Source: Antedon mediterranea
Lineage: Eukaryota > Animalia > Echinodermata
NCBI RefSeq assembly: GCF_964355755.1
Contig: NC_092672.1
Location: forward strand, 29,704,437 to 29,768,436
Length of the DNA: 64,000 nt
Reading direction: 5' to 3'
Below, piece after piece: positions 1 through 64,000 of the stretch. Numbering within the stretch: the first letter of the stretch is position 1; every line of letters starts with the position of its first letter. Both the position numbers and the translations under genes were made by a program. The notes under the pieces are model-generated. The model worked only from the letters and a program-made list of their open reading frames with translations. It was not told the origin of the DNA and made no database searches.

Positions 1-869
1 CGCAGAAACATAAATTGTTTTGGAATTATTTATAATCACGAAACAAAAGGCTGTGAAGAATTTAACGGAAATAATTTGTCAAATATTGAGACAGATTTGA
101 TTCGCAAGTACTACGTAGCAGTCCGGTAAACTGATTGCAAGTTTAAAAGTGTGATTTATTAAAATGGGGTAAAAGCTACATGGCTTTCTCCCTCCCTAAA
201 ATATATTGTGCGAAAAAGTACATAGTAATTTCATTTACTATTTTAAAATATTTCGAACGCGGCAGCATTGATACAAATCAAAATTGACTTGGAAAATAAA
301 ACATCACAGATCGCTTTATATTACCGATACCGATTTTATTTAATATTTGGGAAAAAATCTGTCAAAAGATTATTCAATTAAATTATTAAAATATGTTCTT
401 ACTCAGGCAATTATCTTTTGATGACGTCATCACATCTACAAATTTGATTGACCTTGGCAACGTTATGTCACGTGTATTTTGTATAGAAATCTTATTATTA
501 TGAATGGTCCGGTTTATTATTCTACGTGTCATTTAAAGTATATTGCGCCCACTTTCTCTCTTAAAGAAAGATTTATTTTAAGAGGTTAATTAATGACATT
601 TTAAAAATAGCAGAATTGTATTCATCATCAGCAAAAAATAAATAAATAAATAAATAAATAAATACCTAATCTGGCATGAAGAAATAGGATTAGATTGTAT
701 TATGCTGGACTCTAACTAAATACAGTTTTAAAAATAAAACTAATAAAACAAGAAGACATAGGCTTAATAAAATGATAATAATAAATAAATAATAAAATCA
801 TAATAAAAATATAATAATAAAACCAATAAATATGCTGTACTGTGGGTATCAGTGGCTGGATCTCAATGG

Positions 870-1225
870 CATTTCGATTACGCGGTCAGTCTACGCCGAA
901 AGCAGCAAATTTCTGTTCGCATACTCAAACATTATCCGTTTTTGTTTTTGTTTCATGTTACTATGATAACGCAGTATACCCACATGCACAATTAGAAATC
1001 TGTAATTGGTTGTTTAGAAAATTTGCTTGGTATTTTTTCTGCAGAGGCTTATCTTCTGATATTTCATTCCGATTACGTAGCCAGTCCACGCGTGACGGCA
1101 ACCGCAACATGCTCGCGTACTCAAACATTATCCGTTTTGGGTTTTTTCATGTGACTATGATAACGCAGTATTCCACATGCATATTTAGGAATATGTAATT
1201 GTTGTTCAGAAAATTTAGCAAAATA
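870..1225 (+). repeat. Diverged tandem duplication, ~197-bp period
   Basis: CGATTACG..TACTCAAACATTATCCGTTTT..CTATGATAACGCAGTA occurs twice. Confidence 0.75.
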
Positions 1226-1648
1226 TTTTACTAATTTCTTTTCGCTAATACAGAGAATAGCAACAATTAATTTAGCTCCTTAACCTAAGATTTTATCAAA
1301 CCGGCGACGGCATAGAGATATCACTCAATTTGGATATTAGCGTTTTAGCGAAATAAAAAATGTATGATAGAAAATACTTTTAACAATTAAAATTGTTATG
1401 TTGATGAATTATCCATGGAATATTGTTGCATATAAAATACATATTGAAGAATAGATATTGATAAAAGAAAAAATACATTATTTGGTTCGCTTAAAGTACT
1501 TTTAAAATCATTTGTATGTGTGTAACAGCAGATTATTAATTGGCTGATGACCATATTTATGTCTGCATAAGTAGTCATTATTTCTCCAACAAATCTTGCA
1601 ATCTTGTAATGTAATAAGTAAAAGTACGTATTGGAATCATGCTTTTTT

Positions 1649-1756
1649 AACAAACAAGGCCATATACATTGCTGCAGTCGCGTGCACAAATCTGAGTGTG
1701 TTTATCGACCGACCAACATAGTGAGCTGTAGAGTCGCGTTTGCCCGCGACTAAAAA
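1649..1756 (+). mobile_element. Short Helentron/HINE-like element
   Basis: AACAAGGCC...GTCGCGTGC...GACCGACC...AGAGTCGCG..CGCGACTAAAAA with subterminal palindrome; family call by motif recall. Confidence 0.45.
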
Positions 1757-1823
1757 CGACTCACGTAAATTAGCGATTGTACACAAGGGGATACCATTGT
1801 ATGGTATAAAATTTGGTTATAGT

Positions 1824-2835
1824 TAAGGCCAACTTAAACTAGGACAATAACGATCGACGATAAGTAGAAAAATATGCATTTTTACGCTGCTGCTCTAGCC
1901 CGCTACGTCCAATTAGGACTACTCAATCAGAAGCTAAAGCAAGCAGCAGTTATAGTTCTAAGGACAGTTTTGCAAAAAAGGAAACTCCACTATAATTTAT
2001 AGATTCCAGCTTCTAGACCAAAAAAACGTCTGAGAAAAGAGTCTATTAGGACATGTCGTGCTAAAATTACAAATCCCAAAGCATTCCTGGTATTTATGAG
2101 TCCCATTTGACTATAATACTGACTTTTGACTGTAATTCACTGTAAGATAGTCATTGAATTATTATCGAAACAGTCCATTAAAGTTTGTGTTTGTAATATG
2201 ATACTTCACACTTGAAATATCTAGAGTGATGAAGTGACCACCAGACTTGACCTTAGCAATAAAATTAACTAAAGTGACAGAAATTGAGTATTCACTTCTG
2301 TAACAAAAAAATATTTATTCACATATAAAAAGAGAAAAGAAACCCAAAAAACAATGTCTGACAAACAATTTAAGTATTTGTTGCTTTAAATTACATTTTT
2401 TTCCCAGGTAAAATAATTATTATGTGACAATAAAATGACACATTCAAAAACATTTGAAATAAAAAATATTGTTCAATAAGCGAGCAGCGTTTTTTGTAAG
2501 AAATATTTCTTGTTTAAACATAAAACAAAAGAAATATAAACACTTTCATTCTAGAACCATAGAATAACCATCTATGCTTCTTTTTGATGAAAATGATAAT
2601 TTCACACGACCAATCAAATGACGTCAGGATTAGTAAGAGCAATAATATCGTGAAAATACAATTTATTGTTTTTATTTATCATGACGTCATTTGATTTGAA
2701 TTTCTTATTATGTGTATCAGTAATATAAATGATTAGCCTATAGTTCTAGAACGAAAACCTTTCTAATTTGTTTTATGTAATAAAAATGCATGCTTATATA
2801 TTTATTGTCGATCGTTATCGTCCTAGTGGGCTTTA
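1824..2835. mobile_element. MITE with TIR CTAGGACGATAACGATCGAC; remnant also at ~34025-34117
   Basis: Inverted ends at 1839-1885 and 2783-2832; inner inverted repeats 2515-2780. Confidence 0.65.
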
Positions 2836-2883
2836 GTCCACCGGAGGTCTTGATTGGTATAAAATGCCAATCACGAGCGACTT

Positions 2884-3293
2884 TTTAGAATTAATATATA
2901 TTTTAAGATTCTTAGGTATGTATGTTTGGCGATTCTTAGTATGTACTCATTTCTTTAATTTTAATTTCATAATGTTATAGAGAACATTCATTGTAGGCCT
3001 ATATTTGGTCCGTGAATATAGACATGACTCAACGTTTGGATAAAGGTGTAGGCCTACACATTTTTTTATTTTTAGAGGTCATGAAATACATAATAGTTTA
3101 GAATTAATATATATTTTAAGATTCTTAGGTATGTATGTTTGGCGATTCTTAGTATCATTTCTTTAATTTCAATTTTATAATGTTATAGAGAACATTCATT
3201 GTAGGCCTATATTTGGTCCGTGAATATAGACATGACTCAACGTTTGGATAAAGGTGTAGGCCTACACATTTTTTATTTTTAAGGGTCATGAAA
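2884..3293 (+). repeat. Near-perfect tandem duplication, 213-bp period
   Basis: 2891.. matches 3104.. Confidence 0.9.
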
Positions 3294-3294
3294 C

Positions 3295-3600
3295 TATTGC
3301 CTGTTTAACTTATTTATTAAACCGTTACAAATCGTGAGTATACTGTAATTTAAATTGTTCATATATGGAACGTCTCTCTTTGTATTTGTCTATTAGTTTC
3401 TTTAGGTTGTGTGTCTTTTCAATATGTGTTGGATATTCATTTCCACATACAACGTTTCCATTTTGAAGATGTGGCAAGATAAGGGCGTTATAGATTTATT
3501 AGTATGTGTAGAAAAATGTGATTTTTTTTGTAACATAATTTTGTTTGCATCATATCATAACCGTCCCGAATTGTTATTGGTCAACGGCGTTGCGTCCTGG
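3295..3600 (-). mobile_element. Decayed LINE RT C-terminal fragment
   Basis: Minus-strand IYNALILPHLQ..VVW similarity, with stops. Confidence 0.45.
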
Positions 3601-5356
3601 TAGTATTGTATAACCAAGGTATGATGGAACATCACTGTGCACTGAGTAGAAACGTAGGCCGCAGCCTCGCTACATGGTTTGCCTGACCATAGTTTTAACA
3701 AAGTATCGATGATTTATTTTATATATATTATTGTGATCAACTCATCAGTATTCATTTTATTATAATAAACTACGTCATCTCTGAACCAGTACATCTTCCT
3801 TCTACATATCGGATCGCACGTGCATTAAAATGCGAACGCCAGTGTATAAAGTAAACCAAACATAAATCGCACAGAAATTGGAGATAATTATATAAAAAGT
3901 TCGGTCCGTTACAGTTTTTACGAAACTCTTCTCAAACAGTGTAATTATTTGCATGTTACAAAGAAAGATTTCAGATGTTTAAAAATTAATTTATTAGATA
4001 AGATAAACCAAAATAACTCCACAGGTATAACACTGTTTCATTTCGAGTCGCCAGATCGAAGACATTACCATTCTCATTAAAAGTCACTATGTTTAATAAA
4101 ATACCAAAACACAAATACATAATCAATTTAGTCAGTGCAATCTTTGAAATAAATACAATTAACAAAGAACTTTTGTTTCATTTTCTTTATTCAGAACTAG
4201 AAGAAACTAAAACAATCCTCATATAATGTAAACGGATACTTATCTACAATATGGTGTAATTCTACTCAGTTCATTATTACAAAATAATAAAATGTATAAA
4301 AAATGTATATACCTTAAGCTTGGTTCTCACTAGAAACAACGCAACGACGTAAGATAAGGAAATAGTCTCTATCAATTTTGCATCCCCTCCCCCACCTATT
4401 ACGAGAAATTAGATTAACTGTCGTGATGAACGTAAAGCAGCAGAAAATGTTTTATAACGTCTACGGTACCGTGCTTACGTAATTGGTTGCCACTTGTGAC
4501 ATCCAATGTTATATGATATTGCGTCAATACTTTGAGTATGTCGTTGCATCTTAGTTGGAACCAATCTTTCAAACTAATAATAGATTACTCCTATACTACT
4601 GAAGTCAATAATTGACAGGTTAGTAATGACGGTTTATTTATTTTAAATACCATTACAGTATACTACTTTACTACTCTGAAGGTCCATTGTACATTATTTA
4701 TAGACAATAGTTTACTACTGGTATTTAAGATTAATATTGTAATCCATTACATAACCATATGTTAAACTAAGGTTTATTTATTTCAAATACCATTATAGTA
4801 TTACTTTAAATAATCTGAAAGTTCATTCATTGTAAATTAGTTATAGACCAATAGAAATACTACTGGTATTTCAGATTAATATTGGAATTCATTACTTAAC
4901 ATATGTTAAACTAAGGTTTATTTATTTAAAAAAATAAACTTTACTACTGAAAGTTCTTCTGTTCACATATTATTATTAATCTAATACCGTCAGTGTTCTA
5001 ATCCAAGTAAACATGAAGAGTAAATACAAGATGACGTCAAGACTATTTATGTACTATCACCACCTCTATGCAAATGAGTAGATTAATAGTAAATGCGATT
5101 ATAATGCATTGAAAACAGTTCATTAATTTCTAACACTTTGTACAATATTGAAACAAAATATCATCAAATCACATTTGCAGTAGGCTCTACTTATAAAACA
5201 CCATTTGGTGACACTTTTCTTATTAAAGAAAAAATTGTTTGTGAAATCCATTTTGCACACATTGAGATGGCAGAACGTTTGAGTTGGAGAGGAATAATCA
5301 ATTAACCCAAGATTACAGTCAATGTTTTTTACATTTACCAGTGATATTGTGTTTCT

Positions 5357-8300
5357 TTATGTCAACAAAGTTACTCTTCTATCTGAACAGTCTCTCATTA
5401 TTTCACTAATTACCCAATCGGATAAATAGCAATCATGCATGTTAAGCAACCTTAGTTTAGGTAACATATTTAATAAAGAACGCAGTAAAGTAACATCAAT
5501 GTCACTAAGATTATTACAACTGATATTGAAGTGACCTAATTTCAACTTAACTCCATTATTAGAACACTCTCTACTCAGAGCATTCATTACAGCACCTGAT
5601 AGATTACAATTATGCATTTCAAGTGTAAGCGCATCATCATCATCACCATAATCATCATCATCATCATTATCAATCATACTCAATAGATAACACAGTGATA
5701 TACCATCAATGTCACTAAGATTATTACCACTGATATTGAAGTGATATAATTTCAACCTTACTCCATTATTAGAACACTCTCTACTCATAGCATTCATTAC
5801 AGCACCTGATAGATTACAATCATGCATGTCAAGTGTACTATTCCTACTCATCATACTCAATAGATAACAGAGTGATGCACTATCAATGTCACTAAGATTA
5901 TTACCACTGATATTGAAGTGATCTAATTGCAACTTACCTCCTTTATCAGAACACTTTCTACTCATAGCATTCATTACAGCACCTGATAGATTACAATCAT
6001 GCATGTCAAGTGTACTCTCCAAAGTCATCATACTCAATAGATAACACAGTGATGTACAATCAATGTCACTAAGATTATTACCACTGATATTGAAGTGATA
6101 TAATTGCAACCTAACTCCTTTATCAGAACACTCTCTACTCACAGCATTCATTACAGCACCTGATAGATTACAATCATGAAAGTCAAATATACGCAGCCCA
6201 GTCATCATACTCAATAGATAACACAGTGATGTACCATCAATGTCACTAAGATTATTACCACTGATATTGAAGTATTCTAATTCCAACTTAACTCCTTTAT
6301 CAGAACACTCTCTACTCACAGCATTCATTACAGCACCTGATAGATTACAATCATGAAAGTCAAATATACGCAGCCCAGTCATCATACTCAATAGATAACA
6401 CAGTGATGTACCATCAATGTCACTAAGATTATTACCACTGATATTGAAGTATTCTAATTCCAACTTAACTCTTTTATCAGAACACTCTCTACTCACAGCA
6501 TTCATTACAGCACCTGATAGATTACAACCATGCAAGTCAAGTATACTCAGCCTAGTCATCATACTCAATAGATAACACAGTAATGTACCATCAATGTCAC
6601 TAAGATTATTACCACTGATATTGAAGTGATATAATTTCAACCTTACTCCATTATTAGAACACTCTCTACTCATAGCATTCATTACAGCACCTGATAGATT
6701 ACAATCATGAAAGTCAAATATACGCAGCCCAGTCATCATACTCAATAGATAACACAGTGATGTACCATCAATGTCACTAAGATTATTACCACTGATATTG
6801 AAGTGATTTAATTCCAACTCAACTCCATTATTAAAACACTCTCTACTCACAGCATTCATTACAGCACCGGATAGCCTACAATCATGCATGTCAAGTGTAA
6901 GGTTACACTGATCATACTTTAATATACATAGAATGTGTGTAAGAACCTTTCCTTTAGAATCAGATGATATTGTATTTAAAAAACTCCGAACATTGTTAGG
7001 CAGTGATATTTTATGAAATTTCCTCAGAATATTTATAAAATGTTTATCAACGTTTTCATCTTTGCTTACATGCTGAATGAACATTCTTAATGTATTTGAA
7101 ATATCTTCCAAATGTTCTTTTATTTCTAAATTTGTATTCGATATGTGATTAAGCAATGTTTGTTCAACATTATCCATATGGTGTTGTTTCACCAATTCTA
7201 AGTAATTATCAATAGATCGATATGCTGCCAAATCATTTGTAATCCAATGCTTTAAGAATGTTCCAGAATCAGCTCCAAGGAACCCAATGGCAAACTCTCT
7301 TGTTATTTTGAAATACTCACTTTCTCGTATTTCTTTCCATTCTTTTTCATCTAATGGCGCAAGTAATGGGTTTTTTACGCGAGTGCATATGTTTTCCATA
7401 GATTCACTCTCACATAGTTTGTATAAATAAAATCCCACCAACGACTCAACTATCAGTTTGTGTGGAGGCATATAATTTTTTTCGAAGCTAGACTTTGAAA
7501 TTGGTGCATCTTCATAAACAAACCCAAGTTTCAGGGCAGTATCAATCGTACTTTTGTCACCTGTAAGGTTTTTTTTGTTTATCGAAAGTTGATTTCTTTT
7601 TAAGCTTTGATACATACATCTCCCTAAACAAATCATAGCATTTACATACTCCTCTGGAGCATCATCAAATTTTGAAATAAAATTGTGTTGTTGTTTTTTA
7701 AAGAACTGATTTAAAATACTTCGAAACAGTTCTTCAAAAAGATCAGATTTATCGAGAGGAAGATTTTGGTTGTCCTCCCACATAACACAAATTGTTAGAA
7801 GTAACATTGGATTTCTGCACATGGAACGCAATTCTTCATGTTCCAAGTAATTGTAATTATACGACATATCAAATTCATAATCATATTCAACAATGCCAAG
7901 CTTTTTTCTAAGAGATTTCCCTAGGTCAGGTTTTTCAAAATGCATAAAGTAATTGTCAATATACTCTCCAATGTTCCTTTCTTTGAACCCTTTTACTCTT
8001 ATGTGTACATTGCACTCATTTATGAATGCATTTATATTTTCTGTTCGCGAGGTCAGTATCACTACACTATTTTTTAATTTTTCCTTTCTGAAAATACGAA
8101 TAAAATCTTTATTCTCAAATCTTAATTCATCTAATCCATCTAATAACAACACAATTTTATTATCATGGTTTGTAAAGAATTCTTTGATGAATGAAGAACC
8201 TTTTTCAATCTTTGTTTCAAATTCTTCCATATCGAGTTGCTTTATCATGAGATCTAATATTGTTTGATCTTTCTCTAAATCTCGTATATTCAACAGAAAT

Positions 8301-8622
8301 ACAATTTTACCTTCAAATATATCAAATGATTTATCTGTACCGCAATTGTATGCTATGTACCTTAATAGTGTAGTTTTACCTATACCGCCTTCGCCATCTA
8401 TTAGAACTTTGCACGCAGGTGTGGATTTGATGGTAGCCAATACATCTTTTAATGTTGTTGGCTGACTCTCTTTCGTTTTTGTATTTCCTTTAAGTAGGTC
8501 CATCTCAGTGAATAGTTCAGAAATATCGACTTGGTACAATGTATTCAATGTTGCTGGTGTAAACTTCTTGGCATTTTGCAGAAATGCCTCTTGTTTACTT
8601 AGTAGATATACTTCTATCTTTT
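5357..8622 (-). CDS. NLR-A large terminal exon: NACHT + helical domains + LRR array
   Basis: ORF 5357-8695. The true exon starts after the polypyrimidine tract/CAG at 8624-8623; the ORF's hydrophobic N-terminus is intron sequence. Confidence 0.93.
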
Positions 8623-10656
8623 CTGTGAGATAAAATAAAAAGTAAATGAAATAAATGACACAATAAAAGACATAAATACTAATTAAAAAAAACATACAAT
8701 ATTTATGAAAAATTACGTTTACGCCATAAACACAATGTATGTTTTTTTAAAATTAAAATTAGAGTTTTGCAGTCCGCAAGAACGCAAAATAGACAAAATG
8801 AAACGAAACCTTAGGCTAATTGTTTGCAGTGGGAAGGGTAGGTTTAAATGTATAAATATAACATCAATGAAAAAGAAATTATTAGTCAGTCTTTGACAAG
8901 TTACTGTACATTAAATGAATTTTGTGTCAAAATTCAGCAAGATCTAGAAAACTATATTAAGAATCTAAATGTAACCAAAATAAGAGGTTGCCGTTTTTAG
9001 GCATTATTTGCCGACAAGCATCAACAATTAAGTCAAAGTTGTCATAAGAAATATACATACTATGGTTTTCATCTTGAGGTGTTAAAGGAAAATGTGTATA
9101 GAACAAAATACATCAAGTTAGAGTTGTAATGAAGGAGAGAATTATAGGTAAATTCCAACATTGTATCACAGTATTTCTTTTGAGAAATAGGAATTTAATA
9201 GATTAAATACGTTTTAATAGTTATACAGAATTATTTAGGTTAACCTGGTAAAAGTTTCCTACAGTACATGATAGGTTAGGATTCTATAAATAAATCCTAT
9301 AGCAATAATATAAATATTTTAATATTTAATACGTTTTAATAGTTATACAGCCATACAGAAATATTCTAGGTTAAACCTGGTAAAAATGCCTAGCATTGTT
9401 TGGATTTAATAGCCCGTCAATAGGTTTCTCTGAGATCCTATAGGAATTAAGTACTGTAATATATAGGTTGATATTTGACTTCTTAGATTACTGTCAATTA
9501 AAATTAGTATTCAGATTATTAAATGGTTAGTAGTGTTTGTCTATTTACCTTCTCTTCGGCGTTTGGAACTATCATCATCACGCTCGGTATTTCCTAAAAA
9601 ACACAAAACAAAACCGTAGTATTATTAATTGCGATGGTTTGAAGATTAAAATTTAAAAATATGACTAGTTTTCTATGCATACACTGCAGGTTGGTTCATT
9701 TCTGTTAATGTAAAATTGGCTATAAAAGCCGGATGATAAAATACATCTTTTTGTGTTGCTTAAGTATTCTGATAAACTGATTCTGATTCATTCTGATGAA
9801 ATTATTGATAAATGATAAAAACATTCATTAACATCAATTCATATTTACCTCCTGGTCGTCGATTAAAGCATGATGCTTTACCATCGTTAAGTTCTTCCTC
9901 ACCTCGTTCTATACAAATTAAACAAAAATATTAATACCCCAAAAATAAATTGTATTTTATTACATACGGGTAATACTAGCCAAAAAAAAAGTAATGTTTA
10001 AAATACAAATTAAAAACAATCTTGTGTAATAATACATTTATATACACATTGATTTGAGAAACTGTTAGTTGAAGGGTTTTAATTAATTTTATAAAAATGA
10101 CAAGTTTTAATAGTTGAAATAACTTGCTATACATACCACTATGATGTACAATTTTTCGAAGAAGATCATGAAATACATCTTTCTTGTCTGGTTCTTTCGA
10201 TAAACGTTGGCCAGTTTCCAATCTGAATGTTACATCCCAAATGGTGGTGTAATCGTACATTGCCAGATTATAATGAGAGATGACCCTCTTTAACGCATCT
10301 GGTCCAACATTTCGCAAATCTTTAAACATTTGTTTTCTTTCTGATGATATTTTTTCTTCACCGGTATTTTCAATATTATTGTCTCTAATATACTGGACTA
10401 CACAATCTTCAGCTTTCTTTAATTTACATAATTTGGAAATATCTAATAATAGGTTAACATTATTAGGTGCGATAACGCCAGTGTCTTCGAGATGATTAAA
10501 TAGATCATTTCCAATGGCATTTGGTTCTGTAAGGTCTCCGATAGGTATGTGGTCGAATAAGATAAACTTCAACCAACGCAACCTATTACCGCAAAAGAAT
10601 GTGCTGAGATCAGACTTCAATTTGGGGAACTCTGGATTAGTTTCAGACGCTGCCAT
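5357..10656 (-). CDS. NLR-A: spliced NLR gene (tandem DED - linker - NACHT - LRR), apparently intact, ~1296 aa; coding exons 10656-10137, 9908-9849, 9593-9549, 8622-5357
   Basis: GT/AG sites found at each boundary and all introns are phase 1, so the exons join in frame (520+60+45+3266 nt). NACHT motifs: Walker A GEGGIGKT, Walker B VLLLDGLDE, sensor ILTSR, NPMLL, PPHKLIVE. C-terminal LRRs. Confidence 0.88.
5460..6900 (-). repeat. Coding tandem repeat, 177-bp unit (two LRRs, 59 aa) x8 plus terminal half unit
   Basis: Period 177 seen directly (e.g. 6181 vs 6358); invariant core ISGNNLSDID..SLCYLLSM and HDCNLSGAVMNA. Confidence 0.95.
9061..9093 (-). pseudogene. NLR-A 33-nt micro-exon with mutated acceptor (AC instead of AG), probably skipped
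   Basis: Nearly identical to the copy-B exon 47542-47574, which has CAG|...|GTATGT; here the acceptor reads CAC. Confidence 0.55.
9549..9593 (-). CDS. NLR-A 45-nt linker micro-exon (GNTERDDDSSKRRRE)
   Basis: AG/GT flanked, phase 1-1; homolog in copy B at 48950-49009. Confidence 0.75.
9849..9908 (-). CDS. NLR-A 60-nt linker micro-exon (ERGEEELNDGKASCFNRRPG)
   Basis: AG/GT flanked, phase 1-1, open; homologous 60-nt exon in copy B at 50230-50289. Confidence 0.75.
10137..10656 (-). CDS. NLR-A first coding exon: death-effector domain plus a second DED-like unit
   Basis: LRWLKFILFDHIP..DLFNHLEDTGVI..NVNLLLDI..VVQY fits the DED pattern; followed by ISSERKQMF..IWDVTFRLE, resembling a second DED. 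Acceptor AG at 10675-10674, donor GTATGT at 10136. Confidence 0.75.
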
Positions 10657-11323
10657 TTAAGCATTTCTGGTTCCTGCAAAATATAATAAGAGTGAGTTTT
10701 TTAAATAACATTACATAAGTCATTTTCATCTTCATTATTTAGTTTGAATTTAATTAAAATTATCAAAATTATTTGTAGCTATTTTAATTTAATATGCCAA
10801 TTCAATATTCTAATATTGAATTTGAATAATAATTTCCCCCATTTTATTTTCCCAATCATTGATTGAAAAATCAAAATGCTAATTTATCTGTATGTCCTGC
10901 CATTCATTCTTAAAAGTAAGAAATTATACCTGACCTGTTACTAGTAACTAGTGTTACTGTTTTAATCAATGTGAATCTAATGTAGGAATTGGCTAGGCCT
11001 ACCTTTTATTTGATTCAAATGTCAGGAATTTATATACATTATAAAAAAATGTCTTATATTTATCTAATATGGGGACGGGTGTAGGCTCTTATGGGTCCAT
11101 GGCGGTTCTCTCTATCTACTAGCCCAAACATCCCAACAATGTTTGAAAAAAAAACAAAACAAAGCGTCCGTTTACCAATCTAACAAAATAATAAGTGACC
11201 TAGCCTATTCCGAATTAGTAATTTGTACAAACGAATTACAGTAGGCCTAACTGTACTTAATTTAGGCTTCCGGGCTTTCGTACTGAATAGACCATTCAGT
11301 ATACCAGCACTTTTAAACTATTA

Positions 11324-12604
11324 TCTATATATAAATTATGGTTAATTCTGACATAGGCGAGCACAATGCAAAAACTTCGGTACAAATCTCCGCCTTGGAT
11401 ACTTATCTATCTGAGATGTACCGCGAAACGTAGATTTGATAACATTAGTGTTCACAGCGACGCTATTGTTCCATATTTCTATCTTAGGAAGATATTATAA
11501 AGAGTTTTTTAACACAATTTATGATTTCAACATTAGATTTTCATCTCAATTTCAATTCTTCCCGGTCAAAGTAATTTCCGGGTTTAAGATAAGTTCACCT
11601 TGCAACAACCTGGTTTCAAATATTTTCTCTCTTTTATACACAAGGGATCAGTTAAAATAATAGATTTGACCCTAAAGGTGACTGGAAACAGGCACTTTCC
11701 ATCAATCAATACAGTGTCCCTTTGGAAGACGAATTTTAAAACATACCGCGCGCGCGAAGGTACAGTAGTTAAATAATAGGAATTATACTGCAAATTAATA
11801 AAGATCAAATTAAATATACGCCATAAAGAATCAGAATATATTGTGGGGAATAGTATTATAAAATTACATAGGGAGATTTGATGATAAGACATTTTTCGAG
11901 TGAAATCCCGATAGCTGAGTTTTATTGAGTAAGCTTGCAGGAATAACTGTAGGCTATCTTCCTGTGTCCCGTTAGGACCGAGATGTCTGCCCATGTTGCA
12001 AGCCGTAATGTCTTCTTTCTTGGGCCCACTCTGTCACGGCAGTTAGTTTCAAAAGATGATTAAATTAAATAATGTATTAATAATTATTAGGATGGTATTC
12101 ATTAGAAAAAACGCCTCTCCAATAAAACATCACTTTGAATAATAACCCCCCCCCCCCCAACCCAATTATCTAATAAACGTCCATCCACATATTTATAATA
12201 ACACAATTATACTATTTGTAGTAGAATTCACCGCACTGTTATCTACAATTTACCAAGCATTTGTTATTCTTTTTTACCACTTTTCATATCTATTAGAGGA
12301 TTTCATTTGATTATAAATGTTACTATATTATTAAAACTAAACAATTTATCATATATCCCTCGAATAAGCACCTCCCTCAAATGACCTCCGCCTCCCCAAA
12401 GGGTCCTACCAAACAATAAACACTATACTTTAAAATGTTATTAATCATCTAAAACACTGTGAAACAAAGTAGTTTATTTTACGAATGTCAAGCATTTTCA
12501 ATAATAGTAACCGACAGAAAATGTATAATGAGAACATTATCATTCCGAGAACCATCGTCTACACTTCCTAGAGGGGGAGCGAGCGAAGCGAGCTCACCCT
12601 CTAG
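11324..12604 (+). mobile_element. Non-autonomous Helitron, copy A only
   Basis: 5' TCTATATATAA; 3' hairpin (GAGGGGGAGC..GCTCACCCTC) ending CTAG; inserted between A and T with no TSD; empty site in copy B at ~51735. Confidence 0.8.
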
Positions 12605-12968
12605 TTATAAGAAATTTATAGAGAATTATATTGCTAAGAAAATACGTTTTTGTATCATACCCTGCTGCTATACAAATGATTAAGAGCAATTGCCGAAATT
12701 ATTATTTAAACAAATTGCATTTGGTACAAAATAATTCGATCTTGCATGCTCTTATATATTCTCATTGCGTCATCAAATTCAGAATCTATTTTGGTGAAGC
12801 AGTCTGATCCAAGTTGCTTCGGTAATCTATACAGTCATGAATAGGCCTATACCGAATCGAGAAAATTAACCACTGTGATAAAGTAAAAGATTACACAGTT
12901 TATGTTTTCAGTATAAGCCTACATTTTTGCACAACTTTTCCGTTACAGTTATAAACATTTTTTCATTG

Positions 12969-15932
12969 CAGTATGACTCGATATGAAAATAAATCGAGTC
13001 CTACACATTCCATAGATTGCTTTGAAAGTGACGAGGCTGGTTTATGCAAATATTTCACTCCAACACAACTTAATGAGCTACAGGCGCAAATTGATAACAA
13101 TGGTATCTTTACAACGTTACACATGAATGCACGTAGTTGATGTACTTGGTTTCTCGGAAACCTGGATAAATAAGAACACGCCAATTGACTTATTAAATAT
13201 CAATGGATACAATATGTACACTTGTAATAGAGAAGGTAGAGTCGGTGGTGGAGTTTGTCTATATTTAAAAGAACAAATCAACACCGTAACACGTGATGAT
13301 TTTGTATTTAATGATAACTCCATTGATTCACTTTTTCTAGAAATAATAAACACAAACGGCAAAAATACTATTGTAGGTATGTTGTATCGACCACCAAATT
13401 CAAACGTCAACTCATTTAACTCTGATCTGGAAGAAATCTTACATAAACTTAATCGCGAAAACAAAAACTGCTATATCTTAGGAGATTTTAATCAAGACTT
13501 ATTAAAATATGACATTCAAAAAACAACACAGGAATTCACAAACATTATTTACTCAACATCTTTTAATCCATTAATCAACTTACCCACGAGAATAACATCG
13601 TCTTCTGCTACAATTTTAGATAATATTATTACAAATGATGATAACATTTCGCATTGTGGAGTAATAGTCACTGACATTACCGATCATCTACCCATTTTCA
13701 TGACAACACACTTGTCATTAAATACTAACACACAAGCTCCAATTACAAAACAAAAAATAATTAATGATACAACATTAAATAACTTGCTTATTGCTATTTC
13801 TAATGAGGATTGGGGTGAACTATATTTATGCACAGATACCAATACATCATATAACCTATTTATTAAAAAACTATCCAATCTCATAGATAATAACATACCT
13901 ACAAAAAGTAATAAGCCAAATGGTAATACAAAGAAAAAACCATGGATCACAACAGGAATTTTGATTTCAATAAAAAAGAAAAATAAACTTTATAAAAAAT
14001 ACCTTAAAAACCCAACACAATTATTAAAAAATATATATAAAAAGTACAAAAATAAATTAACTCATTTAATTAGAATTCGGAAAAAACAATATTATTCCAA
14101 AAAACTGGATGCAGCTCGACACGATTCAAAGCAAACATGGAAAGTTTTAAATGAAGTTCTAAATAGAAAAAAATCGAGTGTTAAGCCAAATGAGGTAATT
14201 AACCATAGTAATAAAACTTTGGTATGTGATCCAAAAGGTATGTCTGACGCTTTTAATGACTTCTTCTCCAACATTGGAAATGAATTAGCAAACAAAATAC
14301 CAAATGTAAACAATTCTGACTTTAAACAATATATGAAAGAGAGTCAATCCCAATCCATATTTTTCAATCCTACGAATGAAGAAGAGGTCATTGAAATAGT
14401 TAGTCAAATCAAAAATTCAAATTCAGAAGGTGTTGATAACTTAAGTAATCGCATTCTAAAACATATTATTGCTGCTGTGGCATCTCCTCTTGTACATATC
14501 TTTAACCTCTCTCTTGAGACAGGCATGGTCCCTGATAGTATGAAAGTAGCTAGAGTAGTTCCAATTTTTAAATCTGGCAATAAAAGTGACGTCAGTAATT
14601 ATAGGCCGATCTCTATTCTGCCTACCGCTTCAAAAATTCTTGAAAAAATTGTTCAAATTAGAGTAAATAATTATATCACAAAGTTTAACATCCTTAATAA
14701 TGCACAATATGGTTTCAGAAAAAACAGTTCTACTTTTATGGCCGTTATAGATCTGGTTGAACGAATAACCGATGCGCTTGATAAGAAAAAAAATACCATC
14801 GGAATATTTATTGATTTGTCAAAAGCGTTTGACACCATCAACCATGATATACTTCTTAAAAAATTGGAACACTATGGCATAAGAGGCACGGCCCTTAAAT
14901 GGTTTAGAAACTATATTAGTGGAAGGAAACAATTTACGTCTATTGATAACACAAGTTCGTGTTTGATGGATATAAATTGCGGTGTACCACAGGGTTCAAT
15001 TCTGGGGCCTCTACTTTTTATTTTGTACATTAACGATGTATTTAATTGCTCAAACTCGTTATCTTTTGTTTTATTTGCTGACGACACAAACATATCTGCA
15101 TCTCACGAAAACTTGGATACGCTCATAGAACTAGTTAATGGTGAACTAAAAAATGTTTCGGATTGGTTCATGTGCAATAAACTATCAATCAACGTTAAAA
15201 AAACTAATTACATAATTTTCCGCAATCAGCGAAATCCAAGTAATTTAGAGAATGTAAATATTTATGTCAACAATAAAAGAATAGATAGAGTTAAATCGAC
15301 TAAATTCCTTGGAGTACATATTGATGAATTTCTCACATATAAGAACCACATCAATGTTACAGCTAGGAAAATATCTCGATATGTAGGCATACTATATAAA
15401 GTAAGACATTTTTTACCAACCTATGCTCTCTGGACAATATACAAATCACTCATTGAACCAGTATTAAATTATTGCAACATAATATGGTGTAGCACATTTC
15501 CAAGTTATTTAGATGAGTTATTTAAACTCCAGAAAAGGGCATTACGAGCTATAACATGGTCAAAGTTTAATGATTCAATGACTGAATGTTTCTATAAATT
15601 TAAACTTCTTAAAATTGCGGATATCAATAAGTACCAAATTGGGCTTTTCATGTATAATGTTACTACTAATCAGGACGTGCGTTTTTCATCGCTCTTTATT
15701 AAAAATGGTTCTTACCATAATTATAATACAAGATCTAAAGACAAAATGAGACTCAGAAAACGTAATCGTACTTCTACTAGTTTTACTGTGTCATGTGTGG
15801 GACCCAAATTGTGGAATGACTTGAATTACGAACTACAAAGTACCAAATCAATATATATATTTAAATCATTGTTTAAAGAACATTTATTATCATTTTACAA
15901 ATAATTTTAAAAATTATACTTGTTGCAGGATT

Positions 15933-15975
<43 letters not shown>

Positions 15976-16153
15976 TATTATTTATGTTTTAGTTTTTTAG
16001 GCTAGTTAGGGACATAGGGGGACACAACTAATCAAGCTCTTTTGAGTTTTTATGTGTTTCCTTTTCATCTTTTTTATGTTCTCATATATTGTTGTTGTAT
16101 ATTTTCATGATAGAGGATGAATAAAGAATATTTGAATTTGAATTTGAATTTGA
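12969..16153 (+). mobile_element. 5'-truncated non-LTR retrotransposon, L2/CR1 group (Crack/Daphne-like), copy A only
   Basis: APE endonuclease (SETW, YRPP, GDFN, LDNI, TDH) and RT (YRPISIL, QYGFR, DLSKAFD, GVPQGSILGP, FADDT); poly-T 3' UTR, AATAAA and (TTTGAA)n tail; absent at the orthologous site ~52110-52150. Confidence 0.93.
13127..15904 (+). CDS. LINE ORF2 (endonuclease-reverse transcriptase); N-terminus broken by a small deletion/frameshift near 13137
   Basis: 925-aa ORF; the upstream frame from 12973 encodes CKYF...TLHMNARS, the start of the APE domain, then shifts. Confidence 0.9.
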   Translation: MHVVDVLGFSETWINKNTPIDLLNINGYNMYTCNREGRVGGGVCLYLKEQINTVTRDDFVFNDNSIDSLFLEIINTNGKNTIVGMLYRPPNSNVNSFNSDLEEILHKLNRENKNCYILGDFNQDLLKYDIQKTTQEFTNIIYSTSFNPLINLPTRITSSSATILDNIITNDDNISHCGVIVTDITDHLPIFMTTHLSLNTNTQAPITKQKIINDTTLNNLLIAISNEDWGELYLCTDTNTSYNLFIKKLSNLIDNNIPTKSNKPNGNTKKKPWITTGILISIKKKNKLYKKYLKNPTQLLKNIYKKYKNKLTHLIRIRKKQYYSKKLDAARHDSKQTWKVLNEVLNRKKSSVKPNEVINHSNKTLVCDPKGMSDAFNDFFSNIGNELANKIPNVNNSDFKQYMKESQSQSIFFNPTNEEEVIEIVSQIKNSNSEGVDNLSNRILKHIIAAVASPLVHIFNLSLETGMVPDSMKVARVVPIFKSGNKSDVSNYRPISILPTASKILEKIVQIRVNNYITKFNILNNAQYGFRKNSSTFMAVIDLVERITDALDKKKNTIGIFIDLSKAFDTINHDILLKKLEHYGIRGTALKWFRNYISGRKQFTSIDNTSSCLMDINCGVPQGSILGPLLFILYINDVFNCSNSLSFVLFADDTNISASHENLDTLIELVNGELKNVSDWFMCNKLSINVKKTNYIIFRNQRNPSNLENVNIYVNNKRIDRVKSTKFLGVHIDEFLTYKNHINVTARKISRYVGILYKVRHFLPTYALWTIYKSLIEPVLNYCNIIWCSTFPSYLDELFKLQKRALRAITWSKFNDSMTECFYKFKLLKIADINKYQIGLFMYNVTTNQDVRFSSLFIKNGSYHNYNTRSKDKMRLRKRNRTSTSFTVSCVGPKLWNDLNYELQSTKSIYIFKSLFKEHLLSFYK

Positions 16154-16419
16154 GTATACAATATGTGTTTCATTGATATTTATAGACCTAATTTGAGTTC
16201 CACACCATGTCGAGTTGATCGATTAGTTTTTGGCCGAGTTGACGCAGAGCTGAGCTAACTTGTGCCGTATTGACATGGGGCCGAGTTGTTTAGGGCTGAA
16301 TTTACGCGAGGCCAAGTCGAGATAGTTTAGCGCCGACTTGGATTGAATTCATTTGAAGTATTAATGCATGTATACAGATCATTTTGGTCCTTCTAAATAC
16401 CCAAGAACTACTGTACCAG

Positions 16420-18360
16420 ACGGGTTTAACGAAACCTAAGATCATGGAAACTAAGACCCACTCCTAAGGCAGCGGGACCCTGAGACGAATAGTTATTATT
16501 CTTTGATTGTTTTTTTTTAGGGTGGGTTACTATTAGAAGGGTTGGGTTACTATTAGAGTAGTGGGTTACTATTACTAATCTTAAATTAGGCACCTGAAAA
16601 TAGTAACCCACCCCCAACTTTTCCGGTCAGCAACTCATAGCAAAATAATAAAACAGACGTACAAATAAACAAATTTGGTTGAACTATTTTATAAACTCAA
16701 AAACACTCAATCCACCCCCCCCCCCCCCACACCACTCTTGAGATCAACATGCATTATCTCTTATTATTTTCAAAATACGGCTGCATCATGCCATGGGTTA
16801 CTATTATACCCCTTACACTATCACCGTAACAGCGGTGTAACCCCGCAGTTATTAGTACACCGGGCCGTTAAACGCCGGTGTTGTGGTTTTTATTGACTGG
16901 TGTAAATGGGAAAATCCAACCACCCCGGTGTGCTCTCCCCCGGGTGAAACGAAGCTGAATGTTTTCCGGTGTACCTTCTCCGGTGTAGTCGAATCTACAC
17001 CGGAGACACGAAGTGTAAACGGTTTTTGTGGTTCAACACCAAGCTGTTAAAGGTCAATGACGTGAAAATGTAACATGTTGTCACAGAAATACAATATATT
17101 ATGCAAACAAAATAGGTTTTTTGCTTAAAATACACCTTTTTTGCTTAAAATAATAATTGTACGATATATTGTCCTGTTCGTTATTTTCTTTTAAAGGCAC
17201 AAACAAATTTGTGATTTTTTTTTCTGCTGAAAATATTGAAATTGTTCGTGTGCATTCTACCTTACCAGAAAGCCTAAAATAATGTAGGCCTAATATTGGT
17301 GTAACTCTACCCTGCGATTCTATGTAGGCATAATTATTGAAAAAGGGAAAAATATATATAATACTGATGTCTCAATGCATGAAAATTAATTTTTTTTTTT
17401 AGGAACTGAAAGAGTACCGTATAATAATTTTCCTTCATTGATACATTTTTATGCTAATTAACAAATACATTTTTTATTTTAAATACTTATCGTACCTACC
17501 CTATTTTTACGCCAACCTAACCATGTAAGGCCTATTTAATGTACGTACAGTCTACAAGGCGGAAATGCAGTCATTTTAAAAAGAAAAATAATTGTTAGGC
17601 CCTAATTTTTTAAATAATAAATGATAATCTCAATAGCCACAAAGAAAATATTACACTGGACTACATTCAAAATTAAATAAATTGTGTGTAAATTCGGATT
17701 ATCATGTTTTTATATGAGATGTGTCGATATGTTCCAGTGTTTAAACGTTTAAACCAGAGTCAGTAAGTTACGTTCCACGTGTGCGCTTGCAATAGTGATT
17801 TGATTGACAGCACCGGGGTGATTGATGTAGTGTAAATGGGCGCAGCTCGAGTTCATCTCGCAGTTTTTTTGGCTAGTGTAAATGGAAATTGCCTCCGAGT
17901 TCAACTCGTGTTCCTCTCTCAGTCGATAGTGTAAAAAGGGTATTAGAGTAGGGGATATTACTATAGATTGACTATAAGGTGGGTCACTATTAGAAATGGG
18001 GTTACTATTAGAGTGTGGGTTACTATTAGAAGATTTACGGTATGAATTTGGTCTAATGTGAGACGTTTCGGCCCACACAGTCTGATGTTTCGGCCCAAAA
18101 GTGGGCCAAATCGTCCTACGAAAAGTGGGTCGAATCGTCCCGGGCCGTATCGTCTCAGAGCCGAATCGTCCCGGAATCCATAAGACCTCCTAAGATCACG
18201 AAACCCAAGACCCAAGACCTTATTGTCGTTCCCTTTCGCACCTGTCTTGTATTTTAACTCTAAATGTGTTAACCAACTTTATCCTGAATACCACACCATA
18301 CTACTTTTATGAAGAAGAATCAATAAATAACAAACAATAAATAAGATTTTAAAGACGTTT
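16420..18360. mobile_element. Older nest of MITE fragments (CCTAAGA-repeat and GGGTTACTATTAG-repeat families) shared by both copies (B: ~52420-54000)
   Basis: Ends similar to the 18412 family; inverted GGGACGATTCGGC.CTGAGACGA termini; repeated GGGTTACTATTAG motifs. Confidence 0.55.
16807..17942. mobile_element. PIF/Harbinger-type MITE, TTA TSD, copy A only
   Basis: TIR TACCCCTTACACTATC...GATAGTGTAAAAAGGGTA flanked by TTA; copy B empty site tactattagag at ~53572. Confidence 0.85.
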
Positions 18361-18411
18361 TTTCGTGCGAATTCTATGTTGAGGTGTAGTGACGTGTACG
18401 TATATTCAGAG

Positions 18412-19467
18412 GGGTGTCACGAAACCTAAGACCACGAAAGCTAAGACCCCTAAGACCTAAGATCACGAAAGCTAAGACCCAAGACCTAAGATTACAAATT
18501 CTAAGATATACTACAGCTTAAAAACAATACTTGTTTATCCATACATAATTTTAAACACAGTAGGTTTCATTTATTACCATAAATATAATTAAATACTACC
18601 GCAAAACATAGATAAACTCACATTATTTTCGCCCGTTTAGTAAATGTATATTTTTTTCTTTACAACAAACAAACTTGACGGGTTGTTTGTTGGTATATAT
18701 CTACTCCATTGTGTTGGTTCAGAGGATGTTTTTCTTACGCACCTGCCTTTCTTGTATTTTGACTCCAAATTTGTTGACTAACTTTATCCTGAATACCACA
18801 CTTTAAAATTAGGATTTATACGTACTTTCAGACGGAGAAACACATAAAAACAAATAAATAAATCCTTTAAATTGATGATTTTACAGACATGTTTTTTTGT
18901 ATACTGAATGTTTTTGTTTCTATGGAGCGCCAAAAGAGCAACAATAATAGTACAAGTATAAAAACAGAAAGAAAACGAAACAAATCATGATTTTTAAATT
19001 AAAATTTATTTGCCAGTATTTATTTCTTCATACTTTGATTGTACTATTATCATTACACTTTTAATTTTACATTGTTCCATCCACACTGTAGATGGACTCC
19101 ACAGAGTTTTCAGCCCTCTATATAATTTTTGCTCTTTTGACGTTCCATAGAAACAAAAACATTGAACATGGTAGGTCTACAACTGCTACTGTACTGTAGG
19201 CTAGTCATGCGAAATTCGCAAACAGTTTGTGTGCGAGAAAAACGTCTGTAAAATCATCAATTTAAAAATGTATTTGTTACTTTTTATGTGATTCTTTTTC
19301 ATAAAAGTGCCAATTCTAAGGTGTGGTATTCAGAATAAATGTTGGGAGTTAAAATACAAGGCAGGTGCGAAAGATAAATATTTGTAATCTCAGGTCTTGG
19401 GTCTTAGCTTTCGTGATCTTAGTCTTAGGGGGTCTTAGCTTTCGTGGTCTTAGGTTTCGTGACACCC
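18412..19467. mobile_element. Mutator-like foldback MITE, 10-bp TSD ATATTCAGAG, copy A only
   Basis: Long TIRs GGGTGTCACGAAACCTAAGACCACGAAAGCTAAGACC; single ATATTCAGAG at copy B ~54026. Confidence 0.87.
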
Positions 19468-19569
19468 ATATTCAGAGCGTCATTCTGACGGTCACTAGTA
19501 CTGAAGCATTCTCTACGGAACGCCATCTATGCCTTTATTAACTTCAGAAATAGAAATAGTACTATGGTA

Positions 19570-20445
19570 ACTGTTCAAGCGGACCCAATTTAGCACCAGA
19601 GGAGCACAGTGATATAAAATAGATATAGGCCTAAGTCACTAATTTTAATATTGATTGAATTGAAATATATATTTATACTGGGTAACCTCTTCAGTCAATG
19701 ACTGGTCTCCCAGAGGGCCCAGTTGGTGATCAGTGGCTGTAATGTTTCATATGTTAATACACTGTGCTCAAGTCGACCCAATTTGCCGTCAGTGGAGCAC
19801 AGTGATATAAAATAGAAACAAGTCACTGAATTTTAATATCTTTTCGTATGTTAATACACTGTGCTAAGTGGAACCAATTTGTCGCCAGGGGAGCACAGTG
19901 ATATAAAATAGAAACAATTCACTGAATTTTAATATCTTTTCGTATGTTAATACACTATGCTCACGTGGAACCAATTTGGCGCCAGTGAGCATAGTGATAT
20001 AAAATAGAAAAAAGTCAGTCACTAAATTTTAATATCTTTTCGTATGTTAATACACTGTGCTAAAGTAGCCCAATTTGGCACTAGTGGAGCACAGTGATAT
20101 AACATAGAAATAAAGTCAATAAATTTTAATATGTTAAGCATGCATGGAATATTTATTGAAAGCTTAGCTTAAAATATTGTTTAGTATTTATTATGCATTT
20201 TTTCTTCAAGGAGAAATAATAATAATTTTTAATTTGTGAAACATTGTGCTCAAGTGGACCCAAATTGGCACCAGTGGAGCACAGTAATATAAATTAGAAA
20301 TAAGTCACTGAATGTTAATATCTTTTCATATGTTAATACACTGTGCTCCAGTGGACCCGCCCAATTAAGTTGAATATATATTCGTGTATGTTAATACACT
20401 GTGCTCCCGTGGATCAAATTTGGCGCCAGTGGTGTAGCACAGCTA
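19570..20445. repeat. ~97-bp minisatellite with internal hairpin (CACTGTGCTC-N~26-GAGCACAGTG), about 7 degenerate units
   Basis: Unit starts at 19753, 19850, 19946, 20046. Confidence 0.85.
19650..19740 (-). mobile_element. Very short retroposon 3' end with (TTCAA)-type tail, copy A only
   Basis: ~90-bp insert absent from copy B (~54170), with a short stem-loop and tail. Confidence 0.5.
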
Positions 20446-21048
20446 AATAGTCACATACAAAAACATCGAGAAAAAATACTTCTGGATTTCAAAAATATTT
20501 CAAACTTGGTATATTATAAATAAATATCGGTTACTCCATCTGTATTGGTATTTTATTTTTTATAAATTCTGTACTAAAATAAACTGGAAACGTGTATGCA
20601 TGGCCATTTCAACTTTTTGTATTAGTAATATACATTTTGAACGTGGAAATATTCTCTTTCAGATGTGCACTACATTTAATTTTTATTTAGGTATATTGTT
20701 AACTTAATAACTTATAAAATATCAATCTGTGCCAATGGAAGAATTATGGAATTGTTAGGACTTGATTCCCACTGCAATTGTTTGTTATCAACTGTATGAA
20801 CGTGTAATTTGAACAAGGGTGTCGGCAACCCAGGTCCTCTATCGCGACAGCTCCGTCCTCCGTCGGACAAAAGATCAAGTCTACCCCTGGTGCAACCACC
20901 GATCTAAGCTCCCACCGATAGCAATAACATTAAAGTAATTTAACTCTTCCCTGGTGTAAATTAACCTGTATTTAAAATAGAATGACTACATTATATAAGT
21001 GTATAACTTTGCTTATGAATACAGCGGTAGTTTTTCCAAACGTGTTAA

Positions 21049-21642
21049 AGCTCAGGTACAGGCATGAATTTAAAATATAATATTTGGTTAATTGTACATA
21101 AATCAAATATTTGTAACAGCAATCAAGACGAAAAAACATGAATTTCCCTTAATATGGTCAAATACAAAATTTGGCAAAATTATTCCATAAAAACCAGGAA
21201 GACTTTTTTTCAGTAGTTAGGTAATTAACCTAATGTAATAACATGTCTGGTGACTCCCTAGACGGTGAAAAAAGATGGTGGATATACGGTGGATAATTTT
21301 TGCTATAGCATGAAAATAAAAATCTTAAGTTGAATAAAAATATCAGAAATGTAATATTCAAGTTATATTACCTATATTTAGTCATCTGATAAAATTTTTT
21401 ACCACACCGTTTATTTTTCATAGCTTTTTAAAATGCCTCTCTATTTACAAAATTTGTGTACAAAAGAATAGAGATTTTACTGTGTAATTTGAACTATCCC
21501 CCACTGATAAGAAAGTGCTTATTTTCAATAAGCTTGTGTAACACAAATAAAATCCCCAAAAATTATGAAACATAGGGGAAACTATAGATCGATAATTATT
21601 GGAATGTATGATCAATAGAAATGTTTTGCCCGCACCTGGCCT
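21049..21642. mobile_element. TTAA-targeting (Kolobok-like) MITE, copy A only
   Basis: TTAA|AGCTCAGGTACAGGC...GCCCGCACCTGGCCT|TTAA; empty site in copy B at ~55942. Confidence 0.75.
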
Positions 21643-24637
21643 TTAAAAACGTAAAACCCTTGGCTCGAATAAACAAATACTTTAATGTACAAGACCTTGA
21701 TTATTTTGACGGAAATTGCGCCAATGTATACATACCTGGTGAACTTCATGAGGAAATCATGTCGTCATTAGACCCCTCAATGTTGAATATGTATGCTAGA
21801 TACTATAGTATTTAGTAACTATAACTTCACGGACGTTGCACATTGACAATACCCAGTATGGAATTTCATGATTATAAACCAGTTTGTGTTTGTAATGGCA
21901 TACCAGTTATTGTACGTCTGTACTCTATGACTTAAGGCCTACTTGATTGTATATAAACTGCAAGTCATGAGGAAATAAATAAAATACATTTTCATTGTTT
22001 ATATCAAGTCACAATTTTCACAAGCGAAATCATTACTTCACTTAATTTTTTCCTGCCAATGTACAGTGAATAAATGTATTAAAACTACAAAATTTCCTAT
22101 ACAACATTTGATTTAATTTATGTTTAGCGGGAAATACAGACATTAGTTTTAGGGTATGGAGAGGATTTGGGGATTGTAAAATAGCTTAATCTAAATTCAC
22201 AAGTAACCTATTATATAGACTATCTAAATAGTATTGATCGCCGAAATTGAGAAACTCATTTGCTCAGAGTCAAACACTCATAATATAAATATTAATAATG
22301 ATATAAATAAATATAATTTAAAAGGCCAAACATTAAAATGAATACCCATGTTAATGATTGGAACAAAATAATTGAAATTCAAACAAAGTGTGAATTTGTT
22401 TAAATATCAATCCGCTAGTGAGGTACTTACAAGGTTTTTAGACAAGTCCGTATGCGAATAAAAAATAATAAAAGAGGGAATGGACCGGAAACAATTTCGA
22501 AAACATAAAATGAAAAATATAGATCATGGAATATAGTGACATATTACTCTTCCCATGATTAGCCTCTATTTCAAAATCTTTGGATCTGCCTGCCATCATA
22601 ATGCCTGATTTTTAAATACAATAAAACAAATTTTTAAAGCATAAATCAATTGACTTCGGTATGATTATTATACCAAAATTAGATTTCTACGTACAAACTA
22701 TAAAAAAAATGCGTTGTCTAAAGGCAGTATAATAATTATAATACTTGTACTTCAAGAAGCCATGTTTATGCAGAATCTCTTTGTCTCTGTAATGTAGAGG
22801 TACTGTAGGTCAGAAAACATTGAATGAAAATAGAAAACAAATGTTTACAAATACAGGATCATTGGCATATGTAGCTTTTTAATATTATATTCTTAATGGC
22901 CCTATTACTACAATATGGTTAGTTGTATTTGTTGGAAGTGAAATGATTGTTGGTATATATTATGCAATTCAATATCATCAAACGAAGAGGTCATGTGATG
23001 CAAACAATATTATGACCGAAACTAAATATTCGTAACTCATCAAACTTACTGTATTTATTTGATAGAGGTTTTCTGTTAAATAATTATTGATTTTGTAGTT
23101 TGTCGATGACAGAACAGTATGGTTTGAATTGTAAGTTTATTTTATTGTGTACATGCAGGTAAAACAGTCATATTTATATAATGCTTTAGTGAAGTTTTAA
23201 TATATATCACCAAGCGTTAGGCAAAGAGGCTAATGGTTTGTAGGTCTATGCCCAATATTAATTATTTCTTATCAGTATTGAGAAAATGTACCTGAACTGT
23301 TATTTCTACAAACTGACATAATAGTAGGATATGTCACAGTTTATACTTCATTTTACTCAACATAGTATAATTAAAAACTGAATGCAATTGAAGTGTGCTA
23401 CGGTAAAGTAGCCAATGCAAACAGCTTAAAAAAATTTTACATACCTGGTGATTCTGGAAAGATTCCTGTCGCCATTAGACTTAGTGATTTTGAAGAGAAT
23501 GAACTAGAAACTATAGTTAATAACTTCACGCACATTGCACACTGACAATACTGTAATACACAGTGGAATAAAGCACAAGTTGTGTTTGTTAGTGTGTATT
23601 TAGTGATTTGTATTGGATTGTATGGTAGATTGAACACGGACAAAATGATTGATAATTAAATCAAGAAGGAATGTATGTTGGTACCAATCTGTGAGTGGGG
23701 GCGGTGTTTTTCGACCAATTTTGAACACGGAAAAATGATTGATATTTAAATCCAGATTTTTTCGGAACTAGAGATAGATGCCATGTGTTGCGCCTATCCA
23801 GAAGAAAGGGACTACCTGTGCATTTATATGTATTAAATGTTGTGTCGCTGTTGCACAATAATTTAAATATAAAGGTGTTAGCAACATGAATGAAATTACT
23901 TTGGCTACATGATACATGTCTTGAACTGTTTTGATGTTGCACATAATGTTGTGTTACGTTCCTGTGCTTGGAGGATGACTGTAGTTGATGAAGGAATCTA
24001 GGTGAAAGGATGCAGATACAATACAATCTCCATCTGGAGAGGCCTGCTTTATTTTCGTAACAACACAAGAGCCTGGGGATTTACTAAAAATTAAAAACAA
24101 TTTGAATATCAAAAGAACAACAGTTATTTATAGCACACATTTATTTTACAGCTTAAATAGTATTTTGATCACGATAAAAAAAAACACTCCATTTCATTTA
24201 GACCATTTTCTTTCACTCTCTAAACTTATAGCGAAGGTAACATTCTCTTAAAAAAACTTAATACCATATGTCTGCGCATATAAATGATTTTGGTCGTATT
24301 TGATGACACTGTCTCTAAAACCGTGTCTTAATGGTATGCTACTTTGATAATCTAATTAGTTACACTTAATATTATATTAACCTTATAATATTCACAATTT
24401 TAACAATTACGGATTCTCCTTCTAAAACATGTCTATAATTACAGCTATAAACTGATGTATTTTAAAATAAAATGTAATTGTTTTTCTCGATGCCATTAGT
24501 CGAACTAGGATACTAATTTCTGTACGCACTTCCATACAGGGTATTAGAAGTCATAAAAGTTATCATTGTCCCACCAAAAACTCAGTTACATAGGGTACGG
24601 CAGAGTATCCTTTTGAACGAAAGCACTCGTTTTAACA

Positions 24638-24850
24638 TACCCAGGTAGCAAGCCCATATGGGAACCATTATGGGACCCATATTATAGCATATATGGGTAC
24701 CATATGGGTTTTCCGTATGAGATTCCACTATTTTTACACCCAAGAACCATGTGGGTTCCACATGGGAAGGCCCACATAGCCAATATAACCCATATAGGCC
24801 CATACTTCAAAGCACATGTGGGAGTTTTCTTGTTTTGACACATGGGTACG
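24638..24850. mobile_element. MITE fragment rich in CCCATATGGG motifs, in both copies (B ~61508-61742)
   Basis: TACCCAGGTAGCA...TGGGTA ends, repeated palindromic motifs. Confidence 0.55.
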
Positions 24851-25959
24851 TTCTGATAATTTCTACTATACCTATACAGTATATAAGAAGCCAATTAAAA
24901 GGATATTTTAAAATAATTGCCTGCAATTTAACAGAATTAAAGATTTGTAGCATCACATGACATAAATGAGGTACGGTTTTCTTTGCAAAATATATCGATA
25001 TAATTATGTCATTCATGTCTGACGAACCCTCGAAAATTCAATGATAGATTGCCAAGTACGTCGGTCTTCAGTTTGATGTTATACTCTATGTTGTCCAATT
25101 AATATTTTTATCCCGGTCAACCCATGACTTTGGACGTCCTGACCTTAGAGCTGCTCGCTCGAATGTTTAACATGCAAAAATATCTTTTCTATAGCCAGCG
25201 TATAATGGCGTTTTTCTTTAAACATAGTATTTTAATACCACAGAATACTGGAATTTATTTTCATAGACGTAGCACACCCCAATTATGATATCATAACTCA
25301 AAAACACCGATCTTGAGTTTAGTCAGTGCCCAGGTTTAACATAAGCCTACTGTAATATGCAATTTGAAAGAATAGCGCTTTAACTAAACGAACTTGCTTT
25401 AGTTATTCCTCTATAACTTTAATTCCGCAAAATATCTATTTCACTGCCCCTATGAGTATAACACACCTCAGAATCCGCTTCCTCTGAATTTTGGATTTAT
25501 AACGATGTCACTTAAGTGCCTCGAAGGGCCATCGAAGGGCCATCGCTACCACTAACTTTGCCAGGAGAATAATAGCCGGGAAATGTTATATTTGATGTGA
25601 TGCTGATAACTTATATGAAGCAAAATATGCGAATAATGTTGCCAATCTGATACAGATAGTTATCAAGTATCATATAATATGTAAGCAAACCATGGAATAA
25701 TGATTTGACAAAGAAGAAGACGATGATAATTTAGTCATTGTTCGACACATTAATACATTTAGGCATCTTATGTTTTTAAATGATTTATCTAGGAGGAGGA
25801 CGGCCATTTTTAGGGTTAATCTGTGACAGTTATAATACATGTATCCCGTAGGGTCAGATCTAATATCGTGCGTTTTCACATAATTACCATATATCTATAT
25901 ATACGATAATTATTATAATAGTTAAGAAAAATAATTTGTCTTCGATCTAGAGAGGGGAC

Positions 25960-26680
25960 CGGAATCGGAAATTTTAGACATTGGCTGTCAATGGTATTTT
26001 CGTGTATCCCAAAGCCATGAGTAATACTGTAGTTACAACACTGTAGTTACTAGCCATGTGACTCTTCGAGTTATCAAATTTTGTAGGGGGCGAATCGGAA
26101 ATTGTTGGGATAGGCCTACTGTCTGGGGCAACTTACATGAAAAAGTTGATGTCAATGGAATTTCCGTATATCCCAAAAGGGTATTAGTTACAATGTAAAA
26201 GGGATTTTGACGTGTGGCTTGATTAAATCTTGTATGGCCCAACGGGCATTTTTGGGCTACTGTCTGGGGAAACTTCAGGATAAAGTTGCTGTCAATGGTA
26301 TTTTTGTGCATCCCAATGTGTAGCAGTTACAATGCAAAAGGAATTAGCCGTGTGGCTCTTTGCATGATTAAATCTTGTATGGCCCAACGGACATTTTTGG
26401 GCTACTGTCTGGGGCAACTTACAGGATAAAGTGGCTGTCAATGGTATTTCCGTATCCCAATGTGTGTCTCTTGATATGAATAACATCAATTTTTTGTGGT
26501 CACTTGGGGCTACTGTCTCGGGTAACTTACAGGATAAAGTTGCTGTCATTGCTGCTTTAACATTCTATACACATATACGGACAATGTCCAACTTTTATCC
26601 GTGTGGCTTTTTAAATGATTAAATGTTTTACCCCTCCTATTTGGTGTCCCCAGGGAATATTTACAGGATATGACCCGGCA
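25960..26680. repeat. Degenerate ~135-bp tandem repeat
   Basis: GGCTACTGTCTGGGGCAACTTACAGGATAAAGTTGCTGTCAATGG recurs 4-5 times. Confidence 0.7.
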
Positions 26681-27679
26681 GCGCAATATTGATTATTGAA
26701 TCTTAGCCATATATCTAAATAATCAGCCCATCAAACCTTTTGTGGTTTTTTACATGAATACATTCTCTGGGCGCACGGTCTAGACGCTATAGTGCTGCAA
26801 ACATCACAGGTTTGATTTCACGCAATTTTGTTTCCTTTATAATATATTGGTTTTTCCTCTTCAAAGCGATTGTGTAATAATAATTATTCTTCTATTGTAT
26901 CTTGTGACCTTCAAGCTATATCTGCATGTATACAGTAAGCCCCATGAAAAACTAAGTCATGCATTACAAACGTACGCGCTGCGCCGAGCTAAAGAGGTCA
27001 TTAAACTGTATAATGTGTGGATATTGATAGAGGCCGAATCAGGGAAGAGTTAATTAACCAAATAAATCTACTCCTATCAGATCGATCTGAGAGAATTAAA
27101 AAGATGCTAATATTACGTAACCCATACTTGAATGTTTAGAAATGACCCCATGTGATCAAAGTATAAACAAACTCGTTTGTTTTTATATTGTGTCCACACT
27201 GAGGTTCTATTCACTAGGTGATCATGTGTCCACACTGATGACCATATTTATGTCTGCATAAGTAGTCATTATTTCTCCAACAAATGTTCAGTGCAGCGTA
27301 CGTATCGATTGGAGATTATCTGATATTGCAGTCTCCTGATGTAAATGCTGAACGTGAATTCCGTCATCACCATTAAACCACATTATCATCAGAATCGAAC
27401 ATATTGTACTGTACCATCATCCACCGTAACCAGAACCACAAATCTGTATAATCACTATCATGTTTATGGTGTAGTTATTTCCATTTTTTCGGAAGTCACA
27501 ATTCTAATTTTCATCAGCAGTTCCATGGGGCATTTTATTGTCCATGATTGTCCATTATAATCGTCATTATCATCATATAACCATCATTATTATTATTATC
27601 ATCAGCAGCAGCAGCAATATTGCATCATCATCGATTCATCGTCATCATTATCATCATTATTATTATTACCATTATCGGT

Positions 27680-28030
27680 GTAGAAGTGAAATATTTAGAT
27701 GAAATGTTTAATATATTATTCATACTTCAGAAATTTGACACAATTATGCAAGACCCATCACACCCATTACATTCAGACATCATTATAAGTAGATCAGGAA
27801 GGGTTAGACTGACACAGGAAAAAATATCCACAAACCGTTTCAGATTTTCACCAATGTACATAGCATGCAATTTATTTAATAAAAACTTTTCAAGATAGTC
27901 ACTTGTATCATTTGTATTTTATATCACATCGTATTATTTATTCTACTCAGGTGCAAAACATATCTCGAAATTGTAAACAATTTTGACAATAAAGTTATCT
28001 TGTATCTTGTATCTTGTATCTTGTATCTAT
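27680..28030 (+). mobile_element. LINE 3' fragment (Rex1/Babar- or CR1-like C-terminus) with (TCTTGTA)n-like tail
   Basis: IMQDPSHPLH...RSGR...TNRFRFS motif, AATAAA, then repeated TATCTTG; inserted in (CAT)n-rich sequence. Confidence 0.7.
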
Positions 28031-28469
28031 CATCATTACATCATCATCATCATCACTAACTTCATCCCCATCACTGGCACACAATGAGAGCACTCTTACG
28101 CCCCACATGAGACACATAATCATCGTAATCATTATTAGGACTACTGTACCATCCCCCACATCGTCCATCATCAATGCAATTGGTATATTTCTTTAATTGT
28201 TTATTACCATTAGAACTAAGGAGAACCCTTCGGGATCCAACGAAGAATTCCCTTAGGTGTCCCCTGATAGGGGTCGGTCGTATAGTGTAGTGTTAAAACA
28301 TATGTTTATTCTCGTGTATTACACGTGGGAATGTGCCTCCTCCTGAATAGGGTGTCCCAAAGGGGGAGTTCTACTTCATATTGTTAATACTTTAACTTCA
28401 GTGATATCAATAGCGTCTAAATGTTTCGAATCAATGAACTAAACGAGTTATCGATTGTTTTCAATTCAG

Positions 28470-29082
28470 AATAGGAGCAAATCGATGAGCCCTGGGAGGA
28501 CAAAGGATGCGTCTTCTACATTAACCGTGAACAATCTATCGCCTAGGCGTGGACGTAGGAAAATAATATCTATGAAAGAAATTAATGTATCCCCACAAAG
28601 GCGACCTTCCCGCCGAACGCCCGGGACAAACCATGTAATGGACGACCTGAACAGACTTCGTCTGGACGGACATTACTGTGACGTCACTCTTATTGCAGAC
28701 GGTAAACGACATCTCGCGCATAAGAATGTTTTAGTGGCGAGTAGTCCGTATTTTAAATAGTTGTTTGAAGCCAAAGGTAACCAAGACAAATCGGAATTTA
28801 GGTTGATTGGTGTCCGCAGCCCAGCATTGTCTGTTGTTCTTGGTGTTGTGTACACTTCCAGTCTGAATGCTTCCGACGTGAGCGAACTTGACGACTTGCG
28901 GGAAACGCTTCGAACTGCGTACACTTTACGTATAGAAGTAGTTAATGTCGTCTGCGGGAAGTTTATGATCGCGCGTTTGATGTGTAAGAATTGTGTAGAT
29001 TATTTTTTGCTCACCAAAGAGTTCCACATGGACGATATCAGGAATGAGGTTGTTGAGTATATTGCTAAGAGTTTTGGTGAAG
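28470..29082 (+). pseudogene. BTB/POZ (+ start of BACK) exon of a kelch-like gene with one in-frame TAG at 28758-28760
   Basis: LNRLRLDGHYCDVTLIADGKRHLAHKNVLVASSPYFK*LFE...VYTSSL...NCVDYFLL; CAG acceptor at 28469, GTATAA donor at 29083; ORFs 28455-28760 and 28761-29120 are in the same frame. Confidence 0.8.
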
Positions 29083-30571
29083 GTATAATACTATCTGTAC
29101 CACAATCACGCTTACTTTGATCTGATTAAGTTCTCGAACATTTTACTATTACTGTACGGACCATATCAAAATTATGCTACTGTAGTAGGCTAACTACAAT
29201 TTGCTTGCGTTTTAACCGGATGGCATTATTTAACAAGTCCTTTTTGGGTGGTAATCGTACATGCTGTTTATTACATAACATAATGCATTGAAAAATATTA
29301 TAGTTACTGCAGTAACCCCAGTGGAATAATTTTTATATTGTCCCTTAGTTATTGAAAGTGGAAAAGGTGAAACACATTTCAAATTTCTTCTACACGGTAA
29401 TATGTTGTTGCTGAGATAATTTCCTTCCGAAATTGCTATCTTAGTTTTTCATTTTGATACCGTCGCCATGTTAACAATTGGAATAAATGGCGGGTCCCGT
29501 AATTTCACCTATTCTACACTGTATGTAATAATATGTATACAGATTTTACAGTTTATACTATATGACACAAAATTGACAGAATTCAGCACTAACAGCATAT
29601 GATATTCTTCAGTTCAGGTCATAATGCCATAATCTTTTTCCGTGTGCAAAATTCCAACGTATGACGTGCGCGTGGCGTTTGTCGTGCGGATAACTAACTC
29701 GTCAAAGTGACGAGTTCAAATCTAGTATTTTATTTGTAACTGTTATACCGAGCTTTACGAACCTTTAAAATTAGACGGAAAATATTTTACAATTTTTATA
29801 TATCGCTGTGTGACGTTGATTAGATTTGTGATAATGGTGTCTTGCAGTGTGTAGAATACACAAATATTGCGGCGGCGAATATTTCTTTTTACGTAGCAGC
29901 ACCACCAGGTGGCTGTTTTTTTTTAAAGCAAGTACTTATGATACACTATGTGTGCCAACATTTTATTGACGAATATTAAGCCGAATTGCTGTCAAGAACC
30001 TAGACTAGACGAAACTTTAACATATGAAAAAGATTACGCATGCGTAAGACAGGGTGGCGCCATTTCCCGTACCTAAAGAGCCAACAATATCGGCTCCTAG
30101 TCCTGGTGGTGGAACAAGTCCCCTCTCTAAGGACTATAAACCGTAGGTCCAGTGTAGGCCAACACAGTGTGGCCGTGTGCACTTTAAAGGACCCAGTTCA
30201 TTATTCGAGACGAGTAAGGGTGAACTAGTTCACTCATTCATTCAATCTTTTCGAAATCTCAGGTCCATAGAAAGTAAAATTATTAATTAAAAGGTAAGCT
30301 AAGCAATTATTACTAGGCCTACTCATCTCAGGATGGCATTTCACATGGAGGGCATCTTTGACTTATACAAGACGTTGCCTTTAATCGTTGGGACTGAACA
30401 TTTACTATAGGTAATCTTTCGCAACATGTGCCTAATGACATGACAGTGCCTGTAAATAAAAGTATACCGTAGGCATACATGTTAATATCATCATCAGCCT
30501 AATCATTATAACGTTACGTAACCTGTTGTGTAATATGTGTCGTCATCCACGCGTCTTCTTTTGCTTGGTGA

Positions 30572-30790
30572 AGCGTGGTTCCCACTTGCGACGCAACATA
30601 CGCAACGTAAGAAAATGCCCTTCCAATCATTGTGTTTGCCCCCGCCTGCGTGAAATCAAACCTGCAATGTTTGCAGCATTATTGCGTCGTCGGTTCCCAC
30701 TTGTGATTACGCAATACAGCACTTTGCGTCGATACGTCGATGCATTGCGTCAATACGTCGCTGCGTTACGTCCTAGTGGGAACCAAGCTT
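30572..30790. mobile_element. Short MITE (AGC.TGGTTCCCACT TIR); relatives at ~4316-4570 and ~38892-39122 downstream of both NLRs
   Basis: AGCGTGGTTCCCACTTG...CTAGTGGGAACCAAGCT inverted termini. Confidence 0.7.
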
Positions 30791-31257
30791 AAGTGTTGCC
30801 TTGTCGTCGACGTTTGTCACCAACTACATCGACCGCGCTAATTACAACAATAAATTGATAGCATTGTAAGGGATTTGGTGTTGCTTCTGGTTCTTCACAC
30901 AGGTATTCTGTAATCACATTAATTATTGTGAACATGCAAAAGACAGCGTATCAATTAAAAAATAATTGGGAGTATACATCGTACTTTTGGTATAATCTGT
31001 CTCAAATGATATTGGAATTTTTTTTATACTTTGGCTACCCACAGGTGCTAATAGTAAACTTGAGACTTAAAAAATACTTATTGGGTACGTGTGGGTATAT
31101 TTTAAAAAGTTCGCCTCTTATTAGACGCATTAAAAAAAATGTAAAAATCAAATGGAGGATAAAATAAAAAACATAGACAATATATCAAGCCACAAATAAA
31201 AATTAAAAAAAATTACTGGATTTATACAATTTAAAAGACTACACTAGTATGGATATA

Positions 31258-31748
31258 CCGTAAAACTTCGAAAAGAAGCCCATGGGCTTGAACCTCGAAA
31301 AGAAGCCCATCTCGAAAAGAAGCCCCTCTCTATGCAAAAGTACTCTCGAAAAGAAGCCCATCTCGAAATGAAGCCCCCTGGGCTTCTTTTCAAGATAGAC
31401 TACTCATACTGTATAGATGATGACGAAATTATTGTATTTGACGGTGAATCATAGGACTGTTTTTTTGCTTTTTATATTGTTTTTTAATTGGTATATTAAA
31501 CATAATTTCATGGTTGAAAAAAATGTCTCAAAAGTCACATTATTGTAGTAGAAATTCACAAAGTTTACAGCATTCATTTCGAAAAGAAGCCCCCCTCTAC
31601 ATTTTGCAAAAGTACTCTCGAAAAGAAGCCCATCTCGAAAAGAAGCCCATCTCGAATAGAAGCCCACCCAAGAGCACTAAAAAGAGAAGCCCACCCAAGA
31701 GCACTAAAAAGAGAAGCCGCCCATGGGCTTCTTTTCGAGGTTTTATGG
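31258..31748. mobile_element. Tc1/mariner-pogo type MITE, TA TSD
   Basis: TA|CCGTAAAACTTCGAAAAGAAGCCCATGGGC...GCCCATGGGCTTCTTTTCGAGGTTTTATGG|TA; internal CGAAAAGAAGCCC repeats. Confidence 0.85.
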
Positions 31749-32269
31749 TATGCCTATTTAGACTCTCCCGTGATTCACCTGCAAAAATTGAACTAATAAA
31801 TGAATGTAACAGAATAGTAAAAAGACCAAGAGAGGAAGAAAAAATAAACATGGAAACAACACAACAATTAAAAAGGAAATATAAATTATAATAGTGTAAG
31901 AGAAACACCACAGAACCATCCTGTCCGGCAGAGCGGAAGTAGAATAAAATAGGTAAAAGCGCCATGTCGCAAGACGAGAGGATGATAAAGATGACAGTTC
32001 ACCTCTTGAGCCCCACGTTGCCCAAAAGGCTTGTCCAATATAACTCCATACACTTGGACAGACGTTGCGTTTACTAAATCGTAGAGCTATGCGTTCCAGA
32101 GATCACTGTAGATTATTCCCAAACTTGAAAAGAAATTACTTATTATAATTATTATTCAATAATGCACTTTTATGAAAACTGCATAAGTTCTGATGGTAAA
32201 GCTTAGTCCAATCTACATTAGCAAAGAAACTCTTTGATTGCAAACTCCAGAATCATATGACTACAAATA

Positions 32270-32473
32270 AACATAGAAGGGCACTCAGAGAGCGAGAGCA
32301 AAACCTCCGCCTATATAGGCATTAAAATTGAATCATGTGTTCCAATACACCTATGAAATCTTCCTTTAAAATCGTATGAACATTTTGAGTAATCCTGCTA
32401 AGAAATATAGACAGAAAAAAACACGCCTGATTGACCTCTATGACCTCTCGCGATTATTCTGGCGGAGGTAAAG
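32270..32473 (+). mobile_element. Short Helentron/HINE-like element
   Basis: AGAAGGGCACTCAGAGAGCG..ACCTCCGCC ... GGCGGAGGTAA asymmetric inverted repeat. Confidence 0.45.
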
Positions 32474-34145
32474 ACACAAACATCAGCAAATTAGTTTGTC
32501 AAGAAGGTACATTCCCTACTTCTGTAACAAACTAGTTTTCTGCTACTTTGGAAAACTGTTCTTGTTAAATTCGGAGTTTGCTGGTGTTTGCAAATGCATA
32601 TTTATATAAAGCATTAAAAACCTTTGATTATTATCTAATAATTCATAATAGCGTAAAACTATTTAATAATAGTCAGTATTTAATTTGACTATTGCAAGTA
32701 TATTATTATATTATGTGAATGTGATGTACGGACCCATTGGACTTGATGATGTCATATCACTACCATATGTGGGGATATCACTACGTATGGGCATATGACA
32801 TTCTTTTTTTTGTCAAACTAGTTTGATAAGTGTAGACAGAGCTTTACATGAAATTAATAATCATATTGTCGACGATGCTAAATTTGTTTAAGTAGGCTAC
32901 TCTACAGAGTAGATTTTTTTTTAATTGACAAAATCTTAATCTCCATTAAAAAAATATACAGTAGTCGATTTTGCACTTTTTGCACTTTTGAAATTTAAAT
33001 TGTCCACTTTTTAACGTAGGCCTACATGATTGTAAACCAGGAAGAGATTCCTCATGATTTTACAAATTATTACAATTATATTTCCTAAAGTCAAAAATAA
33101 TCTCTTTGATCTTTTTGCCTATTTACAACAATATATATAACTTGTTATAGATCAAACTAATTATGTAACATACACTTTATTTATCTGCAATGCCAATCAC
33201 ATAGTATATAAAAATGACAACAAATCGGAAACAATAGAATAGAATAGAATATCGGTACAAAATGTAATACTGGCCTAAGTTGTTTCATCGCATCCTTTGA
33301 TGAGTTCATTAGAAAATCTGTTTTAAAAATCGTGTGAACGCAAGTAGTAATTCTTTGATCATGGCCATTAATCGCCACGTTCTTAATGTGTCAAGAATGC
33401 ACATACATTGGGATGCCTTGTTGCATTGACTTTTTATATATAAACATTTTTATTTTAGTTCTATGAGCTCTTAGATTAAGATTTTGTTTTTCTCTTTTGT
33501 TATGAATATATTGTGTCACCATGGTATTCCGAAATAAAAAGATGAATGAATGAATTTCGTTGCAACTGTTACGATAAAATCAAACTGTTTTCCAGAACTG
33601 TATTTATCAATCACGGTAATATGTATAATATATTTTGTTCTCAAAGAAAACAAGAGAACATATCAGTATATAATATAAAATATCGGTTCATCATGTACTA
33701 TTTGACCATTATATTGATTACAATATAGGCGCCAAAAGACTAAGCGGATGCTTGACAATGGGTACCTATCATTAAATGTAGAACACAAAGACATAAACAA
33801 ATTTAAATAAAATAGGCCTATATACATTCAAATACATAATAAAATAGCAATATGAGTCGCCCACAACCCTTCAGCACTGCCAGTGAGACACATCCCCTGT
33901 CAGGAAAGAGGGAAATGCCCTTAATACTTAGTCCTTACCTTTTGACGACGGTTGTAAACAATGTTTCGTCAAGCGCACATTAAAGTGTTATTAAAAATTA
34001 ATTAAAAACACAGGAGAATCCCCGTTAAGGCCCATTTACAATAGGACGATAACGATCGACGATAAATAGACAAATATGCATTTTGCATACATAAAACAAA
34101 AGAATTCTAGAACTATAGACATCACTGTGCACCGAGCAGAAAATA

Positions 34146-37100
34146 TAGTCCAGTCCCTAAGGGGAGAAAAACGGGTGGGATGTTACCAGACTGGATACAA
34201 ATTTTTCAATATAGCAGTTTGGTAGAGTATAGTATGGAGATGCCAAAACAAAGTTACTGGAAATCTGATTTGACCTCTGTGACCTCTGACCTCAATTTTT
34301 ATATTTTTCTATTATATAACTAAAAATTGCCATATCTTGACAACGCAGGGACATTTTACATTTATTTTTTTTTTTCAAAATGCTTGGAAGATATATATTT
34401 ATATTCGCTATAATGAAAAAAATTGTACAAAAATGGCCGCTAAGGCTTTATTTTTCAGTTTGACCTTTGACCTTGATTGCCTAATATCTCAATAACACGC
34501 AATCTCAGAGATTTGAGAATGGGCTCAAAATGTTAAGAAAACAAATCTAATATTTAGTCTAATAGAAACTTTTTTCCAAAAATTACCATAAATTAAGCTT
34601 TTTTGACCCTTGACCTCTAATGTTTGAATATGTCAATATCTCGGTAACTATTTGTCCTAAAAAGTTCAGTTTGGTGTCAAATTGTTTAGAATATACACAT
34701 TTATATTTGCTCTAACAAAATATTTTGTCAGAATTCAATTGGAAATGTCATTTTGAAATATGACCCATCGTTTTGCATATATTTAGCAATTAATAATCTA
34801 TAAAAAGAGATCGAGAGAGGGGAGGGGGTTGGGGTGGATGGAGAGACACATATTTTTGTTACATGTTACACAAATGTTAAACTCTGTCTACACTATAACA
34901 TTTTTATGCCACAAAAAAATGTGATGTGCCCATATATGGACACGATGAATGACATATCACTACCATATTTGGGCACATCACACCTTTTTTGTTAAACTAG
35001 TTTATAGTGTAGACAAACATGTAAAAAATATGTGTCTCTCCATCAACCCAACCACCTCCCCCTCTCTCGCTTTTCCAATGCTACTGCATGCATCTATACA
35101 CATCAAAATGGCCGGAATTGTACTGGAAAGTTTTTAGCTACTGGGTGTATTGTAATGTTATCAGAATTATGGCAATTGTTTGTAATGGGAAAGTTTTAAA
35201 ACTACATTTGAAATATTTGCTAATAATATCACATGCTATTAAAGATATACTTATTTTCCCCCTGACAAAAGTAATTTTGACAAATATTTTTGTTGAATAT
35301 GCAATTTTAATGTCACACATAATAGTTTCACCAAAAATTGGATTGAAAAAAAATGATATAGTGCATACCAAAAAAAACTGTAATTCAAAGCAAAAAATAG
35401 GCTGGAAGTCAATGTGATTTTGGTTAAATTAACTGTTTATTTTGTCTTTAAAGTGATATTTACTCTATTTTTTAGATTAGCTCTTTGATTAAACACCTCT
35501 TTCAATGCAGTGAAGATCTTAAGTGTCGCCTTGTCTTACTAATCTTCCTTAACTTCTCTTAATATCACATGCTCTTAATATCACATGCTATTAAAGATAT
35601 ACTTATTTTCCCCCTGACAAAAGTAATTTTGACAAATATTTTTGTTGAATATGCAATTTTAATGTCACACATAATAGTTTCACCAAAATTTGGATTGAAA
35701 AAAAATGATATAGTGCATACCCAAAAAAACTGTAATTCAAAGCAAAAAATAGGCTGGAAGTCAATGTGATTTTGGTTAAATTAACTGTTTATTTTGTCTT
35801 TAAAGTGATATTTACTCTATTTTTTAGATTAGCTCTTTGATTAAACACCTCTTCCAATGCAGTGAAGATCTTAAGTGTCGCCTTGTCTTACTAATCTTCC
35901 TTAACTTCTCTTTGAACGATCGTAATCAATATTTGTTGAGGTATAATATTTCCCTCTAATATGGTAATGCCTGTTTTATTGAGTCAAATGGTTTCTGATA
36001 ATCTCTAAATCAAAGATTTGGTGATATTCATTTCCTTTTTATTTTAGTTGATTGAAAAACTGTATAAGATGGTCCTACTGTATAAAGCCTTATATATTGG
36101 TTTATTTACTTCTAGTCGGTCTCTGATTTTGTTTTTTTGATTACTTTTGTAAATTATTTGTGTACATGTGATAATGTTCGTTTGGTCGGTAATGGTTGAT
36201 GTCAGTTTTGTCATGTTTTTGTGGATTAAAGTATAATTATCATTGCTTCTCTTAATTTCTTCTGGTTTCAAAGATTTTGTTGTATAGTGTTATGAGCTGG
36301 ATGTGTTATTGCCTCATCAAGCCAAGATGGTAATTTTGACTGCTCACTGGTTTGTTTTCTTTTTATATTCCACTACAGTATGTTCTTGAAAAGAAATCAG
36401 CTTTGTAATTAATTTGTATTTGATCCTTTTCAGATTTCTAATATTTTAAACATATGTTTTTCTTTTCTTCGCTTTTTCTTTACTGTTTCAAACATTTTAT
36501 TTTTTCAGCATACTTCAAGCAATTAATTGATAATTAGGTCATATGTTTTATGAGTATCAAATCGCATTGGTTAATTCTTCTTTTCTTTCTTTAAGATCCT
36601 GATTTTCTTCTTTTTTTTTTAAATTAATGTTATTTAACTTTAAGTTTATCTAATGTTTTGTTGATATTAAGTGTTGCTCTTACGGTGTAGGCCTACCATG
36701 TGATGGAATTATATATTGAAATTAAATTAAACATTAAGTTTTAAGAAAATTGTAAAAGGCTAAATAGGATATTGGATGTAGTTCTGGTCCATTAAATCTA
36801 TATTTTAGGTATATTATTATACGTATGACACACGCACGCTTAACAGTATATCCTGGTCATACCTCAAACTGGCATTTCCAGTAAAAATATGATAACATCT
36901 TCTATTAGAGCTAATATAAATGTTTACATTTTGAACATTTTGACACCAAGTTGAACTTTTTATGACATTTGGTTACAGAGATACATACATATTTAAACAT
37001 TAAAGGTCAAAGGTCAGTAAATGACATTTCCTGTGGATTTGGAAGAACATGTTTAATTAAAGTATATATAAATATATATGCTCTTAACAATTTGAAACAA

Positions 37101-37451
37101 ATTTTAAGACATTTTGACCAGTAGTTATTGAGATATAGTAAGCCGAGGTCAAAGGTCAAAACATTGAGAAATTACATTTCCGGTCGTTTTTTTGAAAAAA
37201 GTTCTATTAGAGCGAATATAAATATGTACCCTCTGATCTATTTGACACCAATATCATTTCAATTTTCAAACCCGTTGCGGAGATATGGCTGTTTAAGATA
37301 GAAATATAAAAATTGAGGTCAGAGGTCACAGAGGTCAAATCAGATTTCCAGTAACTTTGTTTTGGTATCTCCATATCATGTTCTATCAACATGCCAAAGG
37401 GCACACTTGTATCCACTATGGTAACATCATTTCCCATTAGGGACTGGACTA
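34146..37451. mobile_element. ~3.3-kb non-autonomous DNA element with long imperfect TIRs, copy B only; contains a nested MITE (~34810-35075) and a 352-bp tandem duplication
   Basis: TAGTCCAGTCCCTAA...TTAGGGACTGGACTA plus shared CCAAAACAAAGTTACTGGAAATCTGATTTGACCTCTGTGACCTCTGACCTC block; copy A is uninterrupted at ~3655. Confidence 0.8.
35226..35910 (+). repeat. Near-perfect tandem duplication, period 352 bp
   Basis: 35226.. matches 35578.. Confidence 0.9.
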
Positions 37452-37556
37452 CTAAGGCCGCAGCCTTGTTAGATGGTTTGCCTGACCATATAGTCTAACA
37501 AAATATCGATGATTTATTTTATAGATGTTATTGTGATCAACTCATCAGTATTTCTT

Positions 37557-38425
37557 ATTATACAGATATTGACTGCTTAGAGGTTAAATATAAGATTTTA
37601 CATTCCCGAGGGGATGTGAAATCTTATATTTAACCGATATAAAAGGCAATATCTGTTATATTATATAGCCAAGAACAAGTCTGCTGGGTTGGGTGAAGCT
37701 AGCTAGCTAAGCTAGGCCTCCTATAGTATTTGTATTGTATTTAAACAAGCCTGCCTAGACACCTTACCTTGCGAAGAATAATATACAGATAATTACTAAT
37801 TAATGATTCCTTGGCAATAAAATATTCACTTAGGCCTAGGTCGTTTAAATTAACAGAAGAATTTCCATCAATAAGCCTATTAAAAATAATAATATTATAA
37901 TCAGGTAGGCCGAATAAACAATTCGTCTTCTTCTCCTCGATCTTCGAGGAGGAGCCGAATCACCGGATGTTCAGCGCGTACTAGTTACTAGGTTACTACC
38001 GTGAGTATTGACCAATCACAAACGGTGTTTCATCACATTTAGGGTGGACTTATAACAAATGAGGGCGCTAGGTATGCATAGTTTAAAATAGTTTAGATGA
38101 TTACTTTCTTCAAGCAACTTCCTTGACGCAGCGGTTGAAGCGTTGTCTTGCGATGGAGTGACAATTCCACCCGAGTTCAAGATCGAGTTGATGACTTTTG
38201 TTTATTTATCGGCAACGCGAGTGTTGCACACAAAAATTACACAGTCAATATCATCGTACTCGAGAATCTATATGTTTAATGACAGGGGACACGATAATTA
38301 CGCGAAAATTACACAGTCAATATCATCGTTCTCGAGGATATTACGATTTACGATCCTCGCAGCGGTAGTCATGTGATGCAGTTTCAACCAATCACGTTAG
38401 CGTATTTACATAGGCTATGTAATAT
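37557..38425. mobile_element. ~870-bp insertion with a 5'-terminal hairpin and no clear TSD, copy B only (unclassified)
   Basis: Copy A reads tattataataaactacg uninterrupted at ~3760; inverted repeats TTAAATATAAGATTT and ACAGATATTG lie within the first ~110 bp. Confidence 0.65.
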
Positions 38426-39989
38426 AATAAACTACGTCATATCTGAACCAGTACATCTTCATTCTACGTATCGGATCGAGCGTGCATTAAATGACTCGCA
38501 CAGAAATTGGACATAATTATATACAACTTTCGGTCCGTTACAGTGTTTACGAGACACGTCTCAAACAGTTTAATTATTTGCATGTTACGAGGAAAGATTT
38601 CAGATGTTTAAAATTGATTTATTAGATAAGATAAACAAAAATAACTCAACAGGTATAACACTGTTTCATTCGGAGTCGCCAGAAATTACCATTCTCATTA
38701 AAAGTCAATTAAGTCATTGCACCAATCTTTGAAATAAATACAATTAACAGGCAACTTTTGTTTCATTTCCTTTATTCAGAACTAGAAGAAACTAAAAAAA
38801 AACCTAAAAAAATGTAAACGGATACTTATCTACATTCTACAGTTCATTATAATTACAAAATAAAAAAATTGATAAAAAATGTATATTCCTTAAGCTTGGT
38901 TCTCACTAGAAACAACAAGATAACAAATATCAATTTTGCATCCCCTCTCCCCCGCCTCTTACGAGAAATTGGATTAACTGCCGAGATGAACGTAAAACAA
39001 CAGAAAATGTGTTATAACGTCTACGGTACCGTGCTTACGTAATCGGTTGCCACAACGCAATGTTATATGTTATTGCGTCAATACTTTGAATATTTCGTTG
39101 CATCTTAGTTGGAACCAATCTTTCAAACTACTAATAGTTTACTCCTATACTACTGAAGTCAATAATTGACAGGTTATTATTGACGGTTTATTTATTTTAA
39201 ATACCAATACAGTATACTACTTTACTACGCTGAAGGTCTCTTGTACATTATTTATAGACAATAGTTTATTACTGGTATTTAAGATTAATATTGTAATCCA
39301 TTACATAACCATATGTTAAACTAAGGTTTATTTATTTCAAATACCATTATAGTATTACTTTAACTAATCTGAAAGTTCATTGTAAATTATTTATAGACCA
39401 ATAGAAATACTACTGGTATTTCAGATTAATATTGGAATCATTACTTAACATATGTTAAACTAATGGTTTATTTATTTAAAAAAATAAACTTTACTACTTA
39501 AAGTTCTTCTGTTCAAATATTAATATTAGTCTAATATTGTCAGTGTTCTAATCCAAGTAAACATCAAGAGTAAATACAAGATGACTTCAATACTATTTGT
39601 GTACTATCACCACCTCTATGCAAATGAGTAAATATTAAATGCAATTATAATGCAATGAAAACAGTTAATTAATTTCTAACACTTTGTACAATATTGAAAG
39701 AAAATATTAAAGCTCAAATCACGCTTGCAGTAGGTCCTACTTATAAAAAACCATTTGGTGTGAGACTTTTTACATCAATTTGTTCTGAATCCATTTTGCA
39801 CACATTAAGATGGCAGAACGTTTGAGTTGGAGAGGAATAATCAATTAACCCAGTAGATTACAGTCAATGTTTTTTTCATCTGCCAGTGATATTGTGTGTC
39901 TTTATGCCAAAAAAGTTACTCCTCTATTTGAACAGTCTCTCCTTATTTCACTAATTACCCCATCTGGTAAATAGCAATCATGCATGTTA

Positions 39990-42900
39990 AGCAACTTTAG
40001 TTTAGGTAACATATTTAATAAAGAACTCAGTAAAGTACCATCAATATCACTGAGATTATTACCACTGATATTGGCATTATGTAAATTCAACTTAACTCCT
40101 TTAGCAGAAAACTCTATAATCATAGCATTCATTACAGCACCTGCTAGATTACAATCATGCAAGTCAAGTGTAAGTGCATCATCATCATCACCATTATCAT
40201 TATCATCATCATCATCATCAACAACATCAATCATACTAAATAGATAACACAGTGATGTACCATCAATGTCACTAAGATTATTACCACTGATATAGAAGTG
40301 ATTTAATCTCAACTTAACTCCTTTAGCAGAAAACTCTATAATCATAGCATTCATTACAGCACCTGCTAGATTACAATCATGCAAGTCAAGTGTAAGTGCA
40401 TCATCATCATCACCATTATCATTATCATCATCATCATCATCAACATCATCAATCATACTAAATAGATAACACAGTGATGTACCATCAATGTCACTAAGAT
40501 TATTACCACTGATATAGAAGTTATCTAATACCCCTTTCACACCAAAAGCAAAACTCCGGAGACACCCCGGAGTTGACGCCCCGCTGTTTGGTGTGAAAGG
40601 TAAAATCAAGCAACTCCGGAGTTTAAAACTGCGGGGTTGAACAGCTGAACATTCTCCGGAGAGCGAACTGCGGGGACACCCCGGTGTTTTGGTGTGAAAT
40701 ACCCCTTTCACACCAAAACTCCGGAGTGTCTCCGGAGACACCCCGGGGTTTATGACCATTCAAAACGTCGAGAAACTCCGGAGATACCCCTTTCACACCA
40801 ACCTAGCAACTCCGGGGTTTATAAAATAAAATTGTAAATGTCGCCCTCTATTTTGTTTGTTTACATAGCGACGATCATTAGAATCATTTTAATTAATAAT
40901 ATGTTTAATTTAATAATTACTTTCAGAAGTCTCAGAAGTAATATAATGTTTTATTGATACTACTTATTATTTTTGAACCCGCTATATATGTTGTACAAAT
41001 ATTTAAAGTATTTTGAAATAAAACTAAAGCAATGAGTGATCGTGTGAGGATGACCTTTTGACCCGAAACACTCCGGAGTTTGATGTTGGTACCTTTCACA
41101 CCAAAACACCGGGGTGTCCCCGCAGTTCGCTCTCCGGAGAATGTTCAGCTGTTCAACACCGCAGTTTTAAACTCCCGAGTTGCTTGATTTTACCTTTCAC
41201 ACCAAACAGCGGGGCGTCAACTCCGGGGTGTCTCCGGGGTGTCTCCGGAGTGTCTCCGGAGTTTTGCTTTTGGTGTGAAAGGGGTATTCGGTACCAACAT
41301 CAAACTCCGGAGTGTTTCGGGTCAAAAGGTCATCCTCACACGATCACTCATTGCTTTAGTTTTATTTCAAAACACTTTAAATATTTATACAAAATATATA
41401 GCGGGTTTAAAAAATAATAAGTAGTATCAAATAAAACATTATATTACTTCTGAGACTTTTGAAAGTAATTATTAATTAAAATTATTCTAATGATCGTCGC
41501 TATGTAAACAACAAAAAATAGAGGGCGACATATACAATTTTATTTTATTAACCCCGGTGTTGCTAGGTTGGTGTGAAAGGGGTATCTCCGGAGTTTCTCG
41601 ACGTTTTGAATGGTCATAAACCCCGGGGTGTCTCCGGAGACACTCCGGAGTTTTGGTGTGAAAGGGGTATAATTCCAATTGAACTCCTTTAATAGAACAC
41701 TCTCTATTCATAGCATTAATTACAGCACCTGATAGATTACAATCATGCATGTCAAGTGTACTACCCCAATTCATCATGCTCAATAGATAACCCAGTGATG
41801 TACCATCAATGTCACTAAGATTATTACCACTGATATTGAAGTGATCTAATACCAACATAACTCCTTTATTAGAACACTCTCTATTCATAGCATTCATTAC
41901 AGCACCTGATAGATTACAGTCATGCATGTCAAGTGTACTATCCCAAGTCATTATACTCAATAGATAACACAGTGATGTACCATCAATGTCACTAAGATTA
42001 TTACCACTGATATTGAAGTGATCTAATGCCAACTGAACTCCTTTATTAGGACACTCTATACTCACAGCATTCATTACAGCACCTGATAGATTACAATCAT
42101 GCATGTCAAGTGTACTATCCCAAGTCATTATACTCAATGATGAACCATCAATGGATGCACCATCAATGTCACTAAGATTATTACCACTGATATTGAAGTG
42201 ATCTGATTCCAACTGAACTTCTTTATTAGAACACTCTCTATTCATAGATTTCATTACAGCACCTGATAGATTACAATCATGCATGTCAAGTGTACGCAGC
42301 CTAGTCATCATACTCAATAGATAACACAGTGAGGCACCATCAATGTCACTAAGATTATTACCACTGATATTGAAGTGATCTAATGTCAACTGAACTCCTT
42401 TATTAGAACACTCTCTAATCATAGCATTCATTACAGCACCTGATAGATTACAATCATGCATGTCAAGTGTATCCAGCAAAGTCATCATACTCAATAGATA
42501 ACACAGTGATGCACCATCAATGTCACTAAGATTATTACCACTGATATAGAAGTTATCTAATTCCAATTGAACTCCTTTAATAGAACACTCTCTATTCATA
42601 GCATTAATTACAGCACCTGATAGATTACAATCATGCATGTCAAGTGTACTTTGCCAAGTCATTATACTCAATAGATAACACAGTGAGGCACCATCAATGT
42701 CACTAAGATTATTACCACTGATATTGAAGTGATCTAATGTCAACTGAACTCCTTTATTAGAACACTCTCTAATCATAGCATTAATTACAGCACCTGATAG
42801 ATTACAATCATGCATGTCAAGTGTACTTTGCCAAGTCATTATACTCAATAGATAACACAGTGAGGCACCATCAATGTCACTAAGATTATTACCACTGATA

Positions 42901-43535
42901 TTGAAGTGATCTAATGTCAACTGAACTCCTTTATTAGAACACTCTCTAATCATAGCATTCATTACAGCACCTGATAGATTACAATCATGCATGTCAAGTG
43001 TATCCAGCAAAGTCATCATACTCAATAGATAACACAGTGATGCACCATCAATGTCACTAAGATTATTACCACTGATATAGAAGTTATCTAATTCCAATTG
43101 AACTCCTTTAATAGAACACTCTCTATTCATAGCATTAATTACAGCACCTGATAGATTACAATCATGCATGTCAAGTGTACTCCGCCTAGTCATCCTACTC
43201 AATAGATAACACAGTGAGGCACCATCAATGTCACTAAGATTATTACCACTGATATTGAAGTGATCTAATGTCAACATAACTCTTTTATTAGAACACTCTC
43301 TAGTCATAGCATTCATTACAGTACCTGATAGATTACAATCATGCATGTCAAGTTTACTCAGCGAAGTCATCATACTCAATAGATAACACAGTGATGTACC
43401 ATCAATGTAACTAAGATTATTACCACTGATATTGAAGTGATTTAATCTCAACTTAACTCCATTATAAGAACACTCTCTACTCATAGCATTCATTACAGCA
43501 CCTGATAGATTACAATCATGCATGTCAAGTTTAAG
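39990..43535 (-). repeat. NLR-B LRR array: 13 cassettes plus terminal half, split by a MITE; basic unit 177 bp, the two acidic-loop units have a 222-bp period
   Basis: Unit count from ORFs 41487-45398 and 39902-40759; removing the element plus one TAA restores QLEL-DNFYISGNN. Confidence 0.93.
40529..41669. mobile_element. PIF/Harbinger-type MITE (TAA TSD) containing a second, inverted copy of itself (40700-41286)
   Basis: TIR TACCCCTTTCACACCAAAA...TTTTGGTGTGAAAGGGGTA; TAA at 40526-40528 and 41670-41672; the empty-site sequence is given by sister LRR units (ttatctaattccaattg). Confidence 0.9.
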
Positions 43536-45514
43536 GTGGTTACACTGATCAAACGTTAAAATACATAGAATGTGTGTAAGAACCTTTCCTTTAGAATCAG
43601 ATGATATTGTATTTAAAAAACTCCACAAATTGTTAGTCAACGGTATTTTATGAAATTCCCTCAGAATATTTATAAAATGTTTATCAACGTTTTCATCTTT
43701 GCTTACATGCTGAATGAACATTCTTAATGTATTTGAAATATCTTCCAAATGTTCTTTTATTTCTAAATTTGTATTCGATATGTGATTAAGCAATGTTTGT
43801 TCAACATTATCCATATGATGTTTTTTCACTAATGCTAAGTATTTATCAAAAGATCGATATGCTGCCAAATCATTTGTAATCCAATGCTTTAAGAATGTTC
43901 CAGCATCAGCTCCAAGGAACCCAATGGCAAATTCTCTTGTTATTTTGAAATACTCACTTTCTCGTATTTCTTTCCATTCCTTTTCATCTAATGGCGCAAG
44001 TAATGGGTTTTCCATCGATTCACTCTCACATAGTTTGTATAAATAAAATCCCACCAATGACTCAACTATCAATTTGTGTGGAGGCATATAATTCTCTTCA
44101 AAGCCAGACTTTGAAATTGGTGCATCTTCATAAACGAACCCAAGTTTCAGGGAAATATCAATCGTATTTTTGTCACCTGTAAGGTTTTTCTTGTTTATCG
44201 AAAGTTGATTTCTTGTTAAGTTACGATACATGCATTTTCCTAAACAAATCATAGCATTTACATACTCCTCTGGAGCATCATCAAATTTTGAAATAAAATG
44301 GTGTTGTTGTTGTTTTTTAATGAACTGATTTAAAATACTTCGAAACAGTTCTTTAAAAAGATCAGATTTATCAAGAGGAAGATTTTGGCTGTCCTCCCAC
44401 ATTATACAAATTGTGACAAGTAACATTGGATTTTTGGACATATCGCGTATTTCTTGATGTTTTCTATATACATCATAGAGTTCACCAATTAGTGATTCTC
44501 CCAGGGCAGGTTTGCCAAAATGCTTAAAATGATTGTCAATATATTTTGTAATGTTTCTTTCGTTGAACCCTTTTACTCTTACGTGTACATTACACTCATT
44601 AATGAATGCACTTATGTTTTCTGTTCGCGAGGTCAGTATCACTACACTATTCTTTAATGTTTCCCCTCTGAATAGACGAATAAAATCTTCATTCTGAAAT
44701 CGTAATTCATCGAATCCATCTAGCAACAATACAATGTTGCTATCATATTTTATTATGAATTTTTGGATTACTTTCGAATCTTCTCCAAGATCAGTTTCCA
44801 AATCAAATTCTTTCATATTTAGTTTATCTACTATAAGATCAAAGATTCCCTTCCCTTCCTCCAAATCTCTTATATTTAACAGAAATACAATTTTACCTTC
44901 AAACACATCAAATGATTTATCTGTACCTGCATTGTATGCTATGTGCCTTAATAGTGTAGTTTTACCTATACCACCTTCACCATCTATAAGGACTTTGCAC
45001 GCATGTGTGGATTTGATGGTAGTTAACACATCTTGTAATGTTGTTGACTCACTCTCTTTTGTGTTTTTATTTCCTTTGAGTAGTTCCAACTCTGTGAATA
45101 GTTCAGAAATATCGACTTGGTGTGATTCATTCCATGTTGCTGGTGTAAACGTCTTGGCATTTTGCAGAAATGTCTGCTGTTTACTTAGTAGATATACTTT
45201 TATCTTTTCTGTAGGATAAAATGAAAGGTAAATAAATAGGTGACACAACAAATGACATAATAAAAGATGATGACGACGACGACGACAACAATGATGATGG
45301 AACACATTAATTGTGTTTACGCCATAAACATACACCCGTATGTGTCTCTTACTGTATATTGAAATTAAAATTAATATTTTGCCTTGAGACGAAAACAATA
45401 GTAAAATAAATCATGAAATGAAAGTTTTGTTTGTTGAAACTAAATTCATTGTTAGTGGAAAAGTTATTACGGTTTCTTTTATTAAGAAGACGTATCAAAC
45501 ACACTAATGAGGAA

Positions 45515-47215
45515 ATTAGGCCTAAAAAAAAAATTGTTTGTTTGCTGTCAAGTTTTTTTTTTTTGGTAGGGGGGGCGGGTGGGAAAAAGTTTTTTTTTTT
45601 ATGTTAATTTCTCTGTTAATTGTACGCGAATTTGAGAGTAACAAAACACACTGAATAAACAACGAGTTCAAACATCTATTCATAATTTGTTTCACACTTT
45701 AATTCTGTTTTGGGCGCGTTAGGCCCCGTGTCTAAACTAGCCTTACTACACAGTAGGTCGTTGTTAGCAGGCCTAATTAAATATTTTAGAAGTTAGTGTA
45801 CCGTATATTTCGGTGTATAAGTCGCACCTGTGTATATAACTGAGAGTAGAATATCGGTATTTTGTATATCGTCGATGCAAGACGGCCGCGCCCAGCCTCA
45901 ACAAGAAGGGAAGTACCCCATTCCGTCAGTTCTTTCTAACTTGTTATTCATGAGTTTCGCACCCGCAACATCGAGTGCATGACCGCACGTGTGTGTGGGC
46001 TAGCCTCGCTCGATCCTTTTATCGAGAGGCGCACGTTTTCACGGACAATCGTAATCGATTAGTATCTATGTATCCTAGAAGTGTGTACGCTAGGTCTATG
46101 CTATAATCAACTGGAGAATATACCAAAGACTGTATAGCGCCGCTACGCGGCGCAAGATAGGTAACTGGATGAGACCTTTGTAATCCATGGACGCCATTCC
46201 GGCGGACAAATTTCAACCGGAATGAAGTCGTTGTCAAGGCAATATCCACGATGTTTCGGTTAAAGAACGAAGTTTTCTAACCAATCATATCAATGTAAAC
46301 ACACAGAATTAATCGGGAAGTGTCCAGATCCCAAAGAAACTTTTAGTTTACTTTGTTTACATAATTTCTTCCCTTTTCCATGAATCAATCATCGAGATGG
46401 TTAACCACAGATACTTCGAGGCGGACCGCAAAATTTAAACCATTTACATTTAAATCAAAATAATAACCTGTCCGCCCGAATGGCGTCCATGGATTTACTG
46501 GGCGCGTAGTGTTATAAGATAGGAGCTTGGCAGCAGTTACCTATTATAGTTATACGCACGACCGTCGTACCCCCTGCGTGAGCGAGCCCTTCTTGGCAAC
46601 CACATTGTGTACACACAAAGAACTTATAACACAAGAATCTCCTGTTCTTCAATTTGCATTCAAAACACTATCGGAAGTACAGGGTTAAAAGGACAAACTG
46701 GGCGACGCCATTTCACAGCATGGAGCAGCGCCCCCTCCAAACTAGGAAGTCAATTACTCTACCCCCCCCCCCCTCCCTAGAGTATTAGCAGAACCCCTCT
46801 ATGATTTTTACTTTCTAATTTGATGCGGGCACCCTACTCCTCAGTCAATTACTCTATCCCCCCTAGAGCATTAGCAGATCCCCTCTATGATTTTGACTTT
46901 CTAATTTGATGCGGGCGCCCTACTCCATGGCTCACAATGGCGCCACCCATAGCTCTATTCTATCCCACAATGCCTTTCGAAATTGTTACGCGCTTCGGAC
47001 GAACAGGAGATTCTTGTGTACACAGTATTCGACTAGTATATCAAAGAACTTATAACTTATGGCCGTGTGTTTCAAGATATCAATATATGACTCTGGGCTG
47101 GCCGGATATCTAGCGCCCTTGGACTGGCCGAATGTCTAGAGCCATTTGACCACAGGCTGGCCCAAAAAGATCCACACAATGACCGTGTGTTTCACGACCC
47201 CTGCTCCAAATAAGG
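45515..47215. mobile_element. Nest of MITE-like insertions in the last NLR-B intron
   Basis: Inverted pairs at 46183/46470 (ATCCATGGACGCCATTC) and 46628/47001 (ACACAAGAATCTCCTGTTC); ~95-bp tandem at 46750-46925; absent from the NLR-A intron. Confidence 0.6.
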
Positions 47216-48049
47216 GGGTCATATCAATTTCAATTTCTTTATTGCTGAAAATGACATCAAGGGCTAATATCCGCTTAAACATACAACATCATACAAACAA
47301 ATACATATTTACATTTAAAATTGTTATCATTACTATAGTTGTTAGTTGTTATAGTCATTACTACTGTTTATCTATTTATTATAATTGTTATGAATATTAT
47401 TGTTATTATAATTATAGTTAAAATTGTGTAATAAATTAAATTAAAGGTCACATCTTAAGGGCAGTTTTAATGTCAAGAATAGAAGAGAAAGACACGTTTA
47501 AGATGAAAAGATTGAGAGAGAGAGATAAGAAGTATACATACTATGGTTTTCATCTTGAGGTGTTACAGGAAAATCTGTACAGAAAAAAATAAGTTGTAAT
47601 GAGGAAAAGAAATAGAGTGAAATTACAAAGTTATATCACAGTGTTTCTTTTGAGTTTACAACAATATGAATTTAATACGTTTTAATAATTATAGGCTACA
47701 GCTCTACGGAAATATATTATAGGTTAACCACCTGTTAAAAAAAATCGGATCTGTTTTTATAGGCGGAAATAGACGGTTAATAGATTTCTATAGAATCCAA
47801 ATAGGAATGAATTTAATATTTGTAACATTTTAATTTTTAATACGCTGTAATAAAAAAAAATACAATTCTCTTAACTCTAGTAAAACTATCATATAGGATT
47901 CTATAGGATAAGTTAGGACTCTAGTCAATATTATTCCATGATTGGGCCACATATCTCTTTATTTTTAACATTTAAAACTAAATTAAGAATAATTAGATTT
48001 ATTTACTTATTGACAAAAAGACCAAATAAACACATTTATTCACAATTCA

Positions 48050-48835
48050 CATTTACAAAAAGAAGCGAGTGCTTGTCAGTTTGGTAATCATTTGAATGCA
48101 TTTAAATATTTGGTACATACATGTCAGACAACATTCAACAAAAGTTATGTACAAAAAAACCCCCAAAACAAAATGAAACCACGTACACGAGTCGCCCACG
48201 ACCGGTCAACACCTCCGGTTAGGTTAGGTGGAGCACTCCCCTGTGGGAGGAATTCTCCTCTACTTTAGTAGTGATGCATATAAGCACGGTATAAAAGGAC
48301 ATAAGACAAGATGAACCCTGTTTGTCTCCCCGAGGCACTATACTAATCATGAGCGACTCAGTAGGCCTATAATATGCTTAATGTTTTTGTTTATTTTCTC
48401 CCTCTTTTTTTAAGTATGTACTCAATATCATTTCTTTAGTTTCTTTTTTAATTGGGATTTTAATATATTGGTTTTATAGAGCGCGTTCCAAATATTTGGT
48501 CCGTGAATGAATATCGATCTATGACTTATTGCAAGTTTGGAGAATGGTATGCACATTTTTGTTGAATTTCTAATGGTTTTTTGCGCGTTCACTTTCTTTA
48601 CTTTGATCAAGAATTTCACACAAGGGAGGGGGTAGTTGTCGAAGATTATATTGAGTCATGAAACAAATTGCCTGTAACTTATTTAAATCAAACATTGCGA
48701 GTAGGTTAAATTGTTTAAATAAGGGACGTGATCTAGTATCTCTCTTTGAGTTCATTATTATTCTAACTATTAATTTTTGTAACGTAAGTAGTTTCTCAAT
48801 ATGTGTTGGGTACTCATTTCCCCATACAATTAGTT
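48050..48835 (-). mobile_element. Decayed L2/Crack-like LINE 3' fragment in an NLR-B intron
   Basis: IVWGNEYPTHIEKLLTLQK...RPLFKQFNLL...HGPNIWN parallels the C-terminus of the 13127 ORF. Confidence 0.75.
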
Positions 48836-49264
48836 AACAGACAAGTTTAAAGTTATACCTGTTAAAAATGTCTTACATGATTGTTTAGAATTGTATAAGT
48901 AGTCAACAAGATCCCATGAATAAATACTAGGTTAATATTTGTTTTTTACCTTCTCGTCGACGTTTGGAAGCAGATGCTACACATTTGTCATCATCACCCT
49001 CCCTATTTCCTTAAAAAATAAAATAAAACCTTTATCATAATATTTGTAAAAATTGACAAATAATTAATATAGATGGTTTGAAAATTAAAATTAAATAATT
49101 ATAGTTTTCTATGCACCACTGCGGGCACGTTAATTTCTAAGATGTACAATTTTTCGAAGAACATTGTAAAATACATCTTTTTTTTTCTTATAAACGTTGG
49201 AATGGATATTTACTAATAAATCAAAATGTTTTAACATTCATATAAATATCGGTTCACCTTTACC

Positions 49265-50221
49265 TAGTCTGGGTTCCAGACGAAGTTTTGTCTTAATATT
49301 AGTAAAAAGATAAATATTTTGGCACATATGGCGTTTCATACGTATACTACTTGATTTTGGATACTCTGTCTGGGAAAACACGCACAAGTCACGTGGTTTG
49401 ACACCAAGAATTCTTGGTGCATACGATTATCCAGTTGACTAGTTTCAGCTGCATGCGATTGGCTACTCACTCGTACTCCGTTTTAATATTCATATTTCAG
49501 AATTTCAAAGACTCAACAACTAAGATGATGCGCATGCGCTATGTTACGTTTAGACAATGTGTACTTGGGTACATTTATGAAAGTTTCTGAAGGCTGGAAA
49601 TTATTTTATATGCCTAGCAGCCTAGTAGTCTGGTAAACATTTGATGGAATTTTTCCCAAGAACATGAAAACTAGTCTTGATATGATAGGCTAGCAAATCA
49701 GCAAATCAAACATTGAATGGATCATTTATTACGCGGAGATAATTTTGATTTAATTCCCACCCAGACCCTGTCCTGTTCTGTGTGGTGGTGTAGCCCTGTT
49801 GTGTGCTGGTGGTGGTATGTAGGCCTACTTTATTGGCGTTTTATTTGGCAGGTCATACGTGCGAATTGAGTAGGACCTACGAAAGAGGCCAAGGACTAAA
49901 CAATTAATAAACAAAACAACTTGGCATTACGATTTTATATTTCAACAGTCTCGATCGATCGTACATTCAGCACTGCACGTACTCGATCTTTTCATATTGA
50001 AACAAAATGATCATTGGTTGATTCGAAATCCATATTTACATACCGCCCGCCCTATATAGCCAAATACGGTATGATAACCTACGTCATTCTTATCGGATGT
50101 TTGCGGTCTGCAAATCGATTTCTATACGTGTTTCACAAGTCTGTATTTTCAGACAAAAATTGCGGTCGAAATAAAAACAAATAGATAAAAAAAAAGATAA
50201 TACAGACTTGGGGCAAGTCTA
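49265..50221. mobile_element. 957-bp element with hairpin at each end and 8-9 bp TSD (A)CCTTTACC, inserted at an NLR-B splice donor
   Basis: ACCTTTACC at 49256-49264 and 50222-50230; ends TAGTCTGGGTTCCAGAC and GACTTGGGGCAAGTCTA. Confidence 0.8.
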
Positions 50222-52672
50222 ACCTTTACCTTCTGGTCGTCTTTTAGAACCTGATGCTTTATTATCGTCATATTCATCTTTCCTACGTTCTATAAAAATG
50301 TTTTGAATGTTTAAAAACAAATTATAATATAATACATACGGGTAAAACTGCTTTTAAAATACTACATTATAAATATTATGTTAAAATATATTTATTTTCA
50401 AAATTAATGTAACAAACTGTTAGTTGTGATGGTTTGAAGATTATAATTTATAAAGTAATAATAAAAAAATTAAATATCACATGTTTTATACCTTTGTGAC
50501 TTCCACTGCGATGTGGCACATTATCATGATGTACAATTTGTCGAAAAAGATCATCAAATACATCTTTCTTGTCTGGTTCTTTCTATAAAGGTTGTCCAGT
50601 TTCCAATCTGAATGTTACATCCCAAATGTTGGTGTAGTTATACCTTGCCAGATCATAGTGAGCAATAACCCTCTTTAACGCATCTGGATCAACATTTCGC
50701 AGCTTTTTAAACATAAATTTTCGACGCAGTGATATCTTTTCTTCTGTATTTTCAGCGTTATCATTTCTAATATACTGTACTACAAGATCTTCAGCCTTCT
50801 TTAATTCACATAATTTGGTAATCTCCAATAAAAGACTAACATTATTAGGTGTAATTTTACCAGTGGCATGTAATTCATTAAAAAAATCATTTCCAACGAC
50901 ATTCTGTTTTGTGAGGTCTTCTATATATGTAAATGCTCGAATAAGCAGAATTTTAACCATAGCAACCGGTCACCGTCGAAGTGTCTACCAAGATCAGACT
51001 TCAAATTGGTGAACTTTTGATTAGTTTCAAACTCTGCCATTTAAGCCTTTTCTGTCTGAAAAACCAAATTATCAAGAATGTCTAGATATTTATATGAATT
51101 GTTAGCCGATGATTGGTGACTATAAAAAAATCAGTCTATATTATAACGATCAGCATACTATTATTAATAATTATATCATAACATTTAAAATTACTACACA
51201 AACAGTGATAGTAATTACAATAAAGATATAAAAAAACAAAGATGTGGACTATAAATAATTAGTGGCATATATTGGTAATAATAGTTCGGTTATAATTATG
51301 TTTAACAAAATTGTTTGTTGATCCATTGTTGGCCAAGAAACTAGACAAGTCATGGTATAACGAAGAGGTGATAATATAATTGTACATAAAAAATATATAT
51401 ATAATATTTTTTCTTTTGTCTTTTTTTTAAAAGAAATTTGTCAAAATGAGTTTTCTTTGATGCGGACGGGGTCCGCGTTTGGGTGAGGGTGGGTTAGGCT
51501 CTTAGGGGGTCCATGGCGGTTCTATCTATCTGCTCCCGAACATCCCAATAATGTTCTGTTTTTGTAAAAAAAACAAAGACTCCGTTTACCAATCTAGCAA
51601 AATAATAAGTGGCCTATTCCGAATTAGTAATTTGTACAAACGAATTACAGTAACTGTACTTATTTTAGGCTTTTGGGCTTTCGTACTGGATAGACCTTTC
51701 AGTATACCAGCACTTTTAAACTTTCGTTCATACGTTATTATATGAAATTTATAGAGTATTATATTCGTAAAGAAAATGGAAAATTTTTCGACTAAAACAT
51801 TACGTTTTTGTATCATACCATGCTGCTATACATTCAATTTCGAGCAATTGTCAAAATAAATATTTAAAAAATTGCATTTGTTACAAAACACTTTGACCTT
51901 GCATGTTCTTATAAATTCGCATTGCGTCATCATAAATATTCAGAATCTATTTTGGGAAGCAGCCTGATCCAAGACAATCTACAAGTTGCTTTGGTAACCT
52001 ACTACGCAGTCATGAAAATATACCAAATCGGGAAAATTATAAAAAGTAAAAAATTACAGTCTTTTGCTTTTAGTAATACATCTAATTTTTGCAAAACTTT
52101 TCCGTTACATTTATGAAGTGCACTTTTAGTCACACAATCTTTTTTACATTGATATTTATAGACCCAATCTTCACTTTCATACCATGTTACCAAGTTGATC
52201 GATTAGTGTGTGGCCGAGTTGACGCAGGGCTGAGCTAATTTGGGCCGAATTGACATGGGGCCGAGTTGTTTAGGGCTGAATTTACGCGAGGCCAAGTCGA
52301 GATAGTTTAGGGCCGACTTGGATTGAATTCATTTGAAGTATTAATGCATTTATACAGATCATTTGGGTCCTTCTAAATACCTAAGAACTACTGTACCATC
52401 AAAACTAAAACCCACCAAGACGGGTTTCACGAAACCTAAGACCATGAAAACTAAGACCCACTCCTAAGGTAGCGGGACGATTCGGCCCTGAGACGAATCG
52501 TTATTATTCTTTGATTGTTTTTTAGGGTGGGTTACTATTAGAAGGGGAGTGGAGTGGGGGTGGGGTTAACTATTGGAGTAGTGGGTTACTATTAATAATC
52601 TTAAATTAGGCACCTGAAAATAGTAACCCACCCCCAACTTTTCCGGTCAGCAACTCATAGCAAAATAATAAA

Positions 52673-53418
52673 CGCCGTGGTTAGGATTCCGGCACCGGAA
52701 CTCAACTGCCCACCGTTTGGGAATCCGACACGCTATTGCGCATGCCCAGAGATATGGGAAGTGAATTATAGCTTGCACAAATAGTGCCACACCACACCCA
52801 CGCGGAGTGTTATAGGGATTTACTGTAGCCTAGATAGTCGTTGCGCAAGCGAGAGAGCGATGGATGGAACTTGGCCTATGCCATACAAGAATTAATAATT
52901 AAAATACGACTACGCCACGCGTTAAAATAATTATAGGCCTAATGATATTAATAAGTATCAGTATCTATCTAAGAATCGTAATGCTGTTTTTAGCGTTGTG
53001 ACCCTGACTTCCCGAGCAGTTTTTTCACATCCACGCGGTGTCTGCCGTCAACAAATCAACTTGTGATTGCATGTTGTTATGTACAGTATAATGCGTTATG
53101 AAAAATCATAAAACTAGTCATGTAATTATATAATTCATAATGATATGAAGTTTATATATGAATGAAGCAACCACTTTTTAATTACAAAATAAATAGGCCC
53201 ACTGGTCACGTCTAACTGGTAGTCCTAGCCTAGATTAGTGGATCCCGTATTAGTAGGCATCTAGGCTAGTTCGCCGTGTGGCTCAGCTATGAAATGATCC
53301 ATTTCTGACGCTGTTGATATAGAGTCGCCGATTACCTCTCTCTGGGCATGCGCAATAGCGTGTCGGATCCCCTAACGCTGGGCAGTTGAGTTCCGGTGCC
53401 GGAATCCTAACCACGGCG
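52673..53418. mobile_element. Mutator-like MITE, 9-bp TSD AATAATAAA, copy B only
   Basis: ~80-bp TIR CGCCGTGGTTAGGATTCCGGCACCGGAACTCAACTGCCCA; empty site in copy A at ~16645. Confidence 0.9.
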
Positions 53419-54089
53419 AATAATAAAACAGACGTACAAATAAACAAATTTGGTTGAATTATTTTATAAACTCAAAAACACTCAATCCCCCCCCCCCCCC
53501 ACACCACTCTTGAGATCAACATGCATTATCTCTTATTATTTTCAAAATACGGCTGCATCATGCCATGGGTTACTATTAGAGTATGGGGATATTAGGGCCT
53601 ACTATAGATTGACTTATAAGGTGGGTCACTATTAGAAAGGGGGTTACTATTAGAGTGTGGGTTACTATTAGAAGATTTACGGTATGAATTTGGTCTAATG
53701 TGAGACGTTTCGGCCCACACAGTCGGATGTTTCGGCCCAAAAGTGGCCCAAATCGTCCTACGAAAAGTGGGTCGAATCGTCCCGGGCCGTATCGTCTCAG
53801 AGCCGAATCGTCCCAGAGTCCATAAGACCTAAGATCACGAAACCCAAGACCCAAGACCTTGTCGTTCCCTTTCGCACCTGTCTTGTATTTTAACTCTAAA
53901 TGTGTTAACCAACTTTATCCTGAATACCACATCATACTACTTTTATGAAGAAGAATCAATAAAATAACAAACAATAAATAAGATTTTAAAGACGTTTTTT
54001 TCGTGCGAATTCTATGTTGAGGTGTATATTCAGAGCGTCATTCTGACGGTCACACTCAAGTACTTCAGAAATAGAAATAGTACTACGGT

Positions 54090-55310
54090 AACTGTTCAAG
54101 CGGACCCAATTTAGCACCAGAGGAGCACAGTGATATAAAATAGATATAGGCCTAAGTCACTAATTTTAATATCGTTTCGTATGTTAATACAATGTGCTCC
54201 AGTGGACCCAATTTGGCGTCAGTGGAGCACAGTGATATAAATAGAAACAAGTCACTGGATTTTAATATCTTTTCGTATGTTAATACACTGTGCTAAGTGG
54301 AACCAATTTGTCGCCAGGGGAGCACAGTGATATAAAATAGAAACAATTCACTGAATTTTAATATCTTTTCGTATGTTAATACACTATGCTCACGTGGAAC
54401 CAATTTGGCGCCAGTGAGCACAGTGATATAAAATAGAAAAAAGTCAGTCACTAAATTTTAGGCCTAATATCTTTTCGTATGTTAATACACTGTGCTCAAG
54501 AAGCTTAAAAGATATATCACATCCAAGTATTAATTTTTATTATATTACATTTTATGATAATAATTTTAATGATGAGTAACAAGAAGAAGACGATTCAATT
54601 CTTTATTTATACCAAAATTGTTTTTTGTTGTTGTTATTTTACTTATTTAGTTTAACCCATGTTAGGCCTATGTAAATTTTTTATATTGTTATTTCTTAAT
54701 TTTTTTCATTTATTTATTTATTTATTTATTTTCTTTTTCCGTGTTGTTTTTATCTAATCTTTGTTTAGGCATGTCTGTCACAAGCTTTTTGCTTTTTTGA
54801 TCATGCCTTCTTCAATCATATTACCTTTCTTTACACCATTTTGTTGACTGTTTTATTTTGAAGAAAATAAATGTTACTTTGAATTGAATTGAATTGAATT
54901 GAATTGAATTGAATTGAATTTGGCACTAGTGGAGCACAGTGATATAACATAGAAATAAAGTCAATAAATTTTAATATTTTTTCGTATGTTAAGCATGCAT
55001 GAAATATTTATTGAAAGCTTAGCTTAAAATATTGTTTAGTATTTATTATGCATTTTTTCTTCAAGGAGAAATAATAATAATTTTTAATTTGTGAAACATT
55101 GTGCTCAAGTGGACCAAAATTGGCACCAGTGGAGCACAGTAATATAAATTAGAAATAAGTCACTGAACGTTAATATCTTTTCATATGTTAATACACTGTG
55201 CTCCAGTGGACCCGCCCAATTAAGTTGACTATATATTTGTGTATTTGTGTATGTTAATACACTGTGCTCCCGTGGATTCAATTTGGCGCCAGTGGTGTAG
55301 CACAGCGAAA
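54090..55310. repeat. Copy-B version of the ~97-bp hairpin minisatellite, interrupted by a LINE 3' end
   Basis: Same units as 19570-20445. Confidence 0.85.
54500..54920 (+). mobile_element. 5'-truncated LINE 3' UTR with (GAATT)n tail, copy B only
   Basis: T-rich UTR, GGCATG..CAAGCTTTTTGCTT..CATGCC stem-loop, AATAAA, microsatellite tail; architecture like 15905-16153. Confidence 0.7.
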
Positions 55311-55814
55311 TAGTCACATACAAAAACATCGAGAAAAAATACTTCTGGATTTCAAAAATATTTCAAACTTGGTATATTATAAATAAATAAATATCGGTTA
55401 CTCCATCTGTATTGGTATTTTATTTTTTATAAATTCTGTACTAAAATAAACTGGAAACGTGTATGCATGGTCATTTCAACTTTTTGTATTAGTAATATAC
55501 ATTTTGAACGTGGAAATATTCTCTTTCAGATGTGCACTACATTTAATTTTTATTTAGGTATATTGTTAACTTAATAACTTATAAAATATCACTCTGTGCC
55601 AATGGAAGAATTATGGAATTGTTAGGACTTGATTCCCACTGCAATTGTTTGTTATCAACTGTATGAACGTGTAATTTGAACAAGGGTGTCGGCAACCCAG
55701 GTCCTCTATCGCGACAGCTGCGTCCTCCGTCGGACAAAAGATCAAGTCTACCCCTGGTGCAACCACCGATCTAAGCTCCCACCGATAGCAATAACATTAA
55801 CAAGTAATGTAACT

Positions 55815-58071
55815 CTTCCCTGGTTTAAATTAACCTGTATTCAAAATAGAATGACTACAATATATAAGTGTCACTTCCTCCTACGACGCGAGTTAGTGTA
55901 TAACTTTGCTTATGAATACAGCGGTAGTTTTTCCAAACTTTTTAAAAATGTAAAACCTTTGGCTCGAATCACACCTCCATGCTCGAATAAACAAATACTT
56001 TATTTGTACAAGACCTTGATTATTTTGACGGAAATTGCGCCTGGTGAACTTCATAAGTAAATCATGTCGTCATTAGACCCCTCAATGACCGTGTTCGTAC
56101 GGCGATTGAAATACACGTTTATTTGGTTTTTACCCTTGGGGTAAAACCCATACGACGTTCGTACGAATAAACAAAGTACCGGTAAGCTGACACGAAACCA
56201 ATTAAGATCGGAATTCTTAGGTCAAAAAGCGCCCTCTGTGCGTCGACCCATATCAATTGACATGGCGTGTTGACAAATTCAACTGGATATTGCATGTCGT
56301 TTCGCGCGCGAATCGTTCAATTATTATTTTTCAATCGACAACCAGACCTATATATTTATAATACATCGAATACAATTTACTTTTTAAATAAATAATGATC
56401 GAAAATCCTGCTAACGTATGTTGTTTGTTGACCACGTGTGTTTATCGTGCGAGCCGAACTATTGTTGTGGAAATTCCATTTAATGTACAAGCACTGTACC
56501 CCTCTTGTAAAAATCACCACGTGTATTTATCGTGCGAGCCGAACTATTGTTGTGGAAATTCCATTTAATGTACACGCACTGTACCCCTCTTGTAAAAATC
56601 ACCACGTGTATTTATCGTGCGAGCCGAACTATTGTTGTGAAAATTCCATTTAATGTACACGCACTGTACCCCTCTTGTAAAAATCACCACGTGTATTCAT
56701 CGTGCGAGCCGAACTATTGTTGTAAAAATTCCATTTAACACGCACTGTACCCCTCTTATCGTGCGAGCCGAACGGTTGATGTGGTAATTCACAGACACCA
56801 GGCTACCACAATACAGAACTCCCTGACGTTACATGTACATTATAAGCCACCGATTCGCAAGTTCAGGTCACCGGAAAAAAACCAACGAAAAAATGAATTT
56901 TGTCAATACAAAATGAATTTTGTGTTGACAAAATGAATTTTGTATTGACAAAATTAATTATGTGTAGACAAAATTGTAATATTTCGACAAAATTAGCAAT
57001 GTCCCAAACGGCGCCCCGTACTTCCCTGGTTTAAATTAACCTGTATTCAAAATAGAATGACTACAATATATAAGTGTCACTTCCTCCTACGACGCGAGTT
57101 AGTGTATAACTTTGCTTATGAATACAGCGGTAGTTTTTCCAAACTTTTTAAAAATGTAAAACCTTTGGCTCGAATCACACCTCCATGCTCGAATAAACAA
57201 ATACTTTATTTGTACAAGACCTTGATTATTTTGACGGAAATTGCGCCTGGTGAACTTCATAAGTAAATCATGTCGTCATTAGACCCCTCAATGACCGTGT
57301 TCGTACGGCGATTGAAATACACGTTTATTTGGTTTTTACCCTTGGGGTAAAACCCATACGACGTTCGTACGAATAAACAAAGTACCGGTAAGCTGACACG
57401 AAACCAATTAAGATCGGAATTCTTAGGTCAAAAAGCGCCCTCTGTGCGTCGACCCATATCAATTGACATGGCGTGTTGACAAATTCAACTGGATATTGCA
57501 TGTCGTTTCGCGCGCGAATCGTTCAATTATTATTTTTCAATCGACAACCAGACCTATATATTTATAATACATCGAATACAATTTACTTTTTAAATAAATA
57601 ATGATCGAAAACCCTGCTAACGTATGTTGTTTGTTGACCACGTGTGTTTATCGTGCGAGCCGAACTATTGTTGTGGAAATTCCATTTAATGTACAAGCAC
57701 TGTACCCCTCTTGTAAAAATCACCACGTGTATTTATCGTGCGAGCCGAACTATTGTTGTGGAAATTCCATTTAATGTACACGCACTGTACCCCTCTTGTA
57801 AAAATCACCACGTGTATTTATCGTGCGAGCCGAACTATTGTTGTGAAAATTCCATTTAATGTACACGCACTGTACCCCTCTTGTAAAAATCACCACGTGT
57901 ATTCATCGTGCGAGCCGAACTATTGTTGTAAAAATTCCATTTAACACGCACTGTACCCCTCTTATCGTGCGAGCCGAACGGTTGATGTGGTAATTCACAG
58001 ACACCAGGCTACCACAATACAGAACTCCCTGACGTTACATGTACATTATAAGCCACCGATTCGCAAGTTCA
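55815..58071 (+). repeat. Direct duplication of ~1050 bp (55815-56865 = 57021-58071, offset 1206) separated by a 155-bp transposon-end-like spacer
   Basis: Identical spurious ORFs at offset 1206 (56438/57644, 56532/57738). Confidence 0.92.
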
Positions 58072-58625
58072 ACAATAGTTCGTCTCGCACGATAAATAAT
58101 ACACGTGGTGATTTTTACAAGAGGGGTACAGTGCGTGTACATTAAATGGAATTTCCACAACAATAGTTCGACTCGCACGATAAATACACGTGGTGATTTT
58201 TACAAGAGGGGTACAGTGCGTGTACATTAAATGGAATTTCCACAACAATAGTTCGGCTCGCACGATAAATACACGTGGTCAACAAACAACATACGTTAGC
58301 AGGATTTTCGGTCATTGTTTATTTAAAAAGTAAATTGTATTCGATGTATTATAAATATATAGGTCTGGTTGTCGATTGAAAAATAATTATTGAACGATTC
58401 GCGCGCGAAACGACATGCAATATCCAGTTGAATTTGTCAACACGCCATGTCAATTGATATGGGTCGACGCACAGAGGGCGCTTTTTTGACCTAAGAATTC
58501 CGATCTTAATTGGTTTCGTGTCAGCTTACCGGTACTTTGTTTATTCGTACGAACGTCGTATGGGTTTTACCCCAAGGGTAAAAACCAAATAAACGTGTAT
58601 TTCAATCGCCGTACGAACACGGTCA
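56086..58625. mobile_element. Foldback element with ~550-bp inverted arms and an internal 85-bp minisatellite; left arm duplicated; copy B only
   Basis: TGACCGTGTTCGTACGGCGATTG at 56086 and 57292, reverse complement ending 58625; 85-bp units at 56446, 56531, 56616, 56701. Confidence 0.88.
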
Positions 58626-61600
58626 CTATAGTATTTAGTAACTACAGTATAACTTCACAGACGTTGCACATTGACAATACCCAGTATGGAATTTCATGAT
58701 TATAAACCAGTTTGTGTTTGTAATGGCATACCAGTTGTATTGTACTGTACTCTATGACTTAAGGCCTCCTTGATTGTATATAAACTGCAAGTCATGAGGA
58801 AATAAATTAAATACATTTTCATTGTTTATATCAAGTCATCATTTTGTTTAAAAATATTTTTGAATTGGACATTTTATTTACTTTTATCAACAATTGAGCA
58901 ACAATTTTTACAAGCGAAATCATTAATTCACTTAATTTTTTCCCGTCAATGTACAGTGAATAAATGTATTAAAACTACAAAATGTCCTATTCAATTCATT
59001 TGATTTAATTTATGTTTAGCGGGAATACAGACATTAGTTTTAGGGTATGGAGAGGATTTGGGGATTGTAAAATAGCTTAATCTAAATTCACAAGTAACCT
59101 ATTATATAGACTATCTAAATAGTATTGATCTCAGAAATTGAGAAACTCATTTGCTCAGAGTCAAACACCCATAATATAAATATTAATAATGATATAAATA
59201 AATATAATTTAATTTTAAAAGGCCAAACATTAAAATGAATACCCATGTTAATGATTGGAACAAAATAATTGAAATTCAAACTAAGTGTGAATTTGTTTAA
59301 ATATCAATCCGCTAGTGAGGTACTTACAAGGTTTTTAGACAAGTCCGTATGCGAATAAAAAATAATAAAAGAGGGAATGGACCGGAAACAATTTCGACAA
59401 CATAAAATGAAAAATATACATTAGATCATGGAATATAGTGACATATTACTCTTCCCATGATTATTTCAAAATCTTTGGATCTGCCACTGCCATCATAATG
59501 CCTGATTTTTAAATACAATAAAACAAAGGTTTAAAGCATAAATCAATTGACTTCGGTATGATGATAAATTATTATACCAAAATTAGATTTCTACAAACTA
59601 AAAAAAATGCGTTGTCTAGAGGCAGTATAATAATTATAATACTTGTATTCCAAGAGGCCATGTTTATGCAGAATCTCTTTGTCTCTGTAATGTAGTAATG
59701 TAATGTTTACAAATACAGGATCATTGGCATATGCAGCTTTTTAATATTATATTCTTAATGGCCCTATTACTACAATAGGGTTAGTTGTATTTGTTGGAAG
59801 TGAAATGATTGTTGGTATATCTTATGCAATTCCAGATCATCAAACGAAGAGGTCATGTGATGCAAACAAAACAATATTATGACCGAAACTAAATATTCGT
59901 AACTCATCAAACTTACTGTATTTATTTGTTTTCTGTTAAATAATTATTGATTTTGTAGTTTGTTGATGACAGAACAGTATGGTTTGAATTGTAAGTTTAT
60001 TTTATTGTGTACATACAGGTAAAACAGCAGTCATGATATTTATATAATGCTTTAGTGAAGTTTTAATATATATCCCCAAGCGTTAGACAAAGAGGCTAAT
60101 GGTTAGTAGGTCTATGCCCAATATTAATTATTTCTTATCAGTATTGAGAAAATATACCTGACCTCTTATTTCTACAAACTGACATAATAGTATGATGCCA
60201 CAGTTTATACTTCATTTTACTCAACATAGTATAATTAAAAACTGAATGCAATTGAAGTGTGCTACGGTAAAGTAGCCAATGCAAACAGCTTGAAAAAACT
60301 TTACATACGGTACCTGGTGATTCTGGAAAGAATCCTGTCGCCATTAGACTTAGTGATTTTGAATGAACTAGAAACTAGTTAATAACTTCACGCACATTGC
60401 ACACTGACAATACTGTAATACACAGAGGAATAGTTGTGTTTGTTATATTGGATTGTATGGTAGATTGAACACGGACAAAATGATTGATATTTAAATCAAG
60501 TAGGAATGTATGTTGGTACCAATCTGTGAGTGAGGGCGGTGTTTTTCGACCAATTTTGAACACGGAAAAATGATTGATGTTTAAATTCAGAGTTTTTCGG
60601 ACCTAGAGAGATAGATGCCATGTGTTGCGCCTATCCAGAAGAAAGGGACTACCTGTACATTTATATGTATTTTATGTTGTGTCGCTGGTGCACAATAATT
60701 AAAATATGAAGGTGTTAGCAAAATGAATGAAATTACTTTGGCTACAAGCAGTGTTTGTTGAAGGCATGGTGAAGGGATTTCAATGTACTGATACATGTCT
60801 TGAACTGTTTTGATGTTGCACATAATGTTGTGTTACGTTCCTGTGCTTGGAAGATGACTGTAGTTGATGAAGGAATCTAGTGGTGAGAGGATGCAGATAC
60901 AATACAATCTCCATCTGGAGAGGCCTGCTTTATTTTCGTAACAACACAAGAGCCTGGGGGGATTTACTACAAATTAAACACAATTTGAATATCAAAAGAC
61001 AGTTATTTATAGCACACATTTATTTTACAGTTTAAATGGTATTTTGATCACGATAAAAAAAACACTCCATTTCATTTAGACCATTTTCTTTCACTCTCGA
61101 AACTTATAGCGAAGGTAACATTGTCTTAAAAAAACTTCATACCATATGTCTGCGCATATAAATGATTTTGGTCGTATTTGATGACACTGTCTCTAAAACC
61201 GTGTCTTAATGGTATGCTACTTTGATAATCTAATTAGTTATAATTAATATTATATTAACCTTATAATATTCACAATTACGGATTCTCCTTCTAAAACATG
61301 TCTATAATTACAGCTATAAACTGGTGTATTTTAAAATAAAATGTAATTGTTTTTCTCGATGCCATTAGTCGAACTAGGATTGCTAATTTCTGTACGCACT
61401 TCCATACAGGGTATTAGAATTCATAAAAGTTATCATTGTCCTACCAAAAACTCAGTTACATAGGGAACGACAGAGTATCCTTTTGAACGAAAGCACTCGT
61501 TTTAACATACCCAGGTAGCAAGCCCATATGGGAACCATTATGGGACCTATATTAAAGCTTATGGGTACCATATGGGTTTCCCATATGGGGTTCCACTATT

Positions 61601-62080
61601 TTTACACCCAAGAACCATGTGGGTTCCACATTGGAAAGCCCACATAGCCCATATATAACCCACATAGGCCCATATTTCAAAGCACATGGGCATTGTATTT
61701 TGTTGCCCATATGGGATTCTTCATGTTTTGACACATGGGTACGTTCTGATAATTTCTACTATACCTATACAGTATATAAGAAGCCAATTAAAAGGATATT
61801 TTAAAATAATTGCATGCAATATAACAGAATTAAGGATTTGGAGCATTACATGACATAAATGACATGACTTTGGACGTCCTGACATCAGAGCTGCTCGCTC
61901 GAATGTTTACCATGCAAAAATATCTTTTCTATAGCCAACGTATAATAGCGTTTTTCTTTAAACATAGTATTTTAATACCACAGAATACTGGAATTTATTT
62001 TCATCGACGTAGCATACCCCAATTATGATAATCATAACTCAAAAGCACTGATCTTGAGTTTAGTCAGTGCCCAGGTTTAA

Positions 62081-64000
62081 AGATGTATTGTCCCCCAAAA
62101 AATGAAAAATAAAGATGAAAAAAATCAAATTTTGAATAGACCGTTTTGTAGTTAACATAAAGTTATTCACTTCCACCGAAAAAAAATCCGAAAAAAATAT
62201 TGATTTCGCTTATAAAAAAATCAAAATAAGTTTACCATTTTTTCGAACTCATCGGCTCAGAAATTAGGCCGGTAGAGCTAACTCATACATATGCATGATA
62301 TGTTAATGAGCATCCACACAGCAGAGATCTGATCTAACAATGGACGATGCACGTTGTATGTACGTACAACAACACCACCAGAGATCGACGCGACTCGACT
62401 GTGGGTTTCCCTGGCCTGATCGTATGTAAAGCTGAGCTGTTAATTTGTCGGTAAGTAGGCCTAGACGGTTATTTTAAATATAATAATATATATAACGCAA
62501 TAATAACAGGAAGGTAAATTAATTAACTTAGCCTGGGATTTTTTCAGTTCAGGGCTAGGCCTAGGCCTAGAATAATTAATACATGCTGCTGCATATTACT
62601 AGGCTAGTAGCAAGCAGACTGTGACAATCGGGTCCCTGCAGAAGATGCCCAGCTAGGCCCTATACATTGTACTCTTCATAGACTGGCCTAGGCTATATGC
62701 CATCAATCTTAGCTACATTCCGAAAATACAGCCAGCTTGCTGTACCATATATATTTACAGTTGAAGCTTGTTTAACTAATTTTTATGATAAAAATAAAAC
62801 AAACATTTTTCAGGGAAAATGGTTGCAATACAAGCCTGAAATTGAGAACCTTCCAGCAGCACTGTACAAGTAGACAGAGGGGAAAAGCCAGCCTAGCCAT
62901 TTTACAACACAAACAAATGTTCTCTGTACTGTAGTAAGTCAAATATTTATTTTCTCTTTTTATAAGTTATAACATTATAAGTAATGTGTTTTAATTACCA
63001 TAGAAAGGTAGTATACTTATTTGACTATGTCAAAGTAAGCAATTTCACTAGCCCAATTTTTCACTAAATATGCATGATCTATTTTTTCCAGATTTTCATA
63101 CTTTGCTTTTACTTTTTTTAAAGACGTTGAGCTGATGAAGACTGGAACAGAGGTCACCCAAAGACAACAATGATAGACTCGGTATTGGAATATGATTGGA
63201 TATTGCAGGAAAAATATTTCTGACTCTCCTGCTGCATTCGGCCAAAATATTCTTGTCCAGCTTGTAAAATATTGTATAATTTTTTTTGTATTATATGTAC
63301 AGTATATTATTTTGTAAACATAACATTCAATAAAAAAAAAACTACTACAACAGTACACAGGATAAATTCTTCAAATTTACTTACACTTCATAATTTTACT
63401 GTAAATATTACAGTGCAAAAGGAGTTAATAAAATATATATATACAGTATATCTTATTGAATTCCTCAGCTGTATTGTTTTTTGTGTCAATTTGTCTACTA
63501 ATTATCAATGTGTTGATTGTGGCAGTAATTACGACAGCTATAGTCTTCTAAGATCGCTCACATCCATTACAAAGTGTCATTTTAATAGTAAGAAACGTTT
63601 CAATAAATTGTGAATGTTGCCACTGTACGACACATTTTATGTTTCTCACTACTTGCTCTTATTGTTCAATCAATCAACCTAAAAAAAAAAAGAAATTTGT
63701 GTCAAAATATCTGCATAAAATGTTTATTTGTGGAATGTTAATTTGAACCTATTGCATTTGATACAGAAAATATTTTTAAAATATTGCATCAGTAAAACAT
63801 CCAAAACAATATTTAGATTTTCTTTTTTTTTTAATTTTCACTGCCGAATAGATAGTTGAAATCTTTAAAAATTAAACCAATTCATCATGATTAAAACAAA
63901 AATACATCCCTTCTGGTGGTGGTCTACTGTATCCCTAGCTAGCAGTGTACTACCTAGGCCTACTACACTCTACTTCTAGAGACAGAAGTAGGCAGCACTT
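62081..64000. mobile_element. Probable TTAA-inserted (Kolobok-like) element, right end not seen
   Basis: Homology to copy A stops exactly at TTAA (62077-62080), followed by AGATGTATTGTCCCC. Confidence 0.55.

What the first reader, a model, noticed from the sequence alone, without database searches (positions are those of the whole stretch)
5460..6900. NLR sensor built from near-identical 177-bp LRR cassettes with focused hypervariable positions: a candidate repeat-shuffling receptor diversification system
Seen: within one exon the LRR domain is a DNA-level tandem array whose scaffold (HDCNLSGAVMNA, ISGNNLSDID, SLCYLLSM) is almost invariant at the DNA level. Variation clusters in two short windows: TGLRIFDF/TRLSILDL/TLESTLDM/SRNSTLDM and ELELNH/RLKLYH/KLELEY/RLQLYH/KLQLDH. 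Half-cassettes recur in new combinations (LRIFDF is joined to RLKLYH, KLELEY and RLQLYH). Known: the x positions of LxxLxL form the concave ligand-binding face, and highly conserved internal repeats drive specificity change in fungal HET-E-type NLRs. Inference: this animal NLR family generates new specificities by unequal crossover or conversion between cassettes, in the germline and possibly somatically.
Basis: partly seen in the sequence, partly recalled or inferred. Interest (0 to 1): 0.82.

Follow-up and report, generated by a model that had tools for sequence, protein, structure and literature searches.

The report
Shuffled repeat cassettes in crinoid NLR
A predicted immune-sensor gene, likely from a feather star, builds its sensing arm from near-identical 177-base cassettes that show swapped halves and differ mostly by amino-acid-changing letters, likely an inherited way of making new recognition surfaces like the one known in fungi.

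Summary
An intact minus-strand gene (four predicted exons, 1296 aa) encodes predicted tandem DED, NACHT and LRR domains; its closest relatives are crinoid. The LRR lies in one open frame as 177-bp cassettes of two LRRs each (6.9 copies, 92% matches). Among six internal cassettes, differences cluster (p=0.004), are mosaic (p=0.0002) and are 32 amino-acid-changing against 2 silent (p=0.015). One correction: the variable sites are mostly in the loop before each predicted strand. The middle of the concave face is almost invariant here, although it varies in crinoid relatives. A broken paralogue 36 kb away has a similar array, with no significant signal. The trait is family-wide: 15 of 38 relatives have arrays at least 70% self-identical, one with about 50 cassettes. 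Best reading: germline concerted evolution plus diversifying selection, as in fungal HET-E-type NLRs. That principle is published, and reported for animals, including one sea-urchin LRR NLR; my ten searches found no crinoid study. Expression, ligand, allele-length variation and somatic shuffling are untested. The scan noted exon-based hypervariable LRR arrays on other DNA.

The parts
10137..10656 (-). Coding exon 1 of gene A: predicted tandem death effector domains (173 aa)
   Evidence: Pfam DED E 2.5e-5, below the curated cut-off; model pLDDT 87; best PDB matches caspase-8/cFLIP tandem DED, TM 0.70, E 1.6e-3; GT donor
9849..9908 (-). Predicted 60-nt linker exon
   Evidence: The only GT-AG combination among the nearby sites tried; keeps the frame; no RNA support
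9549..9593 (-). Predicted 45-nt linker exon
   Evidence: no RNA support
5357..8622 (-). Large last exon: NACHT, helical and winged-helix region, whole LRR array, stop
   Evidence: Open frame; AG acceptor at 8622
7943..8407 (-). NACHT domain with Walker A GEGGIGKT (from 8395), Walker B VLLLDGLDE (from 8152), sensor-1-like VILTSR (from 8062)
   Evidence: Pfam NACHT E 1.5e-15; motifs located (motif names recalled)
5673..6896 (-). 177-bp tandem array; cassettes A1 6734-6910, A2 6557-6733, A3 6380-6556, A4 6203-6379, A5 6026-6202, A6 5849-6025, A7 5639-5848; each encodes two LRRs (59 aa; A7 70 aa)
6710..6733 (-). Variable window a (codons 1-8 of a cassette; shown for A2): loop before the strand and the strand of the first LRR
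6626..6643 (-). Variable window b (codons 31-36; shown for A2): alternating variable and invariant codons before the strand of the second LRR
5632..5677 (-). GAT microsatellite encoding an acidic insertion (DNDDDDDYGDDDD) at the place of window a
   Evidence: pLDDT below 50 at model residues 987-993
5357..5638 (-). Diverged last cassette (A8) and C-terminal cap repeat
41670..45230 (-). Paralogue B: NACHT and a 10.5-copy array of the same 177-bp cassette; probable pseudogene
40529..41669 (.). About 1.14-kb non-coding element with terminal inverted repeats (TACCCCTTTCACACC) and a TTA duplication, inserted into the array of B
39902..40528 (-). Tail of the array of B: two cassettes with acidic insertions (222-bp period) and the cap
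50521..51040 (-). DED exon of B, broken by a 2-base frameshift and a stop

Best explanation
This is an intact NLR gene, likely crinoid, whose LRR domain is a single-frame array of near-identical 177-bp cassettes with mosaic halves, likely kept alike and reshuffled by germline unequal crossing-over and gene conversion while selection likely favours amino-acid changes at a few exposed codons. Shown: the array, its mosaic pattern, the excess of replacement changes in gene A, block duplications, and the same array type across a large crinoid family. Inferred: misaligned cassettes recombine at meiosis, which homogenises the scaffold, joins a-halves and b-halves in new pairs and changes cassette number; the variable stripe (the loop before each strand plus x2/x3) would form or border the ligand surface. 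By analogy with NLRC4 and NOD2 (established knowledge, not tested here), binding would release the NACHT domain to oligomerise, and the predicted tandem DED would recruit a caspase-8/FADD-like partner.
For: Architecture: NOD2 and NLRC4 top, E 1e-25; ribonuclease inhibitor Z 27.9, rmsd 7.6, 451 aligned. Recombination in A: 41 of 91 informative site pairs incompatible, none within 30 bases, r with distance 0.72, p=0.0002; minimum 2 events. Selection in A: dN 0.103, dS 0.028; 32 replacement to 2 silent minimal changes over all 59 codons, p=0.023, p=0.015 after correcting for the mutation spectrum of non-coding paralogous DNA. Invariant codons alternate with variable ones in window b, which fits selection better than a mutation hot spot. 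Of the 40 variants listed at 8% or more in contigs of four runs, 38 are replacement when taken singly (p=0.005). Block duplication: B3/B6 differ by 3 bases, B4/B7 by 1; in P0121 (XP_071956244.1) 8 pairs at lag 5 and 6 pairs at lag 8 differ by at most one residue, none at lag 1. Concerted evolution: nearest cassette lies in the same gene for 113 of 137 cassettes of the highly self-similar genes, 164 of 262 overall.
Against: Paralogue B shows no significant recombination (p 0.10-0.40) or selection (31 to 5, p=0.20); pooled A+B p=0.06. Outside the windows omega is 1.3-1.7 (not different from 1), so relaxed constraint may contribute. Only six cassettes carry the test. Central concave positions are nearly invariant here. 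In TLRs the descending side, where these sites lie, is not the usual binding side (PMC4598782, passages). No RNA run, ligand or second allele was seen. Exchange between paralogues is not shown.
Confidence: 0.62

Rival explanations
1. Recent tandem amplification with relaxed selection: the array behaves like a coding minisatellite, and surface loops merely tolerate change without any benefit.
For: The broken paralogue shows a similar pattern without significance; omega outside the windows is near 1; the a-loop tolerates an acidic microsatellite; repeats within proteins often evolve under strongly relaxed purifying selection together with positive selection (PMC5120217, abstract); sister genes P0007 and P0011 have diverged arrays (0.49, 0.52), so homogeneity comes and goes.
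Against: Relaxation gives omega near 1, not 32 to 2 (p=0.015) or 38 to 2; single codons carry up to six residues with multi-base changes beside invariant codons; in relatives variation peaks at the exposed strand positions.
Confidence: 0.2
2. Selection is real, but the variable stripe is not a ligand-recognition surface: it changes to escape a pathogen inhibitor or to set partner choice among paralogous NLRs, while the invariant concave face binds one fixed ligand.
For: x5, x7, x8 (D-H-D and N-S-G) are nearly invariant in both window genes and carry none of the 40 common variants in four runs; the variable residues sit in helix-to-strand loops.
Against: Relatives vary at x2, x3, x5, x7 and x8, the classic binding face; x3 is on the strand and varies here too. 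No binding data exist either way.
Confidence: 0.11
3. A somatic or programmed shuffling system diversifies the cassettes in immune cells.
For: Only the opportunity: near-identical in-frame cassettes in a large family. Somatic rearrangement has been suspected for fungal arrays (PMC12222747, passages).
Against: Germline processes explain every pattern seen; no recombinase gene among frames of 150 aa or more and no donor cassettes outside the two genes in the window; in the fungus somatic events were too rare to see in reads. Contigs cannot test it.
Confidence: 0.04
4. The array or its mosaic pattern is an assembly artefact.
For: Near-identical repeats are hard to assemble; no laid contig spans the array.
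Against: Head-to-tail joins in runs of two samples; cassettes differ by 6-21 bases and stay in frame; similar arrays in annotated genes of two crinoid species.
Confidence: 0.03

Closest known systems
Fungal NLRs with high internal conservation (Podospora HET-E/HET-D HNWD family; also ANK and TPR types)
   Same: NACHT plus near-identical tandem repeats (80-100%), a few hypervariable codons under diversifying selection, shuffling by unequal crossing-over (PMC4986451, PMC12222747, PMC13449251; passages). The trait arose several times there; here the label changes 8 times on a 37-gene tree.
   Different: The repeats here are LRRs, which fungal NLRs lack (PMC4986451); the unit is a two-repeat cassette; the effector is a predicted tandem DED; no genetics, ligand or allele series.
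Animal NLRs reported with high internal conservation
   Same: PMC13449251 (section 12 read) finds such NLRs in animals, plants and bacteria; PMC12222747 cites one sea-urchin LRR NLR (Hibino 2006).
   Different: Those are survey-level or single mentions in what I could read; Hibino 2006 was not held. No crinoid term occurs in the main text of PMC13449251; its supplement could not be read.
Crinoid NACHT-LRR proteins of Anneissia japonica and Antedon mediterranea (NCBI 'uncharacterized' or 'NLRC4-like')
   Same: 72 of the 120 listed hits, 29-54% identity, E 1e-67 or better; same 57-60 aa cassette; the window genes nest among A. mediterranea proteins.
   Different: In self-similar relatives x5, x7, x8 vary (diversity 0.31-0.67 in five genes) while in the window genes they barely do (0.18, 0.06).
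Vertebrate RI-like NLRs (NLRP3, NOD2, NLRC4)
   Same: Same fold; NLRP3 also uses two-LRR modules, of 171 bp (PMC6642158, passages).
   Different: There each module is a separate exon; here the modules lie in one frame and are 88-97% identical in DNA.
Zebrafish NLR-B30.2 family
   Same: Large animal NLR family shaped by gene conversion and positive selection (PMC4852459, passages).
   Different: Diversity there lies in B30.2, and the LRRs are described as not particularly variable.

Membership tests
Metazoan NLR (effector-NACHT-LRR) | NACHT domain with Walker A and B | tested here: met
   Pfam NACHT 57.9 bits against cut-off 26.7; motifs intact
Metazoan NLR (effector-NACHT-LRR) | C-terminal RI-like LRR solenoid | tested here: met
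Metazoan NLR (effector-NACHT-LRR) | N-terminal death-fold effector in the same protein | tested here: inconclusive
   Tandem DED-like fold (below Pfam cut-off, Foldseek E 1.6e-3); joined by a predicted splice model without RNA; some relatives carry DED and NACHT in one annotated protein
Metazoan NLR (effector-NACHT-LRR) | Ligand-triggered oligomerisation and signalling | not testable with these tools
   needs bench work
NLR with high internal conservation (HET-E-like mode) | Repeats 80-100% identical within a gene | tested here: met
   88-97% in DNA among A2-A7; mean protein identity 0.80 over 8 cassettes
NLR with high internal conservation (HET-E-like mode) | A few hypervariable codons under diversifying selection | tested here: met
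   Met in gene A (32 to 2, p=0.015) and in common variants of four runs (38 to 2); not significant in broken paralogue B
NLR with high internal conservation (HET-E-like mode) | Recombination among repeats within a gene | tested here: met
   p=0.0002 in A, not significant in B; block duplications
NLR with high internal conservation (HET-E-like mode) | Repeat exchange between paralogues | tested here: inconclusive
   0 of 44 silent differences between modal cassettes against 41 of 413 in NACHT (p=0.023), but flanking DNA differs by only 1.5-6.6%
NLR with high internal conservation (HET-E-like mode) | Repeat-number polymorphism among individuals | not testable with these tools
   only contigs were available and none spans the array
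NLR with high internal conservation (HET-E-like mode) | Variable sites on the interaction surface | tested here: inconclusive
HNWD family proper | WD40 repeats and HET effector domain | tested here: not met
   LRR and DED-like domains instead; it works like HET-E but is not a member
Somatically diversified LRR receptors (VLR type) | Somatic assembly from donor cassettes | not testable with these tools
   gene is complete in the assembly; no donor cassettes outside the two genes in the window; family features recalled

The most novel reading that the evidence does not exclude
Crinoids hold a genome-wide library of hundreds of interchangeable two-LRR cassettes in intronless DED-NLR arrays (up to about 50 cassettes, 100 LRRs, per gene). 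These are exchanged within and between genes fast enough to give each animal, perhaps each cell lineage, its own intracellular receptor repertoire, with this subfamily recognising ligands through an unusual side-loop surface.
Probability: 0.13. Interest if true: 0.85.

Novelty: new variant of a known kind. Interest (0 to 1): 0.52.

Why it matters
Repeat shuffling as a source of NLR specificity has been worked out mainly in fungi, whose NLRs lack LRRs. This locus gives DNA-level evidence for mosaic, positively selected LRR cassettes in an animal NLR. It belongs to a large crinoid family for which my searches found no study. The short single-frame array fits in one amplicon, so allele turnover, germline against somatic change, and cassette-by-cassette specificity can be tested directly. 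It does not by itself show a new mechanism or adaptive-like immunity.

Tried and rejected
No whole genome was held, so family size was not counted. Summed contig depth over the scaffold reached 127,000 in run X1, against 141-189 for its contigs identical to the gene; the tool states this is no copy number, so I read it only as 'many copies'. No RNA holder was listed. Run X5, guessed to be RNA, covers introns and showed no splice joint among those listed, so expression is open. X1 matches the window exactly in 6 of its 8 listed pieces and was not counted as independent. Conversion between the two paralogues was considered and left unproven, because non-coding paralogous DNA is as little diverged as the scaffold. 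A local mutation hot spot was rejected because changes favour codon positions 1 and 2 (13 of 16 in A) and skip alternate codons. A search of earlier findings by place gave nothing. The Atlas held no model of the N-terminal domain. No complex prediction was run: no partner is known. No codon site model (M7/M8 type) was run.

Full report
Observation. The array is there. Tandem Repeats Finder reports 5673-6896, period 177, 6.9 copies, 92% matches and no indels, inside a stop-free minus-strand frame of 1129 codons. Splitting the frame gives eight cassettes and a cap; each cassette is 59 aa (one is 70) and holds two LxxLxLxxNxL motifs, which I call a (LRIFDFHDCNL) and b (LYHFNISGNNL). The statistics below use the six internal cassettes A2-A7 and eight of the paralogue; I left out the diverged first and last cassettes, one with an indel (B8) and one cut by an insertion (B11). 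A2-A7 differ by 6-21 bases.

The gene. A 520-base exon at 10137-10656, two small exons and the large exon join through GT-AG introns into 3891 bases, 1296 aa, with one terminal stop. This is a prediction: no RNA run was listed and the one run guessed to be RNA covers introns. Pfam finds NACHT and LRR above cut-off and DED below it. The model of the large exon (mean pLDDT 83.9) matches NOD2 and NLRC4 best and its LRR part ribonuclease inhibitor (Z 27.9, rmsd 7.6, 451 aligned). The model of exon 1 (pLDDT 87) matches caspase-8/cFLIP tandem DED over its length (TM 0.70, E 1.6e-3; all 24 listed rows are DED proteins). The first 72 of 120 listed homologues are from the crinoids Anneissia japonica and Antedon mediterranea, with E-values falling from 1e-67 to 2e-21 at the first other hit. 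The window genes nest among A. mediterranea proteins, so the window is likely a feather star.

Surroundings. The gene lies in a tandem duplication with about 36 kb offset. The second copy has a 10.5-copy array but is broken three times: a 2-base frameshift and a stop in the DED exon and a 1.14-kb inverted-repeat element with a TTA duplication inside the array.

Recombination. In gene A, 41 of 91 pairs of informative sites fail the four-gamete test, none of them within 30 bases; incompatibility rises with distance (r 0.72, p=0.0002, 5000 permutations), with at least two events. In B the same tests are not significant (17 of 91, p 0.10-0.40); pooled p is 0.04-0.21. B does show a three-cassette block duplication (B3/B6 3 differences, B4/B7 1). 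The relative P0121 (XP_071956244.1, A. mediterranea) has one NACHT and about 50 cassettes; among the 37 regular 57-aa ones after residue 1690, near-identical pairs occur at lags 5 (8 pairs) and 8 (6 pairs) and never at lag 1. That is the pattern unequal crossing-over leaves, though this annotated model could itself hold assembly errors.

Selection. Within A, dN is 0.103 and dS 0.028; within B 0.080 and 0.056; the NACHT region between A and B has omega 0.39. Counting minimal changes per codon over all 59 codons gives 32 replacement to 2 silent in A (p=0.023; p=0.015 with a mutation spectrum taken from 227 non-coding differences), 31 to 5 in B (p=0.20), 55 to 8 pooled (p=0.06). In the windows A has 19 to 0, but those were chosen after the fact; outside them 13 to 2 (p=0.38). 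Contigs laid on one cassette (309, 142, 151 and 191 in runs X1, X5, X6, X8; two organisms) gave 40 variants at 8% or more; taken singly 38 change the residue (p=0.005). These variants are not independent events, overlap those of the window, and window a is poorly covered because diverged contigs stop aligning there.

Where the variable sites are. In the model each strand is x3-L4-x5, sometimes longer, as described for LRRs generally (PMC4598782, passages). In A, dN is 0.39 for the residues just before the motif, 0.36 for x2/x3, 0.02 for x5/x7/x8 and 0.06 elsewhere. So the stripe runs along the helix-to-strand (descending) loop and the strand's start, not the middle of the concave face; even the first 'L' of motif a takes six residues. 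The acidic microsatellite sits in the same loop. Relatives differ: in 22 of 38 genes selected for low within-gene diversity, peaks are at x2, x3, x5, x7, x8 of both repeats (0.36-0.69; cassette ends not covered), and five genes with exact 59-aa units agree.

Family. Of 72 crinoid hits, 38 have four or more cassettes and 15 of these have mean cassette identity of 0.70 or more. The nearest cassette is in the same gene for 113 of 137 cassettes of such genes. On a NACHT tree of 37 of the 40 genes (three left out for a missing or unmatched NACHT) the label changes 8 times, and the closest relatives of the window genes have diverged arrays. Homogeneous arrays therefore seem to arise or decay repeatedly. 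Exchange between paralogues is not shown: modal cassettes of A and B differ at 0 of 44 silent third positions against 41 of 413 in NACHT (p=0.023), but flanking DNA differs by only 1.5-6.6%.

Mechanism. Most likely (0.62): germline unequal crossing-over and conversion homogenise and reshuffle the cassettes, and selection keeps replacement variants at exposed codons, yielding new surfaces on an NLR that would signal through its tandem DED. The array, mosaicism, replacement excess and block duplications are shown; meiotic timing, ligand binding and signalling are inferred. Rivals: relaxed selection after amplification (0.2), selection on a non-ligand surface (0.11), somatic shuffling (0.04), artefact (0.03).

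What is known. The principle is published for fungal NLRs with high internal conservation (PMC4986451, passages; PMC12222747, passages; PMC13449251, passages, section 12 and the second part of section 13). The last states that such NLRs occur in animals; PMC12222747 cites one sea-urchin LRR NLR from Hibino 2006, which I could not read. Ten library searches (listings only, except the papers named) showed no study of crinoid NLR arrays; the library lacks most subscription papers and the supplement of PMC13449251 was unreadable, so a crinoid example may be in print. DED-bearing NLRs are known in echinoderms (PMC8913654, passages). Earlier notes of this scan describe exon-based hypervariable LRR arrays on other DNA; I did not test them.

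Verdict. Real, more than chance, and a good animal example of a known diversification mode, in an LRR-based, intronless form with an unusual position of the variable stripe. New variant of a known kind; interest 0.52.

Noticed in passing
window 13127-15904 (+), T-rich run 15937-15998: Intact 925-aa endonuclease plus reverse transcriptase frame (LINE-like; Pfam RVT_1 E 3.6e-37) upstream of gene A; the stretch is missing from the duplicated copy, so it is likely a recent insertion. The T run lies on the coding strand after the stop.
   Followed up: partly
window 40529-41669: Non-coding element with 15-base terminal inverted repeats, long internal inverted repeats and a TTA duplication (PIF/Harbinger-like, label recalled); it landed within variable window b of a cassette of paralogue B. 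Single event, no inference drawn.
   Followed up: partly
window 3758-25339 and 38420-62080: Tandem segmental duplication with about 36 kb offset; divergence is uneven: 1.5-6.6% in non-coding blocks, up to 33 of 90 residues different in part of the NACHT region, which may mean conversion from other family members or selection on NACHT.
   Followed up: partly
P0121 (XP_071956244.1): A 3951-aa Antedon mediterranea NLR model with about 50 two-LRR cassettes in higher-order blocks; about 100 LRRs would have to form a superhelix if the model is right.
   Followed up: partly
window 55815-58625: A 1051-base near-perfect direct duplication (55815-56865 and 57021-58071) with 85-bp tandem units and an inverted copy at 58070-58625; possible transposon remnant or assembly feature.
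   Followed up: no
window 19745-20132 and 54096-54500: 96-bp tandem arrays of four copies in both halves of the duplication.
   Followed up: no
window 5632-5677, 40177-40234, 40399-40456: GAT microsatellites coding acidic loops near the end of both arrays; duplicated as a 222-bp unit in paralogue B.
   Followed up: partly
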